From the NCBI GenBank assembly GCA_964402645.1, contig CAYOCV010000012.1, positions 36,622 through 100,621 of the forward strand: 64,000 nucleotides of DNA, in the 5' to 3' direction. The stretch's first letter is position 1, and every line of letters begins with the position of its first letter. Below are positions 1-64,000 of this stretch, one piece after another. The stretch is from an uncultured Desulfovibrio sp. (GTDB lineage: Bacteria > Desulfobacterota > Desulfovibrionia > Desulfovibrionales > Desulfovibrionaceae). Below the pieces are notes generated by a model. That model had not been told where the DNA came from and made no database searches. It was given only the letters and a program-made list of their open reading frames with translations. Position numbers and translations under genes: made by a program.

Positions 1-80
1 AGTTGGCCCGGCACACTCCTGCCGGGCATGGCCGCACGGCAACAGTGGCCTGCACGGGATGTTGGAACAAGCCGACCACG

Positions 81-1304
81 TTATGCCAGTTCCACGCGCA
101 CCCGCGTCCCCTCCGGCATGTCTGCACGCAGGGTATGCACCACCAGTTCCGGCACGCCGGACGGACGCGCGCCTTCCGTTCGGGCCGGGGCGGGGAGCGG
201 AGCGCGGACTGGCGCACTGATTGGGGCACGAACAGGGGACAGAGTCAGCCGGGTGACCTGCCCGGTGAACACGGCCCGCGTGACCACGGCGGGGCCGTCC
301 GGATCGGGGGTGGCTGCCAGCCCTTCGGGACGCAGGGCCAACGGGGCGCAGTCGTCGCCGCCGCCGCACAGGCAGCCGCCCGGCAGGGGCAGCCCAAAGG
401 CCGTGCAGGCCGGGCCGTCCAGCACGTTGACCGGCCCCATGAAGCGCGCCACCTCCAGCGATGCGGGCCGTCCGTACAGTTCCGCCGGTGTGCCGAACTG
501 GGCCAGACGCCCGTGCAGCATGACCCCGATGCGGTCGGACACGGCGAACGCCTCTTCCAGGTCGTGGGTAACGCTGAGCGTGGTCACCCCGTAGCGGCGC
601 ACCGTGTCGCGCACGTAGGCAGCCATCTCCAGACGCAGGGTGCGGTCCAGGTTGGCGAAGGGTTCGTCCAGCAGCAGCAGGGCCGGGTTGCACACCAGCG
701 CCCGCGCCAGGGCCACCCGCTGGCGCTGTCCGGCGGAAAGGTGGGCCGGGTAGCGGTGGGCCAGTTCGCCTATGGCGAAATCGGCCAGAATGTCACCTGT
801 CCGCGCCATGCGCTGGCGGCGGTCCATGCCGCGCGCACGCAGGCCGAAGGCCACGTTGTCGCGCACGGTCAGGTGCGGAAACAGCAGATAGTCCTGAAAC
901 ACCAGGATCACCGCATCATCGTGCCCGGCGGGAGGGGTGACGGCAAAGCTGCCCGCAGCATACGGATGCAGCCCGGCCAGCACCCGCAGCAGGGTGGTTT
1001 TTCCCACGCCGGACGGCCCCACAAGGCAGGCCATCTCGCCCTGCGCCAGATGGAAGCTGACCCCGCTGAACACCGGGCTTGCCTGCGCGGGATGCCCGTC
1101 CCCGGCGCTGTCCGCCGACGCGGCACGCCCCCTTCGCTTTCCGGAGACGAAGCCCACAGCCCGGCCCACGGCAGCGGCCACCAACCCCGCGCCGCCGGGC
1201 GCGTCACTGCCCTCGCGGGCCGGGCATGCCGCCTGCGGCCCGGCGCATCCGGTGGCCGCACCCTCTCCGTACGAGGCGCACAGCCCCTCTACCGCAAGAA
1301 CCAT
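81..1304 (-). CDS. ABC transporter ATP-binding protein (PotA/CysA/FbpC-like) with a low-complexity insertion ahead of Walker A
   Basis: ORF 81..1457(-). Walker A GPSGVGKTT, signature LSAGQRQRVALARAL, Walker B LLLDEPFANLD and H-loop VTHD are present. The start was moved to MVLAVEGL (1304), a typical ABC N-terminus. About 60 aa of Ala/Gly/Arg-rich sequence lie between strand 1 and Walker A. Confidence 0.85.
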   Translation of the reverse strand: MVLAVEGLCASYGEGAATGCAGPQAACPAREGSDAPGGAGLVAAAVGRAVGFVSGKRRGRAASADSAGDGHPAQASPVFSGVSFHLAQGEMACLVGPSGVGKTTLLRVLAGLHPYAAGSFAVTPPAGHDDAVILVFQDYLLFPHLTVRDNVAFGLRARGMDRRQRMARTGDILADFAIGELAHRYPAHLSAGQRQRVALARALVCNPALLLLDEPFANLDRTLRLEMAAYVRDTVRRYGVTTLSVTHDLEEAFAVSDRIGVMLHGRLAQFGTPAELYGRPASLEVARFMGPVNVLDGPACTAFGLPLPGGCLCGGGDDCAPLALRPEGLAATPDPDGPAVVTRAVFTGQVTRLTLSPVRAPISAPVRAPLPAPARTEGARPSGVPELVVHTLRADMPEGTRVRVELA

Positions 1305-2680
1305 GCGATGTTCCCCAGATAGCGTTCGATGGTCCGAAAGGTGTCGGCATGGGCCAACGCGCGCCCGCCGCCCGCGTATTCGTGCCAGGCCATCAGACAC
1401 CATGACAGGCCGCGCAACAGCACGGCGCGCACCATGACATCGGCCTTTGTCGCGCATTCTTCCGTAGTCGGCACGGGTTGGTCCACATCGCGCAGGGCTG
1501 TCCGGTAGGCCTCCAGAAAGGCCGCACGCGAGGCCGCGTCAAAGGTGAAATCGGTCTTCCACAAGGTGGTGGTGGGCGCAAGAAAGTGGCCCAGGTCCTG
1601 ATAGCGGGTGGTGACCACCGCCTTTTCCCAGTCCACCAGCCATGCGCCGCAGGGCGCGGCGAAGCCCGCAGCGCCGGACGTTGCCGCGCCATCGCCTTCG
1701 GGTACCAGAAAGTTGCCGGAATTGACCTCGGTATTGGCGATGACCTGGGCCTCGCCCGCGAACAGATGGCGGGTATCCCCGGCCAGGCGGGCCACCCGGT
1801 CGCGGTATCCCAGCAGCGCATGGCGGGCGTGGATCATGCGCGGGGCCAGCGGATGATCGGCGTGCCGGTCCAGCAGGGCCGAGCTTTCCGCCACGATGGC
1901 CGCCAGCGGATCGGGCTGGGCCACCAGCACGCCGGGCGACAATACATGCGGCACGGGACCGGGCGGGGGCAGTTGCACGGACGGCGACACGGGGGCCGCA
2001 TGCACTGCGGCGAACACCCGTGCGGCGTGAAGGGCGTCGGTGCGATAGTCCAGCGGGCGGCCGGGCAGCCACTGCATCAGCAGCGCGCCGCCGGACATGG
2101 CGCAGGAGGCGTCCGGGCCGTCAGCCACATCCCCGCCTGGCGCGCCAGTGACAGGCGCGTCGCCATCAGGCGCATCTCCGCCGGGCAGCACCGCAGGGGC
2201 CAATGCCAGCGGGCGCGGGGTGGCCCCGCAGCGGGCCAGGGCGTGCAGCACCCGGTACTCGTAGGAAATCTGGTCGGCCAGCCCCAGTTGGCTGCCCGCC
2301 GCGCCGCCCCGGTTGATGCGCAGCACCACCGGCCCGGCCTTGGCGCGCACCTGCCAGTTTTCGTGGTATTCCCCGGCGGCCAGAAAGGAGATGTCCGCTG
2401 CGGACACGGGCGCGCCCAGCGCGGCGGCCCAGGCGCGGGGCGTGGCCGCGTCCGCTTCGTCAGGCCAGCTCGGCTCGTTCCGACCATTCGGCCCGTGCGG
2501 GGAGTGAGGAGAATGAGGGGCGTGCGGAACATCGGGGGCGCCGGGCAACATGCCAGGCAAAATATCAGACGAAACGCCGGACAAACCGCACGGGGGCGCG
2601 CCCGTGGCCGCCGTGCGCCCCGCATCCGGCTGTCGGGCCATGCGCCCGAGAAATTCCGCGATCATGGCCGTTGTATGCAC
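1289..2680 (-). CDS. Phosphotransferase-family protein (APH / choline-ethanolamine kinase fold)
   Basis: ORF 1289..2680(-). It has a kinase-like N-lobe (YHENWQVRAKAGPVVLRINRG), a catalytic-loop-like NSGNFLV and a LVDWEKA motif. The N-terminus is His/Pro-rich and low in complexity. The stop overlaps the downstream ABC ATPase start by 16 nt. Confidence 0.7.
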   Translation of the reverse strand: MHTTAMIAEFLGRMARQPDAGRTAATGAPPCGLSGVSSDILPGMLPGAPDVPHAPHSPHSPHGPNGRNEPSWPDEADAATPRAWAAALGAPVSAADISFLAAGEYHENWQVRAKAGPVVLRINRGGAAGSQLGLADQISYEYRVLHALARCGATPRPLALAPAVLPGGDAPDGDAPVTGAPGGDVADGPDASCAMSGGALLMQWLPGRPLDYRTDALHAARVFAAVHAAPVSPSVQLPPPGPVPHVLSPGVLVAQPDPLAAIVAESSALLDRHADHPLAPRMIHARHALLGYRDRVARLAGDTRHLFAGEAQVIANTEVNSGNFLVPEGDGAATSGAAGFAAPCGAWLVDWEKAVVTTRYQDLGHFLAPTTTLWKTDFTFDAASRAAFLEAYRTALRDVDQPVPTTEECATKADVMVRAVLLRGLSWCLMAWHEYAGGGRALAHADTFRTIERYLGNIAWFLR

Positions 2681-3027
2681 GTTCGCCTCCCGTATAGCGC
2701 CCAGCCATAGCAGGAAGCAGCCAACCCCTCAACGCACGCCGCGCCGCCCCCCATCCCGACCCGACATGCGTCAAGGGGTTGGAAAGCGCGAGCAAATGGG
2801 GTAGGGCTGAATTCTCGTCCGGGTTCCATGCGGACGAAGCTCCGGCAACCCATGGCGGCGCCCACGGCGGCGCATGAACCGTGTCGGCTGTTCGGCATGT
2901 GCCGTTCCGCCCCACGGCGGTTTTCTGCGGCGTTTCGCCCGGCGCCGCGCGCCCGCGCAGCCCGTGCGTGCCGCGACGAACCCAGCAACCACCGCCCTTC
3001 CCGCTCGCCCCGGAAGAGAGCAGCACG

Positions 3028-3369
3028 ATGACCCCCAACGACAGACAAAAACTCCGGGAACGGATCGTCGCCGATCTTGCCCGCATCGCGCAGGACATCG
3101 AGGCCCTGAAGGAACTGACCAAGCCGGTCCCCCCCGGCGCGGACGGCATGGACGAGGTGTCGCGCATGGACGCCATCCAGAACAAGAGCGTCAACGAGGC
3201 CGCCCTGGCCCAGTTGCGCAACCGCCAGGTGGGTCTGGAATACGCCCTGAAGCGCATCGACGAGGACGACCCCGACTTTGGCTTCTGTGTCGAATGCGGC
3301 GACCCCATTCCGCTGGCCCGGCTGATGGCCATGCCGGAAGCCAGCCGCTGCGTGAACTGCGCCGACTGA
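3028..3369 (+). CDS. TraR/DksA-family C4 zinc-finger protein
   Basis: C-terminal CVECGDPIPLARLMAMPEASRCVNC (CxxC-N17-CxxC) follows a coiled-coil region. ATG at 3028 is preceded by GGAAGAGAG. The longer 2881 start was rejected. Confidence 0.85.
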   Translation: MTPNDRQKLRERIVADLARIAQDIEALKELTKPVPPGADGMDEVSRMDAIQNKSVNEAALAQLRNRQVGLEYALKRIDEDDPDFGFCVECGDPIPLARLMAMPEASRCVNCAD

Positions 3370-3560
3370 CCCCGCCCCGCCTTTGTTTTGCCGCGCGCTC
3401 CGCACCGGGGTGCGCCACCGGGTTCAGAGTGACGCGCGCCGGAACCGGCTTCCGGCCCGCCGCCCGCCCGATCCGGCCCGACCGGCCCTGCTTCGCGGCT
3501 GTCCCGCCGTTACCGGACAGACGCGCGGGATGCCCGACGGGTCACCCACAGGGACGCCGC

Positions 3561-5591
3561 ATGCCGCACCCATCCCTTGCCCTTGCCTGGCAGCGCCTGC
3601 CGCTGTGGCTGCGCATCCGCCTTGCGCACGGCAGCGTGGGGTCCGTCCATCGGCTGCGTTGCGCCGCTGACGCCATCACCCGATCGCAATCCCCCTCCGC
3701 CGCGCCGGACGCCCCTTTCGGGCGTGCCGACCATGCCGGGCGCGACACCCTGCTGCGCACGGGCCGCGAACTGCTGCTGGCCGCATGGGAAGACGACCCC
3801 TGCAACGGCCAGTTGGCCGGGCAGGTGCTGTTGCTGCACCAGCGCATGTCCGGGCGTTCGCCCTGGCTGCATCCCGCGCTGGCCGCGCTTCTGGCCGCCA
3901 TACACGAGGCCTGGCGGCGGCCCGCCGACCTTGCCCGCTACGAACGGCTGGCTGCCCAGGCCGACTGGGTGCGCCTGCAACGCCACGTGGACGCCGAGCG
4001 CGAACGCGACCCCGCCAATCTGTTCTGGGTGCAGCAGGCCGTGGCCGTGGGCGAACTGGCGGCGGACCTGGACTGGCTGGGCGAGCATCTGGACAGGGCC
4101 AAGGCCCTGCTTGCCCCGATCTCCTTATCTGTCTCATCCGGTGCATCTGGCACATGTGGCCCCTGTGGTTCTGTCGGGACAGCCCCGCTTGCCCCGCTCT
4201 TCGCCCACCTTTCCGGCTGCCTCGCCGCCAACCGCGCCTCCGGTCAGGAAGGACACGGGGATGACGCAGCCGCACGCCTGCATGCCGCCGCGCTGGCCCA
4301 TTTCCGCGCCGCCGCGCTGGCCGTATCCGGCCTGCTGCCCGCCACGGGGTCCAGACAGCCGGACACCGCGCCCGGTTGCGGCTGCTGGCTGGCCCCGGTG
4401 GAGCTTGCGGGCCACTGCCTGACCCGCCTTGGCGACGCCCCCGCCGCCCTGCCCCTGTGGGACGCGGTGCTGGCCGCCCGGCCCTGGCACGTCAACCTTG
4501 CCCTGCGCGCCCACGACGTCTGGCGCGGCGTGGACGCGCCGGAAGCCGCCCCCGCCGGGTCCACCGCCGTGCTGCTCTATTCGTGGAACAAGGCGCAGGA
4601 ACTGGATACCGCCCTTGCCCATCTGGCCCCCGGCCTGCCGGACGTGACCCGCATCGCCCTGCTGGACAACGGCTCGACAGACGGCACGGGCGACGTGGTG
4701 CGCCGCTGGGCCGGTCAGTTCGGGGCGGACCGCTGCACCGCCGTGCATCTGCCGGTCAACGTGGGGGCCGCCGCCGCGCGCAACTGGCTGATGCGCCTGC
4801 CGGAAGTGGCCGCCTGCGATTTTGCCGCCTATCTGGATGACGACGCCGCCGTGCCGCCCGACTGGCTGCGCCGCATGGCCGGGGCGGTACGCCGCCAGCC
4901 GGATGCCGCCGCCTGGGGGGGCCGCACGCTGGACTGGCATGCCCCGTACATTGTCCAGTCCGCCGACCTGCACCTGACCGCGCACTTTCGCGCGCCGGAA
5001 GGCACCCCGTCGGACCTCGCCGCCTTTGCGGACGACACCCCGCCCCCGTCAGGTAATGATGCTGGTAATGATACGGGTAGCGAAGCAGACGGCGCGGCTG
5101 GCGGTCCCGCACGCGACGTGCTGTCGCCGGAGGTGGCCTTTGCCGCGTCCCGCGTGCATGCGCTGCCCTTTTCGGTCAGCGATCTGCACGCCCAGGTCAC
5201 GGACATGGGCCGCTTCGACTACCTGCGTCCGTGCATCTCGGTAACCGGATGCTGCCACATGTTCCGCACCGCCGAATTGCTGCAAAGCGGGGGTTTTTCC
5301 CTTTCGCTGTCACCCTCGCAGTACGACGATCTGGAGCACGACCTGCGCCGGGCGCGCGAGGGACACATGGCCTGCTACACCGGCTTTCTGCCCGTGCGCC
5401 ACATGAAGCGCAGCGGCAAGGCCGTGCGCATGGGCGCGGCGCAGTTCGGCAACGGCCTTGGCAACCGCTACAAGCTTTCGGGCATGTTCGATGCCGCCGA
5501 GGTGCTGGCCATGCGCCGCCGCGAATTCGAGGCGCTGGAACGCGATTTGCTCCGCAAGCTGGCGGCGCTGTCTGCGCATACGGGTTCCTGA
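3561..5591 (+). CDS. Helical-repeat (TPR-like) N-terminal domain fused to a family-2 glycosyltransferase domain
   Basis: C-terminal part of ORF 2874..5591. GT-A motifs: VLLYSWNK, LLDNGSTDGT, NVGAAAARNW and the DDD motif YLDDDA. The start was placed at MPHPSLALAW (3561), just after the dksA-like gene, and is uncertain. It is a paralog of 56984..58615. Confidence 0.7.
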   Translation: MPHPSLALAWQRLPLWLRIRLAHGSVGSVHRLRCAADAITRSQSPSAAPDAPFGRADHAGRDTLLRTGRELLLAAWEDDPCNGQLAGQVLLLHQRMSGRSPWLHPALAALLAAIHEAWRRPADLARYERLAAQADWVRLQRHVDAERERDPANLFWVQQAVAVGELAADLDWLGEHLDRAKALLAPISLSVSSGASGTCGPCGSVGTAPLAPLFAHLSGCLAANRASGQEGHGDDAAARLHAAALAHFRAAALAVSGLLPATGSRQPDTAPGCGCWLAPVELAGHCLTRLGDAPAALPLWDAVLAARPWHVNLALRAHDVWRGVDAPEAAPAGSTAVLLYSWNKAQELDTALAHLAPGLPDVTRIALLDNGSTDGTGDVVRRWAGQFGADRCTAVHLPVNVGAAAARNWLMRLPEVAACDFAAYLDDDAAVPPDWLRRMAGAVRRQPDAAAWGGRTLDWHAPYIVQSADLHLTAHFRAPEGTPSDLAAFADDTPPPSGNDAGNDTGSEADGAAGGPARDVLSPEVAFAASRVHALPFSVSDLHAQVTDMGRFDYLRPCISVTGCCHMFRTAELLQSGGFSLSLSPSQYDDLEHDLRRAREGHMACYTGFLPVRHMKRSGKAVRMGAAQFGNGLGNRYKLSGMFDAAEVLAMRRREFEALERDLLRKLAALSAHTGS

Positions 5592-5686
5592 CAGCGCCGG
5601 GCCGCAGTTGCACGCCTGCCTGTACTGCAGACCCCTTTTCGTTGCGTACCGCTTTTCCCGGTTGCCATCTTGAGGCAGAATGCACC

Positions 5687-6247
5687 ATGAAAACAGCAGA
5701 GTGCAGAACAGAACACGCCAGATACACCATCAAGCAAGCTGCACATACTCATATTCCACTGCTTAATGATATTGAACTGGCAGCCGCAACGATTTTCCCT
5801 GAGAATTCACTGCCCGAACATATTCTATCCGAAAAACTGCCGCTCGACATACTGCTGGCTGCAAAGGATCAGGGTATGCTTTGGGTGGCTGTTGACACTG
5901 ACGATTCACCCGTTGGGTATATTCTCTTGCAAATGGTGGATGGCCTTGCCCTTCTTGCGCAGGTTGACGTCCATCCGGATCACGCACGGAAAGGTATTGG
6001 AACAGCATTGGTTATCCACGGCATAGAGCAAATCAGGAAACGTGGATTTTCTGCATTGTATTTGACCACATTTTCCAACGTACAATGGAATGCTCCATTG
6101 TATAGAAAACTTGGATTTACGATTCTCACGAAAACTGAAATTCCAGCGCCAATCATCAGCATACTTCACGAGGAGTACGAGCGCGGGTTGAACAATCGCG
6201 TGGCGATGCGCCTGAAAATTTCTGACAAATTCAGCATTCGCACTTGA
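5687..6247 (+). CDS. GNAT-family N-acetyltransferase in a low-GC island
   Basis: C-terminal part of ORF 5231..6247. The acetyl-CoA motif is QVDVHPDHARKGIGTALV followed by LYRKLGF. Composition is visibly AT-richer than the flanks. Confidence 0.8.
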   Translation: MKTAECRTEHARYTIKQAAHTHIPLLNDIELAAATIFPENSLPEHILSEKLPLDILLAAKDQGMLWVAVDTDDSPVGYILLQMVDGLALLAQVDVHPDHARKGIGTALVIHGIEQIRKRGFSALYLTTFSNVQWNAPLYRKLGFTILTKTEIPAPIISILHEEYERGLNNRVAMRLKISDKFSIRT

Positions 6248-6700
6248 TCTGCCACAAGTCTATTGCCGACACGCACGACATGACACTCCGGATGCATGCG
6301 AAACAGTCCTGAAGACGTTCTTGGCGTGCATATGGACAAATCCTAGTTTGGAGTGGCGCCCGATCAGACCGCACACCTTGGCCAACCCAAGAGGCAGGGT
6401 CAGGTGCGTTTGCGAACCCTACGGCTGGGGCAATGCCCGAAGACTCGCGTAACGGCTGAACTTCCCCCCAAAAAACCTTCCGTTGTTTGCAGCCTGGTAT
6501 GCTTTGGGTATGGAGAGGAAAAGGGGTTCCAAGGGGCGACAGCTGCTCTGCGATCGCCACCCGCAAGGCTCGCAAGCTCGCCTGACTGCTGCCGTCCTTG
6601 GCCGCCGGAGGCTTTCCCAAAACCGCACGGTGATCAACCTGAGGTTGGTTCTGGTTGGCCAGCCCGGCCCGGTGTATCCGGCCAATCCGATCGCTTCCGA

Positions 6701-6770
6701 TCTCAACTGGTCACAACTGGTCGCATCCGGTCGCAACTGGTCGCAACTGGTCGCAGCCGGCACCATCCGG
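6701..6770. repeat. Tandem repeat with a 10-bp period (about 7 degenerate copies of TCGCAACTGG)
   Basis: Read directly: tctcaactgg tcacaactgg tcgcatccgg tcgcaactgg tcgcaactgg tcgcagccgg caccatccgg. It lies about 90 nt upstream of the 6856 start codon. Confidence 0.85.
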
Positions 6771-6855
6771 CAACCTTCCATCCGGACTACCGCGCCCCGT
6801 CACCGGGGCACACGGCAACCGCGCGGACCCACCGCGCGCATCACGCAGGACGCCC

Positions 6856-8223
6856 ATGCATGTCAAATACCTGATCATCGGCGCAGGCCCCACGGGCCTT
6901 GGCGCGGCCCACCGACTGGCGGAACTGGGCGAACGCTCCGTGCTGGTGCTGGAGCGCAACCCCCATGCCGGCGGGCTGGCCGCCAGCTTCCGCGATGCGG
7001 CGGGGTTCACCTGGGACATCGGCGGGCATGTGGTGTTTTCGCACTACGAATATTTCGACCGACTGGTGGAAAACCTGCTGGACGGGCAGTATCTGGAGCA
7101 CATGCGCATCGCGCGGGTACGCATTGCCGACCGCTGGGTGCCCTACCCCTTCCAGAACAACATCCGCCACCTGCCGCCGGACATGCAGTGGGAATGCGTG
7201 CAGGCCCTGCTGCCCGGCCGCAGGCCCGAACAGCACCCCACCAACTTTGCGGAATGGTTCGAGTATGTCTTTGGCGCGGGCATCGCCAAACACTTCATGC
7301 GGCCCTACAACTTCAAGGTCTGGGCCACCCCCGCCGAACTGATGAGCTATCAGTGGATCGGCGAGCGGGTCAGCGTCATCGACCTGGAAATGGTGCTGCG
7401 CAACCTGGTGTTGCAACAGGACAACGTGAGCTGGGGCCCCAACAACCTGTTCCGCTTTCCGCTGCACGGCGGCACCGGGGAGATTTTCACCCGGCTGGCT
7501 GCGCGCCTGGGCGACACGGTACGCCTGAACACCCCGGTGGCATCGGTCGACCCGGCAAACCGCACCGTACGCACGGGCGACGGCGAGACCATCACCTACG
7601 ATCACCTGCTGTCCACCGGCCCGCTGGACATCCTTATCCGCGACCAGATCGGCGCGGGGCCTGCCGCCGCCATGGTGGGCGATGACCTGCGCGCCGCCGC
7701 CGGGCAACTGGCCCGCAACGGGGTATACGTGGCTGGCGTGGGCGTGGACGGCATGCACGATGACGACACCTGCTGGATGTACTTTCCGGAATCCAACGCG
7801 CCCTTCTACCGCCTGACCAACTTCCACAACTACTCACCCAACAACGCGGCCCGTCCCGGCCATCAGCGCGCGCTGATGGCCGAAACCTCATGGTCGGACC
7901 ACAAGCCGGAGCAACTGGACACCCTGATGGACAAGACCATCGAGGGGCTTGTACACACCTCCATGCTCCACCCGGACGAAAAGGAGCGCATCGCCTCGCG
8001 GTGGTCCATTGCCGTGGACTACGGCTACCCGGTGCCCACCCTGGGGCGCGACGCCGCCCTGCGCACCCTCCAGCCGTGGCTGGAAGCGCACGGCATCTAT
8101 TCGCGCGGGCGCTTCGGCGGGTGGAAGTACGAGGCCGCCAACATGGACCATTCGGTCATGCAGGGCGTGGAATGGGCCGGGCGCATGGTGCTCGGCGAAA
8201 AGGAAACCACCTACAAGCTGTGA
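6856..8223 (+). CDS. FAD-dependent flavoenzyme resembling eukaryote-type UDP-galactopyranose mutase
   Basis: Rossmann motif IIGAGPTGLGAA. Blocks GGHVVFSHYEYFD, WVPYPFQNNI, FMRPYNFKVWA, WGPNNLFRFPLHGGTG, CWMYFPE..APFYRLTNFHNYSP and SRGRFGGWKYEAANMDHSVMQGVE match my recollection of fungal and kinetoplastid UGM. Start at MHVKYL (6856). Confidence 0.75.
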   Translation: MHVKYLIIGAGPTGLGAAHRLAELGERSVLVLERNPHAGGLAASFRDAAGFTWDIGGHVVFSHYEYFDRLVENLLDGQYLEHMRIARVRIADRWVPYPFQNNIRHLPPDMQWECVQALLPGRRPEQHPTNFAEWFEYVFGAGIAKHFMRPYNFKVWATPAELMSYQWIGERVSVIDLEMVLRNLVLQQDNVSWGPNNLFRFPLHGGTGEIFTRLAARLGDTVRLNTPVASVDPANRTVRTGDGETITYDHLLSTGPLDILIRDQIGAGPAAAMVGDDLRAAAGQLARNGVYVAGVGVDGMHDDDTCWMYFPESNAPFYRLTNFHNYSPNNAARPGHQRALMAETSWSDHKPEQLDTLMDKTIEGLVHTSMLHPDEKERIASRWSIAVDYGYPVPTLGRDAALRTLQPWLEAHGIYSRGRFGGWKYEAANMDHSVMQGVEWAGRMVLGEKETTYKL

Positions 8224-8260
8224 TGCGGCCGCCAGACCGGCGACCCGATTCGGGACCACC

Positions 8261-9331
8261 ATGAATGCACAACGCTACGAGGCGCGGCGCGAAGCACTGC
8301 GTGCCGCCATGCGCGAGAAAGGCCTGTCCGCCCTGCTGGTCAGCTACGCGGCCAACCGGTTCTATCTTTCCGGCTTCGAACTGCACGACGAGCAGTTGAA
8401 CGAGAGCGCCGGGTACCTGCTGGTCACCGCCGACGGCAACGACTGGTTGTGTACCGACCCCCGCTACCTCGACGCGGCCCGCCGCCTGTGGCCCGAAGAG
8501 CGCGTGTTCATCTATTCCGGCGATGCCGCCGGGCAACTGAACGCGCTGATCAAGGACAAGGTGCGCGGCACCGTGGGCTTCGAGGCGAAGACCACCACCC
8601 TGACCTTCTTCGACAAGTTTGCGCCCGGCCTTGCGCTGGAACGCGCCGACGGCATGGTTGAGGCGCTGCGCATCATCAAGGAGCCCGAAGAAATCGAGTT
8701 GATGCGCCGCTCCGCCGCGCTGAACCACCGGATGATGGAATGGCTGCCCTCTGTTCTGGCGTCTGGCCGCACCGAAAAGGAAATCGGCTGGGACATCGAG
8801 AAATACTTCCGCGAACACGGCGCCAGCGGCTTGTCGTTCCCGTGCATTGTGGCTGCGGGCGTTAACGGGTCCCTGCCCCACTACCGCGCGGGCAACGCCG
8901 TGCTGACCGAAAACTGCCCGATTCTGGTAGACGTGGGCGCGCGGCTGGACCTGTACTGCTCGGACCAGACCCGCACTTTCTGGGTGGGCGACAAGCCCGC
9001 CGACCACTACACCCGCGCACTGGAGCAGACCAAGGCCGCCCAGGCCGCCGCCATAAAGATCATGCGCCCCGGCCTGCCCGTGGCAGACGCCTACCGCGCC
9101 GCGCGCGCCCACTTCGAGGCACAGGGCGTGGCCGCGCAGTTCACCCATGCGCTGGGGCACGGCATCGGCCTGGAAACCCACGAGCCGCCCAGCCTGAACC
9201 CGCGCAACGAAATGATCCTGAAGCCCGGCATGACCGTGACCGTGGAACCCGGCCTGTACTACCCCGAATGGGGCGGCATCCGCTGGGAATACATGGTGCT
9301 GGTCACCGAGGACGGGGTGGAGATACTCTAG
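8261..9331 (+). CDS. M24-family Xaa-Pro aminopeptidase/dipeptidase
   Basis: It has a creatinase-like N-terminal domain (LLVSYAANRFYLSGF) and a pita-bread domain with metal ligands (DVGARLDLYCSDQTRT, HGIGLETHE, VEPG). Start at MNAQRYE (8261). Confidence 0.85.
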   Translation: MNAQRYEARREALRAAMREKGLSALLVSYAANRFYLSGFELHDEQLNESAGYLLVTADGNDWLCTDPRYLDAARRLWPEERVFIYSGDAAGQLNALIKDKVRGTVGFEAKTTTLTFFDKFAPGLALERADGMVEALRIIKEPEEIELMRRSAALNHRMMEWLPSVLASGRTEKEIGWDIEKYFREHGASGLSFPCIVAAGVNGSLPHYRAGNAVLTENCPILVDVGARLDLYCSDQTRTFWVGDKPADHYTRALEQTKAAQAAAIKIMRPGLPVADAYRAARAHFEAQGVAAQFTHALGHGIGLETHEPPSLNPRNEMILKPGMTVTVEPGLYYPEWGGIRWEYMVLVTEDGVEIL

Positions 9332-9366
9332 TCTCAGGACTGAATGTCCGCGCCACAACTACACGA

Positions 9367-9391
9367 AAAGGCCGCCCCAAGGGCGGCCTTT
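9367..9391. terminator. Hairpin between convergent genes (possible bidirectional terminator)
   Basis: aaaggccgccc-caa-gggcggccttt is a perfect 11-bp stem flanked by an A-run and a T-run. Confidence 0.65.
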
Positions 9392-9445
9392 CTTCATGCG
9401 CGTGGCGTGTGCATAGCTCGCACGCCACGCGCGCAGGGCCCGGTA

Positions 9446-9880
9446 TCAGTCCGCTCCCCGGACCGGGTCCAATCGTTCTTCCAGCAGGCGGGCAAACGCC
9501 CCCGCCAGCGCGGCGTCATCGGCAAGCGCGCGCCCGCTCACGGCCACGGCTCCCACGCACCGCCCGTCCGCACCCAGCAGGGGCACCCCGCCGGGCAGGC
9601 TTGTCAGCAAGGGGTCGCAGAAATCGGCCATGGTCAGGCCTCCGTCAAGCAGCCGCTTTCTGAAGGCTTCCGTGGTGGCGCGCATGCGCACTGCCGTGTA
9701 GGCCTTGGCGATGACGATGGGCACCAGCCGTTCCGGAGCCCCGTCCATGCGCACGAAGGCCAGCAGGTCGCCACTGCCGTCGGTTACGCACAGGCAGACC
9801 GGCAGGCCGCCGTCAGCACGGGCCAGGCGTTCTGCCTCCATGGTGGCGTGCAGCGCATCATCCAGCAGTATCGTGTGCAT
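9446..9880 (-). CDS. GlcG/HbpS-like (DUF336) protein
   Basis: C-terminal 144 aa of ORF 9446..10519 starting at MHTILLDDAL. Typical blocks are VCLCVTDGSGDLLAFVRMDGA, AKAYTAV and PGGVPL..DGRCVGAVAVSG. It starts 12 nt after the TRAP permease stop. Confidence 0.75.
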   Translation of the reverse strand: MHTILLDDALHATMEAERLARADGGLPVCLCVTDGSGDLLAFVRMDGAPERLVPIVIAKAYTAVRMRATTEAFRKRLLDGGLTMADFCDPLLTSLPGGVPLLGADGRCVGAVAVSGRALADDAALAGAFARLLEERLDPVRGAD

Positions 9881-9891
9881 GGCGGCCCCGC

Positions 9892-11820
9892 CTACAGCAG
9901 GCACAGCGAAATGGCCGGAATGTAGGTGATGGCCATGAGCAGCGCGATCATGGCGACCAGGAACGGCCAAGCCGCACGCACCACGTCGCCGATGCTCACC
10001 TTGCTGATGCTGCTGGCCACGAACAGGTTCACACCGACCGGCGGCGTGATGAAGCCGATGGCCAGGTTCACCACCATGACAACACCGAAGTGGATGGGAT
10101 CGACGCCCACCTGCGTCACCAGCGGCAGCAGGATGGGGGTGATGATCACGATGGCCGCCAGGGCCTCCATGAACGTGCCCACCCACAGCAGGAACACGTT
10201 GATCAGCAGCAGGATGGCGATCTTGTTGCTGGTCACGCCCAGGATCATGGCTGCGATATGGTCGGGCACCTGCTCGATGGTCATGATGTTGCCGAACAGG
10301 GTGGCCATGGCCATCAGCACGATGATCACCGACGAGGTCTGCGTCGATTCCACCATGCAGTCCCACATCCCGCGCCAGGTGATTTCGCGGTAGATGAACA
10401 GGCCCACGATCATGCCGTACAGCGCGGATACCGCCGCCGCCTCGGTGGGCGTCATGATGCCGCCGTAAATGCCGCCCAGCACGATGACCGGGACCAGCAG
10501 CGCCCACTTGGCTTCCCACATGGCCTGCGCCACAGAACGGAAGTCACGGCGCCGCGCCTCGCCGCGCCAGCCTTTTTTCAACGAGATGTAGTAGGCCACC
10601 GCCATGAGCGCCAACCCGCACAGCACCCCGGGCACGATGCCTGCCAGGAACAGCTTGCCCACCGAAGCCTGCGCGGCCACGCCGTACACCACAAAGGGGT
10701 TGCTGGGCGGAATCATCACGCCGATGCACCCGGCGGACGCCACCACCGCAGCCGCGAAGAACTTGTCGTAGCCGCGCTCGACCATGGCCGGAATGGTGAT
10801 GCTGCCGATGGCCGCCACCGTGGCCGGGCCAGAACCGCTGATGGCGGCAAAGAACATGCACGTCACGATGGTGGCCAGCGCCATGCCGCCGGGCAGTGCG
10901 CCCACCAGTTCATCGCCCAGGGCCAGCAGGCGGCGCGAAAGCCCGCCCGCGCCCATGAACACCCCGGCGGCGATAAAGAACGGAATGGCCAGGATGGGAA
11001 AGCTGTCGATGGACACGAACGCAACCTGCGCCAGGTATTCCAGGGGCAGCGTGCCCGCGCCGAGCACCGTGGCGATGGTGGCAAGGCCCAGCGAAAAGGC
11101 GATGGGCACCCCGATCAGCAGGAACAGCACGAAGTAGCCGAACAGCAGCCACACCGCACTCCACTGGTCGGAAAGCAGCACCGGCAGGAACAGCAGCGCG
11201 CCGCAGGCAATGCCGCCCACCACGTCCAGGGCGGGCATGGTGCGCGCCTGCCGCCACATGTCCTGCACGGTGCGCAGGGTCATGAGGAAGAACCCCACCG
11301 GCAGGATCAGGTACGGAATGAAGTACTTGATGCCCATGGCGGGCGTGGTCTGGGGCATGGCGAGTTGCATCTGCACATGGCCGAACCCCATGTAGCAAAG
11401 CGCCCCCGTGAGCACCAGCGTACAAGACCCCACCACGACCCACGCCACGTCTTGCAGGCGCGGCGGCAGTTTTGCGCACAGCACGTCCACCCGGATGTTG
11501 CTGCGCTTCATGATGGCCACGGGAACGGCAAGATAGGAAATCCAGATGAACAGATAGCGGGAGAGTTCTTCTGACCAGACCGACCAGCCGATGATGCGTT
11601 GCAACCCGGCTTTCAGCCCCGCGACGTCGATGAACCTGGCAAGAAAGGTTACCGTGCCCGCGTCGTTGAGCATTTCGTTAATCGTGGCCATGGAATAGCG
11701 AAAACCCGTCTGGTAGGTGATGGTCAGGATCATGACCATCAGCCCCAGCACCAGAAAGGGCTTTTCCAGCCACTCGTTGACGGCGGTCCAGGAGAATGTG
11801 TTTCGTTCAGACATGTGCAT
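9892..11820 (-). CDS. TRAP transporter fused small+large permease (DctQ-DctM fusion)
   Basis: This 642-aa polytopic membrane protein has a DctQ-like N-terminal 4-TM region followed by a DctM-like 12-TM region. It sits directly downstream of a DctP gene. Confidence 0.9.
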   Translation of the reverse strand: MHMSERNTFSWTAVNEWLEKPFLVLGLMVMILTITYQTGFRYSMATINEMLNDAGTVTFLARFIDVAGLKAGLQRIIGWSVWSEELSRYLFIWISYLAVPVAIMKRSNIRVDVLCAKLPPRLQDVAWVVVGSCTLVLTGALCYMGFGHVQMQLAMPQTTPAMGIKYFIPYLILPVGFFLMTLRTVQDMWRQARTMPALDVVGGIACGALLFLPVLLSDQWSAVWLLFGYFVLFLLIGVPIAFSLGLATIATVLGAGTLPLEYLAQVAFVSIDSFPILAIPFFIAAGVFMGAGGLSRRLLALGDELVGALPGGMALATIVTCMFFAAISGSGPATVAAIGSITIPAMVERGYDKFFAAAVVASAGCIGVMIPPSNPFVVYGVAAQASVGKLFLAGIVPGVLCGLALMAVAYYISLKKGWRGEARRRDFRSVAQAMWEAKWALLVPVIVLGGIYGGIMTPTEAAAVSALYGMIVGLFIYREITWRGMWDCMVESTQTSSVIIVLMAMATLFGNIMTIEQVPDHIAAMILGVTSNKIAILLLINVFLLWVGTFMEALAAIVIITPILLPLVTQVGVDPIHFGVVMVVNLAIGFITPPVGVNLFVASSISKVSIGDVVRAAWPFLVAMIALLMAITYIPAISLCLL

Positions 11821-11897
11821 GGTCTCCGGAATATGGCGGGCGGACAGGAAAATGGGGGGAGGCTCGCCCCTCCCCCCGACGGACCGGGCACGCAGTG

Positions 11898-12905
11898 TTA
11901 CTTCTGCGTGTCCTGCACGAGCTTGATCAGTTCAGCGGGAAGGGTGACGGTGTCCCACACCGGGCGGGTGAGCTTTCGGAATTCGTCGATCTCCGCATCG
12001 GTGGCGTCATGGATGGCAATGCCCGCCTTGACGAAGCCTTCACGGGCGGCCTTTTCGTTTGCGGGGTACAGCACATCGCGCTGGTACTGGGTGGCCTCGC
12101 GGGCGGCTTCGTTGATGACCTGCTTGGCGGCGTCGGGCAGCGCATCCCACCACCCCTTGTTGGCCATGGCGACCTGCATGCAGTAGTTGTGGGCCGAGGT
12201 AATGGCGTACTTCAGCACTTCGTGGTGCTTGGCGCCGAACAGATGGGGAAAGGTATTGCCTTCGGCGTCAATGGTGCCCTGTTGCAGGGCGGTGTACACT
12301 TCGCCCCAGGCGATGGGCGACGGGTTGGTGTTCAGCGCCTTGGCCACGCCCACTTCCACGGGCGAATCGGTGGTGCGCATCTTCAGCCCGGCAAGGTCAG
12401 CAGCCTTGTTCAGCGGGCGCTTTACCGAAACGAAGTGGCGGTAGCCGTATTCCGCGTACATGACGGGCTGCAGGCCCACATCGTTGGCCACCTTCAGGAA
12501 GTAGTCGTACAGCGCGCCGCCCGGATCGATGGCGGCGTACAGGCTTTTCTGGAACTTGGGCGAGGTGATGTAGGGCAGGTCGAACACCGAATACAGCTTG
12601 GAGAAGTTGGCGAGGTTCGGGGTAGAGCTGACGCCGATTTCCAGGGTGCCCTTCTGCGCCCCCTCAACCAGCACGCGGTCACTGCCCAGAATGGCGTTGG
12701 GGAACACCTGCACGGTAATCTTGCCGCCGGACTTTTCCGCCACCAGATCCGCAAACTTCTGATAAGCCAGGGTGATATGGTTGCCAGGAGGCGTAGTGTG
12801 CGCCAGGCGGAACTTGATTTTCGGACCGTCATAGGCCGCCATGGCGGGCGCGGCCAGAACTGCCGTCACAAGCAACGCTACTGCCAGCATGACTGCTCTT
12901 TTCAT
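11898..12905 (-). CDS. TRAP transporter substrate-binding protein (DctP family)
   Basis: Signal peptide MKRAVMLAVALLVTAVLAAPAMA, then DctP blocks (KFRLAHTTPPGNH, FPNAILGSDRVLVEGAQKGTLE). ATG at 12905 is preceded by GGAGAG. Confidence 0.9.
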   Translation of the reverse strand: MKRAVMLAVALLVTAVLAAPAMAAYDGPKIKFRLAHTTPPGNHITLAYQKFADLVAEKSGGKITVQVFPNAILGSDRVLVEGAQKGTLEIGVSSTPNLANFSKLYSVFDLPYITSPKFQKSLYAAIDPGGALYDYFLKVANDVGLQPVMYAEYGYRHFVSVKRPLNKAADLAGLKMRTTDSPVEVGVAKALNTNPSPIAWGEVYTALQQGTIDAEGNTFPHLFGAKHHEVLKYAITSAHNYCMQVAMANKGWWDALPDAAKQVINEAAREATQYQRDVLYPANEKAAREGFVKAGIAIHDATDAEIDEFRKLTRPVWDTVTLPAELIKLVQDTQK

Positions 12906-13070
12906 GGATTCTCTCCTTGTGCTACACGGTTCACCATCATCGACCATGCGCATCACATGCCCATGACCGATATGATACAGTTCATTCTGTTTTCATGATG
13001 CTGTATCCTTCAGGCCTCTGCGCGATCTACGTCCCCCCGGCCAGGGGCGGCGCGTTCTGGGCGAGTAAGT

Positions 13071-13086
13071 TGCAACCCACATGCCG
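13071..13086 (-). promoter_or_regulatory. Candidate sigma-54 (-24/-12) promoter for the TRAP operon
   Basis: The minus strand reads CGGCATGTGGGTTGCA, with GG and GC at the canonical 10-nt spacing. It is about 165 nt upstream of the dctP start, and a PAS/sigma-54 activator is encoded divergently. Confidence 0.5.
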
Positions 13087-13369
13087 CAACTTGGGATTTT
13101 TGGAACAAATAAAAAACACCCTGCGAATCCGCGCTGTTATAATTCCACAGCGACGGACGACAGAAGAATGATGCGGCGCATTGACCTTGAAATCGTCCAG
13201 ACAACCAGACACTTTTTTGCAATAGCGCCGGTTTGCCATACGCCTGTGCGAACAACTGGTGGCCATGGGGCGAAAAAGACCATAAAAACAGAAGTGCCTG
13301 CTCACGCCCTTTTATGCACATGTGCTTCTTGGCACGCAATGTAAAGCCATACTGCAAACAGGATTACGC

Positions 13370-14791
13370 ATGTCAAAAATCCATGATGCTATAAACAGCA
13401 ACGCAGTGTCATTTCTGGTGTTCGACCATTTGCCAATGGGTGTTCTGTATTGCGATGCAGACTACGTGATCCGCTTTGCTAACAAGGCCTATGCCGAATT
13501 GCTGGGCAAGCGACCGCAAGACCTCATCGGCAAGAACATCACCGAAGTCATTCCATCGTCACGCGCGCCCGAAGTAATGCATACCGGCAAGGCAGAAATG
13601 GGCGATCTGTGCAGCATCCCCGGCCCCAGAGCCGACCAGAAGCTGGTGGTCAACCGCATTCCCGTGCGCGATGACGCAGGCTCGCTGGTGGGCATGATCT
13701 CGCAGGCCATCTTCAATGATCCCAGCGAATTAAAGCGTCTTTCCAACAAGATAGACCAGCTTGGGCAAAAGCTCAGCCAGTACAAGCGGCGCATGGCCGC
13801 CACGCTGCATGCCCAGTATTCGCTTGCCAGCCTGAAGGGGGACAGCGCCCCCATGCGCCAGATCCGCGACCGGCTGCGCAGCTACGCCCGCATGGACGCG
13901 CCGGTTCTCGTCCTGGGCGCGACCGGCACGGGCAAGGAACTGGCCGCCCACGCCCTGCATGCCGAAAGCAAGCGCGCGGCCGGGCCACTGGTCAGCATCA
14001 ACTGCGCGGCCATCCCCAAGGATCTCTTTGAATCCGAACTGTTCGGGTACGTGCGCGGGGCTTTTTCGGGCGCGCATCACGGCGGGAAAATGGGCCAGAT
14101 AGAACTGGCCGACGGCGGCACCCTGTTTCTGGACGAAATAGGGGACATGCCCCTTCAGGCGCAGGCAAAGCTGCTGCGCGTGCTGGAAAGCCGCACCATC
14201 TGCCGCGTGGGCGCGGTGACGGCGGAACCCGTGGACTTTCGCCTCATCGCCGCCACCAACCGCGACATCAAGGACATGGTGCGCGACGGCTCGTTCCGCG
14301 AAGACCTTTATTACCGCATCAACACCTTCATCATAGAAATTCCCTCATTGCGCGACAGGGCAGACGACATCCTGCCCCTGGCGCACCATTTCCTTGCGAA
14401 AATGGGCCACGACGATCTGACCTTCACCCCCGCTGCCGCTGCCGCGCTGCACGCGTTCGAGTGGCCCGGCAACATCCGGCAATTGCACAACGCCATCCTG
14501 CATGCCGCCACCATGCGCGAGGGCAACGCCATAGACGTCTGCGCGCTGCCGCCGGAAATACGTCCGGCCCACGCGGCCCCGGCGGCATCCTGCCCGCCGC
14601 CGCAAGACCACAACGGCCTTGCGGAAATTCTGGCGCACAGCGAGGCCGCGCTTATAGAAACCGCCCTGCGCGAGCAGGGCGGAAACGTCACCAAGGCCGC
14701 GTCGGCACTGGGTGTTTCGCGGGCTACCTTGTATGAGAAAATGAAGAAACACGGCGTCCGGGCCGTGCGGACCCGCGACGACAAGGCGTGA
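13370..14791 (+). CDS. Sigma-54-dependent transcriptional activator with N-terminal PAS sensor (no receiver domain)
   Basis: PAS region (VLYCDADYVIRFANKAYAELLG). AAA+ domain with LVLGATGTGKE, ESELFGY, GAFSGA and LFLDEIGDM. C-terminal Fis-type HTH AASALGVSRATLYEKMKK. Start at MSKIHD (13370). Confidence 0.9.
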   Translation: MSKIHDAINSNAVSFLVFDHLPMGVLYCDADYVIRFANKAYAELLGKRPQDLIGKNITEVIPSSRAPEVMHTGKAEMGDLCSIPGPRADQKLVVNRIPVRDDAGSLVGMISQAIFNDPSELKRLSNKIDQLGQKLSQYKRRMAATLHAQYSLASLKGDSAPMRQIRDRLRSYARMDAPVLVLGATGTGKELAAHALHAESKRAAGPLVSINCAAIPKDLFESELFGYVRGAFSGAHHGGKMGQIELADGGTLFLDEIGDMPLQAQAKLLRVLESRTICRVGAVTAEPVDFRLIAATNRDIKDMVRDGSFREDLYYRINTFIIEIPSLRDRADDILPLAHHFLAKMGHDDLTFTPAAAAALHAFEWPGNIRQLHNAILHAATMREGNAIDVCALPPEIRPAHAAPAASCPPPQDHNGLAEILAHSEAALIETALREQGGNVTKAASALGVSRATLYEKMKKHGVRAVRTRDDKA

Positions 14792-14840
14792 TTGGCCAGA
14801 AGCGGTAAACAGGCAGGCCCGCCAGCAAATGCACCACGCA

Positions 14841-14870
14841 ACAGGCCCGCCCCACAAGGGACGGGCCTGT
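14841..14870 (+). terminator. Hairpin plus T-rich tract after the activator gene
   Basis: The stem is acaggcccg....cgggcctgt, followed by ctttcttcc. Confidence 0.5.
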
Positions 14871-14936
14871 CTTTCTTCCTATCCTGATGCAGCATCGCCC
14901 GGCGCGAAAAGCCCGCGCCGGGCAACGCCTGCGCGG

Positions 14937-16679
14937 CTACTTGGGGAAGTGCCGCTTGTCCAGGTGCTCGTACTTGGGCAGATGCCGGGTGGGCAGGGCC
15001 AGGGCGTCGCGCCGGAAGGGCGGGGCCAGGCGCGTGCCGTCGGTCATGATTTCGATGACCGAGGGCTTGCGGCTCTTGCGGGCGGCGTCCAGGGCATCGG
15101 CCAGGTCTGCCTGGGTGTTCACCTTGTAGCCCACGGCGCCCATGGCTTCCGCGATCTTGGCGTAGGAGTTGGACCAGATGTCCGCGCCCACGAAGCGGTT
15201 GTTGTAGAAGTCCACCTGGTTCTTCTTTTCCGCGCACCAGGCCCCGTTGTTGTACACGGTGGCGATGACCGGCAGGTTGTACTGCACGGCGGTGGGCACC
15301 TCGAACAGGCTCATGCCCCAGGCGCCGTCACCCACGATGGCCACCACCTGGTCTTCGGGGCAGGCCAGTTGCGCGCCCAGACCCGCCTGATAGGCGAAGC
15401 CGGTGTTGCCGAACGTCAGCGTGGAGATGTGACGCTTGGCGTTGCGGAAACGCAGGTAGCTGTTGGCCGTGGACGAGGTGTTGCCGATGTCCGTGGTGGC
15501 GATGGCGTTGTGCTCGGTAACGAAGCGGCCCACCACCTCCAGCGCCTTGCGCGGATGCATGCAGCCATCCTGCACCGGTTCGTCGGCAATGGCGGCGATT
15601 TCCTTGTACCAGTCTGCCAGCTCGGCCTTGACCATGCCGTACACGGCGTCGTCACGCTTGGGGTTCGGCATGGCTTCGCGCACGCGGGCCAGCAGTTCCA
15701 CCGAGGCGTCCCTGGCGTCGGCGCACAGGCCCACGGCCACGGGATGGGTCTTGGCGATGTGGCGGGGGTTGATGTCGATCTGGACGATCTTGGCGGTCTT
15801 CGGGAAGTAGTTGATGTCGTACTGCGGCAGCGTGCCGAAGTAGGACAGCCGGGTGCCGATGGCCAGGATGACGTCGGCCTGCTGCAGGATGCGCATGGCA
15901 GCCTTGGACCCCATGTACCCGATGGGACCGGTCCACAGCGGATGGTCGCAGGGGAAGGCGTCGTTGTGCAGGTAGGTGCAGGCCACCGGGGCGTTGAGGT
16001 GCTCGGCCAGGGCCTTCACCGTTTCCAGCGCGCCGGAATCCACCACGCCGCGACCAGACACGATGACCGGGCGCTTGGCCGACTTCAGCACTTCCACCGC
16101 GTCGCGGAATTGTTCGGGATTGCCGATGCCCCCGGGGGCCACGCGGTACTGCGACGGGGCCAGAATGTCTTCGTCCAGTTCGCCATAAAAGTAGTCGCGC
16201 GGAATATCCACCAGCACCGGGCCGCGTTCGGCGTAGGCGATGCGGAAAGCGGTGCGCAGGATGTCGGCGGCGCGCTTGGGATGCGGCACGCGCAGCGACG
16301 CCTTGGTGATGGGCTTGAACAGATTCCAGGTGTCGCATTCCTGAAAGCCGTCCCAGCCCACCGAAATGCTGCCCGCGCTGGGGGACAGGACGACCATGGG
16401 CGTGTGGGCCATGTTGGCCGTGGCCACCGCCGTGACGTAGTTGGTGATGCCGGGGCCGTTCTGGCCAATGACCACACCGGCCCTTCCGGTCATGCGGGTG
16501 AATGCGTCTTCCATGTGCCCGGCGGTCTGTTCGTGCCGGACGGAAATGAAATCAATCCCCGCAGCGGGGAAAAGGTCCAGCAGATCCATGAAGGCCGACC
16601 CTAGAATGCCGCTGACGTGCGTGACGCCTTCCTGCACAAGGACTTCAGCCATTGCTTCACTGGGGGTCATCTTGGGCAT
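14937..16679 (-). CDS. xsc: Sulfoacetaldehyde acetyltransferase-like thiamine-diphosphate enzyme
   Basis: This 580-aa protein is of the acetolactate-synthase superfamily. The N-terminus [39 protein letters not shown] closely resembles the Xsc signature as I recall it (IIGSAFM..DLFP.AGI..; [13 protein letters not shown]). The ThDP motif is GDGAWGMS...NNGAW. AAGGAG lies 6 nt before the ATG at 16679. Confidence 0.7.
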
Positions 16680-16780
16680 GATGTGCTCCTTGAAAGTGTA
16701 AAATCACGCTGTCGGATGTCCGGCCGGTAGACATCCGTCCATCCCGACTAACGGGTGGAGCCAGTGTGTCCCCCCCTTGT

Positions 16781-16796
16781 TGCAAAACATGCGCCC
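16781..16796 (-). promoter_or_regulatory. Weak candidate sigma-54 promoter upstream of xsc
   Basis: The minus strand reads GGGCGCATGTTTTGCA. GG/GC spacing is correct and the -24 element is imperfect. It is about 100 nt upstream of the xsc ATG. Confidence 0.35.
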
Positions 16797-17043
16797 AACA
16801 CGCACCAACAAAACAACACACTGATATTGAACATGTTTTTTGCAAATCTGCTTTGTGCGGCATCACTCCTCCACGCAGACTGTCCAGACATCCATACAGT
16901 CTGCGAATAGCCGTCTGATTGCTCCGACACTCCTTGGTTAACGCCTTCCGATCTTCTCTCCATCTTGACACGCACGCCCTGCCGGGGCACCTCCCCCGTA
17001 CCGGCGGCCTGCTTCCCCAGTCCCTGCTCCCACATGTTCCCGC

Positions 17044-17583
17044 ATGCTCCCGCATGCTCCCACTGTCCCCGCAGGGCCGCCGCCACCGTCACCCACAGGA
17101 GATTCCGTGGCCCGCAAACGCCCCCGCAAGCCTTCACCGCCGTTGCCGCCGCCGCGCGCATCGTCGCGACTGTACGCGCGCATCGCGCCCCGGCACATCG
17201 CCATGTTCCGCTTTCTGCTGGAGGCGCAGGACAACCTGGGCTACATGACCGTGCTTGATCGCGGGGTCGGGGGGATCGGGTGGGCCGGGGGCGCGGACGA
17301 CAACGGTGTGACCGGCAACGGTCCTGACGGCAGCAGCACGGAAGGGGACGGACGCCCCGCAGAGGGCGGCACCTCCGGCGCACCTTCCGGCGGCACCTCA
17401 GACATCTCCCCCGCCAACAGGGCCAAGGGTACCGCCGCACCCGGTGTGGACGCGGTGCTCAAGATCGTGTTTTCGCCCCATCAGGAACGGGAGATGCGCG
17501 CCTTTCTCGACGGCATGCGCGCCACCATTCCCTTCACGGTCTTCGAGTCGCCGTTGCGCGGGCAGGCCGGGCCGGTGAGATAA
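17044..17583 (+). CDS. DUF4911-like small protein split by a Gly/Thr/Ser-rich insertion
   Basis: The conserved-looking ends are YARIAPRHIAMFRFLLEAQDNLGYMTVLD and AVLKIVFSPHQEREMRAFLDGM, separated by low complexity. The start is uncertain (ATG 17044 or GTG 17107). The family call is from memory. Confidence 0.5.
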   Translation: MLPHAPTVPAGPPPPSPTGDSVARKRPRKPSPPLPPPRASSRLYARIAPRHIAMFRFLLEAQDNLGYMTVLDRGVGGIGWAGGADDNGVTGNGPDGSSTEGDGRPAEGGTSGAPSGGTSDISPANRAKGTAAPGVDAVLKIVFSPHQEREMRAFLDGMRATIPFTVFESPLRGQAGPVR

Positions 17584-17597
17584 CGTCAGCGGCGAGG

Positions 17598-17646
17598 CTG
17601 GCAGGTCTGGCCGGACTGGCAGGCCTGGCCGGACTGGCGCGGCAGG
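17598..17646. repeat. 18-bp tandem repeat (about 2.7 copies of CTGGCAGGYCTGGCCGGA)
   Basis: Read directly, immediately downstream of the 17583 stop. Confidence 0.7.
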
Positions 17647-17711
17647 CACATAACAGCCACAACAGGCACACTGGGGCCGACGTTCCGCCCCCTTGCCCAT
17701 GCAGCCATGAC

Positions 17712-17752
17712 AAACGAGCGGGGCGCACCGACATGGTGCGCCCCGCTCGTTT
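17712..17752. terminator. Bidirectional terminator-like perfect 18-bp hairpin between convergent genes
   Basis: aaacgagcggggcgcacc-gacat-ggtgcgccccgctcgttt, followed by gtttc. An A-run and a T-run are built into the stem ends. Confidence 0.7.
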
Positions 17753-17786
17753 GTTTCTGCCTTGGCAGACCCTTTCCGCGTTTCCT

Positions 17787-19322
17787 TCAGAACAGCGTGC
17801 CCTGTTCCCCCGCCCCGCCGCGCAGCGCCTGCATGCGCCGGATGTACGCGCCCACGTCGAACTTGGAGCGCGCACCGTTGTAGGTCATGGAGCGTATGGT
17901 TCCCTGCACGGGCCGCTCGCCCCACGGGCGATCATGTACGCCCCCTGCTGACCATGCAATGCCGGTGTAGCCGTTGCTGTCGCGGCCATCCAGAAAGTAG
18001 CGGTCGTTCAGGGCCACGGCCACGCGCACGGCGTCTTCGGGCGTGGGCGACCACAGCAGTATCTGCTTGGCCCAGTACATGCGCAGGTAGCCGTGCATGC
18101 GCCCGGTAACCACCATTTCGGTCTGGGCCGCGTTCCATAGCGGGTCCGCCGTGCGCGCGGCCTCCAGTTGGGCTTCGGCATACAGGGCCGGGCGCTGATC
18201 GCTGCGGTGCTTGTCCAGCGTGGCGCGCGCCCAGTCGGGAAAGCAGGTGACAGCGTCGTAGTCCTGCGCGTGCAGGCAGAAATTGTCGGCCAGTTCGCGC
18301 CGCACGATCAGTTCTTCCAGAAACGAGGCCCGGCACTCGTCCGGCGCTTCGACATGAGCCTGAGCCGCCAGCGCAACCCGCTGGGCGGACAGCATGCCGA
18401 AGTGCAGGTACGGCGAAAGGCCGGACACGCCGCCCGCGTTGGGATCGTTGCGCAGGTGGTAGCGGTGCAGGCGGGAATGGATGAAGTCGTCCAGCGTGGC
18501 GCGGGCCGCGTCTTCTCCGGGAGTGATGTCCGCTATGCCCGGCAGCGGACCCACCTCGCCCACGCTGCGGTCCACGGGCAGGTTGTCGCGCAGGGACGCC
18601 CAGTCCACCTCGGGAACCGGCAGCGGCCATGGGGGACCAGATACGGAGGATACGCCCGTCTCGCCAGACGCGCCGGTCGTAAAACCCTCGGGCGGCAGCG
18701 CGGGGATGGGGGTGAGGAATTCCGGCAACAGGCGATGGATTTTTGGGCGCAGGGTGCGGGCCGCGTATTCGCGCTTGGGCGATGCCGCCCGGCAGGGCAC
18801 CACGTTGCGGGCATCCACCTCGTGCAGGGGGCAGAACCTGTCCAGTCCGCGCGCTGCGGACGCCAGCCACGCCCGCTTCACCCGCAGCACGTCGAAGTCC
18901 GTGACCACCAGCGACGCGCCCACCGCGCGGGCGTACTCCACCACTTCTTCCGGCGGGTTGCCGCGCAGCACCACAAGGGGAATGCCCGCCGACGCAAGAT
19001 GACGCCGGGTTTCCTCCATCCCGCGCAGCAAAAAGCCGAACTGGCGAATGGTGGCCCCCAGAAAGCTGTTCGCCAGGCACCACACCACGGCCAGCGGCGC
19101 GCCCAGCCGGGCCGCCTCTGCATGGGCATACAGCAGCGCCCAGTTGTCGCGGGCGCGGTGTTCGCGGTGCATCCAGTACAGCACCGGGCCATCCGCTGGC
19201 TTGTGCCCCGATGTTGCGCCCGGTGCCGGAGGTGTGGCGGGTCCGCCATGCATGCCCACCACGCGGCGAGGGTCCACGACCAGCGAAAGACCCGACGGAG
19301 TGTACGCGTCCTGCGGCTTCAT
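17787..19322 (-). CDS. Class II CPD deoxyribodipyrimidine photolyase
   Basis: N-terminal LYWMHREHRARDNWALLYA matches the class II signature (YWMxRDxRxxDNWAL). It has a FAD-binding C-terminal domain (WNAAQTEMVVTGRMHGYLRMYWAK). Confidence 0.85.
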   Translation of the reverse strand: MKPQDAYTPSGLSLVVDPRRVVGMHGGPATPPAPGATSGHKPADGPVLYWMHREHRARDNWALLYAHAEAARLGAPLAVVWCLANSFLGATIRQFGFLLRGMEETRRHLASAGIPLVVLRGNPPEEVVEYARAVGASLVVTDFDVLRVKRAWLASAARGLDRFCPLHEVDARNVVPCRAASPKREYAARTLRPKIHRLLPEFLTPIPALPPEGFTTGASGETGVSSVSGPPWPLPVPEVDWASLRDNLPVDRSVGEVGPLPGIADITPGEDAARATLDDFIHSRLHRYHLRNDPNAGGVSGLSPYLHFGMLSAQRVALAAQAHVEAPDECRASFLEELIVRRELADNFCLHAQDYDAVTCFPDWARATLDKHRSDQRPALYAEAQLEAARTADPLWNAAQTEMVVTGRMHGYLRMYWAKQILLWSPTPEDAVRVAVALNDRYFLDGRDSNGYTGIAWSAGGVHDRPWGERPVQGTIRSMTYNGARSKFDVGAYIRRMQALRGGAGEQGTLF

Positions 19323-19442
19323 GGCATCCTCCCTTCCCCCGTGGGGCTGCCGCCCACGCCGCGACAGTGCCGCACCGGGCAGGCAGGACGGACAGCACTG
19401 CCGGGACCGGCCAGAGCAGCCGCGACCAGCCAGAGATGGCGG

Positions 19443-20252
19443 TTAGTGCGCTTCCAGCGAATCCATGCACGACTTGAGGTCGCAGATCATGTCCAGCACG
19501 TCCATGTTGTGGTTGACGCGCCAGTAGAACTCCTCGACCTCGAAGGGCTTGGTGAGAAAATCGTTGGCCCCGTTCTTGAGAAACTGGGCGGTCAGCGGCC
19601 CGGACCCCACCGAGGATACCCCGATGATGGCCACGCGGTCCATCTTGTGGCGGCCACGCAGTTCGCGCACCAGTTCGATGCCGTCCATGTTGGGCATCTG
19701 GTAGTCCGTAATCACCAGACGGGTGTGCGGATTCTGTTCGAACACGGCCAACGCTTCCACACCGTCCACAGCCTCCAGCACGCGAAAGCGCTGCACTTCC
19801 AGCAGCTTCTTGATCTGGGCGCGTTGGGTGCGCGAATCGTCCACCACCAGCGCGGTGATGAACTGGTTCTTGAACACCCGCTCCAGGCTGGCCACCATGG
19901 GGTCCATGTCCTGGATGGACCCCTTGAAGAAATAGTCCACCACGCGCCGCTCGATGAACCGGCGGCGAATTTCGTCGTTGAAGGTGGCCGTCAGCACGAT
20001 GGACGGCACCTTCCAGGCCAGGCACAGGTCCACGGCCTCGCCGTCGGGGGCGTCCGGCAGGTTCAGGTCGATGACGGCGATGAATATCTGCTGGCCATTG
20101 TCGCGCAGCAGGGTCTCTGCTTCCTGCATGCTGTGGGCGATGAGGGTGTCGAACTGGGTAAGCGCCTGAATCTGCTTGCGGATGATCTTGGACTGCACGT
20201 TGCTGTCCTCGATGATCAGCACCGTGCGCGGCGCTTCTGCGGTCATGTTCAT
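19443..20252 (-). CDS. Response regulator with two receiver domains and no output domain
   Basis: Two REC modules are present. REC1 has VLIIEDS...VIDLNLPD. REC2 has ALVVDDS...ITDYQMPNMDG...TKP. Confidence 0.85.
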   Translation of the reverse strand: MNMTAEAPRTVLIIEDSNVQSKIIRKQIQALTQFDTLIAHSMQEAETLLRDNGQQIFIAVIDLNLPDAPDGEAVDLCLAWKVPSIVLTATFNDEIRRRFIERRVVDYFFKGSIQDMDPMVASLERVFKNQFITALVVDDSRTQRAQIKKLLEVQRFRVLEAVDGVEALAVFEQNPHTRLVITDYQMPNMDGIELVRELRGRHKMDRVAIIGVSSVGSGPLTAQFLKNGANDFLTKPFEVEEFYWRVNHNMDVLDMICDLKSCMDSLEAH

Positions 20253-20581
20253 GCGGCCTCCCCGGCGCGTCGTCTGTCAGTGTGTCGCCCGGATGCTACA
20301 CGCTCGGCAGTGGGGGCGCAATGCCGGACGCACCTGCCAGCGCCGATCCTGCGCAATAAACATGTTATGTTACGCGATGTTGCCGATCGTCCCGCAGGGG
20401 CTTTCCCAGCCATGCGCGGCAAGGGCGGCTGAGAGACGCCGCGCGCCCGCGCACGACAGGCGTGCGTTGCGCACGGTCAGACAGCCGGCACGCAGGGGGA
20501 CGCGACAGCGGAAGATGAGCGGCAGGATAGACGGAAGGATGGGTTGGGATGGGGGGTGTGAATAAGGACGGGTGGCCAGCC

Positions 20582-21556
20582 TTACCGCACGCCCAGGAAC
20601 ATCCGGGTGGCCAGCCAGTCCATGACCAGGGCCGGGTTCACCGGGCTGGGACTCAGGGACAGGGCCTCCTGCGCGGCGGCCAGGGCCTCGTCGCAGCGGC
20701 GCAACCGGGCCAGATCCATGCGCTCGGCCAGCAGACGGCCCAAAGGATCGGCGGCACGCCCGGCCAGCACGTCGGCCAGGGCGCGCTGGCAGTGCAGCAC
20801 CACGGCAGCGGCCAGAGGGGCGTCCAGATCACCCTTGCGGGAGGTGCGCTCCATCCAGCCGCCGCCGGTCTGGATGAATTCCACCAGCGCGTCCATCCAG
20901 TCGCGCACCGCCGGGGGCGGCGGGGCCGCGTCGGTGGGCCAGGCCAGGGTGAGCACGAAGCTGCGCGACACCAGGGTGGGCAACAGCCGTTCGCGCTGGG
21001 GGGCCAGCAGCACGAAGCAGGTGCTGGGGCGGGGTTCTTCCAGCGACTTCAGCAGGCCGTTGGCCGCTTCCACGCGGGTGTGGGCGTCCACCAGCACCAC
21101 CACGCGCCTGCGGCCCTCGCGCGGGGGTTCGCCCAAAAGGCCGCGCAGGGCGCGCACGTTTTCTATGGAAAAGGAACCTTCCTCGGCGCTGGGCTTGTTG
21201 CCGTCCAGCACGACGAGGTCGCGGTGGCCGCCCCCGGCCATGCGCAGGCACGACGGGCAGGACAGGCAGGGGCGGGCATCGTCCAGACCACCGTCTGGGG
21301 CCTCGCAGTTCAGCAGCGCCGCCCAGTACAGGGCCAGGGCCATGCGCTCCGGCGCGGTGCCGCCCTCTGCCAGCACCACCTGTGGCGGCGATGCGGCCAG
21401 CGCGTGCAGATGGCCCACGGTGCGCTGGTGCCGGGGGGCCAGCAGCGGGGCCACGGCCTCGCGCGGGTCTTGCGGCGCTGGCGGGGTGTCCGTGGCGGCG
21501 GCAGCGGCGCGGCCGCGCTTGGGGGCGCCGCTGGGGGGGGACGTATCGTTGGCCAT
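20582..21556 (-). CDS. holB: DNA polymerase III delta-prime subunit
   Basis: Zn-module-like CLSCPSCLRMAGGGHRDLVVL, then a SLEEP box (NGLLKSLEEPRP) and TLVSRS. Start placed at MANDTS (21556) within ORF 20582..21772. Confidence 0.8.
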   Translation of the reverse strand: MANDTSPPSGAPKRGRAAAAATDTPPAPQDPREAVAPLLAPRHQRTVGHLHALAASPPQVVLAEGGTAPERMALALYWAALLNCEAPDGGLDDARPCLSCPSCLRMAGGGHRDLVVLDGNKPSAEEGSFSIENVRALRGLLGEPPREGRRRVVVLVDAHTRVEAANGLLKSLEEPRPSTCFVLLAPQRERLLPTLVSRSFVLTLAWPTDAAPPPPAVRDWMDALVEFIQTGGGWMERTSRKGDLDAPLAAAVVLHCQRALADVLAGRAADPLGRLLAERMDLARLRRCDEALAAAQEALSLSPSPVNPALVMDWLATRMFLGVR

Positions 21557-21808
21557 GATGGTTCCGGTACTGGGGTGGTGCTGGTTCCGGACGCATGTGC
21601 CGGAAGCGCTGAACGAAGGCCGGGCGCGGACGGAAACCATCCGCATCCTCGCGCCGGACCATGCTACCCGAAGGCGCGGGGGGCCGTCCATGCCTGTTCC
21701 GCCGCTCCCGCGCACACAACCCGGCCCGCCCCCCCTATCCCCATCAAGGTTGGGGCACGGCAGCGCCTGCACGGCACGCCCCTTTACTGGCCTCGGACCT
21801 CTTTCCTT

Positions 21809-22378
21809 TCATGGGCCTTTCGAGCCAATCTGCACGTATCGACGCGCTCCGTGTTGCCTGACGAGGTTGAGAAAGCGTTCGTCAGACACATAATACATGA
21901 CATGCTTGCGATCATAACCGTACAGGATACACATATCACTATATAATGAGAATCTGATGTCTCTGATGGTGTCATTTTTTATGCGCACCCACTTTTCCCT
22001 TCTCCAGTCGAGCGCAATAATATAATTTTTAGTATACACTGCCTGGCCAACCTGCATGCTCATAAGCCTGATGACAAGGCCGCGAACCACCGCCACATAA
22101 AGAACAAGCGGTATGACAAGCGCACCTCCTTTTGCATGGGGCATGACAATGACAACCAGCGCACCCAGGACAGACGAAGCTATTCCCCCTGCAAAATATT
22201 GTGCAGTTCCCCACCTGTAGGCTTTCTCGACGAATTTCCATTCGCCGTCACGAAACCTGTCCTTCAAAATCGCCTGGACTCTGACACGCGCAAGGCTTGC
22301 GCGCCTGTATGCATAATATACGACGGCGATATATCCCGAAAAATATCCGCACCAAAGGGCAACCTGCAACGACGACAT
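21809..22378 (-). CDS. Hypothetical membrane protein in a low-GC island
   Basis: This 189-aa ORF has about 3 predicted TM segments and a soluble C-terminal domain. I recognised no family. Composition is clearly AT-richer than the neighbours. Confidence 0.55.
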   Translation of the reverse strand: MSSLQVALWCGYFSGYIAVVYYAYRRASLARVRVQAILKDRFRDGEWKFVEKAYRWGTAQYFAGGIASSVLGALVVIVMPHAKGGALVIPLVLYVAVVRGLVIRLMSMQVGQAVYTKNYIIALDWRREKWVRIKNDTIRDIRFSLYSDMCILYGYDRKHVMYYVSDERFLNLVRQHGARRYVQIGSKGP

Positions 22379-22571
22379 ACAGCCCCCGTAGCCACATCAG
22401 AATATGCAAACACTTCAGGCGGGCCACCTAAGCCGGGCAAGTCATTCCGTCACCTGCATCAGCGTACCCGTCTCACTCCCATCCGCGCGGGCGGCGGTCA
22501 ACCCACATATTCCCCGCCGCCCCCATCACACAAATGGCGCTTGCGGGCGGCCCCCCATGGCAGACCATGAA

Positions 22572-22597
22572 AAAGGGGCGGCCTGCGCCGCCCCTTT
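22572..22597 (-). terminator. Intrinsic terminator after purA
   Basis: The hairpin is aaaggggcggc-ctgc-gccgccccttt. On the minus strand it is followed by a T-run. Confidence 0.7.
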
Positions 22598-22619
22598 CAG
22601 GTGGATATTCCGAACCGGG

Positions 22620-23906
22620 CTACCAGCCCCGGCTGATGGTCTGGTCGCGTTCCGGACCCACGGACACCAGGCTCACGCGCACGCCGGTCAGCTCCTCGAT
22701 GCGGGCGATGTAGGCGCGGGTGGGCGCGGGCAGGCTTTCCCAGGTGGTGCAGCCGGTGATGTCGTCATCCCAGCCGGGCATGGTCTCGTACACCGGGGTG
22801 ACGTGAGCCATGCCGTTCTGCTCCTGCGGGGCCACGGTGATGGTGCCGCCCTGGTATTCGTAGGCGGTGCAGATTTGCAGTTCCTTCAGGCCCGAAAGCA
22901 CGTCCAGCTTGGTCAGGGCGATGTCGGTGGGGCCGTTCAGGCGCACGGCCTCGCGCAGCACCACGGCGTCCAGCCAGCCGCAGCGACGCTTGCGGCCCGT
23001 GGTGGCCCCGAATTCATGGCCCTTCTGCTGCAGGTAGTCGCCCGCCTCGTTCATCTGTTCGGTGGGGAAGGGGCCGGCACCCACGCGGGTGGTATACGCC
23101 TTGACGATGGCCACGATGCGGTCAAGCCGGGTGGGCGCGACGCCGCTGCCCGCCGAGGCATTGCCCGACACGGTGTTGGACGAGGTGACGAACGGGTAGG
23201 TGCCGTGGTCGATGTCCAGATGGGTGCCTTGCGCGCCCTCGAACATGACGTGCTGCCCTGCCGCCCAGGCCGCCTCGATCTCTGCGGTGACGTCGGCCAG
23301 GTGGGGCACCACGCGCGGGGCCACTTCCATGACCTCGTTGAACACGGCATCCACGGTCATGGCCTCGCCGCCGTACAGGCCGGCCAGCAGGGCGTTCTTT
23401 TCCAGCAGCGCGGCCTCGATCTTGGCGCGCAGAAGTTCGGGCATGGCAAGGTCGGCGGCGCGGATGCCGATGCGCGACATCTTGTCCTCGTAGCAGGGGC
23501 CGATGCCCCGGCCCGTGGTGCCGATCTTGGATTCGTTGGTCTTGTGGCATTCGCGGGCCACGTCCAGCGCCTTGTGGTAGGGCATGATCACGTGGGCCTT
23601 GCGGCTGATCATCAGCCGCGCCGGAGAAACGTCCACATCCTTGTCGCGCAGGGTTTCCACCTCGCGGCAGAACACGGCGGGGTCGAGCACGACGCCGTTG
23701 CCGATAAGACATTTCTTGCCCGGGTGCAGGATGCCCGAGGGAATGAGGTGCAGGATGTACTGCTTTTCGCCCACCAGCACGGTGTGCCCGGCGTTGTTGC
23801 CGCCCTGGAAGCGCACGATCACATCGCACTTGCGGGTCAGCAGATCGACGATCTTGCCCTTGCCCTCATCGCCCCACTGGGCGCCCATCACGACCACGTT
23901 TGACAT
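22620..23906 (-). CDS. purA: Adenylosuccinate synthetase
   Basis: N-terminal [21 protein letters not shown] and GGNNAGHT match, and the protein is PurA-like over its full length. Confidence 0.95.
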
Positions 23907-24288
23907 TTCCCACTCCTTGTGACATTGAGTGCCACCCTGCGGCTCCGGCTCTTGCCGAAGGCACGCAGAAAAGGCATCATGTCTTATCCCGTGACTTCTT
24001 GGAAGTCAACGGAACTGCTGTCAATCCGACCCCGACAGCACAAAATCGTCCGCACGCGGACATGCCGGAACCACCGGCGGGCCAAGGCCCACCGGGAAAA
24101 CGGCGCACCAGCGCCGCTCCGCGCAACGCCGCACAACCCACGGCCCGACGGCCACCCCCGCGCACGGAAGCACGGCCCGCCACAGGCGAACGCCCCTTCC
24201 CCCCCTCTCGACCACACGGCCACCCGCGCATCCGGCCACCCGCTCTGCTCCGCCTCGCTGCTCTCCACCCGTCGGCCCACCGTACCGC

Positions 24289-26043
24289 ATGCATAATCCT
24301 ATCTTCACCACCCGTGAACGCTTTGCGCTGCTCGGCCTTGCCATTGCCCAGGCGTTCCTGCTGCTGCTCATCCTGCTGCCCGCACCACGCGATTCCGACG
24401 TGCTGCGCGTGGCCGCCCCTGCCCGAGAACGAGTGCAAACGCGCCTCTCGCCCTATGGCCCCGGATTCGAACAGGAACTGCTGACCGCGTTCTGCGCCCG
24501 CCACGGCTACGAACTGCGCTGGATAAAGGCCGACAACCGCGAAGAAGCCCTGCGCCTGGTGGCCGACGGCTACGCCGACGTGGCCGTGGGCTTTGGCTCC
24601 GTGCCCGGCGGCAACGGCGACGGGGGCAGCCCCTCCGGCTTCACTGCGTTCGACGCCCTGCCGGGCGGCGAGGCATCCGCCCCCGGCGACACCTCGGCAA
24701 ACGACGTGGCCGCCGCCTCCCTGGCCGAAGCGGACGGCGCGCCCGGCATCTCGCTGTCCGCGCTGCTGGCCCGCCTGACAACCGGCGCGGACCAGACCGA
24801 ACCCGCCGACCTGGTGGCAGGCCCCGCCTACGACCACGCCCGCCCGGTGCTGGTGCGCTGGTCGGATCCGGACATGCCCGAACCGATCAACGCCGCGCTG
24901 CGCGACACCCGCGCTCCCAGATCCCCTGGCACCCCTGGAACCGCGCCAGACGACCAGCCCGGCAGCGGCCTGCGCTCTGCCCTTCTGCTGACCACCTGGG
25001 AAACACCCGGCGGACTTCCCTCCAGCGTTGCCGAACCCGGCCTGCTGTCGCCTTCCGGCGGCCCCGCCGTCCTGCCGGCCCAGGCCACCCTGTCCTCTCA
25101 GGTCGCCGCCGAGGCATCAGCCATTCCCCAGACTTCCGACGATGCCCGCCACGCGTTGGTGGGCGGCGATTCGTGGCGGCTGTGGCAGCCCTTCATGGCG
25201 GAACCTGCCGCAGGCCGGGCCACGGGCAAGCCCCTGTCCTACCACTGGTACTGGCGCGGCGACGACGCCCCCCTGGCCGCCCGCCTGGCCGATTTCTGGC
25301 GGACGCGCATGACCCCGGCAGACACCCTGCTGGACGACCTGACCGAACGCTATTTCGGCTTTCTGCCCGAATCGCTGGGCGTGCCCGAAGACGGCGAATA
25401 TGCCGGGCCTGTGGACATTTTCGACCTGATGGACCTGATGACCGTGGTGGGTGAAAAGCTGCCCACCCACGCCCCTGCCATCAGCCGCGCCGCAGCCCAG
25501 AGCAACATCGACCCGCTGCTGCTGTCCGCCGTGATCTTTCAGGAATCGCGCTTCGACACCTCCGCCCGCAGCAAGACCGGGGTGCGCGGCATCATGCAGC
25601 TTACCCAGAGCACGGCCCTGCTACTGAAAGTCAACCGCATGAACCCCAGCCAGTCCATCCGGGGCGGGGCGCGCTACCTGCGCATGCTGTGGGACAGCCT
25701 GGACGACCTGAACCTGCAACCGTGGGATCGCTGGTTCTTCACCCTGGCCGCGTTCAACCAGGGGCCGGGGCATCTGCGCGACGCCATCCGGCTGAACCAG
25801 GACCTTGGCGGCTCGGGCCGCACCTGGCGCGAACTGAAGGACACCTTTCCCAAACTGGCGCGGCCCCGCTACCACGCCCGCACCCGGTACGGGTACTGTC
25901 GTGGCTACGAGGCCGTGGCATTCGTGGAAAGCGTGCGCTACTACTATTACATACTCAACGGGCTAGTCGCCCTCTCGCGGCCGGAAGCTGAGCACCTTGC
26001 GCCGCTTCTGGACGCCCTCCCCGTCCGCTGGCCCGCCGTTTAG
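24289..26043 (+). CDS. MltF-like membrane-bound lytic transglycosylase (solute-binding-like domain, long low-complexity insertion, SLT domain)
   Basis: It has an N-terminal TM segment and a PBP-like start (LRVAAP..GFEQELLTAFCARHGYELRW). The SLT catalytic block is IFQESRFDTSARSKTGVRGIMQLT. Confidence 0.8.
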   Translation: MHNPIFTTRERFALLGLAIAQAFLLLLILLPAPRDSDVLRVAAPARERVQTRLSPYGPGFEQELLTAFCARHGYELRWIKADNREEALRLVADGYADVAVGFGSVPGGNGDGGSPSGFTAFDALPGGEASAPGDTSANDVAAASLAEADGAPGISLSALLARLTTGADQTEPADLVAGPAYDHARPVLVRWSDPDMPEPINAALRDTRAPRSPGTPGTAPDDQPGSGLRSALLLTTWETPGGLPSSVAEPGLLSPSGGPAVLPAQATLSSQVAAEASAIPQTSDDARHALVGGDSWRLWQPFMAEPAAGRATGKPLSYHWYWRGDDAPLAARLADFWRTRMTPADTLLDDLTERYFGFLPESLGVPEDGEYAGPVDIFDLMDLMTVVGEKLPTHAPAISRAAAQSNIDPLLLSAVIFQESRFDTSARSKTGVRGIMQLTQSTALLLKVNRMNPSQSIRGGARYLRMLWDSLDDLNLQPWDRWFFTLAAFNQGPGHLRDAIRLNQDLGGSGRTWRELKDTFPKLARPRYHARTRYGYCRGYEAVAFVESVRYYYYILNGLVALSRPEAEHLAPLLDALPVRWPAV

Positions 26044-26328
26044 GGCAGGATCGTCCTTTTCGGCCACCGGCTCCAGGTTGAAGGCCATGCGCGGGGGCAC
26101 CCCAACGGGTTCGCCCTCGGGCCGGGCCGCAGCGGCCCAGTGGTGGTTGAAGAGCTGGTTCTTCCAGCGCACCGCCTGGATCAGGCTGAGCACCAGCGCG
26201 GCCTCTTCCCACCGTTTGGTAGGTTCGAAACGGTCCACCACGGCGGCGTAGCGGTCCCACAGCGACATCAGCGACGCCTCGTCGTAGGCGTTCAGTTGCT
26301 GTGCCAGCTTTTGCAGCATGCGCTCCAT
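25963..26328 (-). CDS. Hypothetical protein
   Basis: This 121-aa ORF has AAGGAG upstream and a helical-looking N-terminal 60 aa. Its 3' end overlaps the convergent mltF-like gene by 81 nt. I recognised no family. Confidence 0.45.
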   Translation of the reverse strand: MERMLQKLAQQLNAYDEASLMSLWDRYAAVVDRFEPTKRWEEAALVLSLIQAVRWKNQLFNHHWAAAARPEGEPVGVPPRMAFNLEPVAEKDDPALNGGPADGEGVQKRRKVLSFRPREGD

Positions 26329-26696
26329 GGGGTCATCGCTCCTTCATGCGGGGTGGGTGCGCGGCGGCAGCAACGTCGAAACGTCCGCGTGATTGCAGTG
26401 GCCGCGCCGTGCCCCGCAAACTACGCCAATCCGGATGCCGGTTCAAATGGAAATTGCCCGCCCTTGCGGGCTGTGCTAGCATTGCCGCTGTCGCAGCCCG
26501 GAAGGCGACCGCGCCCCGCCCCGTGGCGGGGCGTTGCGCATGCCGCAGCCGTTTCCGCCCCCGATAACGCCCATTCCGCCCGGCCTCGCCGCCGGGCGCA
26601 GGCCCGCCCTACCCGGCACGCCGCACCCGGCACGCAACAACGCGCGCCGGATGCGCCCATCGTTGCCGGGCCGCGCCGCCCCTGCCGGAGCCCGTC

Positions 26697-27989
26697 ATGA
26701 CTTCGCCGAAGCCCGCCAGCCTCAAGGACATGTACCGCACCCTTCAGGACGATCCGTTTCCGGATTCCCTTACCCTGACGCTGGGCGACACCACCCTGAC
26801 CTACCGCAAGCGCACCTGGACCATCGACGGTGAACGCAAGGGCTTGCGCTACGGCGAAAACCCCGACCAGCCCGCCGCGCTGTACGAACTGGCCGAAGGC
26901 GGCCTGACCCTTGGCGGCGTGGCCTTTCGTGCCGCCGGGCAGGGCCTTGTCTCGGCCATCGCCGAAGAACACATGGTCCAGGCGGGCAAGCACCCCGGCA
27001 AGACCAACCTGACCGACGTGGACAACGGGGTGAACATCCTGCAGTACCTGGCCGCGCGCCCCGCCGCCGTAATCCTGAAGCACAACAACCCGTGCGGGGC
27101 CGCCTGGTCCAATGATGGCGTGGCCGACGCGCTGGACAAGGCCTACAACTGCGACAGAATCGCCGCCTTCGGCGGGGCCGTTGTGGTCAACCGACCGCTG
27201 GACCGCGCCGCCGGTGAACGCATCGCCGCCAACTACTTCGAGGTGGTTGCCGCGCCCGACTTTGAACCCGGCGTGCTGGAACTGCTGCAAACCCGCAAGA
27301 ACCTGCGCATCCTGCGCATGCCCGGCCTGGCCCAGCTCGAAAATTTCGCCGATGCGCCGTTCCTGGACATCAAGAGCCTGACCGACGGCGGCATGGTCAT
27401 CCAGCATTCGTTCCGCAACCGCATCCGCACCGTTGCCGATTTTCTGCCCGCCGAAGCCACCAGCAAGGACGGCGTCACCGTTACCGCCCGCGCGCCCTCC
27501 AAGCAGGAAGCCGACGACCTGCTGTTCGCCTGGGCCGTGGAGTCGGGCGTCACGTCCAACTCGGTCATCTTCGTGCGGAACGGGGCCACCGTGGCCATCG
27601 GCACCGGCGAACAGGACCGCGTGGGCTGCGTGGAACTGGCCATCCACAAGGCCTACACCAAGTACGCAGACTCGCTGGCCTTCGCCGCGCACAACTGCTC
27701 GCTGTACGACCTGAAGCTGAAGGCGGCCACTGACCCGGCGCTGGCCGAATCGCTGGCCGACATCGAACGCCGCACCCAGGAAGAGCGCGGCGGCCTGCCC
27801 GGCACCGTGCTGGTCTCCGACGGGTTCTTCCCCTTCCGTGACGGCGTGGACGTGGCCCTGGCACAGGGCGTTGCCGCCATCGCCCAGCCCGGCGGCTCCA
27901 TGCGCGACCACGAGGTGATCATGGCCGTGAACGAGGCCAGCCCGCAGGTGGCCATGGTGTTTACGGGGCAACGGTCGTTCAAACACTAA
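26697..27989 (+). CDS. purH: AICAR formyltransferase-domain protein (PurH C-terminal domain only)
   Basis: LRYGENPDQPAALY, KHNNPCGAA and the C-terminal GGSMRD motif are present. No MGS-like IMP cyclohydrolase domain is present. Confidence 0.85.
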   Translation: MTSPKPASLKDMYRTLQDDPFPDSLTLTLGDTTLTYRKRTWTIDGERKGLRYGENPDQPAALYELAEGGLTLGGVAFRAAGQGLVSAIAEEHMVQAGKHPGKTNLTDVDNGVNILQYLAARPAAVILKHNNPCGAAWSNDGVADALDKAYNCDRIAAFGGAVVVNRPLDRAAGERIAANYFEVVAAPDFEPGVLELLQTRKNLRILRMPGLAQLENFADAPFLDIKSLTDGGMVIQHSFRNRIRTVADFLPAEATSKDGVTVTARAPSKQEADDLLFAWAVESGVTSNSVIFVRNGATVAIGTGEQDRVGCVELAIHKAYTKYADSLAFAAHNCSLYDLKLKAATDPALAESLADIERRTQEERGGLPGTVLVSDGFFPFRDGVDVALAQGVAAIAQPGGSMRDHEVIMAVNEASPQVAMVFTGQRSFKH

Positions 27990-28012
27990 TAATTCCAGAG
28001 ATAAGAAATCTC

Positions 28013-28046
28013 GGGGAGGGGACCCTTTAAAAAGGGTCCCCTCCCC
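28013..28046 (+). terminator. Perfect 16-bp palindrome downstream of purH (terminator or REP-like hairpin)
   Basis: ggggaggggacccttt-aa-aaagggtcccctcccc. The nearest T-run is about 20 nt further on, so a terminator function is uncertain. Confidence 0.5.
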
Positions 28047-28457
28047 GAACCCCTCCCCCCTAAATTTTTCAATGGGGGAGACGCACGGGAAATCTGCCTT
28101 TACTTCAGCTCATTATAGAGGGTGTTGCAGGTAGTCATTGCCTTTCCCCTATCTGGACATTGCCTTTCTTCCTTATACCCCGCAGCGGTCTGCCGCTGCG
28201 GGTGGCTGGTGCGGGGGCGATGCAAGGAATTACGAGTTTTTGTGGCCGGGCAAGGCGGCGCGCGATTTTCGCGCGGAACGTACTGGCGTACGTGAGCAGC
28301 GAAAATCAAGCGCCAACGCAGCCCGGCCCAAAAAGGCGGATTCTGCAAGCAGCGCCACCGCGCTGACGGGATGCACCTTAGGATCACGCCGACATAGCGC
28401 GCCTACGGCAGCCCAAACGCCTTCTCTGGCCTCACCGACACAAACCAAGCGGGAAAC

Positions 28458-30665
28458 ATGGCGGCACCATCCGGCATCGTGCGCTACCCCGGCCCGGGGT
28501 GCATCGTTGAATTCATGCAGGGCAACCGCCCCATAACGGCCTGGGTGCTCGAAGAACAGGCAGGCAAGCTGCGCCTGCTGCTCGCCAATCGCCGCGAAAC
28601 CAAGCTCACCACCAACCGCCTGCTGCCCTGGTCCGGCCCGGTCTACTCCGGCGAGTATGGCCGCCAGCAGATCATCGACCTGCTGGAACTGCACCGCCAG
28701 CGCCGCGACGACCGCGAAACCGCGCTCGACCCGCTGGAACTCTGGACCCTGGCCCAGGGCGAGGTGGACCGCGCCTCGCTGGAGTGGTTCGCGGAACTGC
28801 TGTGGGAAACGCCCGAAGTGGACGACCTGGCCGCCCTGGGCCGCGCCATGCTGGCCTGCAAGACCCACTTCAAGTTCCAGCCGCCCGACTTCGAGGTGTA
28901 CACCGCCGAAAAGGTGGACACCCGCCTGGCCGAGCAGGAAGCCACCCGCCAGCGCGAAGCCCTGGTTGCCGCCGGGCACGAATTCGTGCGCGTGCTGTGG
29001 GACGTGCATTCGCGCCGCCGCACCCTGCCGCTGGAAACATCGCCGGAACGCCCTGCCCCGGACATCGCCGAACAGCTCGCCGCGCTGATCATGACCCGCC
29101 TGGCCGACCCGGACGACCACGACTCCGAGCCGGTCTGGAAACAGGTGACCAAGGGCCTGCCCGACGACCCGCACCTGGCCCTGCACCTGGCCAAAACCTG
29201 GGGCCTGGTGCCGGAACACCACAATTTCTGGATGGACCGTGCGGGCTACGACCCCGGCAACGCCTGGACAGCTCACCACGCAGGCGACATGGCCGCCCTG
29301 CGCGCCGCCGTGGAATCCGCCCGGCGCGCACCGCTGGCCACGCCGTTCATCTCCATAGATTCCGCCACCACCCGCGACATCGACGACGCCTTCCACATCG
29401 AGGCGCGCGGCGACGGGGGCTTTCGCCTGTGGCTGGCCCTGGCCTGCCCGGCCCTGGCCTGGCCCTATGGCAGCGAACTGGACAAGGCCGTGCTGCGCCG
29501 CGCCACCAGCATCTACCTGCCGGAAGCCACCCACCACATGCTGCCGGAGGAACTGGGCACCGGTTTCTTCAGCCTGCTGGCCGGGCAGGACCGCCCCGCG
29601 CTGATCCTGACCATGGAAGTGGCCCCGGACGGCGAACTGCAATCCTGCGTACCCAGCGGCGCGTGGGTGCGCCTGGCCGCCAATCTTACCTACGAGGCCT
29701 GCGAGGCCTGCCTTGCCGCCGTGGCCCCGCCGCAGGCCGCCCCTGACCCGGACGACGAACTGCTGGCGGCCATGCTGGCGGGCGACCCCGATGCGGGTGA
29801 CGAGGCCGCCGCAACCGCTGCCGCGCCCCTGCCCCTGCCGGATAACGCCGCAGCGCCCCACGCGGACAGGCTGGCCGTGGCCGACAGGCTGGCCCGCGCG
29901 CTGCAAGCGCACCGCATCAGCCGTGGGGCGGTGATCATCGAACGCGACGACCCCAAAGTGACGTTGTCCGGCGAAGGTGCGGCCACCGTCGTGGACATTG
30001 CGGAGCAGCCCGCCGCGCCGCGCAGCCAGTCCATCGTGGCGGAAATGATGATTCTGGCCAACGCCGGGGTGGCCCGCTGGGCCGGTGAGAACCGCGTGGC
30101 CCTGCTGCACCGCACCCAGGACGTGGGCATTCCCCGCGAATACGCCGGGGTGTGGCGCGCCCCGCACGAGGTGGCGCGGGTGGTCAAGGCGCTGGCCTCG
30201 TCGCTGCTGGAAACCTCGCCCCGGCCCCATGCGGGCATCGGCATGCCCGCGTACAGCCCGATCACCTCGCCATTGCGCCGTTATCCGGACCTGATCAACG
30301 AAACCCAGGTGCTGCACGCCCTGGCCACCGGGCAGGGCCGCTGGACGCGCGAGGAACTGGACGCCATGCTGCCCCTGCTGAACGCCCGGCTGGATGCGGC
30401 GGGGCAGGTGCAGCGCTTTCGCCCGCGCTACTGGAAGCTGCTGCATTTTCGCCAGAAGGGCGACAAGACCTGGTGGCACGCCGTGGTCACGGAAGAAAAC
30501 GACGCCTTTGTCACCGTCAGCCTGCCGCGCGAACAGCTGTTTTTGCGCGGGCGGCGTTCCACCTTCGGCGACAAGGTGAACCCCGGCCAGCACTTCCGGG
30601 TGCGGGTGGGCAAGATCCATCCGCTGAACAACGAAATACAGATACTGGACGCGGAAGAAGAGTGA
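28458..30665 (+). CDS. RNase II/R-family 3'-5' exoribonuclease
   Basis: RNB-domain motifs SIDSATTRDIDDAFH and SPLRRYPDLINE are present, with a C-terminal S1-like region. Confidence 0.85.
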   Translation: MAAPSGIVRYPGPGCIVEFMQGNRPITAWVLEEQAGKLRLLLANRRETKLTTNRLLPWSGPVYSGEYGRQQIIDLLELHRQRRDDRETALDPLELWTLAQGEVDRASLEWFAELLWETPEVDDLAALGRAMLACKTHFKFQPPDFEVYTAEKVDTRLAEQEATRQREALVAAGHEFVRVLWDVHSRRRTLPLETSPERPAPDIAEQLAALIMTRLADPDDHDSEPVWKQVTKGLPDDPHLALHLAKTWGLVPEHHNFWMDRAGYDPGNAWTAHHAGDMAALRAAVESARRAPLATPFISIDSATTRDIDDAFHIEARGDGGFRLWLALACPALAWPYGSELDKAVLRRATSIYLPEATHHMLPEELGTGFFSLLAGQDRPALILTMEVAPDGELQSCVPSGAWVRLAANLTYEACEACLAAVAPPQAAPDPDDELLAAMLAGDPDAGDEAAATAAAPLPLPDNAAAPHADRLAVADRLARALQAHRISRGAVIIERDDPKVTLSGEGAATVVDIAEQPAAPRSQSIVAEMMILANAGVARWAGENRVALLHRTQDVGIPREYAGVWRAPHEVARVVKALASSLLETSPRPHAGIGMPAYSPITSPLRRYPDLINETQVLHALATGQGRWTREELDAMLPLLNARLDAAGQVQRFRPRYWKLLHFRQKGDKTWWHAVVTEENDAFVTVSLPREQLFLRGRRSTFGDKVNPGQHFRVRVGKIHPLNNEIQILDAEEE

Positions 30666-30776
30666 CGGCATTGTGGGTCCGGCGGACGCAGCCTCCCGGC
30701 AGGGACGACGCGCCCGCAGCCCCGGTGGCCGCCGCCGCGACATTTCACCCGCCCAGCCCCCGCAGGAGGCACGATC

Positions 30777-31505
30777 ATGATGGGTAAGCTGCTTTGGATC
30801 GCCATCGCCTACGTCATGGGCTCCATCCCCTTCGGGCTGGTGTTCGCCCGCACCTTCTGCGGGGTGGACCCGCGCACCGGCGGCAGCCGCAACGTGGGGG
30901 CCACCAACGTGGCCCGGCTGTGCGGCACCAAGTGGGGCATGGCCACCCTGTTGTGCGACGCGCTGAAGGGCGCGCTGCCCGTGGCCATCGCCATGTCGTT
31001 CAGCGATTCCGCGTTCTTCCACAGCCTGACGGCGCTGGCCGCCCTGCTGGGCCACCTGTATTCCTGCTTCCTGGGCTTCAAGGGGGGCAAGGCCGTGGCC
31101 ACCACGGTGGGCGTGTTCATTCCGCTGGCTTTCGGGCAACTGGTGCTGGCGGGCATCGCCTGCCTGCTGGTGATCTGGCGCTCCGGCTTCGTCTCGCTGG
31201 GTTCGCTGACCCTGGTCACGGCCCTGCCCGTGTTCCTGCTGGTGTACGGCAAGTGGAAGCTGCTGCCGCTGGCGCTGGTAGTCATGGCCCTGGTGTACTG
31301 GAGCCACCGCGAAAACATCGGGCGTCTGGCGCGCGGTGAGGAAAAGCCCTGGCAGAAGAAGCACCACGACGCTGCGCCCACCGGCAGCACACCTGAAGAG
31401 ACGGGCGCGCCTGAAGCACCTGAAGCGGCGGACGCAAACACCGCCACGGCCTGCGGCTGCGGCTGCGCCGCGCACGGCGAAGCAGACGCCACGTCCGAAA
31501 AGTAG
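30777..31505 (+). CDS. plsY: Glycerol-3-phosphate acyltransferase PlsY with C-terminal extension
   Basis: [23 protein letters not shown] and [10 protein letters not shown] are present. Confidence 0.9.
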
Positions 31506-31593
31506 TTTTCACGGCGTCGCCCCGGCCTTGTTGCCAGTGCCACGGCAAGGCGCCACAACTGCTGCATTGCACGATTTCAAGGAGACCGGCCCA

Positions 31594-33084
31594 ATGCCTT
31601 GTCCCACGTCCAGCACCACGCCCTGCCCCGCACCCGGTCACGACTTTCCGGCCGCGCGCACGCGGATGGAGTATGTCTGCCTTGGCTGCGGAGAGCGCCG
31701 CGGCATCGACGAGCTGCTGTACACCTGCCCCAACTGCGGCGGGGTGTACCTGCTTGAAGACCTCGATTTCGACAAGCTTGCGGCCCAGCGCACCGGCCCG
31801 GAATGGCGCGCCCTGTTCGACGCCCGCGCCGCCACCCGTACCACCGCCCTGCGCGGCATCTTCCGCTTTTACGAGCTGATGGCCCCGGTGCTGGAAGAAG
31901 AGGACATCGTGTACCTTGGCGAGGGCAACACCCCCATCGTCGAGGCGGCCCCCGTGCTGCGCGACGCCGTGGGCATTCCCTTCGCCTTCAAGAACGACGG
32001 CCAGAACCCCAGCGCCTCGTTCAAGGACCGGGGCATGGCCTGCGCGTTCAGCTACCTGAAGGCGCTGGTGCGCAAGCATGGCTGGGACGAGGTGCTGACC
32101 GTGTGCGCCTCTACCGGCGACACTTCCGCCGCCGCCGCGCTGTACGCCTCGTACGTGGGCGGGCCGGTGAAGTCGGTGGTGCTGCTGCCGCACGGCAAGG
32201 TTACCCCGCAGCAGCTTTCGCAGCCGCTGGGCAGCGGGGCCACGGTGCTGGAAATTCCCGGCGTGTTCGACGACTGCATGAAGGTGGTCGAGCACCTGGC
32301 CGAAAACTATCGGGTGGCCCTGCTGAACTCCAAGAACAGCTGGCGCATCCTGGGGCAGGAATCGTACGCCTTCGAGGTGGCCCAGTGGTACGGCTGGGAC
32401 ATGAAGGGCCAGTGCGTGTTCGTGCCCATCGGCAACGCGGGCAACGTCACGGCCATCATGGCAGGCTTCCTGAAGCTGCTGCGCCTTGGGGTCATCGACG
32501 CGCTGCCGAGGGTCATCGGCGTGCAGTCGCACCATGCCGACCCGGTATGGCGCTACTACAGCCAGCCGGACCCGGCCACGCGCACCTATGCGCCCGTCAC
32601 CGTGCAGCCCAGCGTGGCCCAGGCGGCCATGATCGGCAACCCGGTGTCCTTCCCGCGCGTACAGGCGCTGGCGGACAGATTCATCGCGGAAGGGGGCGAA
32701 CGGGCCTTCTCCGTGGTGCAGGTGACCGAGCAGGAGATCATGGACGCCATGATCCGGGGCAACCGCCACGGGCACATTGCCTGCACCCAGGGCGGCGAAT
32801 GCTTGGCCGGGCTGATCAAGGCCCGCGAACTGGGCCTGGTGTCGCCGGACGAGCACGCCGTGCTCGACGCCACCGCGCACAGCCTGAAGTTTGCAGGCTT
32901 TCAGGACATGTACTTCACCAACAGTTTCCCGGCAGAATACGGCGTGACGCCGGACCCCAGCCTGGCCAACGCGCCCGCGCTGGTGGTCAGCCCGGAAGAC
33001 AAGGCCCGCCTGTCGCCAGAGGCCTACACCCTGGCCGCCGCCGAAGCGGTGGTGGCCAAGCTGGGCCTGGCGAAAAAGGCGTAA
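31594..33084 (+). CDS. thrC: Threonine synthase (long form with N-terminal zinc ribbon)
   Basis: CLGCG...CPNCGG is followed by the PLP lysine block NPSASFKDRGMA. Start at MPCPTS (31594) is preceded by AAGGAG. Confidence 0.9.
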   Translation: MPCPTSSTTPCPAPGHDFPAARTRMEYVCLGCGERRGIDELLYTCPNCGGVYLLEDLDFDKLAAQRTGPEWRALFDARAATRTTALRGIFRFYELMAPVLEEEDIVYLGEGNTPIVEAAPVLRDAVGIPFAFKNDGQNPSASFKDRGMACAFSYLKALVRKHGWDEVLTVCASTGDTSAAAALYASYVGGPVKSVVLLPHGKVTPQQLSQPLGSGATVLEIPGVFDDCMKVVEHLAENYRVALLNSKNSWRILGQESYAFEVAQWYGWDMKGQCVFVPIGNAGNVTAIMAGFLKLLRLGVIDALPRVIGVQSHHADPVWRYYSQPDPATRTYAPVTVQPSVAQAAMIGNPVSFPRVQALADRFIAEGGERAFSVVQVTEQEIMDAMIRGNRHGHIACTQGGECLAGLIKARELGLVSPDEHAVLDATAHSLKFAGFQDMYFTNSFPAEYGVTPDPSLANAPALVVSPEDKARLSPEAYTLAAAEAVVAKLGLAKKA

Positions 33085-33334
33085 CGCCCGCAGCCAGCGT
33101 ACGCTGGCCTGACGCCCTATCCCCGCCAACGAAAGCGCGGCGCACGGAAACACTCCGTGCGCCGCGCTTTCGTTGGCGGGCAGGGAGTAACGGGGAGCCG
33201 AAAAGGGGCAGCAGCACTGGCGCGGATTCACCAGCGCACGGATTCACTGGCGCGCGGGCTACCGGGTTCGGCAATTCACCGGGTCACAGAAACGGAACCC
33301 TGGGCCGCCCCACCACCGCCCCGCGAGGGGGTGT

Positions 33335-33351
33335 GCATTTTTGCAACGCGC
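33335..33351 (+). promoter_or_regulatory. Candidate activator-binding motif, copy 1 (GCATTTTTGCAACGCGC)
   Basis: It is about 175 nt upstream of the 33511 -24/-12 element. Near-identical copies lie at 33421 and 37178. Confidence 0.35.
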
Positions 33352-33420
33352 GGCACCTGTGCCGTTCTGCACAGCAGTTTACATCACACTAAAATATCAT
33401 GACTTTTTACAGAAACCGCC

Positions 33421-33437
33421 GCATTTCTGCAACACGC
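33421..33437 (+). promoter_or_regulatory. Candidate activator-binding motif, copy 2 (GCATTTCTGCAACACGC)
   Basis: It matches copy 1 at 15 of 17 positions and lies about 90 nt upstream of the 33511 element. Confidence 0.35.
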
Positions 33438-33510
33438 ACCGTAAAAACACATTTGTTCGCTCAACTCGCCTTTCCCCCCTAACATCTCGTACCTAAAAGA
33501 TTTTCCCCGG

Positions 33511-33526
33511 TGGCACGCTCGATGCT
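33511..33526 (+). promoter_or_regulatory. Candidate sigma-54 promoter for the GRE operon
   Basis: TGGCACGCTCGATGCT has a perfect -24 TGGCAC and a -12 TGC at canonical spacing. It is 76 nt upstream of the GRE ATG. Confidence 0.6.
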
Positions 33527-33601
33527 TATGCCGACGCAGTTCCTGCCTGTGCCGTGTATTCGCAAACAATCCCATACGGGCCAAGCCCGGGGAGAATCCT
33601 G

Positions 33602-36073
33602 ATGACCACCTGCTGCCTGTCCCCCCAGGAAGTGCGCCTGCAAAACCCGGAACCGGACAAGACCGGGCGCACGCGCGTCTACTCCATTCTCGAGACCTTC
33701 CAGTATCAGGTTCCGTTCATCGACGTGGAGCGCGCCCGCTACTTCACCGAGTCCATGCGCGCCACCGAGGGCCAGTTGCTGTCCCTGCGCTGGGCCAAGG
33801 CGCTGCAGAACTGCGCCGAGAAGATGACCGTGTACATCACCCCGAACCAGCTCATCGCCGGCCGCGCCGGGCAGTTTGGCCGCTACGGCATCCTGTACCC
33901 GGAAATCGACGGCGACTTCTACGGCGTGGTCATGCGCGACCTGCCGAACCGCGCCAAGAGTCCCTTCCGCATCTCGGACGCGGACATCAACATCATCCTC
34001 GATGAAATAGCCCCCTACTGGGAAGGCAAGACCTACCACGAGCATCTCAACGGCGCGCTGCCCGAAGAGTTGCGCAACGTCACCTACGCCGACGCTTCGG
34101 GCCTCAAGTCCAAGTTCGTGGTCAGTGAAACCTCTTCCTACCGTTCGGCCCTGCAATGGGTGCATGACTACGACAAGGTGCTCCGGCGCGGCATGCTGGA
34201 CATCAGGGCCGAAATGCTGGCCCGTCTGGAAAGGCTGGACCCGGACAGCCCCATCGACAACTGGGAGAAGAAGCCGTTCCTGCAAGCCATGGTCATCGTG
34301 TGCGACGCCTTCATGACCTGGGCAAAACGCCACGCCGACCTCGCCCGCGCCCAGGCCGCCGCCGAAGCCGACCCCGCCCGCAGGCAGGAGCTGCTGCATC
34401 TGGCCGACATCTGCGACCGTGTGCCCGCCCACCCGGCCCGCACCTTTCACGAGGCCGTGCAAGCGCAGTGGTTCGTCCAGATGTTCTCGCGCATCGAGCA
34501 GAAATCCAGCGCCATCATCTCCAACGGACGCATGGACCAGTATTTACATCCCTTCTATGCCAGGGACCTTGCCGAAGGGCGCATCACCGAAGAAAGCGCC
34601 ATGGAGCTTCTGGAGTGCATGTGGGTGGAGATGGCCCAGTTCATCGACCTGTACATCAACCCCACCGGCAACGAGTTCAACGAAGGCTACGCCCACTGGG
34701 AGGCCGTGACCATCGGCGGCCAGACCCCCGACGGACATGACGCCACCAACGACCTGACCTACCTGTTCCTGCGCTCCAAGCGCGAATTTCCGCTGAACTA
34801 TCCGGACCTGGCCGCCCGCATCCACTCCCGCTCGCCGGAACGCTTCCTGTACGAAGTGGCCGAGACCATCAAGGACGGCTCCGGCTTTCCCAAGCTGATC
34901 AACGACGAGGAAGTGGTGCCGCTGTATGTGGCCAAGGGCGCGCCCTTCAGGGACGCCCTGGACTACGCCGTGTCGGGCTGCACAGAGGCCCGCATGCCCA
35001 ACCGCGACACCTACACCTCTGGCTGCGTGTACATCAACTTCGCCACGGCCATGGAAATGACCATGCACAACGGGCGGATGCTGAAGTACGGACAGGACGA
35101 CCTGGTGGGCCTGGAAACCGGCGACCCCACCACCTTCGCCACCTGGGAGCAGTTCTGGGACGCCTACACGGCCCAGCACATGAACCTGCTGTCCAAGGCC
35201 TTCACCCAGCAGTCCGTGGTGGACTGCCTGCGTCCGCAGCACTTTGCCTCGCCTTTTGCCTCGGTGCTGCACGACCTGTGCGTTGCAGACTGCAAGGACC
35301 TGCAATCACCCCGTATCGAAGGTGGCGTGGATTTCTCGTACTTTGAATTCCTGGGCTACGGGACGGTGGTCGACTCGCTGGCGGCGGTCAGGAAGCTGGT
35401 GTTCGAGGACAAGAAGGTGCCCATGGCCGATCTGGTGGCCGCGTTGCGCAACGACTTTGAAGGACGCGAGCCCCTGCGCGCCCTGCTGCGCTCCGCCCCC
35501 TGCTACGGCAACAACAATCCGTACGCGGACGCCATCGCCAGGGAAGTGGACCGCATGACCCAATTGTTTGCGGAAAAATATTCCAAGGTACGGGGCATCA
35601 ACTGCGACGTGCGCTACGTGCCCATCACCTCGCACGTGCCCTTCGGCAAGGTGGTCAGCGCCACCCCCAACGGCCGCAAGGCGTGGACGCCCCTGTCCGA
35701 CGGCTCGTCCGCCTCGCACGGCGCGGACCGCAACGGCCCCACGGCGGTGCTGTTGTCCAACTACCATTCCAAGAACTGCGACCTGAAGAACCGCGCCTCG
35801 CGCCTGCTGAACATCAAGCTGTCGCCCAGGTGCGTGGCCGGAGAAACCGGCACCCGCAAGCTTGTGGATGTCATCCGCAGTTGGTGCGACCTGAAGTTGT
35901 GGCACCTGCAATTCAACATCATCAACAAGGAAACCCTGCTCAAGGCCAAGGCCGATCCGGACAGGTACCGGGGCCTGCTGGTGCGCATTGCGGGGTACAG
36001 CTCGTACTTCTGCGACCTTTCGCCCGACTTGCAGGACGACGTGATCAACCGCACCGAACACGACGAGATGTAG
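33602..36073 (+). CDS. Glycyl radical enzyme, eliminase class, sulfonate-type (IslA/IseG/HpsG/HpfG-like)
   Basis: 823 aa from the ATG at 33602, with GGGGAG upstream. The C-terminal glycyl-radical motif is [10 protein letters not shown] and the Cys loop is VSGCTEA (C-x-E). YRSALQ and a later RYVPIT Arg are positioned like sulfonate-binding residues (see findings). Confidence 0.9.
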
Positions 36074-36144
36074 CATCCGCATTCACGGGGCAGGGGGCGG
36101 CTGACGCCCCCCCCCTGCCCCGCCACCACGGGAAGAGGCACCCC

Positions 36145-37047
36145 ATGCAGGACAAGGAACGGACAGGCATCATCTTCAACATACAGAAGTATTCCGTGCA
36201 TGACGGCGCGGGCATCCGCACCATGGTCTTCTTCAAGGGCTGCCCGTTGCGCTGCGCCTGGTGCAGCAACCCCGAATCGCAGCAACTGCGGCCGGAACGC
36301 GGGTTCAACCGCTACAAGTGTCTTTCTCCGGCTGTGTGCGGCTACTGTATCCCCGCCTGCGCCAAAGGGTGCATCCTTGACATAGAGGGCCTGCTGGCCA
36401 TCGACTACACCCGCTGTGACGGCTGCCTGCTCTGCGCCCAGGCCTGCCCTACCGGGGCCATGAGCGTCTACGGCGAAAGCCTGAGCGTGGCCGAGGTGCT
36501 GGCGTCGGTGGAGCAGGACGCGGTGTTCTATGCCCGATCCGGCGGCGGCATGACCCTGTCCGGGGGCGAGGTGATGCATCAGCCGGACTTTGCCGTGGCG
36601 CTGCTGCGCGAGGCCCGCCGCAGGCACATCAACACGGTGATGGAAACCTGCGGCCACTGCGACGGCGACGCGCTGGTCGAGGCCTGCCGTCATCTGGACA
36701 CGTTGATCTTCGACATCAAGCACCTGTCCAGCGATGTACACCGCGATGGCACCGGCGTCGGCAACGAACGCATTCTGGAAAACTTCCTCCGCGTGTGTGC
36801 CGCATTTCCCGCATTGCCCATCATTGCCCGCACCCCGGTCATCCCCGGCTTCAATGACACGGAGGCCGACATCCGGGCCATTGCCCGGTTTCTGCCCAAG
36901 CGCGCCAACCTCGTCCACGAGCTGCTTCCCTACCACCGCATGGGCCAGACCAAATACGAATTCCTTGGGCGCGCCTTTCCCATGGGCGGCGCGCAACTGG
37001 CCACCGGCACACTGCGGCGGTTGCAGGACGTGTCCATGGCCCGCTGA
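36145..37047 (+). CDS. Glycyl-radical-enzyme activating enzyme (radical SAM)
   Basis: FNIQKYSVHDGAGIRTMVFFKGCPLRCAWCSNPES contains CxxxCxxC. Two ferredoxin-like Cys clusters follow (CGYCIPAC, CDGCLLCAQACP). Confidence 0.9.
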   Translation: MQDKERTGIIFNIQKYSVHDGAGIRTMVFFKGCPLRCAWCSNPESQQLRPERGFNRYKCLSPAVCGYCIPACAKGCILDIEGLLAIDYTRCDGCLLCAQACPTGAMSVYGESLSVAEVLASVEQDAVFYARSGGGMTLSGGEVMHQPDFAVALLREARRRHINTVMETCGHCDGDALVEACRHLDTLIFDIKHLSSDVHRDGTGVGNERILENFLRVCAAFPALPIIARTPVIPGFNDTEADIRAIARFLPKRANLVHELLPYHRMGQTKYEFLGRAFPMGGAQLATGTLRRLQDVSMAR

Positions 37048-37094
37048 TCCGTCGCGCCCTTGCAGTCTGTTTCTCGCACAGGCAGCTTTTTTCT

Positions 37095-37124
37095 CCGGCA
37101 TCCCGAAAGGGATGCCGGTTTTTT
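37095..37124 (+). terminator. Intrinsic terminator after the activase
   Basis: ccggcatccc-gaaa-gggatgccgg is followed by TTTTTT. Confidence 0.8.
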
Positions 37125-37177
37125 GCGCCATGTGTTCCGGATGGTGCAAATCGGCACAGCAGGCCGCCCGGCACGTC

Positions 37178-37194
37178 GCGTTTTTGCAACACAC
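37178..37194 (+). promoter_or_regulatory. Candidate activator-binding motif, copy 3 (GCGTTTTTGCAACACAC)
   Basis: It has the same core as 33335 and 33421. A related inverted copy (GTGATTTTTGCGCACGC on the minus strand) lies at 37349..37365. Confidence 0.3.
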
Positions 37195-37555
37195 CCGCTC
37201 GCCTATCAAAACAATACTTTGTTATTTAATGGCTTTTCCAACAGGCAACCTTGCGTCGCTTTTTTGCATCATATACAAGACCTGATGCAACCCTGCCTTT
37301 CTTCCTTCTGACATTTCGATTTTTCTTTTTATTTTCGCATAATTAGAAGCGTGCGCAAAAATCACCCCCACCGTCGTTCACGTGGCGGAATACCCCGCTG
37401 CTGACGCCTGAACACCAAACGTCCGGCGCCGACCGCTCCCTTCCCCCAACGCCTCGGAAAATAAATCCTTCAATACAAACATATTACGAAAACATCGACT
37501 CTAAAAAAAGAGTACCCCCGCAACAATACTATTTGCTCGCCCAATCATTCACAAA

Positions 37556-37571
37556 CGGCACCATTCTTGCT
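37556..37571 (+). promoter_or_regulatory. Candidate sigma-54 promoter for the SDR/ABC/dehydrogenase operon
   Basis: CGGCACCATTCTTGCT has GG and GC at canonical spacing. It follows an AT-rich tract at 37300..37550. Confidence 0.6.
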
Positions 37572-37695
37572 CCTTCATATTACGCACTGCCGCTGACCCC
37601 TTCTGGTTGCAAAGACAACATACACGGCATGCAAAGACTTGCTAATTGACCTGCACGTACGTGGACATGCAACGGCATCCTCCGTGGAGTTCTCC

Positions 37696-37905
37696 ATGAC
37701 GGAACGCATCCGCCATTCCAGATGCTGCACACCGGCCACATGTTGCCGCATATCGCCAAATGCCGTCTGCAACGGCATGGCCGCGAACGCATGGTCCGCA
37801 AATGACGCATACACGCCACTGCACGCCTGCGGCCCGCAGAAGCGCGGCATGGACCACGCCGCCATCGTCCTGCGACCACTCTCGCCGACAGGGGGCATGC
37901 CATGA
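37696..37905 (+). CDS. Possible 69-aa Cys-rich leader protein (speculative)
   Basis: GGAG lies 6 nt before the ATG at 37696, and the ORF starts about 110 nt after the predicted sigma-54 start site. The stop TGA overlaps ATG 37902 (ATGA). Sequence: [27 protein letters not shown]...; no family recognised. Confidence 0.3.
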
Positions 37906-37991
37906 CCCCCACCGTCTGTCCGGCTGTCAGCCCGAATACCCGCCTTGCTGCCCCTCCCATTGACCGGCCGGTTGCCCTTTCCCCGCCCGGA

Positions 37992-38765
37992 ATGGCCGAA
38001 ATGTTCTGCCTCTCCGGCAGGACCGCGCTGGTCACCGGCGGCAATTCCGGCCTTGGCGAAGCCATGGCCACGGCACTGGGCCTTGCCGGGGCACGCGTGC
38101 TGCTGCTGGCCCGCAGGCAGCCTGAACTGGACGAGGCTGCGGCCCGCCTGACCGCCCTCGGCATCGACGCCCTGACCATCTCCGCCGACCTCACCGCCCC
38201 CGACGCCATCGCCGCCAGCGCGGCACAAGCCCTCGCCCTGTCCCAAACCGCGTCAGGCCAGGTGGACATCCTGGTCAACGCAGCGGGCGTCAACCTGCGC
38301 CAGCCGTTCCAGGACATCACCCCCGAAGCCTGGCGACGCCAGATCGACCTGCACCTTTCCACACCCTTCTTTCTTGTCCAGGCACTGGCCCCCGGCATGC
38401 GCGAACGCGGCTGGGGCCGCATCATCAACATCGCCTCCCTGCAATCCTTCCGGGCCATGCCCGACAGCGCGCCCTACGGAGCGGCCAAGGGCGGCATTGT
38501 GCAGCTTACCCGCGCCATGGCCCAGGCCTGGGGACCGCACGGCATCACCTGCAACGCCATCGCTCCCGGCTTTTTCCCCACCGCGCTCACCGCGCCGGTG
38601 TTCGACGACCCGGACGCCGTGGCCCGCCATGCGGCGCAAACCTGCCTTGGCCGCAACGGACGCATGGAGGACCTGCACGGCCTGACCCTGTTTCTCGCTA
38701 GCAACGCATCATCGTATGTCACCGGACAAACGATCATGCTCGATGGTGGATTCTCGGCGAAATGA
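37992..38765 (+). CDS. Short-chain dehydrogenase/reductase (classical SDR)
   Basis: [15 protein letters not shown] (TGxxxGxG), NAAG, and S...YGAAKGG (YxxxK) are present. The alternative start at 37902 would add a Pro-rich 30 aa. Confidence 0.8.
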
Positions 38766-38843
38766 CTGATGTTTTACTGTGTCAGACGGCTCCGTCCCGG
38801 CTTCATGTGACAATTTCACAGAACAGCAACAGCGAGGTCGTAC

Positions 38844-39926
38844 ATGAAAAAACGTCTAGCCACTGCCCTTGCACTCCTTCTTGTCGGCGCATTCATGGTC
38901 GCTGGCCTCACCCCCCTCTGCGCCAGCGCTGCGGACAAGCCTGAGATCCGCACCAGCGCGCAACCCTGCCTGCACGGCATGCCGTTGTGGTATGCGGAAA
39001 AGGCTGGCTGGCTGGCAAAGGCCCCGTTCACCAACTCCTTCATGCTGTTCGCCTCGGGCGCGCCCCAGGTGGAAGCGCTGGCCGCCAACCAGTGGGACGT
39101 AGGGGCCATGGGCGCCCTGCCCACCATGATGGCCAGCATGCGCTACGGCTACAAGTTCATCGGCATTTCCAACGACGAATCGGAAACCAACGACCTGTGG
39201 GTGCGCCCCGATTCGCCGCTGCTGAAGAACAAGGGCGCCAACCCCAAGTTCCCCGACATCTTCGGCAGCGCCGACGACTGGAAGGGCAAGAAGGTGCTGG
39301 CCACCACCGTGTCCACGGGCCACTACGCCCTCACCGCCACCCTGGCTGCGCTGGGCCTGAAGGACACCGACGTCTCGCTGGTCCATATGGAGCAGGGCCA
39401 GGCCGTCACCGCGTTCAACGCGGGTGAAGGCGACGTGATCCAGCTGTGGGCACCCTTCAGCTACATTGCCGAGGCCAAGGGCTGGAAAAAGGTCTCCTCC
39501 GGCAGCAAGGCCGGGGTGGTCATTCTGGGCGGCATCGGCGTGCGCAAGGACTTTGCCGAAAAGTTCCCCGACCTCGTGGTGGACTGGCTGGACGTGTACA
39601 TGCGCGGCATCGAGATGATGAAGAACGAGCCGGGCAAGAGCGTGGAGCCGCTGCTGAACTACTTCACCGGCTACTGCGGCCTGGAACTGACCCGCGACCA
39701 GGTGGAGAAGGAATTCAAGTACCGTCCCCTGTACGACGTGAACGAACAGGTGCGCCTGCTGGAAGACCCGGCCAAGACCGCCGCGTGGATGGACGGCGTG
39801 GCCAAGTTCATGCTGACCCAGGGCCGTATCACCACCAAGGAATACGACCGCTACGCCAAGAGCAACTACGGGATCGACCCGTCGTTCATGAAGAAGCTGG
39901 CTGAACGCCGCGCCGCCGCGAAATAA
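38844..39926 (+). CDS. ABC transporter substrate-binding protein, NitT/TauT (SsuA/TauA/NMT1-like) family
   Basis: Signal peptide MKKRLATALALLLVGAFMVAG..ASA is followed by an NMT1-like fold pattern. It is followed by TauC/SsuC-like permeases. Confidence 0.8.
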   Translation: MKKRLATALALLLVGAFMVAGLTPLCASAADKPEIRTSAQPCLHGMPLWYAEKAGWLAKAPFTNSFMLFASGAPQVEALAANQWDVGAMGALPTMMASMRYGYKFIGISNDESETNDLWVRPDSPLLKNKGANPKFPDIFGSADDWKGKKVLATTVSTGHYALTATLAALGLKDTDVSLVHMEQGQAVTAFNAGEGDVIQLWAPFSYIAEAKGWKKVSSGSKAGVVILGGIGVRKDFAEKFPDLVVDWLDVYMRGIEMMKNEPGKSVEPLLNYFTGYCGLELTRDQVEKEFKYRPLYDVNEQVRLLEDPAKTAAWMDGVAKFMLTQGRITTKEYDRYAKSNYGIDPSFMKKLAERRAAAK

Positions 39927-40060
39927 GCAGTGCAACCTCCGCCGTCCCCCGGCGCTGCCGCCGGGGGACGGATACGGAAGGCGGCATGATGCCCCGAGCG
40001 ACAGGTTCCGCCCGGCATGGAGCCTGCTGCCCTCCCCTCCACGCGCGACAGGAGTCTAGC

Positions 40061-40900
40061 ATGCAGACCACCACAGACGACGTACAGGACACCGTATCGC
40101 TGGAAGTCGCAAAGGCCGGCTATCTGGCCTCCGCCGCCCGCGAACACTGGATATCCGTCGTCAGCCTGATCGTCTTCCTGATCATCTGGGAACTGATCTG
40201 CCGGTTCGAGATCATCGGCCCCTACCAGTTGGTTCCCCCATCCGAGATCCTTGGCGTCTTCGTGGACAAATTCTCCGAGCCCAATCCCGATGGCGCGCTG
40301 CTGCAAGAGCACGCCTGGGCCAGCCTGTCGCTGGCGCTGGCCGGATTCGGGGCGGCGGTATGCATAGGCGTGCCGCTGGGGCTGCTGATGGGCTGGTACA
40401 AGCCGGTCAACCTGCTGGTGCGCCCGCTGTTCGACGCGGTGCGGCCCATTCCGCCCATCGCCTGGATACCCATCGCCATCCTGTGGCTGGGCATCGGCAT
40501 TCACGCCAAGGCGTTCATCATCTTTCTGGCGGCGTTCGTGCCCTGCGTGATCAACTCGTACACGGGCATCCGCCTGACCAACCCGGTGCTGATCCGCGTT
40601 GCCCGCATCTACGGCGCCTCCAATTTCGAAACCTTCCGCAAGATCGGCGTTCCATCGGCCATTCCCATGGTGTTCACGGGCATCAAGCTGTCGCTCAACG
40701 CCGCGTGGACCACCCTGGTGGCGGCGGAACTGCTGGCCGCATCGCAGGGGCTTGGCTACATGATCCAGCTCGGCCGCAGGCTGGCCCGCCCGGACATCAT
40801 CATCGTGGGCATGCTGGCCATCGGCCTGCTGGGCGCGCTGATGTCGTGGGGGCTGACCAGGATCGAGGCCCGCTTTGCATCCTCCCGGAGGCTCTCATGA
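40061..40900 (+). CDS. ABC transporter permease 1 (TauC/SsuC-like)
   Basis: The block VRPIPPIAWIPIAILWLGIG is typical of NitT/TauT permeases. AGGAG lies before ATG 40061. Confidence 0.85.
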   Translation: MQTTTDDVQDTVSLEVAKAGYLASAAREHWISVVSLIVFLIIWELICRFEIIGPYQLVPPSEILGVFVDKFSEPNPDGALLQEHAWASLSLALAGFGAAVCIGVPLGLLMGWYKPVNLLVRPLFDAVRPIPPIAWIPIAILWLGIGIHAKAFIIFLAAFVPCVINSYTGIRLTNPVLIRVARIYGASNFETFRKIGVPSAIPMVFTGIKLSLNAAWTTLVAAELLAASQGLGYMIQLGRRLARPDIIIVGMLAIGLLGALMSWGLTRIEARFASSRRLS

Positions 40901-41679
40901 TCGGTCGACTCGGCAAGCGGCTGATGCCCGCCGCGCTCACCACCGGATCGCTGCTGGCCTTCGTGGTCTTCTGGCAGGTGGTATCGCTGTACACCAATCC
41001 CGACTTCCTGCCCTCGCCGGGGCGCGTATGGGACGAGGCCGTGCGCCTGTTCCACACCCCCGTGGGCGGCAAGGACATTCTGACCCACGTGGGGTTCAGC
41101 CTCAGGCGCGTGCTTACCGCCTACCTGTGGGCCACCGTGCTGGGGCTGCCGCTGGGCCTGTGCATGGGGTGGAACCGGACGTGCGAAAAGATCGTCTCGC
41201 CCATCTTCGAACTGCTGCGGCCCATTCCGCCCATCGCCTGGATACCCATCGCCATCCTGTGGCTGGGCGTGGCCGAAGGCTCCAAGGTGTTCATCTGCTT
41301 CGTGGGGTCCTTCGTCATCCTGGTGCTGAACTCGTACACCGGCATGCGCTACGTGGACCCGCTGCTCATCGACGCGGCCCGCTCATTCGGGGCGTCGCGC
41401 AGGCAACAGTTCTTCAACGTGGCCGTGCCCGCGTGCCTGCCCTCCATCTTCGCCGGGTTGCAGAACGCGCTGTCCATGGCCTGGATGTGCGTGCTGGCGG
41501 CGGAACTGGTGGGGGCGCGCGAGGGCGTGGGGTTCATCATCATCCAGGGCATGGACCTGAACCGCCCGCCCATGATCCTTGTAGGCATGATCCTGATCGG
41601 CATCGTGGGTTCGCTGCTGGCGGCCTCGCTGCGCTGGGCGGAACGGGCGCTGTGCCCCTGGCGGAGGGAGCTGGTATGA
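40897..41679 (+). CDS. ABC transporter permease 2 (TauC/SsuC-like paralog)
   Basis: LRPIPPIAWIPIAILWLGVA is present. The start has an ATGA overlap with permease 1. Confidence 0.85.
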   Translation: MIGRLGKRLMPAALTTGSLLAFVVFWQVVSLYTNPDFLPSPGRVWDEAVRLFHTPVGGKDILTHVGFSLRRVLTAYLWATVLGLPLGLCMGWNRTCEKIVSPIFELLRPIPPIAWIPIAILWLGVAEGSKVFICFVGSFVILVLNSYTGMRYVDPLLIDAARSFGASRRQQFFNVAVPACLPSIFAGLQNALSMAWMCVLAAELVGAREGVGFIIIQGMDLNRPPMILVGMILIGIVGSLLAASLRWAERALCPWRRELV

Positions 41680-42443
41680 CCGGGCAGACTGCCAAGATCG
41701 AATGCCGCGACCTGTCAAAGGCCTTTCACGTGCCGGGGCAGGACCAGCGGCTGCTGGTTCTCGACCGCGTGTCGCTGTCGGTGCGCGAAAACGAATTCCT
41801 GGTTGTCCTGGGGCCGGGCCAATGCGGCAAGACCGTGCTGCTCAACTGCATCGCCGGGCTCATCGAACCTTCTGCCGGGCAGGTGCTGCTGGACGGCACG
41901 CCGGTCACCAGGCCGGGCCCGGACCGGGCCATGGTCTTCCAGCGCTACGCCCTGATGCCGTGGAAGACCGTGGAGCACAACGTGGCCTTCGGCCTGGCCG
42001 TGCGCGGCGTCCCCGTGAAGGAGCGGCTGGCTGCGGCCCACCACTACATCGACCTTGTGGGGTTGAAGGGCTTTGAAAAGGCCTACCCGGAACAGCTTTC
42101 CGGCGGCATGAAGCAGCGCGTGGGCATTGCCCGCGCCTACGCCAACGCCCCGGACATCCTGCTGATGGACGAACCCTTCGGCGCGCTGGACGCCCAGACC
42201 CGCTACGCCATGGAGCAGGACCTGCGCTCCATCTGGGAAAAGGAAAAGCGCACGGTCATCTTCGTCACCAACAACATCGAAGAGGCCATCTACCTGGGCG
42301 ACAGGATACTGGTCATGTCCGTGCTGCCCGGCAGGGTCAAGGCGGAATACGACATTGGCATCCCCTCGCCACGCAACTACACCGACCCTGCTTTTCTCAC
42401 CTACAGAAAGCAGATCTCCAACGCCACGGACCTTTCCCTATAG
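41676..42443 (+). CDS. ABC transporter ATP-binding protein 1 (TauB/SsuB-like)
   Basis: GPGQCGKT, MVFQRYALMPWKTV, LSGGMKQRVGIARA and LLMDEPFGALD are present. The start has an ATGA overlap with permease 2. Confidence 0.9.
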   Translation: MTGQTAKIECRDLSKAFHVPGQDQRLLVLDRVSLSVRENEFLVVLGPGQCGKTVLLNCIAGLIEPSAGQVLLDGTPVTRPGPDRAMVFQRYALMPWKTVEHNVAFGLAVRGVPVKERLAAAHHYIDLVGLKGFEKAYPEQLSGGMKQRVGIARAYANAPDILLMDEPFGALDAQTRYAMEQDLRSIWEKEKRTVIFVTNNIEEAIYLGDRILVMSVLPGRVKAEYDIGIPSPRNYTDPAFLTYRKQISNATDLSL

Positions 42444-42453
42444 GAGACATGTC

Positions 42454-43227
42454 ATGGAGACTGCCGCCACGTATCCTTACGCCCAGAACCGCAAGGTCAA
42501 GGTGCAGGTGGAAAACCTCACCAAGTGTTACGACGACCTGCTGGTGCTCGATAAGATCAACTTCGACATCTATCAGGGCGAACTGCTGTGCATCGTGGGC
42601 CCCACGGGCTGCGGCAAGACCACGTTCCTGAATTGCCTTTCACAGTTCATCCCCATGACGGAAGGCTCCATCCTGGTGGACGGCGTGCCTGCCTCGCCGG
42701 AAATCCACAACATCGCCTTCGTGTTCCAGGAGGTGTCCGCCATCCCCTGGCTGACGGTGGAGGACAACATCCGCTTCGGCCTGCGCATCAAGCGCCTGCC
42801 GGAGGCGGAGATAGAGCGGCGCACCGAGCGCATGCTCGACCTGGTGGGCCTGCGCAAGTACCGCACCTATTTCCCGCAGCAGCTTTCGGCCAGCATGGAG
42901 CAGCGCGTGGTCATCGCGCGCAACTTCGCCATCAACCCCGACCTGCTGCTGATGGACGAGCCTTACGGCCAACTGGACGTGAAGCTGCGCTACTACCTGG
43001 AGGACGAGCTGATCCGCATCTGGAAGGAGCTGGGCAGCACGGTGGCCTTCATCACCCACAACATCGAAGAAGCCATCTACCTTGCCGAACGCATCCTGAT
43101 CCTGTCGCCCAAGCCCTCCACCATCAAGGAGGAGGTCATCGTGGATCTGCCCCGCCCCCGCCAGTACGACGACCCAGAATTCGTCCGGCTGCGCGAGTAC
43201 GTGACTGAACGCATCAAGTGGTGGTAG
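42454..43227 (+). CDS. ABC transporter ATP-binding protein 2 with degenerate signature motif
   Basis: GPTGCGKT and LLMDEPYGQLD are present. The signature position reads LSASMEQRVVIARN instead of LSGGxxQR. TAGGAGA lies before ATG 42454. Confidence 0.85.
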   Translation: METAATYPYAQNRKVKVQVENLTKCYDDLLVLDKINFDIYQGELLCIVGPTGCGKTTFLNCLSQFIPMTEGSILVDGVPASPEIHNIAFVFQEVSAIPWLTVEDNIRFGLRIKRLPEAEIERRTERMLDLVGLRKYRTYFPQQLSASMEQRVVIARNFAINPDLLLMDEPYGQLDVKLRYYLEDELIRIWKELGSTVAFITHNIEEAIYLAERILILSPKPSTIKEEVIVDLPRPRQYDDPEFVRLREYVTERIKWW

Positions 43228-43446
43228 GCCGCCCGCCCGTCCCTTTGCCCGCAACAGGCGGATGGACGGCGTCCCGCCATTGTTTCCCGGTATTCCCCAA
43301 GGTTTGAGTTCATCGCGGTGCTTATCGTCCGTGCCGTCTCACCGGCCCCTTTTGGCCCGCTTGGCCACATTCCGGAGAGCGCGACGGGCGCAACGTCAAA
43401 CCGGGTCCGCGCAGTGTGCGGACAACGCCTGCCAGGGAGAAACGTC

Positions 43447-44307
43447 ATGCATATCGGATTCATCGGAGCAGGGCTGATGGGAGGACCGCTGGCCCGCAAT
43501 CTCATCCGGGCCGGAAAGAACGTACTGGTCTACGACCTGAGCGCAGAGGCCGCCGCGCGCACCGCAGGCGTGGGGCCCACCGGGCGCACCGCCGCCGCGC
43601 TGGCCGACCTGGCCGGGTGCGATCTTGTCTTCACCAGCCTGCCCCTGCCCGCCCACGTGGAAGGCGTGATGCTGGGCGACGACGGGCTGCTGCAACGGCT
43701 GAAGCCCGGCGCCATCCATGTGGAGCTGAGCACCATCGATCCGCAGACCTCGGCCCGACTGGAGGCCGCCGCCAAGGCCAGAGGCTGCGCCTTCCTGCAA
43801 TGCACCCTGGGCAAGACGCCCGCCCACGCGGAAAAGGCCGAGGAACCCATGTTCATCGGCGGCGACCAGGCCGTGTTCGACAGCCTGGCCGACATCTGGC
43901 CGATCATCGGCAGCCCTGCCTACTACATGGGCGGCGTGGCCGCCTCGTGCGCGGTCAAGCTGATCAGCAACATGGTGGGCATGACCAACCTGGCCGTGCT
44001 GGCCGAGGGCCTGCGCATTGGCGAAAAGGCGGGCATCGAGCGCGGCGCGCTCATCGCGCTGCTGCAGGATACCGGCGCGCGCAGCTTTCAGATGGACGTG
44101 CGCGGCCCGTGGATTGCCGCCGACGACTACGCCAACCGCTTCGGTCTCGACCTTGCCCTGAAGGACGTGCGCCTGGGCTGCGAGATGGCCGCCGCCTGGG
44201 GCATGAAGATCCCGGCCATGTCCGCCGCGCTGGAAACCTTCCGGCGCGCCAGCGCTGCCGGGCTGGGGCGCGAAGACTGCAACGCCGTGTACAAGGCGAC
44301 CGAATAA
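43447..44307 (+). CDS. Beta-hydroxyacid dehydrogenase (HIBADH/YihU/GarR family)
   Basis: MHIGFIGAGLMGGPLARNL (GxGxxG) is present, with a central lysine block (CTLGKTPAHAE) and a helical C-terminal domain. GGGAGA lies before the ATG. Confidence 0.85.
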   Translation: MHIGFIGAGLMGGPLARNLIRAGKNVLVYDLSAEAAARTAGVGPTGRTAAALADLAGCDLVFTSLPLPAHVEGVMLGDDGLLQRLKPGAIHVELSTIDPQTSARLEAAAKARGCAFLQCTLGKTPAHAEKAEEPMFIGGDQAVFDSLADIWPIIGSPAYYMGGVAASCAVKLISNMVGMTNLAVLAEGLRIGEKAGIERGALIALLQDTGARSFQMDVRGPWIAADDYANRFGLDLALKDVRLGCEMAAAWGMKIPAMSAALETFRRASAAGLGREDCNAVYKATE

Positions 44308-44401
44308 CCACGGATCCCACGAACCCCAGGGACTGGGGACGCGACGCCCCCATCCTTTTCGTACTGGCTTCCGCAGCATCCGGAACCTGAAAGGAGCTAC
44401 C

Positions 44402-45856
44402 ATGTTGAGTAATCCCGAATTGATGCGTCAGGCATGCTACATCGACGGCGCGTGGGTGGGGGCCGACGGCGGCGCCACCATTGCCGTACACAACCCCGCC
44501 ACCGGGGCGCAGCTGGGCACGGTGCCCGCATGCGGCACGGCGGAAACCGCCCGCGCCATCGCCGCCGCCGCCAGCGCCTGGCCTGCCTGGCGCGCCATGA
44601 CCGCCCTGCAGCGGGCGGACATCATGCTGCGCTGGCGCGACCTGATCATGCAGAACCAGGACGACCTGGCCAAACTGATGACCCTTGAACAGGGCAAGCC
44701 CCTGCCCGAAGCGCGCGGCGAAATCGGCTTCGCGTGCAGCTTCCTGCGCTGGTTCGCGGAAGAAGCCCGCCGCATGTACGGCGACATCGTGCCCGCCCCG
44801 TGGCCGGGCAAGCGCATCCTGGTCACCCGCGAACCGGTGGGCGTGGTGGGCATCATCACCCCCTGGAACTTCCCCACGGCCATGATCGGCCGCAAGGTGG
44901 GCGCGGCCTTTGCCGCCGGGTGCCCGGTGGTCATCAAGCCCGCCAGCCAGACCCCCTATTCCGCGCTGGCCCTGGCCGGGCTGGCCGAGCAGGCGGGCGT
45001 GCCCAAGGGCGTATTCAACGTCATCACCGGCTCCGCCCGCGAGATCGGCGGCGAGATGACATCCAACCCCGCCGTGCGCAAGATAAGCTTCACCGGGTCC
45101 ACCGAGGTGGGCAAGGAACTGATCCGCCAGTGCGCCTCCACGGTGAAGAAGGTGTCCATGGAGCTTGGGGGCAACGCGCCGTTCCTCATCTTTGACGACG
45201 CGGACATCGACCTTGCCATCGTCGGGGCCATGGCCAGCAAATACCGCAACACCGGTCAGACCTGCATCTGCGCCAACCGCTTCTACGTGCAGGAAGGCGT
45301 GTACGACCTGTTCGTGCAGAAGCTGACCGTGGCCGTTTCCGCCCTGAAGGTGGGCAACGGGATGGACGACGGCGTGACCCAGGGGCCGCTCATCGACGGC
45401 AAGGCGCTGGCCAAGGTGGAAGCGCAGGTCAAGGACGCCCTGGCCAAGGGCGGCACCCTGGTCTGCGGCGGCAACCGGCACAGCATGGGCGGCAACTTCT
45501 TCGAGCCCACGATCATTGCCGGGGCCACCCCGGACATGGCCTTCGCCAGGGAGGAAACCTTCGGCCCGCTGGCCCCGGTGTTCCGCTTCAAGACCGAGGA
45601 AGAGGCCATCGCCATGGCCAACGACACGGAATTCGGCCTTGCGGCCTACGTCTACACCCGTGACCTTGGCGCGGCCTTCCGCGTGTCCGGGGCGCTGGAA
45701 TACGGTCTGGTGGGCGTGAACGAAAGCCTCATCTCCACCTGCGAGGCCCCCTTCGGCGGCGTGAAGGAAAGCGGCATGGGCCGCGAAGGTTCGCGCCACG
45801 GCCTCGATGACTACACGGTGATCAAGTACACCTGCATGGGCGGTCTTGGCGGCTAG
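44402..45856 (+). CDS. NAD(P)+ aldehyde dehydrogenase, GabD/SlaB-like (succinate-semialdehyde dehydrogenase subfamily)
   Basis: ITPWNFP, FTGSTEVG, catalytic MELGGNAP and GQTCICANR, and EETFGPL are present. The overall pattern is strongly GabD-like. Confidence 0.9.
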   Translation: MLSNPELMRQACYIDGAWVGADGGATIAVHNPATGAQLGTVPACGTAETARAIAAAASAWPAWRAMTALQRADIMLRWRDLIMQNQDDLAKLMTLEQGKPLPEARGEIGFACSFLRWFAEEARRMYGDIVPAPWPGKRILVTREPVGVVGIITPWNFPTAMIGRKVGAAFAAGCPVVIKPASQTPYSALALAGLAEQAGVPKGVFNVITGSAREIGGEMTSNPAVRKISFTGSTEVGKELIRQCASTVKKVSMELGGNAPFLIFDDADIDLAIVGAMASKYRNTGQTCICANRFYVQEGVYDLFVQKLTVAVSALKVGNGMDDGVTQGPLIDGKALAKVEAQVKDALAKGGTLVCGGNRHSMGGNFFEPTIIAGATPDMAFAREETFGPLAPVFRFKTEEEAIAMANDTEFGLAAYVYTRDLGAAFRVSGALEYGLVGVNESLISTCEAPFGGVKESGMGREGSRHGLDDYTVIKYTCMGGLGG

Positions 45857-45951
45857 AGACTGTCCGGACCGTGCCCGTTGCGAGGCCGCAAGGCCGGGAT
45901 GGCGGCCCCGCAACGGATGGCACCACGGCCCAGCCGCTGTATGATCCGCCG

Positions 45952-45983
45952 GTCGGGCATGCGAAGCGACGCGCATGCCCGAC
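45952..45983 (+). terminator. 12-bp perfect hairpin after the aldehyde dehydrogenase
   Basis: gtcgggcatgcg-aagcgacg-cgcatgcccgac. No strong T-run follows. Confidence 0.45.
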
Positions 45984-46244
45984 CCTCTTGTCCAGAAAAT
46001 TTGCGGTCCAGAGAATCTGCAATCCGGGAAACCCTCAGCCCGGCGGCCCGTACCGCCAGAGGGTGACCCACTGGGCGGGCGCGCCCACATGCTGGCCCGT
46101 GCAGGGCGTGCCCGTCTTTCCTTCCCCCCCGCCTTGGCCTATATCTGGCCATGGCGGAGTGCAATCGCCGCCCCCTGCCCCCGGCCATGCCGCCCCTTCC
46201 GGCGCCGGGCGGAGAATGACCGATCCCTCTGCCAAGGGAGCGAC

Positions 46245-47624
46245 ATGCTTTCGGAATACCTCGACCAGTTGCTGGACACCTTCAAGGACGCCATCTGCAT
46301 CACCGACCGCGAGGGGACCATCGTGTACCTCAACCGGCGGCACAGCGAACTGACCGGCATCCCGAAGGAGGATCTGCTCGGCAAGTCGGCCATCGAGATG
46401 ATGCGCCACGGCGTGTTCGACGTGGTGCTCAACCCCGAAATCGTCAAGACCCGCCAGGGCACCACGTCCATCCAGAACATTTCCAATGGCCGCAAGCTGT
46501 TCCTTGACGGCAGCCCCATCCTCGACCGCCAGGGCGAGGTGGTCTACGTGGTCACCTTCATGCGCGACGTGACCACCCTGGTGGAACTGAAGCGCGAACT
46601 GGCCTCGCAAAAGGAACTGCTGGACACCTTCCAGAGCCTGAGCAGCGCAAGCCCGGAGCGCACCGAAAACTATCCGGTGATGCTGCACAGCACTGTCATG
46701 CGCACCATATGCGAGCAGTTGGAAGGCATCGCCGAAACCGACGCCACCGCACTGCTGCTGGGCGACACGGGGGTGGGCAAGGACGTGCTGGCCCGGCGGC
46801 TGCACGCCATCAGCCCGCGCGCGGGCAAGCCGTTCATCAAGGCGGACTGCGCCAGCATACCCGCCAACCTCATCGAGACGGAGCTGTTCGGCTACACGCC
46901 GGGCACCTTTTCCGGCGGCAACAGGCACGGCAAGATGGGCCTCATAGAGGCCGCCGCCGGGGGCACCCTGTTCCTTGACGAGATCGGCGAACTGCCCATG
47001 TCCATGCAGTCGCGCCTGCTGCGCCTGCTGCAGGACCGGGAAGTGATGCGCGTGGGTTCCACCACCTCCGCGCGGGTGGACGTGCGCATCGTGGCTGCCA
47101 CCAACAAGGACCTGGAAAAGGAAGTGCGCGACGGGCGCTTTCGCAGCGACCTGTACTACCGCCTGAAGGTGGCGGTGATCCGCATCCCCCCGCTGCGCCA
47201 GCGCAAGGCGGACATCGTGCCCCTGGCGCAGGGCTTCCTGCGGTTCTACTGCGCAAAGTACCGCCGCAACCTCACCCTGTCGCCCCTGGCCGAGGACGCC
47301 CTGCGCGGCCATCACTGGCCCGGCAACGTGCGCGAACTGGAAAACCTGATCCAGGGCCTTGTGGTCACTTGCAAGCGCCCCGCCATCGAACCGCGCGACC
47401 TGCCCTTTGTCCGCACCGCGCCGCTCAGGACAGGCCCCTGCCTGGACACGGGGCCGGGGGTGGACATCGAGGGGCGCAGCTTCAAGGACATCATGCATGA
47501 ACTGGAAGGACGCGTGCTGCGCCATGCGTTGGCCCGTTACGGCACCATTGCCGAGGTGGCCAAGCAGTTCAGCGTGGACCGCAGCACCATCTTCCGCAAG
47601 CTGAAGGACGGGCAGGACGACTAG
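46245..47624 (+). CDS. Sigma-54-dependent transcriptional activator with PAS sensor (paralog of 13370..14791)
   Basis: PAS region (ICITDREGTIVYLNRRHSELTG). AAA+ domain with LLLGDTGVGKD, ETELFGY, GTFSGG and LFLDEIGEL. HTH VAKQFSVDRSTIFRKLK. AAGGGAG lies before ATG 46245. Confidence 0.9.
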   Translation: MLSEYLDQLLDTFKDAICITDREGTIVYLNRRHSELTGIPKEDLLGKSAIEMMRHGVFDVVLNPEIVKTRQGTTSIQNISNGRKLFLDGSPILDRQGEVVYVVTFMRDVTTLVELKRELASQKELLDTFQSLSSASPERTENYPVMLHSTVMRTICEQLEGIAETDATALLLGDTGVGKDVLARRLHAISPRAGKPFIKADCASIPANLIETELFGYTPGTFSGGNRHGKMGLIEAAAGGTLFLDEIGELPMSMQSRLLRLLQDREVMRVGSTTSARVDVRIVAATNKDLEKEVRDGRFRSDLYYRLKVAVIRIPPLRQRKADIVPLAQGFLRFYCAKYRRNLTLSPLAEDALRGHHWPGNVRELENLIQGLVVTCKRPAIEPRDLPFVRTAPLRTGPCLDTGPGVDIEGRSFKDIMHELEGRVLRHALARYGTIAEVAKQFSVDRSTIFRKLKDGQDD

Positions 47625-47631
47625 CCCGGCC

Positions 47632-47676
47632 AGGGGATGCGGGGGTTGCGGGAGTTGCGGGGGATGCGGGGGATGC
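47632..47676. repeat. G-rich 9-bp tandem repeat (5 copies of GGGGRWTGC)
   Basis: aggggatgc gggggttgc gggagttgc gggggatgc gggggatgc, beginning 8 nt after the activator stop codon. Confidence 0.8.
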
Positions 47677-47878
47677 CGGTGGCCAGCCGGGAGGCGCCCG
47701 CCTTCCCCCCCCTGAAGCCGCGATCCGTACTTCACCCTTCGCCCCCCAACCGCATTGCCGTTTGCGCCGGAACGGGCGGCGAGCGCCCCCGCACGCCACG
47801 CCCAGCGCCGCTCACGGCCTTGCGCTGGCGGGGTTCTTCTGGCACTGGCAAGGGAACATTCCGCGACAAGGAGAACGC

Positions 47879-48478
47879 ATGGAGTTCCTGCCCATCAAAC
47901 GGGCGCTCATGAGCGCCACGGACAAGAGCGGCCTGGCCGACTTCGCGGCCTTTCTGGCGGGCAACGGCGTGGAACTTGTCTCCACCGGCGGCACGCGCCG
48001 CATGCTCGAAGGCGCGGGGCTGAAGGTTACCCCCGTCAGCCGCGTGACCGGCTTTCCCGAAATCCTCGGGGGCCGGGTAAAGACGCTGCACCCGCACATC
48101 CATGGCGGCGTGCTGGCCGACAAGGACAATCCGGAACACGTGGCCACGCTGCGCGAACTGGGCATTGCCCCGTTCGACCTGATCTGCGTGAACCTGTACG
48201 ACTTCGCCACAGCGGCGGCCAAGGGGCTGGACCTCAAGCAGGCCGTGGAGGAAATCGACATCGGCGGCCCGTGCATGCTGCGCGCCGCAGCCAAGAACTA
48301 TCACTCCATCCTCGTGCTGCCTTCGCCCGCGTACTACGGGCAGGCCATGGAGGAAATGCGCACCAATTCCATGCGCGTGGGGCTGGAATTCCGGCGCGAG
48401 ATGTCCGTGCTCACCTTTGCCGCCACGGCGGCCTACGACCGCATGATCGCCGATTATCTGGCGGCAGCGGCAAGATAG
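47879..48478 (+). CDS. Stand-alone IMP cyclohydrolase (MGS-like N-terminal PurH domain)
   Basis: KRALMSATDKSGL, VSTGGT, FPEILGGRVKTLHP.IHGG and DLICVNLY are present. AAGGAGA lies before ATG 47879. The protein is 199 aa. Confidence 0.85.
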   Translation: MEFLPIKRALMSATDKSGLADFAAFLAGNGVELVSTGGTRRMLEGAGLKVTPVSRVTGFPEILGGRVKTLHPHIHGGVLADKDNPEHVATLRELGIAPFDLICVNLYDFATAAAKGLDLKQAVEEIDIGGPCMLRAAAKNYHSILVLPSPAYYGQAMEEMRTNSMRVGLEFRREMSVLTFAATAAYDRMIADYLAAAAR

Positions 48479-48505
48479 GCCCCGGGCACCCGCTTTGACT
48501 GCCGA

Positions 48506-48533
48506 CCGGGCGTCCGCAAGGACGCCCGGTTTT
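48506..48533 (+). terminator. Intrinsic terminator
   Basis: ccgggcgtcc-gcaa-ggacgcccgg is followed by TTTT. Confidence 0.8.
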
Positions 48534-48738
48534 GCGTGACGCCGCTCCCGCATCCTGTACCGGGTCCGCTGGTTCGCCAGACATGCCAGACAGGCCAGAC
48601 GGGCCAGCGCGCGCCCCTTCCCGGCAGGAAGCGCCCGTTTCCGCCAGCCCCCTTCCCCCTTCCCCCTTCCCATGTCCCGCTTCCCCGCGCCGCCCCTTCC
48701 GCGTATGATGCCTTTCCGCGCCGGGCAGCTGACCGCAA

Positions 48739-50730
<1,992 letters not shown>

Positions 50731-50735
50731 CCGCG

Positions 50736-50805
50736 GCGGAATTGGTCAGACGGAATTGGTCAGGCGGAATTAGTCAGGCGGAATTAGTCAGGCGGAATCG
50801 GCAGG
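50736..50805. repeat. 14-bp tandem repeat (5 copies of GCGGAATTRGTCAG)
   Basis: gcggaattggtcag acggaattggtcag gcggaattagtcag gcggaattagtcag gcggaatcggcagg, starting 6 nt after the hflX stop. Confidence 0.9.
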
Positions 50806-51140
50806 AGCGAAGTGCGTCGAGGCGGCACGAGCCCGCTGCATCCAGGCTCGCGCCGCATGCGGCACGGCCCTGCATCGTGCGTGTACACAACATCATGTGA
50901 CGATGTACTACTGCCACAACGCCGCCAACCCGCCGCCCTTGCTAACAATGTTTTTTACATAAAAATGACGTTATTTTACAGCATGTTGCAAACACAACAA
51001 TCCTCGTCTGCAAAACATGCGCATGCACATATCCTGCTTCAGCAATGGATGCGCCATGTTGCGCAATGAAAAAATGCGCCACGCAGTCGTTGCAACATTG
51101 CCGCTGCAACGTCACACCCCCTTTACAGCCGACACGCTCG

Positions 51141-51514
51141 CGGCTAGGGTTTAATCACCGGCGAAAGAAATCGGCCTAGCCAGTGGGCCGGAGTCCCGCC
51201 GGAGTACGCAGCAACGCCGAGGGCGTTGCGAGGTCCGCAACAGGTGCACAGAGCGCTCGCAGCCTGCGACCAAACCAGGCGGAGCCCAGCCGAGCCACGG
51301 CACGACGCACGGAACGCGGCTAAGGTGAGCAAGCGGAAAACACCATCGGAGGACTGTTCTGGCAGAAATTTACCCCCATAACGGCAAAGCGAGTTGCCCA
51401 CAATGAATAGGGACACGGAAGATAATCCCTAACAGGCGTGCAGCAGAGATCCCGGCGCAAAGCGCGGAATCTCCCGGATATCCGGAGCGGCACGCCTTTC
51501 TTTTTGCCGTTTTC
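51141..51514 (+). ncRNA. Candidate structured non-coding RNA of unknown class
   Basis: This ~370-nt non-coding stretch contains several perfect local helices: GGCTAGG/CCTAGCC 51142/51175, GCAACGCC/GGCGTTGC 51211/51222, GGCAA/TTGCC 51383/51394 and TAGGGA/TCCCTA 51408/51425. It ends in a long-range stem AGGCGTGC/GCACGCCT (51434/51490) followed by TTTCTTTTT. No credible ORF is present. The strand was inferred from the T-run. Confidence 0.3.
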
Positions 51515-51647
51515 CGGCTGCCACGCCCGGCATGCCGTCGCCCTGCCAGCCCTTGCGCCGCCCCCCTCGCCCCCGATTGCCCGGCCATTCGCCGTTGCCC
51601 ACGTTCACTATCCCCGCCATCGCCCCACCAGACGCTGCCCCGTGGCA

Positions 51648-51689
51648 CAGCCCCCTGCCAACTCAGCCCCCCTGCCAACTCAGCCTCTC
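51648..51689. repeat. 16/17-bp tandem repeat (about 2.5 copies of CAGCCCCCTGCCAACT)
   Basis: Read directly within the 650-nt non-coding gap upstream of 52165. Confidence 0.7.
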
Positions 51690-52164
51690 TTCAGCCGCAG
51701 CCCTCATCCCGCCTTCACATCCGGCCAAGCCCATGCGGTTTCCGCGTGCGCACCGCTGCCTGCCGCCTCCTCCCGCACTTTTCTTTGCCCGCCCTGTGCA
51801 GTAAGCACACGCAGACCTTGCCACGCGGCGCGAAAGCGCCTAAATCATACCCAGACAGTAGGCAATAACCCCACTCACGTGGGGTATTTCATGCCGTCGC
51901 CTTGGCGTTGCGGAGCCACCCTGGTTGCATGGCGTCACCAAAACCGGTCGACTGCACACAGCCATCTTGACGCCCGTCCACGCCTGGGGCAGTGCAACCC
52001 CTTGCGGGTCCGGACTTTTCCGACCGTTACGTATCGCGTCGCCGCCGCTGCCGCTTTCCGCACGCAGCCCCGACGCCCCGCGCAAGCCCGAACAGACGCG
52101 CGCCCCCCGTGCCGCGCGCCGCACCCCGCGCCGTCATCCGCGCGCAGCCCACGGAGGTTTCAGC

Positions 52165-53877
52165 ATGTCCAAGCACGTCGTCGTCATCGGGGCCGTTGCC
52201 CTTGGCCCCAAGGCCGCCTGCCGGTTCAAGCGCCTCGCACCCGACGCCAAGGTCACCATGATCGACCAGTCGCCCCGCATTTCCTATGGCGGCTGCGGCA
52301 TTCCCTATTTCGTATCGGGCGAGGTCAACAACATCGACGCGCTGCAAGCCACCCCCTACAACGTGGTGCGCGACCCCGAATTCTTCCGCATCAACAAGGA
52401 CGTGGACGTGCTGACCGAAACCCGCGCCGTGTCCATCGACCGCGCGGCCAGGACCGTGCTGGTGGAACACCTGCGCACGGGCGAGCAGCAGACCCTTTCC
52501 TATGACAAGCTGGTGCTGGCGCTGGGCAGCCGGGCCAACCGCCCCCCTGTGGAAGGGCTGGACCTTGCGGGCGTGACCGCCGCCACCAATCTGGAAGAAG
52601 CCGAACTGATCCGCAATGCCATGGCTGCGGGCACGGTGAGCAACGCGGTGATCGTGGGCGGCGGTTTCATCGGCCTGGAAATGGCCGTGGCGCTGGCCGA
52701 CATGTGGGGCATTGGCGTGACCGTGGTGGAACTGGCTGACCGGCTCATGCCGGGCTTCTTGTCCTCTACCCTCACCCGCATGGTGCGCCATGACCTGGAA
52801 AAAAACGGCGTCACCGTGCTGACCGGCGAAAAGGTCATGCGGCTGGAAGGCGAGGACGGCGCCGTGGCCCGCGTGGTGACCGACAAGCGCACCCTTGACG
52901 CGGAACTGGTCATCATGGCCGCAGGGGTGTCGCCCAACACCGCCATCGCCAAGGCCGCCGGGCTGGAAACCGACCCGCGCGGCGCGCTCATCGTCAACGA
53001 CCGCATGCAGACCAGCGACCCGGACATCTATTCCGGCGGCGACTGCGTGACCATCCCCAACCTAATCACCGGCAAGCCCGGCTTCTTCCCGCTGGGGTCC
53101 ATGGCCAACCGCCAGGGCCGCGTGGTGGGGACCAACCTGGCCGGCGGCAACGCCACCTTCCCCGGCGCGGTGGGCAGCTGGGTGGTCAAGCTGTTCGAAA
53201 TCTCTGCCTGCGGCGCGGGCCTGACCATCGAAACCGCCCTGCGCGAAGGCTTTGACGCCATCAACGTGCATGTGGAGCAGTTCGACCGCGCGCACTTTTT
53301 CCCGGAAAAGACCATCATGTCGCTGGAACTGGTGGTGGAAAAGTCCACCCGCCGGGTGCTGGGCATTCAGGGCGTATCCACCCTGGGCGACGCGCTGACC
53401 GCGCGCATCAACGCCGTGGCCACCATGCTGGCCGACAAGCCCACCATCGAGGACATCAGCAACGCCGAAATCGTGTACTCGCCGCCGTTCGCCTCGGCCA
53501 TGGACATCCTGAACGTGGCGGGCAACGTGGCCGAAAACATTCTGGAAGGCCGCGCCAGGGTCATCGACCCCGAAGAATTCGAGCGGCTGTGGAAGGAGCG
53601 CGACACCAACGACACCGTGTGTTTCATCGACACCCGGCTTGCGGGCAATGCCGTGCCTTTCCTCGAAAAGTACCCCGACCACTGGAAGAGCATCCCCGAA
53701 GAACAAATCCACGAAAGGCTGGACGAAGTGCCCACCGACCGCACCGTGGTGCTGGTGTGCAACACCGGCCTGCGCGCCTACGACGCCCAACTCATGCTGG
53801 CCAGGGACGGCGTGACCAACACGGTCAGCGTGCAGGGCGGCATGGTGGCCATGCACAAGATCGGGGCGGATATCTAG
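52165..53877 (+). CDS. CoA-disulfide-reductase/NADH-oxidase-family flavoprotein fused to a C-terminal rhodanese domain
   Basis: VVVIGAVALGPKAA is present, with the redox Cys in SYGGCGIPYF and a second Rossmann motif VIVGGGFIGLE. The C-terminal rhodanese loop is VLVCNTGLRA. ACGGAGG lies before ATG 52165. Confidence 0.85.
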   Translation: MSKHVVVIGAVALGPKAACRFKRLAPDAKVTMIDQSPRISYGGCGIPYFVSGEVNNIDALQATPYNVVRDPEFFRINKDVDVLTETRAVSIDRAARTVLVEHLRTGEQQTLSYDKLVLALGSRANRPPVEGLDLAGVTAATNLEEAELIRNAMAAGTVSNAVIVGGGFIGLEMAVALADMWGIGVTVVELADRLMPGFLSSTLTRMVRHDLEKNGVTVLTGEKVMRLEGEDGAVARVVTDKRTLDAELVIMAAGVSPNTAIAKAAGLETDPRGALIVNDRMQTSDPDIYSGGDCVTIPNLITGKPGFFPLGSMANRQGRVVGTNLAGGNATFPGAVGSWVVKLFEISACGAGLTIETALREGFDAINVHVEQFDRAHFFPEKTIMSLELVVEKSTRRVLGIQGVSTLGDALTARINAVATMLADKPTIEDISNAEIVYSPPFASAMDILNVAGNVAENILEGRARVIDPEEFERLWKERDTNDTVCFIDTRLAGNAVPFLEKYPDHWKSIPEEQIHERLDEVPTDRTVVLVCNTGLRAYDAQLMLARDGVTNTVSVQGGMVAMHKIGADI

Positions 53878-54020
53878 CACGCAGGATACGGAAGCACTCT
53901 GGGCGCGCACCAGCCTCCGCATCCATTCCGCAAGACGATTCGGCGGGCAGGAAACACGATTCCTGCCCGCCGTCATTTTTTCATGCAGGGGGAAATCCCA
54001 AGAGAGACCTCCTGTTTTTC

Positions 54021-54920
54021 CTATCCCGGTACTCGCCCCCGGAACAACTGGCGCAGGTCCAGCAGCAGCACAAGGCCCACCACGATGCACGCGGCCCCTG
54101 CGGCCATGGCCGGGGTGATGCGCTCGCCAAGGAACAGCGCACCCCAGCCCATGCCGAACACGGGTATGAGCAGGGTGACCGCAAGCGCGCGGGCCGGGCC
54201 GGTATCCTCCACCAGCCGGAAGTACAGCAGGTAGGCCACGGCCCCGCAGACCAGGGCCAGGGTGACGATGCAGGCCAGCACCAGCGGGGTGAGCAGGGCC
54301 GGATTATGCATGGCAGGCGCGGGCCACAGGGGCAGTGCGGGCAGCAGGGTCAGCGCCGCCCCCAGTTGGCTGCCGGCAGCCACGGCGCCGGGGCGGATGC
54401 CCGCGCCGTGCAGCTTGATGTAGGTGGCGGCAAGGCCGTAGCACAGCGGCGCGGCCAGCCCGGCCCCCACGGCCAGCAGCACCTGCGGGGTCGGCTGCAC
54501 CGGTCCCACCCCCACCATGACGGCCACCCCGGCGATGCCCAGCGCCAGCCCGGCCACACGGGCCGGGGTTACGCGTTCGTGCAGCCACACCGCCGCGCAG
54601 AGTACTCCGAACAGCGGCGCGGTGGCGTTGAGCACGGCGGAATAGGCTGCCGGAATGTGGAGTGCGGCATAGGCGAACAGCGCAAAGGGCACGCCGGAAT
54701 TCACCGTGCCCACGATGACGAAGAAGCGCCAGTGCGCGCGCAGGCCAAGGTCCGTTCCCGTGGCCCGAAACCAGGCGAACAGGGCCAGCCCCGCCAGCAG
54801 TACGCGCAGTTCGGCGGTCAGCACCGGCCCCAGCGCCGGGGCCACCAGCCGCATGAACAGGAACGACGAACCCCAGATGGCGGCCAGCAGCAACAGGCGA
54901 AGCAGATCGACGGGACGCAT
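54021..54920 (-). CDS. EamA/DMT-family transporter
   Basis: 299 aa with 10 predicted TM segments and two EamA-like halves. GGAGG lies before ATG 54920. The longer 550-aa ORF was rejected. Confidence 0.85.
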   Translation of the reverse strand: MRPVDLLRLLLLAAIWGSSFLFMRLVAPALGPVLTAELRVLLAGLALFAWFRATGTDLGLRAHWRFFVIVGTVNSGVPFALFAYAALHIPAAYSAVLNATAPLFGVLCAAVWLHERVTPARVAGLALGIAGVAVMVGVGPVQPTPQVLLAVGAGLAAPLCYGLAATYIKLHGAGIRPGAVAAGSQLGAALTLLPALPLWPAPAMHNPALLTPLVLACIVTLALVCGAVAYLLYFRLVEDTGPARALAVTLLIPVFGMGWGALFLGERITPAMAAGAACIVVGLVLLLDLRQLFRGRVPG

Positions 54921-54980
54921 GATTCCTCCCGATGACGTTGGGATGATGGTCCGGCTGTCCGAAAGTATCTCCAGCATAGG

Positions 54981-55070
54981 CGCACGGGCGCACTGATGCA
55001 CTGACGCACGGGCGCACTGATGCACTGACGCACGGGCGCACTGACGCACTGACGCACTGACGCACGGGCC
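54981..55070. repeat. Nested tandem repeat (24-bp unit CGCACGGGCGCACTGATGCACTGA x2.7, containing the 8-bp unit CGCACTGA)
   Basis: Read directly, 60-150 nt upstream of the eamA-like start codon. Confidence 0.9.
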
Positions 55071-55227
55071 GATACACGGACAGCACCGGGCATGGCAAGG
55101 CTGGCAGCCCTCCGGCGGGCGCAGTGCGCCTGCCTGGGGTGCCGGTCTTTCTGACATGGGTCGGGCCGGAAAGAGTGACGGCGGCAAGGGTATCGCTACG
55201 GGATGGCCGCCAGGCGGCGCTCCGCCG

Positions 55228-56139
55228 TCACCCGATGGGCATTCGGGCGGCTTCGCGGCGCAGCAGTTCGGCCTTTCGGTCCACCCCCCAGCGGTAGCCG
55301 GTGAGCGCACCGTCGCGCCCCAGCACTCTATGGCAGGGCACCACCACGGCCACGGGGTTGCGGGCGCAGGCGGCGGCCACGGCGCGCACCGCCGTGGGCC
55401 TGCCGATGCGGGCGGCAAGCTGGGCGTAGCCCAGCGTCTCACCGGGGGGCAATTCGCGCAGGGCGCTCCACACCGCGTGCTGAAAGGCGGTGCCGCGCAC
55501 GTCCAGCGGCAGCGCGGGGTGCGCGCCGCCCTGCTCGACAAAGGCCACCACCGCGCCCAGCCACTGCCGTACCGCATCGCTGGGGGGGTGCAGTTCGGCA
55601 CGGGGAAAACGGCGTTGCAGGCCGGAAAGCAGGGCCTCGCGGTCGTCGCCGATGTCGATGGCGCACACGCCATCCTGCGTGGCGGCCATGACCAGCCAGC
55701 CCAGCGAGGTTTGCGCGGCGGCCACGGCCAGGCGCTGGCCCGGCGCGCCCTTGCGGTAGCGGGCCGGGGTCATGCCCAGCATGCCGTGGGCATCTTCATA
55801 CACCCGACTGGGCGAGCCGAACCCGGCCTCGTAGATGGCCTCGGACACGGGCACGCCCCGTTCCAACGCACCGCGCAACCGCTGTTCGCGGCAGGCCTGC
55901 TGATAGTCGCGCGGTGATACCCCCACCAGACGCGTAAACACGCGCTGGAAATGGCCGGAGCTCAATCCTGCCGCCTCGGCCAGTTCCGTCAGGGGCACCG
56001 GCTCGGCACGCTCGCGCAACGTGGCGCAAGCGGCCCGGACCAAGGCCAGACGCGGGTCGTCGGGCCTGGGAGCTGCGGCGGACGCAGTGGACGCGGCGGG
56101 GGCCGAATCGACAGCGGTATGGCGGATGGGCGTGTCCAT
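55228..56139 (-). CDS. Ada-like bifunctional protein: AraC-type HTH fused to an O6-methylguanine-DNA methyltransferase domain
   Basis: The AraC HTH is LAEAAGLSSGHFQRVFTRLVGVSPRDY. The MGMT active site is VPCHRVLGRDGALTGYRWG. Start at MDTPIRH (56139); the alternative is MEKRT (56175). Confidence 0.85.
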   Translation of the reverse strand: MDTPIRHTAVDSAPAASTASAAAPRPDDPRLALVRAACATLRERAEPVPLTELAEAAGLSSGHFQRVFTRLVGVSPRDYQQACREQRLRGALERGVPVSEAIYEAGFGSPSRVYEDAHGMLGMTPARYRKGAPGQRLAVAAAQTSLGWLVMAATQDGVCAIDIGDDREALLSGLQRRFPRAELHPPSDAVRQWLGAVVAFVEQGGAHPALPLDVRGTAFQHAVWSALRELPPGETLGYAQLAARIGRPTAVRAVAAACARNPVAVVVPCHRVLGRDGALTGYRWGVDRKAELLRREAARMPIG

Positions 56140-56590
56140 GACGGCAACATAGGCCCGCCGCGTGCGCTTTTCCATCCGAATCTTGCGCTGCCCCCCGCCG
56201 GGCGTGATAATTTTCGCACCTTCCTGCCTCGCCCTGCGCCCTGCCCGCAACCCGCGCCACGCCTTGCCTGCGCCTGCATGGCCCACCGCGCAGCGTTGCG
56301 CGCCCCGGGAAGGCTCCTTCCACCGCGTGGACGGAACCGTCTGATATGCGTATGCAGGGACATGGAGAACTGCCGTGCGTGCTGCTGGGAGCGCGTTCGG
56401 CAATGCTCTGGAAGGCGCTTCAGAAGATCGCTTCTGGGGGGAGGACGCCTTCTGCGAGACTCTGTTGGTATTGCCGTTGGCGGGCGCAACCTGCGTCCCG
56501 GCATGACCGTTCCGGACTGGTCCCGACCCGTCCTCCCGGTCCGCCGGAACGCCGCCATGGGGGCTGTCGCAGGACGGCCCGGGAGGTACC

Positions 56591-56830
56591 ATGGAAGACG
56601 AGGCTGGATACCTGGCAATGCTGGAACGGCAGATGGACGAAGCCATGGCGCGCCTGGCCGATACCTGCCGCGACGAACCGGGCTGCACAGCCCCGGAGGC
56701 AGACGGCGCGAAGCTGGCCGCCCGCGCCGCCTGCGAACAGGCCGAAGAGGCCGCCCGCTCCACCTACGAACAGGAATGGGCCAAGGTGTGGGGCGTGGTA
56801 CGACAACGCAAACACAAGGGAGGGCGCTGA
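56591..56830 (+). CDS. Small hypothetical protein (79 aa, helical, acidic)
   Basis: GGGAGG lies 4 nt before the ATG. It is upstream of, and co-oriented with, the second TPR-GT2 gene. No family recognised. Confidence 0.4.
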   Translation: MEDEAGYLAMLERQMDEAMARLADTCRDEPGCTAPEADGAKLAARAACEQAEEAARSTYEQEWAKVWGVVRQRKHKGGR

Positions 56831-56983
56831 CCGCAAACCGTTACGACGAGGCACACCGGGATTGTCCCGGCTGTTCCCCATGTTCGCGTTCACGGTGCCC
56901 CTGCACGCTCCTCCGCACTCCGTCGGCATGGCACCTGCCGCAGCATGGTTTCGCACACCCGCAACTCCACGCCACGAGCCGCC

Positions 56984-58615
56984 ATGCACTACCGGTACCT
57001 CGCCCCCGGCCTTCAGACGGAACTGGAAGCCCTAACCATTGACGACGTCATCGACCACCTGCGCAATCACCTGGGCAATTTTTTGCTCGATGCGCCGGTT
57101 TGCGTCAGCTACCTGAACCGGCTGGCAGCCGAAACCGGCGGCCTGAGCACGCCCCGCCAGATGGACTGGCTGCGCTGGCTGGTGCGTACCTTTGCGCGGA
57201 TGCGGCCCTTCGACGAGCAGGCCGTGACTCTGGCCGCCCGCGTGAACGGCACCCCGGAAGACACCCCGCTGCATCGGGCCCTGGCCAAGGTGCGCACGCC
57301 GGAGGCGTTGCGCCTCCGGGTGGAGCAGACCGCCAATCAACCGTCGGAAGAAGCGCGCGACATGCTGTTGCGCCTGTTCCGCGAAATGCCGTTTTCCGTG
57401 GACATGGCCGAACGGCTGCTGCATCTGGATCTGCAACTTGGGATCATGCCCGGTGACGGCTGGTACGACGGGCTGCGCTGCCCGCCCCTGCTGCGCGGCC
57501 TGCTGGACCGGGAGCGCTTTCGGGCGTGCATGCTGCACGGCAACGACGCCATGGCGCAGGAATTGCGCGACCACACCCACGCCGTCGGGACTGACGACCC
57601 CGGCTGGCTGAACTGCGCGGCGGAACTGGCCGTGCGCACCGGCGACCGGGCGGCGGGCATGGATTTCTACCGCACGTCCCTGCGGCTGGACCCCACGCAG
57701 ATTCCCGTTGCCTTACGCCTGCGCGAACTGGAACAGCCGTTCTTCACCCCGCCGGACGCCCTGGGCTCAGCCGTCGGCCCCGTGGCGATCTTTCTGTACT
57801 CATGGAACAAGCGCGACCTGCTGGAGCAGACCCTGCGCTCGCTGGCGGCGTCGGACACGGGCGGGGCATCCATCACCCTGCTGCTGAACGGCTGCACCGA
57901 CGGCTCTGCGGAAATGGCGGCGGCGCTGAACGCCAGCCTGTTCGACGGGCGCATGGAGACCATCGAGTTGCCCGTCAACGTGGGGGCACCGGCGGCGCGC
58001 AACTGGCTGCTGCACACCCCGCGCGGACGCGAGGCGGCCTTTGTGGCCTTTCTGGATGACGACGTGGAGCTGCCCGCCAACTGGCTGTCCACCCTGGTTG
58101 CGGTGCTGCGCGCCAACCCGCGTGCGGGCGTTGTCGGGGCCAAGACGGTCTTTCCCGGCGCGCCCCGCCGGTTGCAGTACCTGTACCGCACCGTGTCCGT
58201 GGCACAGCCGGGGCTTTTGCGCATCAGCCTGGGCACGCCCAACTTCAATTACGACGGCGGGTTCTACGACTACGTCCGGTCCACGGCCAATGTCATGGGC
58301 TGCTGCCACGTGTTCACCCGTGCCGCGCTGGACGCGGTGCGCGACTTCGACCTGCGTTTCTCACCCTCGCAAATGGACGACATTGCCCACGACCTGGACC
58401 TGTGCCTGCACGGCTTCGAGGTGATGTACTGCGGCCTGGTTACCTGCGTGCATCATCAGATGTCGGGGGTGGGCATTGGCAACGTGCATGTCGGCCGCAT
58501 GGGCAACGTGCTGGGCAACGACGTGAAGTTCTACTACCGCTTCGCCGACCGGCTGGACGAACTGCGGGGGCTTACCGCGCGCCACGCAGTGCCCGATACC
58601 CCGCCGCAGGCGTAG
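56984..58615 (+). CDS. Helical-repeat N-terminal domain fused to a family-2 glycosyltransferase (paralog of 3561..5591)
   Basis: IFLYSWNK, LLNGCTDGS, NVGAPAARNW, FLDDDV and MGCCHVF are present. These blocks are shared in order with the 3561 gene. Confidence 0.75.
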   Translation: MHYRYLAPGLQTELEALTIDDVIDHLRNHLGNFLLDAPVCVSYLNRLAAETGGLSTPRQMDWLRWLVRTFARMRPFDEQAVTLAARVNGTPEDTPLHRALAKVRTPEALRLRVEQTANQPSEEARDMLLRLFREMPFSVDMAERLLHLDLQLGIMPGDGWYDGLRCPPLLRGLLDRERFRACMLHGNDAMAQELRDHTHAVGTDDPGWLNCAAELAVRTGDRAAGMDFYRTSLRLDPTQIPVALRLRELEQPFFTPPDALGSAVGPVAIFLYSWNKRDLLEQTLRSLAASDTGGASITLLLNGCTDGSAEMAAALNASLFDGRMETIELPVNVGAPAARNWLLHTPRGREAAFVAFLDDDVELPANWLSTLVAVLRANPRAGVVGAKTVFPGAPRRLQYLYRTVSVAQPGLLRISLGTPNFNYDGGFYDYVRSTANVMGCCHVFTRAALDAVRDFDLRFSPSQMDDIAHDLDLCLHGFEVMYCGLVTCVHHQMSGVGIGNVHVGRMGNVLGNDVKFYYRFADRLDELRGLTARHAVPDTPPQA

Positions 58616-58704
58616 CGGTTTTGCCCGCCCACAGCCGACGCGGCCCGACCAGACAACGCCACTGCCCGTGTGCCTCAGGCGCGCTGGCAGTGCTTTCCGT
58701 CCGG

Positions 58705-59580
58705 CTATCCCTGCAACGACAGCCTATCAAGGGTGACGGACGAAAGGTCCACCACGGCCATCCGGCCATGGGGGCCGCCCAGGCGCGGGGGGTGGCCCAA
58801 TACCAGCCGCACCGCCTCGGACAGCGCCAGCCCCGCCGCCACCAGCAGGGCCGGCGGCTGGCAGCCCAGCACGTCTTCCGCCGGGGGGACCGCAGACTGC
58901 CCGTGCGGAAAGAACATTCCCGCCAGACCGCGTTCGCCGGGCAGGGCCGTGGCCACCATGGCCGTCCACCCGGCCACGCTGGCGGCGATCAACGGCACAT
59001 CTGCGGCGGCGGCCCCGGTCTCTGCCGCCGGGCGAAACGCCACGCCGCCCAGTGCGTCGACGGCCACGTCCGCGTCCGTCCAGAACCGTACAAAGTCCTG
59101 CCCTTCCAGCTTGCCGCGCCACACCTCCAGTTCCACGGCGGGGTTCACCAACGCCACACGTCGCACGGCGGCATCCGTCTTGGGCACGCCGAGTTCCGCT
59201 TCCGTGGCCAGCAACTGGCGGTTCAGGTTGGTGGGCTCGAACACGTCGTGGTCGGCCACCCGGATCTGGCCGACACCCATCCGGGCCAGCCCTTCCAGAA
59301 TGTGCCCGCCAAGTCCGCCCAGCCCCACCAGGGCCACGCGGGCGCGCAACAACCGCGCCTGGGCCGCGCAATCCAGCGTGGCGAAATTGCGCAGATAGCG
59401 TTCCGGAACCAGCCCCAGTTCCAGCGCCGCAATTTCGGCCTGACGCAGGGGCATGCCTGTCTGGCGGGCCGCGCCGTCCACTGCGCCGTGTGGCACTACC
59501 CGCACGGCGCTGCCGTCGGGCAGGGTTCCGGTGACGGCAGCCCGCTCCAACGCCGCGAGCAATATGTCGGCAGAATTCAT
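58705..59580 (-). CDS. ThiF/MoeB/HesA-family E1-like adenylyltransferase with N-terminal extension
   Basis: The nucleotide motif is VALVGLGGLGGHILEGLARMGVG.IRVADHDVFEPTNLNRQ. I saw no C-terminal rhodanese domain or CxxC pair. Confidence 0.85.
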   Translation of the reverse strand: MNSADILLAALERAAVTGTLPDGSAVRVVPHGAVDGAARQTGMPLRQAEIAALELGLVPERYLRNFATLDCAAQARLLRARVALVGLGGLGGHILEGLARMGVGQIRVADHDVFEPTNLNRQLLATEAELGVPKTDAAVRRVALVNPAVELEVWRGKLEGQDFVRFWTDADVAVDALGGVAFRPAAETGAAAADVPLIAASVAGWTAMVATALPGERGLAGMFFPHGQSAVPPAEDVLGCQPPALLVAAGLALSEAVRLVLGHPPRLGGPHGRMAVVDLSSVTLDRLSLQG

Positions 59581-59848
59581 GACTACCTCTTTCAGGGCGA
59601 GCGGGCTTGGGTACAGGATGATGCCGCGGCGGGGATACGCCGCACGTGCCCGCCTTCGAGACGGGCATGGTCGGCAGGATATCCGGCCATGCCTTCAGGA
59701 GACATGTACCAAAAAGCCCCGCCACCGTAAGGTGCGGGGCTGACGGGCCGATGCGTTGCCAGGCATCCTGCGGCACCCGCCAATGGCGGCGTCCATCGTT
59801 GGCAACCGCCGAAGGCCGCTGCGGGCCGGGTGCGCCATCGGGAGCATC

Positions 59849-60133
59849 CTACATCTTGCGAAAACCCAGCAGCACCCGGTACGGACCGGGCACGCCGGGC
59901 GGCGCCAGGGCCACCCTGTCCCCGCCGGACACAACGGCCAGATCCGGGCTGACTGCCTTGCCGTTGACAAAAACCACCTCTACCTGCTCCGGGGCAATGT
60001 CCAACTGGCGCAGCAGTTCCGGCCCCGTGGTACACGGATGGACGCGCACTGGCATCGGCATGGTCCAGCCGCGCTGGCGGAACAGGTCCGCAAGCCCCAT
60101 GAACGCCCGCAGTTCAATGGCGTCCTGCGGCAT
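59849..60133 (-). CDS. MoaD/ThiS-fold (ubiquitin-like) protein lacking a terminal Gly-Gly
   Basis: The pattern is beta-grasp-like (IELRAF...VNGKAV...GDRVALAPPG), but the chain continues VPGPYRVLLGFRKM beyond the usual GG position. The start is ambiguous (60133 or 60211). Confidence 0.5.
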   Translation of the reverse strand: MPQDAIELRAFMGLADLFRQRGWTMPMPVRVHPCTTGPELLRQLDIAPEQVEVVFVNGKAVSPDLAVVSGGDRVALAPPGVPGPYRVLLGFRKM

Positions 60134-60226
60134 CGTGCCGCCATCCGGTCCGGCAGTGGGTGCGGTGTCCCGCCCTGCCACCTCGCCGCGCCGCGCATGG
60201 TCGTCCATCATCCCCCCGGCTTCGCG

Positions 60227-60454
60227 CTACCCACCGCCCACCGCCGGGAACAGCCCCAGCCGGTCGTCTTCGGCGAGGACCTTGTCCATGGCGGCATGCA
60301 GGCCGTTGACGAAGATCACCGCCACGTCTTCCGGCGCAATGCCCAGGGTCAGCACCACGTCATGCACGGTACCGCCGTCAGGCAGGGTAAATTCCTCCCC
60401 TTCCGTGGGCTGGCAGCGTTGCAGCGTGGCGTAGCATTTCACTGTGATATGCAT
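60227..60454 (-). CDS. ThiS/MoaD-family sulfur-carrier-like protein ending in GGG
   Basis: 75 aa: MHITVKCYATL...IFVNGLHA...DDRLGLFPAVGGG. Confidence 0.7.
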   Translation of the reverse strand: MHITVKCYATLQRCQPTEGEEFTLPDGGTVHDVVLTLGIAPEDVAVIFVNGLHAAMDKVLAEDDRLGLFPAVGGG

Positions 60455-60522
60455 GGCTTGTCCGCTTTTCCGTCATGCCGCGTGGCCGCCCCCCTCGGAG
60501 GCGACCACGCGGATGTGTGTAG

Positions 60523-62250
60523 CTAGAAGGCCAGCACGCTGTCGATTTCCTCGTCCGTGAAGTCCCACACGGTGTTGTGCGGGGGGCACGGCTCTTCGAA
60601 GAACTCCGGCAGCCGGTCGTGCGCGCTGGTGAACCCGGCGCGGCGGTTGAAGTCCAGTTCGGTCTTCAGGATGGCCGTGCCGAGGGCGGTCACGTCGTCG
60701 CCGGTCAGGGACAGATCGTAGCGTGCATTGATCATGTCCACCAGCGCGTTGAAGCCGTCGGGAATGTCCAGAATGGCGAAGGCGATGAACAGGCACATGC
60801 CGGTGGAGTCCACGGCGGCGGTGGCGATCTGCAGGTTGCGCGAAAGCTCTACCTGCCCTTCCTTGCCCAGCGGGTCGACAAAGCCGCCCACCCGCAGGAT
60901 GTTGGTGGCCACGGCGTACCCGGCGGTGTGGTCCGCGCCCATGGGGGTGGTGGCGTAGGTAAGGCCCACGCCCTTCACCGCGCGCGGGTCGTAGGCCGGG
61001 ATGGCCTGGTTCTTCACCACCGGCACGCGGGTAAGCCCGTACATCTGGCCCACGGCTGCCGCGCCGCTCCCCAGGATGCGGCCAAGCGGTGTGCCCTGGC
61101 GAATCTGCCTGATCAGGGCCAGAGCGGCCCTGGCGTCGCCCCACGGAATGACGCCCGCGTCCATGGCCACGGCCACGGCCACCGAGGTTTCGATGGAGTC
61201 GATGCCCGCCTCGTCGAACTCGCGGTCGGCATAGGCGATGGTGTCCAGGTCGTCGATGGCGGCGTCCGCACCCAGCGCCCAGATGGTTTCGTATTCGAAG
61301 CCGCTGGTGATGTACTTGCCCTGCTTGTCCACATAGTGCTGCGAACAACGGATGACGCATCCGTTATGGCAGCCGTGGGTGGTCTTGCCGCCGCGTTCCT
61401 CGATGGTGGCGGCCATGGTTTCGCCGCCGATGTTGTTGGCCCACTCGTTGCGGCCCCGGCGGAAGTTTTCCGTGGGCAGGCCGCCCGCTTCGTTCAGGAT
61501 GTTCACCAGCACGTTGGTGCCGTACTTGGGCAGGCCCTGGCCGGTGACGGGGTGGGTGGTCAGGGCGTTGGCAAAGCGTTTGGCCGCGCTCTTGAATTCT
61601 TCCGGCCTGGCGATGGGTACGGCGGTTGCGCCCGCATCGTCGATGACCACGGCCTTGATCCCCTTGGAGCCCATGACGGCGCCCAGCCCGCCGCGCCCGG
61701 CGCTGCGGATGTTGCCTTCCGGATCGGCAAAGGAAATGTTGGCGGCGGTCAGCCGCATCTCGCCCGCCGGGCCGATGAGCGCAACGCCCACCTTGGGACC
61801 GTACTTTTCCTGCAATACCTTGATGGCGTCGTAGTTGCCCGCGCCCATGATTTCTGCGGGGGCCTCGTCAAAGGTCACGCCGTCCTTGTCCACCTTGACC
61901 ACGGTGTACGTGCCGTCTGCGGGCAAGCCCTCGAACACCATGGCCTTGATGTCCAGGCGGGCCATCTTCTGCGAAAAGCTGCCGCCGCTGTTGCTTTCCT
62001 TGATGCCGCCGGTGAGGGGGCTTTTGGCCCCGCAGGAAATGCGACCGGAGTTGACCGCGCTGGTGCCGGTAAGAAAACCGGGGGCAAAGACCAGCTTGTT
62101 GTACTTGCCGAGGGGATGGCAGGTGGGCTTCACCTCGTCGGCGATGAACGTGGACGTCAGGCCGCGCCCCGCAAGCCCGGCATACTTTTCGGGACACGCC
62201 CCGATTTCCGCCGTCCTCGAACCCATGTCAATGCGTATGAATTTCGCCAT
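60523..62250 (-). CDS. aor: Tungsten-type aldehyde:ferredoxin oxidoreductase (AOR family)
   Basis: MAKFIRIDM..., LAGRGL, GAKSPLTGG, the pterin-binding block and the 4Fe-4S Cys ligands (GCHNGCVIRC) are present. GGAGGC lies before ATG 62250. The longer 645-aa ORF was rejected. Confidence 0.9.
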   Translation of the reverse strand: MAKFIRIDMGSRTAEIGACPEKYAGLAGRGLTSTFIADEVKPTCHPLGKYNKLVFAPGFLTGTSAVNSGRISCGAKSPLTGGIKESNSGGSFSQKMARLDIKAMVFEGLPADGTYTVVKVDKDGVTFDEAPAEIMGAGNYDAIKVLQEKYGPKVGVALIGPAGEMRLTAANISFADPEGNIRSAGRGGLGAVMGSKGIKAVVIDDAGATAVPIARPEEFKSAAKRFANALTTHPVTGQGLPKYGTNVLVNILNEAGGLPTENFRRGRNEWANNIGGETMAATIEERGGKTTHGCHNGCVIRCSQHYVDKQGKYITSGFEYETIWALGADAAIDDLDTIAYADREFDEAGIDSIETSVAVAVAMDAGVIPWGDARAALALIRQIRQGTPLGRILGSGAAAVGQMYGLTRVPVVKNQAIPAYDPRAVKGVGLTYATTPMGADHTAGYAVATNILRVGGFVDPLGKEGQVELSRNLQIATAAVDSTGMCLFIAFAILDIPDGFNALVDMINARYDLSLTGDDVTALGTAILKTELDFNRRAGFTSAHDRLPEFFEEPCPPHNTVWDFTDEEIDSVLAF

Positions 62251-62797
62251 GTCAGCCTCCGTTGCTGTGTAAGGACAGGCGCGCGCCGCAAACCGGCAAC
62301 GCCGCCACGCCATGCGCCTTGTCCGCGCACGAACGCACGCGGCTGCATGGCCGACAACACCACATCTGCAACACCAGAACGGGACGCGCGGGCGAAAGGC
62401 TGTCGCCCGCGCAGCACCCGTTGCGTACAGGCGTGACGCAACACCTGCCTTTACTCTCACTATTTATGGCATGCCACAGTGTCAATTTATGCCTTGCATG
62501 ACATAGGATATGTTTTCACTACATTTCGACATGCGCAAATATGTCAGCATTGACACATTAAGCGCGTATTCACGAGCATCATGCCGCATTGCATGGACGC
62601 ATGATTTGATTCAAGCCACGTTCCGACCCCACATGATAGTGCAGACACCGCAAACACCCACACCCCTGTCTGCCATGGTTTGTCTGCATCCGCATGGGTA
62701 AGAATTCCGTCAAACCCGCCAACGGCGCGGTTCTGTCCGACCCGCCACCTTGCGAAGGCATGCCCGGCGGTTGCTTGCGGCCCGGCGCACCCGGCGC

Positions 62798-62841
62798 AAA
62801 AAAAATCCCGGCCCCTGCCGAACAAGCGGCGGGGGCCGGGA
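62798..62841 (-). terminator. Intrinsic terminator after potD
   Basis: The stem is tcccggcccc / ggggccggga. The 8-A run on the plus strand gives a T-run after the hairpin on the minus strand. Confidence 0.7.
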
Positions 62842-62863
62842 AAAGCCGGACGTGAAAACCGGG

Positions 62864-63943
62864 CTAGCTGCCCGTCTTCAGCATCTCCCAATACTTTTCG
62901 TAGATCTCCAGCGCATTGCCCACGCTGTTGGTGAACTCGGCGTTCTTCAGGTCCGCGTCACTCGGCGACGTGATGCGGCTCTTGGCCAGTTCGGGCGAAA
63001 GGATCTTCTGCGTGGCCACGTTGGGGGTGGAATAGTTGTATTCTTCCACACATTCCTTGGCCACTTCGGGCCGCAGCAGAAAGTCGATGAACTTGTGCGC
63101 GTTATCCTTGTGCTTGGCCCCCACGGGGATGGCCAGGCTGTCCACCCACAGGGGCACGCCTTCCTTGGGGTAGACGTACACCAGGTTCTTGTTCTCGCTG
63201 GCGGCGATGTAGGCGTCGCCGTTCCAGATCAGGCCTGCGGCCACTTCCTCGCTGATGAAGGCCTGCTTGCTGGCGGTCACGTCAAACACGCGCACGGCGG
63301 GCAGCAGCTTCTTCAGCCATTCGTAGGCGGCCTTGATTTCGGCTTCCTTGGTGGAGTTCACCGAATAACCCAGCGCCTTCAGGGCCACGCCCAGCGAGTC
63401 GCGCTGGTCGTCGGACAGAATGACCTTGCCCGCAAATTCCGGGCGGTTCAGATCGTTCCAACTGGTGATGGAGGCCGGGTCCACCACCTTCTTGTTCACC
63501 ATCAGCCCCGACGAGCCCCACATGTAGGGCACGGAGTATTCGTTGCCCGGGTCGAACGGCTGGTCCAGCACCTTGGGCGAAAGGTTCTTGAAATTCTTCA
63601 GCTTGGACTTGTCGATCCTGACCAGCAGCCCGTCGTCGCGCATCATGGAGATGAAGTAGGTGGACGGCACGATCACGTCGTAGCCCACGCCCTTCAGCAG
63701 CTTGATCTTGGCGTACATGGCCTCGTTGGATTCATAGGTGGTGTACACCACCTTGATGCCCGTCTCCTTGGTGAACCGGTCGAGCACCGACTGGGGCACG
63801 TATTCCGACCAGTTGTAGACGTTCAGCACCTTTTCCTCCGCCGCCGCGGCGGGGCCTGCGAACAGCGTCGCCGCCAGCACCGCCAGGGCAAGGCCCACCA
63901 TCACCAGCGCGGCGCGGGCCGCATGCAGCTTCGTGCGCATCAT
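62864..63943 (-). CDS. potD: Spermidine/putrescine ABC transporter substrate-binding protein
   Basis: A signal peptide is followed by LNVYNWSEYVP, VVYTTYESNEAMYAK and IVPSTYF, typical of PotD/PotF. Confidence 0.9.
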   Translation of the reverse strand: MMRTKLHAARAALVMVGLALAVLAATLFAGPAAAAEEKVLNVYNWSEYVPQSVLDRFTKETGIKVVYTTYESNEAMYAKIKLLKGVGYDVIVPSTYFISMMRDDGLLVRIDKSKLKNFKNLSPKVLDQPFDPGNEYSVPYMWGSSGLMVNKKVVDPASITSWNDLNRPEFAGKVILSDDQRDSLGVALKALGYSVNSTKEAEIKAAYEWLKKLLPAVRVFDVTASKQAFISEEVAAGLIWNGDAYIAASENKNLVYVYPKEGVPLWVDSLAIPVGAKHKDNAHKFIDFLLRPEVAKECVEEYNYSTPNVATQKILSPELAKSRITSPSDADLKNAEFTNSVGNALEIYEKYWEMLKTGS

Positions 63944-64000
63944 TTCCTCCTCGTCCTGGTAAGGGTTTGTGCCAGCAGCACCAGCACTATGGTTACCATG

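Follow-up and report, generated by a model that had tools for sequence, protein, structure and literature searches.

Genes and candidate promoters of the locus

Positions 9446–16796 of the window, by which we mean the whole stretch of 64,000 nucleotides that was analyzed, contain five confirmed genes: a DUF336 (GlcG-like) gene, dctQM, dctP, a gene for a PAS/sigma-54 activator and xsc. The TRAP operon runs on the minus strand and starts with dctP (11898–12905), which encodes a solute-binding protein of 335 amino acids with a signal peptide (TIGR00787, 192.7 bits against a cut-off of 175), followed by a fused dctQM gene (9892–11820) for a protein of 642 amino acids with DctQ (PF04290) and DctM (PF06808) domains (TIGR00786, 455.8 against 268 bits). 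The last gene of the operon (9446–9880) codes for a cytoplasmic DUF336 (GlcG/HbpS-like) protein of 144 amino acids (PF03928, 88.3 bits), and the 11 nt that separate its start from the stop of dctQM fit a single transcript, in agreement with the co-transcription proposed in an earlier note on this DNA. A G+C-rich stem-loop in the gap between dctP and dctQM (11854–11877, minus strand) was matched in a scan for terminator-like patterns (9 pairs, 8 of them G-C), and this pattern match could possibly represent an attenuator within the operon or an mRNA stabilizer.

The activator (13370–14791, plus strand, 473 amino acids) is a PAS/AAA+/HTH sigma-54 enhancer-binding protein by its domain matches (PF00158, 221.6 bits; PAS_4; the Fis-type HTH_8), as previously called, and its translation displays the GAFSGA loop and the Walker A motif GATGTGKE. 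Its closest relatives (64% and 47–49% identical) all adjoin xsc in other Desulfovibrionaceae and, with the exception of the one at locus L014, stand beside sulfoacetate-type clusters. The divergent arrangement of the TRAP operon and the activator gene was described correctly, but xsc (14937–16679) is encoded on the minus strand and converges with the activator gene, and its promoter region is therefore located at 16680–17040 rather than between the two genes.

Sigma-54-like promoters had been proposed in front of both units, and we found candidate -24/-12 elements about 165 nt before the start codon of dctP (13071–13086, minus strand, CGGCAT-N5-TTGCA) and about 100 nt before that of xsc (16781–16796, minus strand, GGGCGC-N5-TTGCA), each with 9 of the 11 consensus positions and with the GG and GC intact. 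Such motifs are not enriched at two mismatches (81 in the window versus 110 expected by chance), and the support for the two candidates comes from their position and from comparable sites at -110 to -170 before xsc in the activator-linked relatives, which are absent in the GntR-type relatives. The 13-mer GTCCAGACAACCA (13195–13207, no strand assigned), which contains GTCTGG repeats on the minus strand, matches 16882–16894 with one mismatch, and the two copies precede their -24/-12 elements by similar distances. The chance expectation is about 0.2 matches, and we tentatively and weakly propose the 13-mer as a binding site for the activator. Likewise, the palindrome AGACTGT-N12-ACAGTCT (16877–16902, no strand assigned), which encloses the shared motif, is a tentative upstream activator site for xsc. 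The locus may thus carry two sigma-54 promoters with associated activator sites, although the motifs are statistically weak. RNA contigs in two soil metatranscriptomes span xsc and not the TRAP genes, which fits separate transcription units; among the longest of these, contigs end at 16755 and 16758, and the depth continues upstream.

Xsc and the probable source of sulfoacetaldehyde

The assignment of xsc to sulfoacetaldehyde acetyltransferase was borne out, since the protein of 580 amino acids exceeds the thresholds of both specific models (the NCBI equivalog model TIGR03457, 776.9 against 676.4 bits; NF005713, 858.3 against 620 bits), whereas the top acetolactate synthase model reached just 383 bits. 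The GDG-N24-NN motif for ThDP is also present. We also confirmed that no enzyme that generates sulfoacetaldehyde is encoded at the locus, and homologs of tpa and ald were absent across the full 64 kb window.

However, the description of the gene as an orphan is not supported. Logan contigs from the source metagenomes contain tauABC-ald-tpa and a second xsc at matching and co-varying depth. In the runs X1 and X2, both of which contain the window at zero differences, we identified a tauABC-ald-tpa<>xsc-phnX-gntR cluster that is 90–92% identical to the one at locus L001. Its depth was 90–100 in X1, compared to 104–123 for the window, and 37 in X2, compared to 39–51, such that the X1/X2 ratio is equal for the two (2.4–2.6). 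No second strain was visible over the flanking genes of the window in the contigs from these runs, and the depth of the xsc gene itself is about twofold, with the assembly broken across it in X1. Since a canonical taurine cluster is present at co-varying depth in the same metagenomes, the xsc gene in the window is probably a second copy, and we infer from metagenome depth, rather than from a closed assembly, that both clusters reside in one genome.

Nor is the missing pta gene supported as an oddity. Among the Desulfovibrionaceae xsc loci with annotated neighbors, none has pta beside xsc, and the gene that follows is phnX-like, thiC, an activator gene or sauS-like. In the mouse-gut relative Taurinivorans muris, acetyl phosphate was assigned to AckA (Ye et al., 2023; PMC10507020).

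The transporter, the DUF336 protein and competing explanations

The best solved homolog of DctP is the isethionate binder OaIseP (PDB 8T9T; 54% identical, E 3e-110), and all of its sulfonate contacts are retained (S95, N98, Y153, R156, R177, N217, W200 and D77), which upholds the placement of the protein in a sulfonate-binding lineage. The hydroxyl end of the pocket is altered (P38T, M39T, A40P, S220P, L221H, D224G, S242C and H244Q). The resulting signature, T-T/A-P...P-H-G-x-Q, is kept in nearly all of about 100 DctP homologs at 60–100% identity, and all 17 pocket residues are the same as in the T. muris-type DctP1, whereas the IseP class (at most 56% identical to the DctP in the window) retains P-M-A...L-D-S-H and still shows the OaIseP pattern at identities as low as 50%. 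Judged by these residues, DctP is a predicted sulfonate-binding class distinct from IseP, with taurine as the most likely candidate ligand.

The earlier note was right that no role has been assigned to the DUF336 gene, and we consider this the most interesting part of what is left of its finding. An ortholog follows dctQM in 17 of the 22 loci of this TRAP class, compared to none of the eight IseP-class loci, and the gene adjoins xsc in four different arrangements; at locus L013, the subfamily is found next to xsc and an activator gene without a TRAP system. The best match in the PDB is EfgA (6BWS, E 9e-15), the nearest solved relative and a binder of formaldehyde in its hydrated form. The residues of the proposed ligand pocket of EfgA, K57, S114 and D121, are conserved in the DUF336 protein. 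Most plausibly, this protein binds or senses a reactive aldehyde intermediate.

We favor, with moderate confidence, the hypothesis that the locus is a sigma-54-controlled module for the uptake and desulfonation of C2 sulfonates in a Nitratidesulfovibrio-like sulfate reducer. The TRAP transporter, with its binder of the IseP/HpsK lineage, would import a small sulfonate other than isethionate, most likely taurine, from which Tpa and Ald, encoded by the separate cluster of the same genome, would make sulfoacetaldehyde. The second-copy Xsc would split sulfoacetaldehyde into acetyl phosphate and sulfite; the sulfite would be respired via Dsr, and the acetyl phosphate would yield ATP via a housekeeping acetate kinase, so that a linked pta is not needed. 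The PAS activator would drive the promoters of both dctP-dctQM-glcG and xsc, and the DUF336 protein would be a dedicated partner in the pathway.

An alternative, which we regard as unlikely, is that the locus is self-contained and scavenges sulfoacetaldehyde or its hydrate from the community, with TRAP as the importer, the DUF336 protein as a buffer and Xsc as the cleaving enzyme. A generating enzyme would then not be needed, and none is present here or around the xsc gene at locus L100 (10 kb upstream and 1.4 kb downstream). The DctP pocket differs from that of IseP only at the non-sulfonate end, which is more polar (Thr, Thr, His, Gln), and the conserved EfgA-like pocket is also in line with a hydrated aldehyde. 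However, in the T. muris-type clusters the same pocket signature is encoded directly next to tpa-ald, xsc is missing from the vicinity of many TRAP-DUF336 modules, and sulfoacetaldehyde is, to our knowledge, poorly documented as an environmental nutrient. In T. muris, TRAP1 and the DUF336 gene were not induced by taurine in vitro but were well expressed in the gut (PMC10507020), which speaks for scavenging, whereas the finding of Peck et al., cited in PMC11668362, speaks against it in that IseP did not bind sulfoacetaldehyde, a result for IseP and not for the class in the window.

It is also possible, but distinctly improbable, that the TRAP-DUF336 operon imports an unrelated organic acid and that the separately regulated xsc is its neighbor by chance. 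The module often stands alone: several loci (L088, L091, L092, L102 and L105) have it with neither xsc nor tpa within the available sequence, and it is thus not taurine-specific everywhere. Furthermore, xsc is transcribed without the TRAP genes in the two metatranscriptomes, and the DNA similarity to congeners ends at the boundaries of xsc, showing that it moved as a single gene. Against chance, three unrelated lineages have TRAP-DUF336 and xsc as neighbors, in combination with two Xsc subgroups and three types of regulators, the DUF336 subfamily accompanies xsc at L013 even without TRAP, and the sulfonate-specific contacts S95, N98 and Y153 of DctP are conserved.

We give little credence to an isethionate route, in which an IsePQM-type importer is combined with an unlinked dehydrogenase, such as the SDR at 37902–38765 working in reverse, that feeds sulfoacetaldehyde to Xsc. 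The similarity to OaIseP with its retained sulfonate contacts and the presence of the SDR in this genome region agree with it, but the swapped residues at the hydroxyl end (H244Q, L221H, P38T and M39T) define a separate conserved class, IseP-class loci have no DUF336 gene, and the SDR gene, which comes after that of the GRE activase, belongs to an HpsG-type locus 21 kb away.

The GRE gene of that locus (33554–36073) is indeed within 20 kb, about 17 kb from xsc, as had been noted, but a link of this enzyme to sulfoacetaldehyde was not supported. Against the HpsG model it scores 1493 bits (cut-off 1000), and in the PDB it matches 6LON best (1412 bits), an entry that we take for the structure of HpsG; the isethionate lyases 5YMR (1285 bits) and 7KQ3 (1190 bits) score lower, and we class the enzyme as HpsG-type, not as an isethionate lyase. 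Its neighborhood encodes a YihU-like reductase/dehydrogenase, a GabD/SlaB-like aldehyde dehydrogenase and an SsuA-like ABC binding protein, a combination that suggests DHPS and further C3 sulfonates as substrates. The earlier suggestion that Xsc and SDR plus GRE are alternative fates of sulfoacetaldehyde, or that two substrates converge on C2 sulfonates, is consequently the least credible of all, despite the proximity of the two systems, the sigma-54 activators of both and the SDR gene, because a DHPS sulfolyase of the HpsG type yields hydroxyacetone and sulfite and no C2 sulfonate.

Comparison with known systems

The transporter shares its binder lineage and sulfonate residues with the IsePQM system of Oleidesulfovibrio alaskensis (Newton-Vesty et al., 2024; PMC11668362), but His244, which binds the isethionate hydroxyl, is replaced by Gln, and the lining residues Pro38, Met39 and Leu221 by Thr, Thr and His. 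The genes of the IseP class sit with IslAB-type GRE loci and have no DUF336 partner. The DUF336 protein belongs to the same fold family (PF03928) as the formaldehyde sensor EfgA and HbpS, the accessory sensor of SenS-SenR, and like EfgA it is cytoplasmic and encoded among the genes of a pathway that has a reactive aldehyde as an intermediate. The similarity to EfgA is nevertheless remote, and the subfamily is separate, with its own motif RLxxExLxxxDFxD; its genes are associated with one TRAP class and xsc, whereas the genomic surroundings of EfgA are not conserved.

The sulfoacetate clusters at L004 and L012 have an activator of the same family (47–49% identical) adjoining xsc. Unlike the window, they encode CoA-ligase subunits, a TctABC transporter and an acylating aldehyde dehydrogenase that resembles SauS but, at 482 bits, stays below the 600-bit cut-off; in Bilophila wadsworthia, the sulfoacetate pathway includes SauS and an ADP-forming CoA ligase (PMC10413351). 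The canonical taurine cluster of Nitratidesulfovibrio (N. termitidis, sp. HK-II and N. liaohensis) shares the genus-level background and an Xsc that is 96% identical in protein and 91–92% in DNA (96–98% in protein across Nitratidesulfovibrio), but has an ABC transporter, a GntR-type regulator, adjoining tpa and ald genes and a phosphonoacetaldehyde hydrolase gene (phnX) after xsc, and lacks the TRAP system, the DUF336 gene and the sigma-54-like promoter.

The closest parallel is T. muris LT0009, where TAUVO_v1_1023–1030 comprise thiC, xsc, an unknown gene of 411 nt, dctMQ1, dctP1, a Fis-family regulator, ald and tpa (Ye et al., 2023; PMC10507020). In the same study, transcriptomic and proteomic data placed Tpa, Ald and Xsc in taurine respiration, but the low values on taurine for dctP1 (17.7 TPM), dctMQ1 (1.6) and the DUF336 gene (0.6), compared to xsc (832), ald (753) and dctP3 (376), make TRAP1 no obvious candidate for the importer of taurine. 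The clusters at L018, L019, L021 and L084 (tpa-ald-regulator<>dctP-dctQM-DUF336-xsc) correspond to TAUVO_v1_1024–1030 in gene order and gene lengths and have the identical DctP signature (17/17), while L100 combines HK-RR genes and dctP-dctQM-DUF336-xsc with an Xsc from another subgroup (39% identical; TIGR03457, 930 bits).

Shared with T. muris are the fused DctQM of 642 amino acids (dctMQ1, 1929 nt; 59–61% identical to the T. muris/Mailhella-type protein), a DctP that is 68–70% identical with the same pocket, an Xsc that is 80–81% identical, the DUF336 gene directly after dctQM, the divergent PAS/sigma-54 regulator and the sigma-54-like promoter directly before xsc. The window differs in that it lacks tpa and ald, that its apparently second-copy xsc, with the canonical taurine cluster elsewhere, is inverted, so that it converges with the activator gene instead of following the DUF336 gene, and that the DUF336 proteins are just 33–34% identical. 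The activator is also shorter (473 versus about 585 amino acids) and shares just 36% identity with the regulator of the T. muris type, and may therefore not be its ortholog. With these differences, the locus is a rearranged form of the taurine-respiration cluster already described in T. muris.

Gene content of the locus and copy number of xsc

The ThDP enzyme of the locus had previously been read as Xsc-like, with a check against acetolactate synthase proposed, and judged by its sequence this assignment holds. The protein passed the equivalog cut-offs of TIGR03457 (776.9 bits; cut-off 676.4) and NF005713 (858.3 bits; cut-off 620), whereas the best acetolactate synthase model reached only 383.5 bits and glyoxylate carboligase was outside the top 25 models matched. 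All three ThDP-enzyme domains (PF02776, PF00205 and PF02775) were identified, as was a ThDP/Mg motif of the form GDG-N24-NN, within the expected range GDG-N(24-27)-NN. The enzyme is 96–98% identical to proteins of Nitratidesulfovibrio (formerly the Desulfovibrio vulgaris Miyazaki, D. oxamicus and D. termitidis group). The PDB copy searched contained no solved Xsc structure, and the best match there was BbmA with 211 bits.

All five genes that the earlier note placed between 9446 and 16796 were recovered. The minus strand carries the DUF336/GlcG-like gene (glcG, 9446–9880; PF03928), a fused dctQM gene (9892–11820) with PF04290 and PF06808 in one protein of 642 amino acids, and dctP (11898–12905; TIGR00787, 192.7 bits, above the cut-off of 175; signal peptide), while the activator with PAS, sigma-54 AAA+ and Fis-HTH domains (13370–14791; PF00158, HTH_8 and PAS_4) is on the plus strand. 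The orientation of xsc (14937–16679; TIGR03457 and NF005713) had to be corrected, however. It is located on the minus strand, tail-to-tail with the activator, which places its control region at 16680–17040. The glcG gene starts 11 nt past the dctQM stop codon, consistent with co-transcription. A strong G+C-rich hairpin is situated between dctP and dctQM (11854–11877, minus strand) and could raise the level of the binding-protein mRNA relative to that of the membrane subunits. Between xsc and the photolyase gene there is also a coding-looking open reading frame of 179 amino acids (17044–17583, plus strand), which contains MFRFLLEAQDNLGYMTVLD, has a Gly/Pro-rich middle part of low complexity and matched no NCBIfam model.

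The absence of an enzyme that forms sulfoacetaldehyde was confirmed for the locus, and in the 64 kb window as a whole tblastn searches, run with two reference proteins each for Tpa and Ald, recovered neither tpa nor ald; a search for tpa remnants upstream of xsc found none. The absence does not extend to the source samples, which contain homologs of both genes on other contigs. In the sludge metagenome X1, contigs with zero differences to the window covered 8000–14958 and 16650–19500 at a depth of 114–116, but the Logan assembly was broken exactly over xsc (14929–16677) into short contigs whose depth was about double that of the flanks. Such a pattern is characteristic of a gene present in two copies, and a second xsc variant, diverged by 5–15%, was identified in the same sample. 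Furthermore, the DNA similarity between the window and its congeners ends at the borders of xsc (14933–16680).

Other contigs in X1 matched the taurine cluster of Nitratidesulfovibrio sp. HK-II at 90–92% identity: one of 4646 bp running from tauABC into ald (depth 90), one of 2570 bp that covers ald-tpa and the initial 30 nt of an xsc gene (depth 97), and a 25 kb contig with phnX-gntR (depth 100). The window contigs had depths of 104–123 in X1 and 39–51 in X2, a second metagenome with zero-difference matches to the window. The tauABC contig had depths of 90 and 37, a ratio between the runs equal to that of the window (2.4–2.6). We considered the possibility that the taurine cluster comes from a second strain, but this is unlikely because the housekeeping genes that flank the window locus were found at single-contig depth only, at a likeness of at least 85% in X1, and no second related strain is thus evident. 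On the basis of depth, and not of a closed assembly, the simplest reading is that a single genome carries xsc twice, in a canonical GntR-type taurine cluster and in the window locus.

The TRAP binding protein and the DUF336 gene

The transporter has the hallmarks of a TRAP system, with DctQ and DctM domains and a DctP-family protein that contains a signal peptide and equivalents of R156 and R177. The best solved homolog of DctP is OaIseP, the isethionate binder of Oleidesulfovibrio alaskensis (PDB 8T9T; E 3e-110, 54% identity), and we compared the two pockets on the basis of the published contacts (PMC11668362). The residues that contact the sulfonate group in OaIseP (Ser95, Asn98, Tyr153, Arg156, Arg177 and Asn217) are all identical in the window protein, and Trp200 and Asp77 are also conserved. 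In contrast, the other end of the pocket is altered (P38T, M39T, A40P, S220P, L221H, D224G, S242C and H244Q), such that neither the hydroxyl contact His244 nor the lining residues Pro38, Met39 and Leu221 are retained.

A clear class boundary emerged when 120 database homologs of DctP were compared by pocket signature. The pattern T-T/A-P...P-H-G-x-Q was present in nearly all homologs of 60–100% identity, with a third pattern, P-A-P-S...D-L-G-G-Q, in a few proteins within that range, whereas P-M-A...L-D-S-H was kept in the IseP class (50–56% identity) and yet another pattern was seen in a Bilophila-type group (58–61% identity). The signature of the window protein is identical at 17 of 17 positions to that of the DctP1 type of Taurinivorans muris. 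Since the sulfonate contacts are kept and the signature is that of T. muris, we predict that the protein binds a sulfonate, but probably not isethionate, and that its ligand is probably the same as that of TRAP1 in T. muris.

Taurine was proposed as the TRAP1 ligand by the T. muris authors from gene context (PMC10507020). During growth on taurine, dctP1, dctMQ1 and gene 1025 were expressed at 17.7, 1.6 and 0.6 TPM, as compared to 832 TPM for xsc, 753 for ald and 376 for dctP3, yet the three TRAP1-associated genes were well expressed in the mouse gut (PMC10507020). Given the low TRAP1 values on taurine, we regard taurine as the most likely ligand, although the question is not settled. Two further searches were of no help. 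A tblastn search of PLSDB plasmids with DctP returned matches of at most 37% identity, which are uninformative on the ligand, and Alcaligenaceae-type homologs (L089, L090 and L094; the L numbers refer to the compared loci of relatives) have neither sulfonate genes nor a DUF336 gene nearby. A modest but concrete result is a well-delimited class of predicted sulfonate-binding TRAP proteins. This large class, which includes members from the Desulfovibrionaceae, the Alcaligenaceae and Oceanimonas-type genera, among others, is set apart by its residue signature from the isethionate and DHPS binders, and current pipelines would name it after the nearest structure, IseP.

The DUF336 protein (PF03928, 88.3 bits; cut-off 25) follows the same transporter class. 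Its gene is located directly after dctQM in 17 of the 22 loci of this class with sequence beyond dctQM, on contigs of 38–67% G+C (60–70% in the window), as compared to none of eight IseP-class loci. The subfamily adjoins Xsc in four arrangements: besides those of the window and of the T. muris type, they are found in L100 and L013. The order dctP-dctQM-DUF336-xsc in L100 is preceded by genes for a histidine kinase and a response regulator, and the Xsc protein encoded there falls in a different subgroup (39% identity; 930 bits on TIGR03457). In L013, which has no TRAP system, the DUF336 gene comes after xsc and an activator of 47% identity. This new subfamily, tightly tied to one TRAP class and to Xsc, is likewise modest but concrete, and gives the DUF336 family a testable context. 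In two stand-alone TRAP-DUF336 modules we also observed a divergent regulator of 480–520 amino acids (L091:8297-9745 and L092:5833-7386), in which only a C-terminal GerE/LuxR HTH is recognizable. The rest of the protein, a large N-terminal region, matched no family and could be a sensor for the ligand of the transporter.

Among solved proteins, the DUF336 protein is closest to EfgA, which acts as a sensor in the cytoplasm and has hydrated formaldehyde as its ligand. The proposed EfgA pocket residues K57, S114 and D121 are kept in all TRAP-linked members with sequence coverage there, and these members share a motif of their own, RLxxExLxxxDFxD. In the EfgA paper, DUF336 genes were noted to occur with pathways that proceed through aldehyde intermediates (glc and pdu, for instance), and HbpS was described as an accessory sensor for a kinase. 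By analogy, it is a reasonable hypothesis that the window protein binds or senses sulfoacetaldehyde. The hydrated aldehyde would then be bound in the cytoplasm and either passed to Xsc or its level signaled to the adjacent regulator. In a stronger form of this idea, TRAP, DUF336 and Xsc would make up a self-sufficient three-part module, by which anaerobes could respire the sulfoacetaldehyde of their neighbors, gaining an electron acceptor and one ATP without an aminotransferase or a dehydrogenase. We think it unlikely that the DUF336 protein, as a new subfamily dedicated to the aldehyde, or the module as a whole deals directly with sulfoacetaldehyde, but such a role would be considerably more interesting if true.

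Regulation and the neighboring glycyl radical enzyme

The predicted activator (PF00158, 221.6 bits; HTH_8, 52 bits; PAS_4, 46 bits) has the AAA+ domain, the GAFTGA-type loop (here GAFSGA), the Fis-type HTH and the sensor domain expected of a sigma-54 enhancer-binding protein, along with a Walker A motif, GATGTGKE. Two candidate -24/-12 elements, in both of which the GG and GC dinucleotides are intact and 9 of 11 positions match, were identified before dctP (13071–13086) and before xsc (16781–16796). Motifs with two mismatches were not enriched across the window (81, as compared to 110 in shuffled sequences), and the promoter calls therefore rest on position and comparison only. Comparison with relatives lends the candidates some weight. 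Most of the activator-linked relatives have a site with at least 9 of 11 matches between -110 and -170 relative to xsc, among them the T. muris type, where the site is found immediately ahead of xsc and past the DUF336 gene, whereas no comparable site was found before xsc in the GntR-type congeners. The two elements also have a 13-mer in common, GTCCAGACA(A/T)CCA, which occurs with one mismatch about 90–110 nt upstream of each. With about 0.2 such matches expected by chance, it is weak evidence for an activator site and is only tentatively read as one.

Two soil metatranscriptomes contained zero-difference contigs over xsc and none over the TRAP and DUF336 genes, which, with the usual caveats of assembled RNA data, fits separate transcription units. 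The ends of the xsc pieces listed among the longest, 16755 and 16758, are close to the start expected from the candidate promoter, but the RNA depth persists in the next upstream bin (16832–17215). RNA contigs also cover part of this bin, which reaches into the 179-aa reading frame.

It was previously suggested that Xsc and the glycyl radical enzyme (GRE; 33554–36073) reflect either two substrates that converge on C2 sulfonates or a branch point at sulfoacetaldehyde. No such branch is indicated by our data. The GRE scored 1493.4 bits on the HpsG-specific model NF048011 (cut-off 1000), and 1412 bits against PDB entry 6LON as compared to 1285 and 1190 bits against the isethionate lyases 5YMR and 7KQ3. 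The entry 6LON is labeled 'PFL2/glycerol dehydratase family glycyl radical enzyme' in the PDB table, and we take it to be the structure of Bilophila HpsG. The model and PDB scores thus suggest an HpsG-type enzyme, the products of which are hydroxyacetone and sulfite, rather than an isethionate lyase. Its activase is encoded in the same sulfonate locus (33554–47624). The other neighbors there, which likewise point to DHPS, are an SDR, an ABC transporter with an SsuA-like binding protein, a dehydrogenase similar to YihU, an aldehyde dehydrogenase similar to GabD/SlaB and, at 45975–47624, another sigma-54 activator, the second in the window. A good -24/-12 match, TGGCACGCTCGATGCT, is located at about 33511, just ahead of the GRE gene, and the PALP enzyme at 31336–33084 is a threonine synthase. 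Among the window reading frames scanned, no suyAB genes were noticed, and a C3-to-C2 route via sulfolactate, sulfopyruvate and ComDE to Xsc was not indicated. The co-location of Xsc and the GRE is best read as a genomic neighborhood in which independent sulfonate modules each supply Dsr with sulfite.

The locus in comparison with relatives and known pathways

One of the main routes by which hydrogen sulfide forms in guts, sludge and sediments is the respiration of organosulfonates by the Desulfovibrionaceae, and marker genes are the usual basis for predicting it. When species-representative genomes were scanned, we obtained 80 loci, 25 of which were from the Desulfovibrionaceae with Xsc proteins of 79–96% identity. 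In Nitratidesulfovibrio congeners (L001–L003 and L081), tauABC-like genes, ald and tpa are divergent from xsc, phnX and gntR. In the Mailhella/Taurinivorans type (L018, L019, L021 and L084), tpa, ald and a PAS/sigma-54 regulator are divergent from dctP-dctQM-DUF336-xsc, and a third type (L023, L082 and L083) is similar but without the TRAP-DUF336 insert. A fourth type (L020, L024 and L085–L087) consists of a sigma-54 activator, an AGCS-family (Na+/alanine) symporter, which is a candidate taurine or alanine carrier, xsc and phnX. In the sulfoacetate type (L004 and L012), an activator is divergent from xsc, a sauS-like aldehyde dehydrogenase gene, ADP-forming CoA-ligase subunits and TctABC, and in L014 xsc and phnX are followed by a convergent activator that is 64% identical to that of the window.

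These arrangements show that xsc is a mobile hub gene set beside differing modules. Some of these modules serve taurine, with a transporter of the ABC, TRAP or AGCS type, and others sulfoacetate, with a TTT transporter, and the regulators also vary between GntR and sigma-54. The substrate can therefore not be read from a lone xsc gene. Identical Xsc proteins of 589 amino acids were observed on contigs with (L084) and without (L082 and L083) the dctP-dctQM-DUF336 genes that separate xsc from the regulator, and the module thus appears to have been gained or lost as a block in one Taurinivorans-like species. A PhnX-type gene directly after xsc was observed in L081 (L081:12014-12871; PhnX equivalog, 327.8 bits; cut-off 220) and likewise in L001–L003, L009, L010, L014, L015, L020, L022, L024 and L085–L087; unlike these many Desulfovibrionaceae loci, the window copy has no phnX. 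Clusters that combine xsc-phnX with a class-III aminotransferase and AlaDH might handle both taurine and 2-aminoethylphosphonate.

The lack of a pta gene after xsc had been listed as unusual. Where the neighbors are annotated, xsc is followed by a phnX-like gene, by thiC, by an activator gene or by a gene similar to sauS, and in T. muris, which respires taurine by Tpa, Ald and Xsc, acetyl phosphate is routed to AckA (PMC10507020). The missing pta is therefore not odd. The locus described in the earlier note is real, but its unusual points are mostly explained by the known biology of the Desulfovibrionaceae and by a canonical taurine cluster, probably in the same genome.

The sulfoacetate-type clusters (L004:10001-18371 and L012:1042-11746) encode an acylating aldehyde dehydrogenase that resembles SauS but, with 482 bits, stays under the cut-off of 600, the beta and alpha subunits of an ADP-forming CoA ligase, TctABC and an activator 47–49% identical to that of the window. 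We propose that they are the Xsc-dependent counterpart of the sulfoacetate pathway in Bilophila, which ends in IslAB.

Among published clusters, the window locus itself is most similar to the one in T. muris LT0009, which consists of thiC, xsc (TAUVO_v1_1024), an unnamed gene of 411 nt (1025), dctMQ1 (1026), dctP1 (1027), a Fis-family regulator (1028), ald (1029) and tpa (1030) (PMC10507020). The gene order and gene lengths of this cluster agree with those of the Mailhella/Taurinivorans type. Both the window and the T. muris type have dctP, a fused dctQM, a DUF336 gene, xsc and a sigma-54 regulator in one neighborhood, but tpa and ald, which are located beside the regulator in the T. muris type, are both absent from the window. 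The third modest but concrete result is thus a rearranged, tpa-less form of the T. muris cluster around a probable second xsc gene.

Follow-up and report, generated by a model that had tools for sequence, protein, structure and literature searches.

A predicted sigma-54-controlled regulon for 2,3-dihydroxypropane-1-sulfonate that joins an HpsG-type sulfolyase to an oxidative branch

Our analysis of a 64-kb window (the whole stretch of DNA analysed) from a Nitratidesulfovibrio-type sulfate reducer suggests, with a probability of about 0.7, that a 14-kb block at 33602-47624 is a regulon for uptake and catabolism of 2,3-dihydroxypropane-1-sulfonate (DHPS), an abundant sulfonate of plants and algae, and that it merges two known anaerobic DHPS routes. 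In particular, operon 1 would comprise hpsG and hpsH, while operon 2 would comprise an HpsO-like short-chain dehydrogenase (SDR), an SsuA/TauT-type ABC importer, dhpA, and slaB. The block joins two described routes in one sigma-54-controlled unit and is therefore an unusual arrangement of known parts, not a new pathway; what is unusual is the mosaic, with a sulfolyase beside an oxidative branch and with ABC uptake instead of TRAP or MFS uptake. The preliminary description had proposed an undescribed organosulfonate pathway; an organosulfonate locus with an unusual gene combination is indeed present, but "undescribed" holds only in part, since each enzyme is related to one already characterised in DHPS catabolism.

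The block contains 11 genes, all on the + strand, to which all features below also belong, and every open reading frame (ORF) within it is accounted for. No aminotransferase or shell gene is therefore present among the block ORFs, and no homologue of SuyAB, LarA, Ldh_2, or TauE was found within the 64-kb window; likewise, no sulfolactate lyase and no sulfolactate dehydrogenase was found in the window. Xsc, a sulfoacetaldehyde-using enzyme, is encoded 17 kb upstream of the block. Two ATGA overlaps, at 40897 and 41676, lie within the ABC genes, and a third, at 37902, joins a small ORF to the SDR gene; the junction between the two ATPase genes has no overlap. Several structural claims of the preliminary description are thus confirmed: the co-directional 14-kb block, the three ATGA overlaps (two in the ABC genes, the third at the small-ORF/SDR junction), the absence of SuyAB, an aminotransferase, and microcompartment shell genes, and an importer of the ABC, not the TRAP, type (a binding protein, two permeases, and two ATPases).

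The glycyl radical enzyme (GRE; 823 aa, 33602-36073) is predicted to be a sulfolyase of the HpsG type, acting on (S)-DHPS. Against the NCBIfam HpsG equivalog NF048011, a model whose NCBI product name says "dehydratase", it scores 1493 bits (cut-off 1000), and it is 71.5% identical to crystallised Bilophila wadsworthia HpsG (PDB 6LON), 67.1% identical to IseG, and 62.3% identical to IslA; the IseG value refers to Desulfovibrio vulgaris IseG. The sulfonate-binding Arg/Gln/Arg set, the Cys-x-Glu motif, and the glycyl loop are present. Specifically, the discriminating active-site residues are Tyr, Ala-Leu, Cys-Val, and Ile, the HpsG state, in contrast to Phe, Ser-Ile, Gly-Ala, and Phe in IseG and IslA. 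In a neighbour-joining tree, the enzyme groups with HpsG in a clade that excludes IseG and IslA, and its lineage is an early branch inside that clade; at 148 columns diagnostic of HpsG versus IseG/IslA, it is HpsG-like at 58 and IseG-like at 53. The preliminary description was right to see an organosulfonate locus here, with a GRE of a C-S-cleaving type at its centre. The adjacent hpsH (300 aa, 36145-37047) encodes a predicted radical-SAM activating enzyme with Pfam domains Radical_SAM and Fer4, scoring 432.7 bits against the HpsH model NF048010 (cut-off 430) and 322 bits against TIGR02494.

The preliminary description had pointed to the two dehydrogenase types of the SuyAB route of strain DF1 in a locus devoid of SuyAB, and the window homologue search bears this out with a DhpA-like and a SlaB-like protein. 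The putative DhpA-like DHPS 3-dehydrogenase (286 aa, 43447-44307), of the HIBADH family, is 80.1% identical to PDB 9K2J (P0124, "Desulfovibrio sp.") and 79-82% identical to the products of genes that adjoin slaB-like genes in loci L085 and L086, with SuyAB nearby in L085. The putative SlaB-like sulfolactaldehyde dehydrogenase (484 aa, 44402-45856), an aldehyde dehydrogenase (ALDH) of the SSADH subfamily, scores 712 bits against TIGR01780 (cut-off 646), is 81-82% identical to the dhpA-adjacent ALDH of L085 and L086, and has equivalents of Arg171, Arg289, Cys295, and Cys297 when set against the sequence of PMC10599462; its score with Escherichia coli GabD (683 bits) exceeds that with Rhizobium leguminosarum SLADH (604 bits), and sequence alone does not separate it from a true succinate-semialdehyde dehydrogenase. 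The third dehydrogenase, the SDR (37902-38765), is assigned by sequence as HpsO-like and may act as a dehydrogenase of (R)-DHPS: it shares 56.3% identity with RpHpsO (8WWF) and 64.4% with 9PVQ, and it keeps the equivalents of Ser145, Gln147, Tyr158, and Lys162, of which Gln147 is reported to be the residue of HpsO that reads the R-configuration. Its ATG at 37902 is preceded by the ribosome-binding site GGGGG, which is GGAGG in three relatives.

The periplasmic binding protein (38844-39926) has a signal peptide and belongs to the SsuA/TauA family, matching the SsuA family model (TIGR01728) and taurine-binding models, all below cut-off, and having TauA and SsuA as its best PDB matches. Its gene occupies the position of that for a DHPS-induced SsuA/TauT-family binding protein in strain DF1, and this position and DF1 proteomics make DHPS its candidate ligand. 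The two permeases (40061-40900 and 40897-41679; Pfam BPD_transp_1) are 81% and 70% identical to those of Solidesulfovibrio locus L086, and the two ATPases (41676-42443 and 42454-43227; Pfam ABC_tran) are 69-71% and 80-83% identical to their L085/L086 counterparts. The last gene (46245-47624; ribosome-binding site GGGAG before the ATG at 46245) encodes a sigma-54 enhancer-binding protein with Pfam domains PAS and Sigma54_activat, which is 88% identical to the activator of L015 and 52-64% identical to those of most HpsG-type loci; it is probably the DHPS-responsive activator of both promoters.

Two -24/-12 elements had been proposed as sigma-54 promoters, and both are supported by conservation despite a chance-level count of the pattern across the window (8 matches versus 9.7 expected): the two sites are unchanged or nearly so across five related genomes, while the surrounding intergenic DNA has diverged. 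Promoter 1 (TGGCACGCTCGATGC, 33511-33525), located 77 nt upstream of the hpsG ATG (33602), is invariant in the window, L002, L003, L015, and L082 except at two variable spacer positions. Promoter 2 (CGGCACCATTCTTGC, 37556-37570), of the SDR-to-ALDH operon, is identical in four genomes and nearly identical in L015, which has two substitutions, a 1-base deletion just upstream, and a different gene set downstream. Each promoter is preceded by a predicted activator region. At promoter 1 (33335-33433), GC.TTT.TGCAAC boxes at 33335-33347 and 33421-33433 lie on either side of the palindrome CTGTGC-N6-GCACAG (33357-33374; core GTGC-N6-GCAC at 33359), and the boxes and palindrome are kept in five genomes. 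At promoter 2 (37144-37270), the palindrome GTGCAAATCGGCAC (37144-37157), whose core is invariant in five genomes, accompanies boxes at 37178-37190 and 37258-37270. The box pattern occurs four times in the window, all within the two promoter regions.

The clean terminator reported after the activase gene is also present: a hairpin at 37095-37118 with a 10-bp stem (eight G-C pairs) is directly followed by T6 (whole element 37095-37124) and is kept in four relatives, including L002, L003, and L082. Promoter 2 is followed by a leader of about 330 nt (37571-37901), in which a conserved RNA structure has weak support. The short Cys-rich ORF described there (37696-37905; 69 aa, 6 Cys) exists, and its frame is uninterrupted in L002, L003, and L082, yet its status as a gene is doubtful: its GC3 is 0.53-0.73 versus about 0.85 for real genes, its amino-acid conservation among relatives is poor, and neither it nor the leader has a Pfam, NCBIfam, or Rfam match.

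In the DHPS regulon that we favour, the PAS-domain activator would bind the GTGC-N6-GCAC palindromes and switch on both sigma-54 promoters, and DHPS would enter through the ABC system, as DF1 proteomics suggests. HpsG, activated by HpsH, would convert (S)-DHPS to sulfite and hydroxyacetone, as family membership and active-site identity predict, and the sulfite would be respired to H2S. In a parallel branch, the HpsO-like SDR, acting on (R)-DHPS, and the DhpA-like enzyme, probably acting on (S)-DHPS, would form sulfolactaldehyde, which the SlaB-like ALDH would oxidise to sulfolactate. The branch would yield two NAD(P)H per DHPS, which may feed sulfite reduction. Since the window contains no sulfolactate lyase or dehydrogenase, this branch has no visible outlet; sulfolactate could be cleaved by a lyase encoded elsewhere in the genome or be excreted.

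The dehydrogenases admit other readings. The strongest competitor, though clearly the weaker candidate, is that the two DHPS dehydrogenases run in opposite directions and turn (R)-DHPS into (S)-DHPS for HpsG: the HpsO-like SDR would oxidise (R)-DHPS to sulfolactaldehyde, and after epimerisation the DhpA-like enzyme would reduce it, as YihU does, to (S)-DHPS, leaving SlaB as a mere overflow or detoxification valve for sulfolactaldehyde. Such a cycle would fit the S-selectivity of HpsG and of the B. wadsworthia uptake protein, the consumption by B. wadsworthia of only about half of racemic DHPS, the R-specificity of HpsO, and the reductive action of YihU and similar HIBADH-family enzymes. About half of HpsG-type loci have a HIBADH-like gene beside hpsGH, mostly with no ALDH gene, and in the sister genome HK-II an HpsO-like SDR gene adjoins hpsGH with neither dhpA nor slaB, so that the SDR may serve HpsG in a way that the regulon model leaves unexplained. 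Against this stand the lack of an identifiable sulfolactaldehyde epimerase or isomerase, the 79-82% identity of the dhpA/slaB pair to the oxidatively working pair of SuyAB-type organisms, and the co-transcribed, essentially irreversible ALDH, which would drain sulfolactaldehyde. It is improbable that the three dehydrogenases instead process the carbon compound that HpsG releases, as in a route from hydroxyacetone through 1,2-propanediol and lactaldehyde to lactate, so that DHPS carbon is used, not excreted. B. wadsworthia leaves hydroxyacetone unused and excretes it, so salvage would be advantageous, and lactaldehyde dehydrogenases belong to the same ALDH superfamily; but the same dehydrogenase genes (79-82% identity) occur in SuyAB-type loci, which form no hydroxyacetone because they lack HpsG, the SDR retains the DHPS-reading Gln147, and the ALDH is of the SSADH/SLADH subfamily with both acid-binding arginines kept.

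The substrate assignments offered in the preliminary description fare no better. An isethionate route, with an isethionate sulfite-lyase and the SDR as sulfoacetaldehyde reductase, could draw on the 67% identity to IseG, on the weak isethionate activity of HpsG, and on the upstream Xsc gene, yet it is very unlikely: the GRE has the HpsG state at 4/4 discriminating positions and lies outside the IseG/IslA branch, the nearest characterised relatives of the SDR are DHPS dehydrogenases, and the remaining operon genes match the DHPS module. Slimmer still are the prospects of an HpfG-like dehydration of DHPS to 3-sulfopropionaldehyde, to be oxidised by the GabD-like or reduced by the HIBADH-like enzyme. 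This aldehyde is the sulfonate analogue of succinate semialdehyde, in keeping with an SSADH-like ALDH, and "dehydratase" is the product name of the matched model; but that model is labelled HpsG, the HpfG model NF048009 gives only 439 bits (cut-off 1000), the crystallised enzyme to which the GRE is 71.5% identical, with the same active-site residues, is a sulfolyase, and the literature places HpsG in sulfate and sulfite reducers and HpfG, with its glycerol-dehydratase-like binding mode, in fermenters. A novel GRE substrate, also proposed, is unsupported because the active site matches that of HpsG at the positions examined.

Among the 29 HpsG-type loci compared, the full gene set was found only in Nitratidesulfovibrio. 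The GRE falls inside a characterised clade, but members of that clade do not, as a rule, have this gene set around them. The Solidesulfovibrio loci (79-82% identity for HIBADH and ALDH, 69-83% for ABC parts) have the gene order dhpA, slaB, LarA, activator, MCP, SDR, two ATPases, two permeases, and binding protein, an order that agrees with how the locus tags of the DHPS-induced cluster of DF1 are spaced; by sequence and order, the ABC, HIBADH, and ALDH genes of the block are assigned as orthologues of the DF1 DHPS module. In DF1, that DhpA/SlaB/ABC module is DHPS-inducible, and DhpA and SlaB convert DHPS through sulfolactaldehyde to sulfolactate (PMC6278857). The block resembles DF1 in its HIBADH-family DHPS dehydrogenase and SSADH-like sulfolactaldehyde dehydrogenase, its ABC importer built from paired permeases and paired ATPases, the inclusion of an SDR gene in the transporter operon, and a nearby sigma-54 activator. 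It differs in lacking SuyAB, a LarA-like gene, aldehyde:ferredoxin oxidoreductase, Ldh_2, and TauE, in an activator with PAS where the DF1 type has GAF, in the fusion to hpsGH, and in its co-directional genes, those of DF1 forming two divergent operons.

With the B. wadsworthia DHPS sulfolyase locus hpsGHKLM (Liu et al. 2020 PNAS, as cited in PMC12890257 and PMC8397734), the block shares the GRE active-site residues, a matching activase, a transporter gene after the GRE/activase pair, a sulfite-respiring Desulfovibrionaceae host, and the expected conversion of (S)-DHPS to sulfite and hydroxyacetone. Its GRE is, however, only 71.5% identical and of an early-branching lineage, its importer is ABC rather than TRAP (HpsKLM), and it adds three co-transcribed dehydrogenases; it also lacks the Amidohydro_2 gene that accompanies most HpsG-type loci. 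In Roseobacteraceae and Cupriavidus pinatubonensis, the oxidative HpsO/HpsP/HpsN pathway for DHPS (PMC11131964) likewise pairs an SDR, with the same catalytic triad and Gln147, with a GabD-type ALDH that converts sulfolactaldehyde to sulfolactate; in contrast, the block lacks HpsP (Zn-ADH) and HpsN, has a HIBADH-family second dehydrogenase, and combines these with a radical sulfolyase in the same regulon of a strict anaerobe. Finally, a 2015 study had already predicted sigma-54 control of these GRE loci (PMC4641369). The DVU2827/DVU2824-2825 regulon of D. vulgaris Hildenborough described there has, like the block, a single-component sigma-54 activator whose GAFTGA loop is a variant (GAFSGA in D. 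vulgaris, GTFSGG in the block), beside a "PFL-like" GRE, activase, and transporter; in both, the -24/-12 promoters are conserved and activator sites are predicted upstream of them. That study took the GRE for a pyruvate formate-lyase, and in its regulon the GRE is accompanied by an amidohydrolase and by a transporter of the TRAP or MFS type, whereas its partners in the block are an ABC importer and dehydrogenases.

The block at window positions 33602–47624 comprises 11 co-directional plus-strand genes, flanked by a threonine synthase gene on one side and a purH-like/hflX pair on the other. The G+C content of the window is ~66%, and its nearest relatives are Nitratidesulfovibrio genomes: strain D1, strain 1201_IL3209, a termite-gut MAG, and strain HK-II. 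The genes encode, in order, a glycyl radical enzyme (GRE; hpsG, 33602–36073), its activase (hpsH, 36145–37047), an HpsO-like SDR (37902–38765), the binding protein of an ABC importer (38844–39926), two permeases and two ATPases (40061–43227), a HIBADH-family dehydrogenase (dhpA-like, 43447–44307), an SSADH-subfamily aldehyde dehydrogenase (ALDH; slaB-like, 44402–45856), and a PAS/sigma-54 activator (46245–47624). The existence and gene content of the block, together with a terminator and two −24/−12 elements, are as the preliminary description had them. purH-like pieces lie on both sides: the C-terminal part of AICARFT upstream (26568–27989), and MGS with the first 59 AICARFT residues downstream (47501–48478). 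Because two related loci (L082 and L015) show the same arrangement, the split reflects the lineage rather than damage from cluster insertion.

The GRE contains the Pfam PFL-like and Gly_radical domains and carries the glycyl loop (RVxGY/F) and the catalytic Cys-x-Glu, as VRIAGYS and SGCTE, in alignment with the same motifs of Bilophila wadsworthia HpsG (PDB 6LON). It scores 1493.4 bits with the HpsG equivalog model NF048011 (cut-off 1000), and its activase scores above the cut-off of the HpsH model. Scores with the HpfG model NF048009 (439.3 bits vs a cut-off of 1000) and with the corresponding activase model NF048008 (248.9 bits vs 500) are far below threshold. The GRE shares 71.5% identity with HpsG of B. 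wadsworthia, 67.1% with IseG of D. vulgaris (5YMR), and 62.3% with IslA of B. wadsworthia (7KQ3). Among 148 columns that set HpsG apart from both isethionate lyases, it is HpsG-like at 58 and lyase-like at 53. The identity margin over IseG is small; the active-site assignment, as read from the alignment, is without ambiguity. In particular, the residues that anchor the sulfonate in HpsG, Arg183, Gln187, and Arg672 (PMC13450708), are retained in SSYRSALQW and in a 10-residue segment, as in 6LON. At four positions separating HpsG from IseG/IslA, picked from the alignment and the IslA literature rather than from a published HpsG rule, the window enzyme has Tyr, Ala-Leu, Cys-Val, and Ile, as does 6LON, whereas IseG/IslA have Phe, Ser-Ile, Gly-Ala, and Phe(682). 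Specifically, the IslA-numbered features Phe682, the Gly-Gly-Ala loop, and the Ser-Ile before Gln193 are replaced by Ile, Gly-Cys-Val, and Ala-Leu, respectively, and the Phe682-to-Ile change, where the window enzyme has the HpsG state, adjoins the substrate. The HpsG active-site pattern is common to 106 of 124 aligned sequences.

Phylogeny places the GRE in the characterised HpsG clade: in a neighbour-joining tree, it groups with three other sequences on a branch that diverges early within a clade of 118 members, which includes B. wadsworthia HpsG and excludes D. vulgaris IseG and B. wadsworthia IslA. On the basis of the equivalog score, the identities, the active-site residues, and the tree position, we assign the GRE to the HpsG family, with (S)-DHPS (2,3-dihydroxypropane-1-sulfonate) sulfolyase as its predicted activity. 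In the literature, HpsG is described as the sulfolyase that sulfate and sulfite reducers use. Family models and active-site residues contradict two earlier proposals, that the enzyme is an HpfG-like dehydratase and that it is the lyase of an isethionate route.

NF048011 and NF048010 are labelled HpsG/HpsH (Desulfovibrio) yet carry the NCBI product name "(2S)-3-sulfopropanediol dehydratase", as the HpfG models do, and RefSeq proteins of the HpsG clade consequently receive a name at odds with the sulfolyase chemistry in the literature. Within the same clade, four metagenomic GREs (P0112, P0113, P0116, and P0117) have mixed signatures, HpsG-type at Tyr/Ala-Leu and IseG-type at Gly-Ala/Phe, and the two closest relatives of the window GRE outside Nitratidesulfovibrio (P0009 and P0011) have His-Ala or Cys-Gly, plus Val. 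Such mixed-signature enzymes may differ in substrate specificity.

The preliminary description did not recognise the combination of genes in the block; each part, however, can be matched to a characterised component of DHPS metabolism. Desulfovibrio sp. strain DF1 growing on DHPS induces DhpA (a HIBADH-family DHPS dehydrogenase), SlaB (an SSADH-like sulfolactaldehyde dehydrogenase), and the binding protein belonging to an ABC transporter of the SsuA/TauT type, which also has two permeases and two ATPases; the genes for all of these are on one contig, and DhpA and SlaB have been shown to take DHPS to sulfolactate (PMC6278857). The block is orthologous to such experimentally characterised modules. 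Its HIBADH-family protein (~286 aa; Pfam NAD_binding_2 and NAD_binding_11) is 80.1% identical to PDB 9K2J and is encoded beside the slaB-like gene and the sulfonate ABC transporter, which marks it as a predicted DhpA. 9K2J is itself probably the DhpA of strain DF1, since it shows 100% identity to a UniRef entry from "Desulfovibrio sp." (P0124), the match from which its organism is deduced, and 88% to a protein of Solidesulfovibrio; a literature search for the PDB codes 9K2J and 9PVQ found nothing. Two Solidesulfovibrio-type loci (L085 and L086) have the order dhpA, slaB, larA-like, activator, MCP, SDR, two ATPases, two permeases, and binding protein, which reproduces the DF1 locus-tag spacing; near their dhpA modules lie SuyAB in L085 and Ldh_2 and TauE in L086. 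Identities between the window and these loci are 79–82% for the HIBADH-family protein, 81–82% for the ALDH, 69–83% for the ABC components, and 53–56% for the SDR.

The nearest solved relatives of the SDR are 9PVQ (64.4% identity) and Ruegeria pomeroyi HpsO, an (R)-DHPS dehydrogenase (8WWF, 56.3%). The SDR keeps Ser145, Tyr158, and Lys162 as well as Gln147 (RpHpsO numbering), with ASLQ...YGAAK corresponding to ASLQ...YGASK in 8WWF. Gln147 of HpsO is reported to read the R-configuration; as a test it is not fully specific, since 6LE3, a PDB entry named gluconate 5-dehydrogenase, has Gln too. The ALDH, whose best PDB match is E. coli GabD, carries WNF...R, ELGG, and RNTGQTCIC, which provide the catalytic Cys and Glu and the residues Arg171 and Arg289 (RlGabD numbering) proposed as sulfonate binders in the R. 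leguminosarum SLADH, a set that true SSADHs carry too. Its context and its likeness to the dhpA-linked ALDH of L085 and L086 suggest that it is SlaB-like. An ALDH start farther upstream, suggested by tblastn, was rejected because that stretch offers no start codon and because 44402 has a good ribosome-binding site ahead of it.

The Solidesulfovibrio-like locus L085 (positions 941–9533 of a 1.98-Mb JGI metagenome contig) has a dhpA product 82% identical to that of the window and 85% identical to 9K2J. Directly upstream of its dhpA-slaB pair, SuyAB adjoins a PfkB kinase, a class II aldolase, a Zn-ADH, MFS transporters, and a DeoR regulator, a set that resembles a sulfosugar or hexitol pathway and may represent sulfoglycolysis in a sulfate reducer.

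The block is divided by a clean terminator after the activase gene, at 37095–37118, comprising a 10-bp stem followed by T6 and rated strong, in keeping with its earlier description. A −24/−12 element precedes each part: promoter 1, at 33511, before hpsG/hpsH, and promoter 2, at 37556, before the operon running from the SDR to the ALDH. The −24/−12 pattern is not significantly enriched across the window (8 observed vs 9.7 expected), and the case for the two promoters is their conservation across genomes. Promoter 1 is constant across five genomes except at two variable spacer positions, and promoter 2 is identical in four genomes and nearly identical in L015. Because both elements are kept while the intergenic DNA around them has diverged, there is good evidence that both are functional. 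Each promoter region contains one GTGC-N6-GCAC palindrome and two GC.TTT.TGCAAC boxes, and the box has no copies in the 64 kb outside these two regions. An upstream GG-N10-GC promoter, a cognate activator, and upstream activator sites are the features expected of a sigma-54-dependent operon, and we predict such control here. A 2015 study predicted that adjacent single-component activators control "PFL-like" operons via sigma-54 (PMC4641369).

Operon 2 begins with a leader of ~330 nt (37571–37901), of which the 5′ part and the GGAG-ATG start region are conserved. The short Cys-rich ORF noted there in the preliminary description exists, with 69 codons, and is open in the three closest genomes; as an ordinary gene it is doubtful on codon composition and weak conservation, and we treat it as part of the leader. 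A leader ORF of 69–74 codons is open in four genomes though its amino acids change fast, and a CUGCC in the 5′ part of the leader may pair with a GGCA just past the ribosome-binding site of the SDR gene. The leader could be translated or could act as a regulatory RNA. Rfam gave no match in the window at the gathering score and only one sub-threshold chance match in the leader region (37.0–38.05 kb); the covariation term from RNAalifold on four leader sequences, which fall in only two groups, was weak (−2.75 kcal/mol).

A DF1-type pathway from DHPS to pyruvate is incomplete within the 64-kb window, which lacks SuyAB: tblastn with SuyA and SuyB of L085 gave no match in the window, and its annotated ORFs contain no SAF or GD_AH domain. 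Genes for a sulfolactate lyase, a sulfolactate dehydrogenase, or a sulfopyruvate decarboxylase are absent from the window, and a protein database search with SuyB returned no named Nitratidesulfovibrio protein among the best 120 matches. A second organosulfonate system lies ~17 kb upstream of the block, at 9892–16703. It comprises the sulfoacetaldehyde acetyltransferase Xsc (14937–16703, minus strand; TIGR03457, 776.8 bits vs a cut-off of 676.4), a TRAP binding protein (11898–12992, minus strand), a fused DctQM permease (9892–11931, minus strand), and a second PAS/sigma-54 activator (13286–14791, plus strand), with genes for a flavin amine-oxidase-like protein (6643–8223) and an M24 peptidase (7928–9331) beside it; no aminotransferase or sulfopyruvate decarboxylase was seen around it. 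Xsc could serve as a distal sink for the oxidative branch, through connecting enzymes not seen in the window. An aldehyde:ferredoxin oxidoreductase gene lies 13 kb downstream of the block (60523–62463, minus strand); strain DF1 has an AOR gene between dhpA and slaB, and its product is DHPS-induced.

A comparison of 29 HpsG-signature loci, each with 5 kb or more of sequence downstream of its GRE, indicates how typical the block is. Transporters are of TRAP type in 16 loci, MFS type in 8, and ABC type in 4 (three Nitratidesulfovibrio genomes and one termite-gut MAG). The HpsO-like SDR occurs only in four Nitratidesulfovibrio genomes, and the SlaB-like ALDH in three Nitratidesulfovibrio genomes and one Desulfomicrobium. 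A HIBADH-like gene is present within 10 kb in 15 of the 29 loci, mostly at just 48–59% identity. In strain HK-II, the cluster occupies the same chromosomal site, and promoter 2 drives an Amidohydro_2 gene, the SDR, and a TRAP system in place of the ABC, dhpA, and slaB genes; the ABC/dhpA/slaB segment thus behaves like a module that can be exchanged. An Amidohydro_2 gene is present in most of the 29 loci and absent from the window. More broadly, Amidohydro_2 (PF04909) genes adjoin hpsGH, and also genes for IseG-like GREs, in more than 20 loci of Desulfovibrionaceae, Bilophila, and Firmicutes (e.g., L015:14115–14960 and L083:14178–15017), mostly with a transporter behind a second sigma-54 promoter; the gene is DVU2820 in the 2015 regulon study (PMC4641369). 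The dual-branch arrangement is so far confined to one genus. Two mouse-gut MAGs have been mentioned in passing as carrying hpsGH together with dhpA (PMC12330013), and a search for literature linking Nitratidesulfovibrio with sulfonates found none.

The organosulfonate reading of the locus proposed earlier is right in kind, and the substrate is almost certainly DHPS. We propose that the PAS-domain activator, presumably sensing DHPS or a DHPS product, binds the palindromes and switches on both sigma-54 promoters, and that DHPS would enter through the ABC system. HpsG, activated by HpsH, would then cleave S-DHPS to sulfite and hydroxyacetone, with the sulfite respired to sulfide. In parallel, the HpsO-like SDR, probably acting on R-DHPS, and the DhpA-like enzyme would oxidise DHPS to sulfolactaldehyde, which SlaB would convert to sulfolactate with formation of NAD(P)H, a possible electron donor.

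The dehydrogenases could be read in other ways. A funnelling of R-DHPS through sulfolactaldehyde to S-DHPS would explain why HIBADH-like genes, and the SDR of HK-II, stand beside hpsGH without an ALDH; the scheme lacks an epimerase, and an ALDH co-transcribed with the dehydrogenases, as in the window, fits awkwardly with it. Salvage of hydroxyacetone by the dehydrogenases is unlikely, because the same dehydrogenases occur at loci that form no hydroxyacetone. The proposed oxidation to sulfolactate also admits a bolder form, which we consider improbable: a dismutation in which the cell lives on DHPS alone, split between the branches, without a sulfolactate lyase. All R-DHPS (via the HpsO-like SDR) and some S-DHPS (via DhpA) would lose four electrons to become sulfolactate, which would be excreted, and the electrons would reduce the sulfite freed by HpsG from the remaining S-DHPS, with a stoichiometry of roughly 5 DHPS to 3 sulfolactate, 2 hydroxyacetone, and 2 H2S. 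If true, this would be an enantiomer-partitioned sulfonate respiration, which is not yet described.

Among organosulfur fluxes, that of DHPS is one of the largest; the compound originates in the breakdown of sulfoquinovose and in marine phytoplankton, and in guts it is a source of H2S. Desulfovibrionaceae that reduce sulfite or sulfate are known to degrade it either by the radical sulfolyase route, with hydroxyacetone excreted, or by the oxidative route through sulfolactate and SuyAB. The locus appears to place both routes under one regulator, together with an R-DHPS-type dehydrogenase, and suggests that some anaerobes use both DHPS enantiomers, balancing electron donor and electron acceptor from one compound. 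Its regulatory circuit is compact, with a PAS activator, two promoters, and palindromic sites, and its importer offers a candidate ABC-type DHPS binding protein for comparison with the TRAP proteins studied so far. Judged by sequence, all parts of the block belong to described families; relative to the known systems, its novelty is architectural, combining the sulfolyase and the oxidative DHPS branch in one regulon, with ABC uptake and no sulfolactate lyase within the 64-kb window.

Follow-up and report, generated by a model that had tools for sequence, protein, structure and literature searches.

The best-characterized enzymes resembling the one studied here are glycyl radical enzymes (GREs) that release sulfite from small sulfonates. 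HpsG of Bilophila wadsworthia (BwHpsG; PDB 6LON) is a (2S)-2,3-dihydroxypropane-1-sulfonate (DHPS) sulfolyase (Liu et al. 2020, PNAS, as cited in PMC13450708 and PMC8397734). According to PMC8397734, BwHpsG alone is known to convert (S)-DHPS to sulfite and hydroxyacetone with strong preference over isethionate; DHPS is favored approximately 100-fold, and IslA does not accept DHPS. The isethionate sulfite-lyases are IseG of Desulfovibrio (Nitratidesulfovibrio) vulgaris Hildenborough (5YMR) and IslA of B. wadsworthia (7KQ3), the latter associated with a microcompartment and taurine metabolism. Isethionate is held in IseG by van der Waals contacts from Ile190, Thr310, and Phe680 (PMC6453916). HpfG of Klebsiella oxytoca and Enterococcus gilvus, likewise a GRE, takes (S)-DHPS too, but as a dehydratase that cleaves the C-O rather than the C-S bond. 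More distant 1,2-eliminases (choline TMA-lyase CutC, diol and glycerol dehydratases, and HypD) share the ten-stranded barrel, the CXE motif, and the Gly loop but not the Arg/Gln/Arg sulfonate triad, and the position of its Gln is Asp216 in CutC and His160 in HypD (PMC8473560, PMC6453916).

A glycyl radical enzyme with a sulfonate pocket

The window, by which we mean the whole 64-kb stretch of DNA analyzed, carries a GRE gene.

33602..36073, + strand: predicted HpsG-type glycyl radical sulfonate C-S lyase, 823 amino acids (by homology and pocket residues)
34142-34144, 34154-34156, 34511-34513, and 34979-34981, + strand: codons of R181, Q185, A304, and C460
34985-34987, 35612-35614, 35624-35626, and 35993-35995, + strand: codons of E462, R671, I675, and G798

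Translation of 33602-36073 yields 823 amino acids and a stop codon. The ATG at 33602 has a Shine-Dalgarno-like GGGGAG 8 nt upstream, and M1 is invariant across homologues in a 16-sequence alignment. The active-site residues listed in an earlier note on this DNA are all where it placed them: RIAGYSS starts at residue 795 (G798), SGCTE at 458 (C460 and E462), SSYRSALQ at 178 (R181 and Q185), and DVRYVPIT at 669 (R671). These six residues are invariant in alignment A1 (16 sequences), as well as in 120 database homologues and three PDB references, and they are kept in 80 genome loci, save one that is C-terminally truncated. The RIAGYSS motif with G798, a TIGR01774 score of 598 bits, and E-values of 0 to GRE crystal structures place the protein in the GRE superfamily, and its database homologues carry PF02901 and PF01228. 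The C-x-E motif of the 1,2-eliminases is present as SGC460-T-E462, equivalent to C462/E464 of HpsG, C466/E468 of IseG, and C468/E470 of IslA, and the sulfonate-binding Arg/Gln on beta1 and Arg on beta8 are present as R181, Q185, and R671.

The earlier note gave the IslA residues as C468, E470, G805, R189, Q193, and R678, which agrees with PMC8473560, and proposed a constant offset of 7 to 8 residues to them. The offset is real. The phmmer alignment to 7KQ3 opens with residue 20 opposite IslA residue 27 (offset 7), shifts to 8 after a one-residue insertion in IslA, and returns to 7 after a later one-residue gap in IslA, pairing R181 with R189, Q185 with Q193, C460 with C468, E462 with E470, R671 with R678, and G798 with G805. 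In sequence alignments, R181, Q185, and R671 coincide with crystallographic sulfonate ligands in three structures, without nearby gaps (R183/Q187/R672 in HpsG, R187/Q191/R676 in IseG, and R189/Q193/R678 in IslA). The ligands were also said to be shared with HpsG, and the HpsG residues given in PMC13450708 match. The sulfonate C-S lyases take the first three places among the PDB matches (6LON, 1,412 bits; 5YMR, 1,285 bits; 7KQ3, 1,190 bits), all with E-values of 0 and thus a likeness far beyond chance. In comparison, CutC reaches at most 507 bits and the diol, glycerol, and hydroxyproline enzymes about 430 to 450 bits, at approximately 28% identity for this group of other 1,2-eliminases. Homology thus supports the view that the pocket binds a sulfonate, as in IslA and IseG, and not choline, a diol, or hydroxyproline.

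Pocket residues point to DHPS rather than isethionate

The exact substrate had been left open, and the evidence narrows it to the HpsG type, away from IseG and IslA. We consider it likely, judging from sequence comparison and gene context, that the protein is orthologous to HpsG and that its host is a sulfate reducer of the Nitratidesulfovibrio type. Identity is 71.4% to BwHpsG (819 aligned residues, with two one-residue gaps), 67.1% to IseG, and 62.3% to IslA, so that the margin of HpsG over IseG is modest. In a neighbor-joining tree the protein and BwHpsG fall in a clade of 118 sequences that excludes IseG and IslA, with 88 of 100 bootstraps. Support for the HpsG grouping from tree and scores is moderate, not overwhelming.

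BwHpsG and the protein studied here share the Gly and Cys/Glu motifs, the triad, and a 16-position signature (YRALQSACTECVRVIG) that is identical in 103 of the 120 best database homologues; at the same positions IseG and IslA read FRSIQGTC[T/I]EGARVFG. The earlier note had suggested comparing residues around the substrate, and these are of the HpsG type at Leu184, Ala304, and Ile675, unlike in IseG and IslA. The three IseG contacts to isethionate are replaced as they are in HpsG (Ile190 by Leu184, Thr310 by Ala304, and Phe680 by Ile675), and, because the Thr-to-Ala and Phe-to-Ile changes bring smaller side chains, the room would fit the extra CH2OH of DHPS. Relative to IseG, Tyr180 also replaces Phe186, Ala183 a Ser, Ser303 a Gly, and Cys475-Val476 a Gly-Ala pair. 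A search for the IseG-type pocket (Phe186, Ser189, Ile190, Gly309, Thr310, and Phe680 in IseG numbering) found a different residue at every one of these positions. IslA also has an IseG-type pocket, with Phe682 in place of Ile675 and CIE in place of CTE. Over about 200 sequences, the eight residues Tyr180, Ala183, Leu184, Ser303, Ala304, Cys475, Val476, and Ile675 cleanly separate HpsG-type proteins from IseG/IslA-type proteins, which have Phe, Ser, Ile, Gly, Thr, Gly, Ala, and Phe, respectively.

Across the whole protein, 58 positions agree with HpsG and differ from a residue common to IseG and IslA. Segments 176-187, 426-435, 471-481, and 669-682 are identical to those of BwHpsG, and in the Cys loop and Gly loop the differences are confined to flanking positions such as 457, 463, 796, and 801. 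Pocket identity here refers to the residues named in the literature plus conserved active-site segments, as distinct from a complete inventory of the residues around the ligand.

If the enzyme were instead an IseG/IslA orthologue, it would convert isethionate to sulfite and acetaldehyde. Such a reading would fit the 67% identity to the IseG of D. vulgaris, a member of the same genus-level lineage, the sulfonate-binding residues and CTE motif that the protein has in common with IseG, and the weak isethionate activity of BwHpsG itself (PMC8397734). We nevertheless regard it as very improbable, since the pocket is of the HpsG type at all seven discriminating positions (the three isethionate contacts included), the protein groups with HpsG in the tree, and the adjoining short-chain dehydrogenase (SDR; see below) is HpsO-like, which suggests C3 sulfonate chemistry. 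Moreover, relatives of the organism hold a distinct IseG-type paralogue: three related Nitratidesulfovibrio genomes each encode both an orthologue of the GRE (92 to 94% identity) and a separate gene whose product is 84 to 86% identical to D. vulgaris IseG (locus pairs L015/L050, L003/L063, and L002/L055). Orthologues of the GRE at 90% identity or more are carried by N. termitidis and by Nitratidesulfovibrio sp. HK-II and D1.

Structure prediction did not add to the assignment. An AlphaFold2 model built from a 16-sequence alignment of homologues that were all at least 64% identical to the protein had a mean pLDDT of 65.5, with values below 50 in the active-site strands (160-187, 301-308, 397-476, 673-677, and 793-801), and was unusable for pocket geometry. 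Foldseek ranked 6LON, 5YMR, and 7KQ3 in that order, yet at an rmsd of approximately 12 Å.

Database labels do not identify the substrate

Public databases already contain this very protein, and its close relatives are automatically annotated. A 90% cluster of these relatives carries the product name of NCBIfam model NF048011 (the "HpsG" equivalog), "(2S)-3-sulfopropanediol dehydratase." The protein scores 1,493.5 bits against this model (cutoff, 1,000), and BwHpsG scores 1,514, IseG 1,555.6, and IslA 1,487.8 bits. Because IseG and IslA score as high as HpsG, the model is silent on substrate, and after this control, with all three reference enzymes at about 1,490 to 1,560 bits, we dropped NCBIfam as a substrate discriminator. 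The model lumps DHPS lyases with isethionate lyases and does not name the right reaction, and thus the label it confers is no substrate call.

Taken literally, the label describes C-O cleavage of DHPS to 3-sulfopropionaldehyde. Its application to the cluster is what speaks for such a reaction, which we consider barely credible: in the literature it is HpfG that dehydrates DHPS and HpsG that cleaves its C-S bond, the score against the HpfG model NF048009 is only 439 bits (cutoff, 1,000), as befits distant kin, and NF048011 also takes in IseG and IslA, which are proven sulfite-lyases. Nor does the cluster include the partner of HpfG, an HpfD-type 3-sulfopropionaldehyde reductase (no iron-dependent alcohol dehydrogenase [Fe-ADH] gene).

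Activase and putative regulatory sites

As in Bilophila, an activase gene adjoins the GRE gene, and putative regulatory sites lie upstream of it and of the next operon.

36145..37047, + strand: radical-SAM activating enzyme, HpsH-like, 300 amino acids, with the CX3CX2C motif CPLRCAWC and a ferredoxin-like insert
37095..37128, + strand: intrinsic-terminator-like hairpin directly after the activase gene (10-bp stem with 8 G-C pairs, followed by TTTTTT)
33338..33349, + strand: TTTTTGCAACGC motif, possible binding site for a sigma-54 activator; second copy at 33424-33435
37181..37192, + strand: third copy of the motif, TTTTTGCAACAC, from a pattern search of the window
33511..33526, + strand: sigma-54-type promoter-like site TGGCACGCTCGATGCT, 91 nt upstream of the GRE start (putative function)
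37556..37571, + strand: second sigma-54-type promoter-like site, CGGCACCATTCTTGCT, ahead of the SDR-ABC-dehydrogenase operon
45975..47624, + strand: PAS-domain sigma-54-dependent transcriptional activator (NCBIfam sigma-54 activator families), with the true start probably at 46089 or 46245

The activase gene, a candidate for the cognate activase, begins 71 nt downstream of the GRE gene. Its product has the Pfam domains Radical_SAM, Fer4_12, and Fer4, and scores 432.6 bits against NF048010 (cutoff, 430) and 321.9 bits against TIGR02494 (cutoff, 174). The hairpin that follows suggests that the GRE gene and the activase gene are transcribed together as a separate unit.

The TTTTTGCAACGC pattern occurs three times in the 64 kb, always on the + strand and always in one of the two intergenic regions that precede the operons; 0.46 occurrences are expected, and 3 of 100 shuffles reach three. 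Site TGGCACGCTCGATGCT has one mismatch to the consensus, and a promoter-like site is found at the matching -91/-92 position in four orthologous loci (L001-L003 and L015). The sequence of CGGCACCATTCTTGCT recurs unchanged at the equivalent place in L001-L003. Sigma-54 promoter-like sites are not more frequent than chance over the 64-kb window (31 found versus 46 expected), so that the case for these two is their position and their conservation in orthologous loci. Homologues of the PAS-domain activator adjoin most HpsG-type and IseG-type GRE loci, and the activator may control the operons through such sites.

Downstream operon and the physiological substrate

Beyond the hairpin lies an operon of dehydrogenase and importer genes.

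37992..38765, + strand: HpsO-like SDR (the open reading frame opens at 37902; likely start, M31 at 37992)
38844..39926, + strand: periplasmic substrate-binding protein of the SsuA/TauA (NMT1-like) ABC family (Pfam NMT1_2 and OpuAC)
40061..41679, + strand: two ABC permease genes (40061-40900 and 40897-41679; Pfam BPD_transp_1)
41676..43227, + strand: two ABC ATPase genes (41676-42443 and 42454-43227; Pfam ABC_tran)
43447..44307, + strand: beta-hydroxyacid dehydrogenase (HIBADH/tartronate-semialdehyde reductase/YihU family), 286 amino acids, 80% identical to PDB 9K2J
44402..45856, + strand: aldehyde dehydrogenase of the succinate-semialdehyde/sulfolactaldehyde dehydrogenase family (GabD-like), 484 amino acids (Pfam Aldedh)

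The SDR matches PDB 9PVQ (335 bits) and 8WWF, "(R)-DHPS dehydrogenase HpsO" (274 bits), and retains Ser145-x-Gln147, Tyr158, and Lys162 of RpHpsO, of which the Gln recognizes (R)-DHPS. The substrate-binding protein scores 93 bits against TIGR01728 (SsuA_fam), below the cutoff, and weakly matches TauA (6SSY). Homologues of the beta-hydroxyacid dehydrogenase (47 to 70% identity to 9K2J) adjoin HpsG-type GREs in 13 other genome loci, and in the loci compared none more than 30% identical lies beside an IseG-type GRE. The GabD-like protein scores 712 bits against TIGR01780 (cutoff, 646), 683 bits against E. coli GabD (3JZ4), and 604 bits against 8C54. A literature search on 9K2J and 9PVQ returned nothing relevant.

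The locus differs from that of Bilophila in several ways. Its importer is the SsuA/TauA-family ABC system, and the HpsKLM TRAP importer of Bilophila is not found at the GRE locus; the TRAP genes that the window does contain (9892-12956) belong to an Xsc locus. It adds the HpsO-like, beta-hydroxyacid, and GabD-like dehydrogenases, of which the latter two are not needed in the published HpsGH pathway. Both hosts are Desulfovibrionaceae that respire sulfite, but the host here is a sulfate reducer, whereas Bilophila is restricted to sulfite. Two other contexts were tried and rejected. The D-cysteinolate pathway known from sulfate and sulfite reducers (HpsN, CuyA, CuyB, and CuyC, with no GRE; PMC12814064) has none of its genes in the cluster, and the upstream PALP gene (31336-33084), considered as a CuyA-like desulfonase, matches threonine synthase instead (TIGR00260, 178.5 bits; cutoff, 167).

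These differences bear on whether an enzyme of the HpsG clade might have another physiological substrate, for instance the opposite enantiomer, (R)-DHPS, or another 2-hydroxy-alkanesulfonate such as sulfolactaldehyde hydrate, sulfolactate, or 2-hydroxypropanesulfonate. The protein belongs to a more divergent sub-branch, at 71% identity to BwHpsG versus 80 to 83% for most Desulfovibrio HpsG-type proteins, and the non-Bilophila context (an ABC rather than a TRAP importer, with the three dehydrogenases) could be read in the same direction. Against this, the first-shell residues named in the literature are all as in BwHpsG, as are the four identical segments, and the HpsO-like and GabD-like types are DHPS and sulfolactaldehyde enzymes in characterized pathways (PMC11131964), so that DHPS stays the pathway substrate. 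We therefore consider a different substrate unlikely, although less so than isethionate.

Tentatively, the locus might be a two-branch DHPS island that allows a sulfate reducer to use both DHPS enantiomers, a possibility toward which we lean less than toward its absence. The ABC importer would bring DHPS in, and its (S) enantiomer would be split by HpsG into sulfite and hydroxyacetone. Oxidation of (R)-DHPS via sulfolactaldehyde to sulfolactate would fall to the HpsO-like SDR and the GabD-like enzyme, possibly with participation of the 9K2J-like dehydrogenase, providing reducing equivalents and a second substrate for desulfonation, and one sigma-54 activator would govern both operons. Pairing of radical and oxidative DHPS routes in one anaerobe was not found in the literature surveyed.

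Proposed mechanism and implications

Returning to the HpsG assignment, we predict, by homology to BwHpsG, IseG, and IslA, that a radical arises on G798 through the action of the neighboring radical-SAM activase (36145-37047) and then moves to C460. With R181, Q185, and R671 gripping the sulfonate and E462 the C2 hydroxyl, the C460 thiyl radical would take the C2 hydrogen of DHPS. Cleavage of the C-S bond would then release sulfite, the keto radical would regain hydrogen from C460 to give hydroxyacetone, and the host would respire the sulfite to H2S. The enzyme is most likely an oxygen-sensitive radical enzyme acting on a small plant- and alga-derived sulfonate, with DHPS as the preferred candidate.

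To judge by its sequence, this GRE is an ordinary orthologue of a known enzyme, HpsG. Of more practical use are the caution about NF048011 labels and the short signature that tells DHPS lyases and isethionate lyases apart. Sulfoquinovose breakdown and algal metabolism both yield DHPS in great abundance. If the assignment is true, this Nitratidesulfovibrio lineage can use the radical HpsG route to form sulfite, and from it H2S, out of DHPS, and environmental and termite-gut sulfate reducers would join the organisms known for this route, a modest extension of known biology.

Active site of the glycyl radical enzyme

The open reading frame at 33602-36073 (+) encodes 823 residues plus a stop codon. 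GGGGAG lies at a suitable distance 5' of the ATG at 33602, and the N-terminal Met is unchanged across aligned homologues; the G+C content of the window is 66%. Numbered from this start, the motifs of the glycyl radical enzyme (GRE) are exactly as an earlier note had read them: RIAGYSS (G798), SGCTE (C460, E462), SSYRSALQ (R181, Q185), and DVRYVPIT (R671). The IslA residues that it named (C468, E470, G805, R189, Q193, and R678) agree with the published numbering (PMC8473560), and the offset of 7 to 8 is real, originating from two single-residue indels in the phmmer alignment.

In nearly gap-free phmmer alignments, R181, Q185, C460, E462, R671, and G798 are homologous to the catalytic and sulfonate-binding residues of Bilophila wadsworthia HpsG (BwHpsG; 6LON), a sulfolyase of (S)-dihydroxypropanesulfonate (DHPS), and of the isethionate sulfite-lyases IseG of D. 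vulgaris (DvIseG; 5YMR) and IslA of B. wadsworthia (BwIslA; 7KQ3). The sulfonate triad is Arg183/Gln187/Arg672 in HpsG and Arg187/Gln191/Arg676 in IseG (2026 review, PMC13450708); Xing et al. (PMC6453916) described the IseG triad and found CutC and other GREs to be without it. The proposal of an IslA/IseG-type sulfonate pocket is supported, as R181, Q185, and R671 align on the sulfonate-binding residues of all three structures; we looked for displacement of these residues from the active site and for errors in the IslA numbers, and found neither. Their placement is independent of any model because the GRE is 71% identical to a ligand-bound crystal structure. The AlphaFold model is poor (pLDDT <50 precisely in the active-site strands), and Foldseek with this model merely repeats the sequence ranking, at an rmsd of ~12 Å. 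We conclude that the GRE is almost certainly a sulfonate C-S lyase.

Substrate of the enzyme

Matches of the GRE among all PDB sequences (phmmer)
Rank 1: 6LON, HpsG of Bilophila wadsworthia, 1412 bits
Rank 2: 5YMR, IseG of D. vulgaris, 1285 bits
Rank 3: 7KQ3, IslA of B. wadsworthia, 1190 bits
CutC, various PDB entries, 507 bits
Diol, glycerol, and hydroxyproline enzymes, various PDB entries, 430-450 bits

Pairwise identity with the GRE is 71.4% for BwHpsG, 67.1% for DvIseG, and 62.3% for BwIslA, compared with 63.7% between HpsG and IseG and 73.4% between IseG and IslA. As the margin of HpsG over IseG is modest, independent discriminators were sought. At 58 positions the GRE has the HpsG residue, while IseG and IslA agree on a different one. 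Among these, adjacent to the ligand residues, are (IseG/IslA residues in parentheses) Tyr180 (Phe), Ala183 (Ser), Leu184 (Ile), Ser303-Ala304 (Gly-Thr), Cys475-Val476 (Gly-Ala), and Ile675 (Phe). Leu184, Ala304, and Ile675 are the exact counterparts of Ile190, Thr310, and Phe680, through which IseG makes van der Waals contacts to isethionate (PMC6453916). We infer that the smaller side chains (Thr to Ala, Phe to Ile) would fit a pocket holding the extra CH2OH of DHPS.

The GRE, BwHpsG, and 103 of the 120 top database homologues share one identical 16-position signature. The IseG/IslA type stands apart as a class of its own, with a few intermediates; the same split recurs in 80 genome loci. In a neighbor-joining tree, the GRE and BwHpsG share a clade of 118 that leaves IseG and IslA outside (88/100 bootstraps). 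Nitratidesulfovibrio sp. HK-II, sp. 1201_IL3209, and the MAG Rs511_bin20 each carry two GRE genes, one an HpsG-type orthologue of the window gene (92-94% identity) and the other of IseG type and 84-86% identical to D. vulgaris IseG. Given this separate paralogue in three relatives, the isethionate lyase of the lineage is not the window gene. The earlier note left the substrate open among the IslA, HpsG, and HpfG types; these comparisons support a refinement to the HpsG/DHPS type, and DHPS is the probable substrate.

A few homologues have mixed pocket signatures (proteins P0112, P0113, P0116, P0117, P0009, and P0011; genome locus L048), for example an HpsG-type beta1 (YRALQ) combined with the Gly-Thr, Gly-Ala, and Phe of the IseG type. 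They are candidate members of the family with other sulfonate specificities.

Activase gene and proposed mechanism

36145-37047, +, radical-SAM activase of 300 aa with a CPLRCAWC motif, 71 nt downstream of the GRE gene
37095-37128, strong terminator-like hairpin 3' of the activase gene

The activase scores 432.6 bits with NF048010 and 321.9 bits with TIGR02494. By homology to published work on HpsG, IseG, and IslA, it would generate a radical on G798 that then moves to C460, and the resulting thiyl radical would abstract the C2-H of DHPS, with the sulfonate held by R181, Q185, and R671 and the C2 hydroxyl hydrogen bonded to E462. C-S scission would free sulfite, C460 would quench the keto radical to give hydroxyacetone, and the sulfite would be respired.

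A second operon and promoter-like sites

A second plus-strand block encodes an SDR, an ABC importer of the SsuA/TauA family (one binding protein, two permeases, and two ATPases), a beta-hydroxyacid dehydrogenase, a GabD/SSADH-family aldehyde dehydrogenase, and a PAS-domain sigma-54 activator.

43447-44307, +, beta-hydroxyacid dehydrogenase, 80% identical to PDB 9K2J

PDB 9K2J is labeled only "3-hydroxyisobutyrate dehydrogenase"; a literature search for it found no publication, so the structure is solved but apparently unpublished. Its homologues (47-70% identity to 9K2J) accompany HpsG-type GREs in 13 other genome loci, and none above 30% identity occurs next to IseG-type GREs in the loci compared. 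The best PDB matches of the SDR are 9PVQ (335 bits) and the (R)-DHPS dehydrogenase RpHpsO (8WWF; 274 bits), of which it retains Ser145-x-Gln147, Tyr158, and Lys162; Gln147 is reported to recognize the C2-OH of R-DHPS. Marine bacteria use HpsO and a GabD-type enzyme to turn R-DHPS into sulfolactate by way of sulfolactaldehyde (PMC11131964), and we therefore speculate that the island may handle both DHPS enantiomers.

The GRE gene has a sigma-54-type promoter-like site 91 nt upstream, and a second such site precedes the SDR operon; both keep their positions in orthologous loci. The 12-nt motif TTTTTGCAACRC has three copies in the window, all in intergenic regions ahead of these two operons. Synteny of the whole arrangement extends to Nitratidesulfovibrio sp. 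D1, sp. 1201_IL3209, and one MAG.

In Bilophila, Desulfovibrio sp. 7SRBS1, and Humidesulfovibrio (genome loci L082, 65-898; L083, 18008-19150; L084, 15902-16741), HpsG-type GREs repeatedly have an Amidohydro_2 (PF04909) gene nearby, often together with a gene for a TauE-type exporter; the GRE cluster of the window has no Amidohydro_2 gene.

Other loci in the window

A second organosulfonate locus occupies 9892-16679, so two different desulfonation systems lie ~17 kb apart.

14937-16679, -, sulfoacetaldehyde acetyltransferase Xsc (TIGR03457, 776.9 bits; cut-off, 676.4)
13322-14791, +, PAS sigma-54 activator
11898-12956, -, TRAP DctP binding protein
9892-11820, -, fused DctQM permease
6655-8223, flavin amine-oxidase-like gene, adjoining this locus
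7949-9331, M24/creatinase-like peptidase gene, adjoining this locus

The halves of PurH are separate genes ~20 kb apart that flank the sulfonate island on both sides, and a family scan placed two further genes.

26697-27989, AICAR transformylase part of PurH
47762-48478, IMP cyclohydrolase/MGS-like N-terminal part of PurH
51925-53877, +, CoA-disulfide-reductase-like flavoprotein gene
60523-62460, -, aldehyde:ferredoxin oxidoreductase family gene

Novelty and database annotation

The exact GRE sequence is already present in NCBI and Logan assemblies, and it falls in a 90%-identity cluster with proteins from, among others, N. termitidis, sp. HK-II, sp. D1, and Desulfovibrio sp. A2. The enzyme family, structure, and ligand residues are published, and by sequence the GRE appears to be an ordinary uncharacterized orthologue of a known enzyme. 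Only the composition of the locus (an ABC importer with three dehydrogenases) and a problem of NCBIfam annotation are mildly new.

The "equivalog" model NF048011 (SfplDhtHpsGDes; cut-off, 1000) gives the GRE 1493.5 bits, and DvIseG, BwHpsG, and IslA 1555.6, 1514, and 1487.8, respectively. Since proven isethionate lyases score as high, the model spans the whole sulfonate-lyase family and offers no evidence of which substrate is used. The product name attached to it, "(2S)-3-sulfopropanediol dehydratase," which most members of the 90%-identity cluster bear through automatic annotation, gives the C-O cleavage of HpfG rather than the reaction of HpsG, at odds with the literature, in which HpsG is a sulfolyase and HpfG a dehydratase (PMC13450708 and others); the HpfG model NF048009 gives the GRE only 439 bits. 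Public labels in the sulfonate-lyase family are thus unreliable for both substrate and reaction type.
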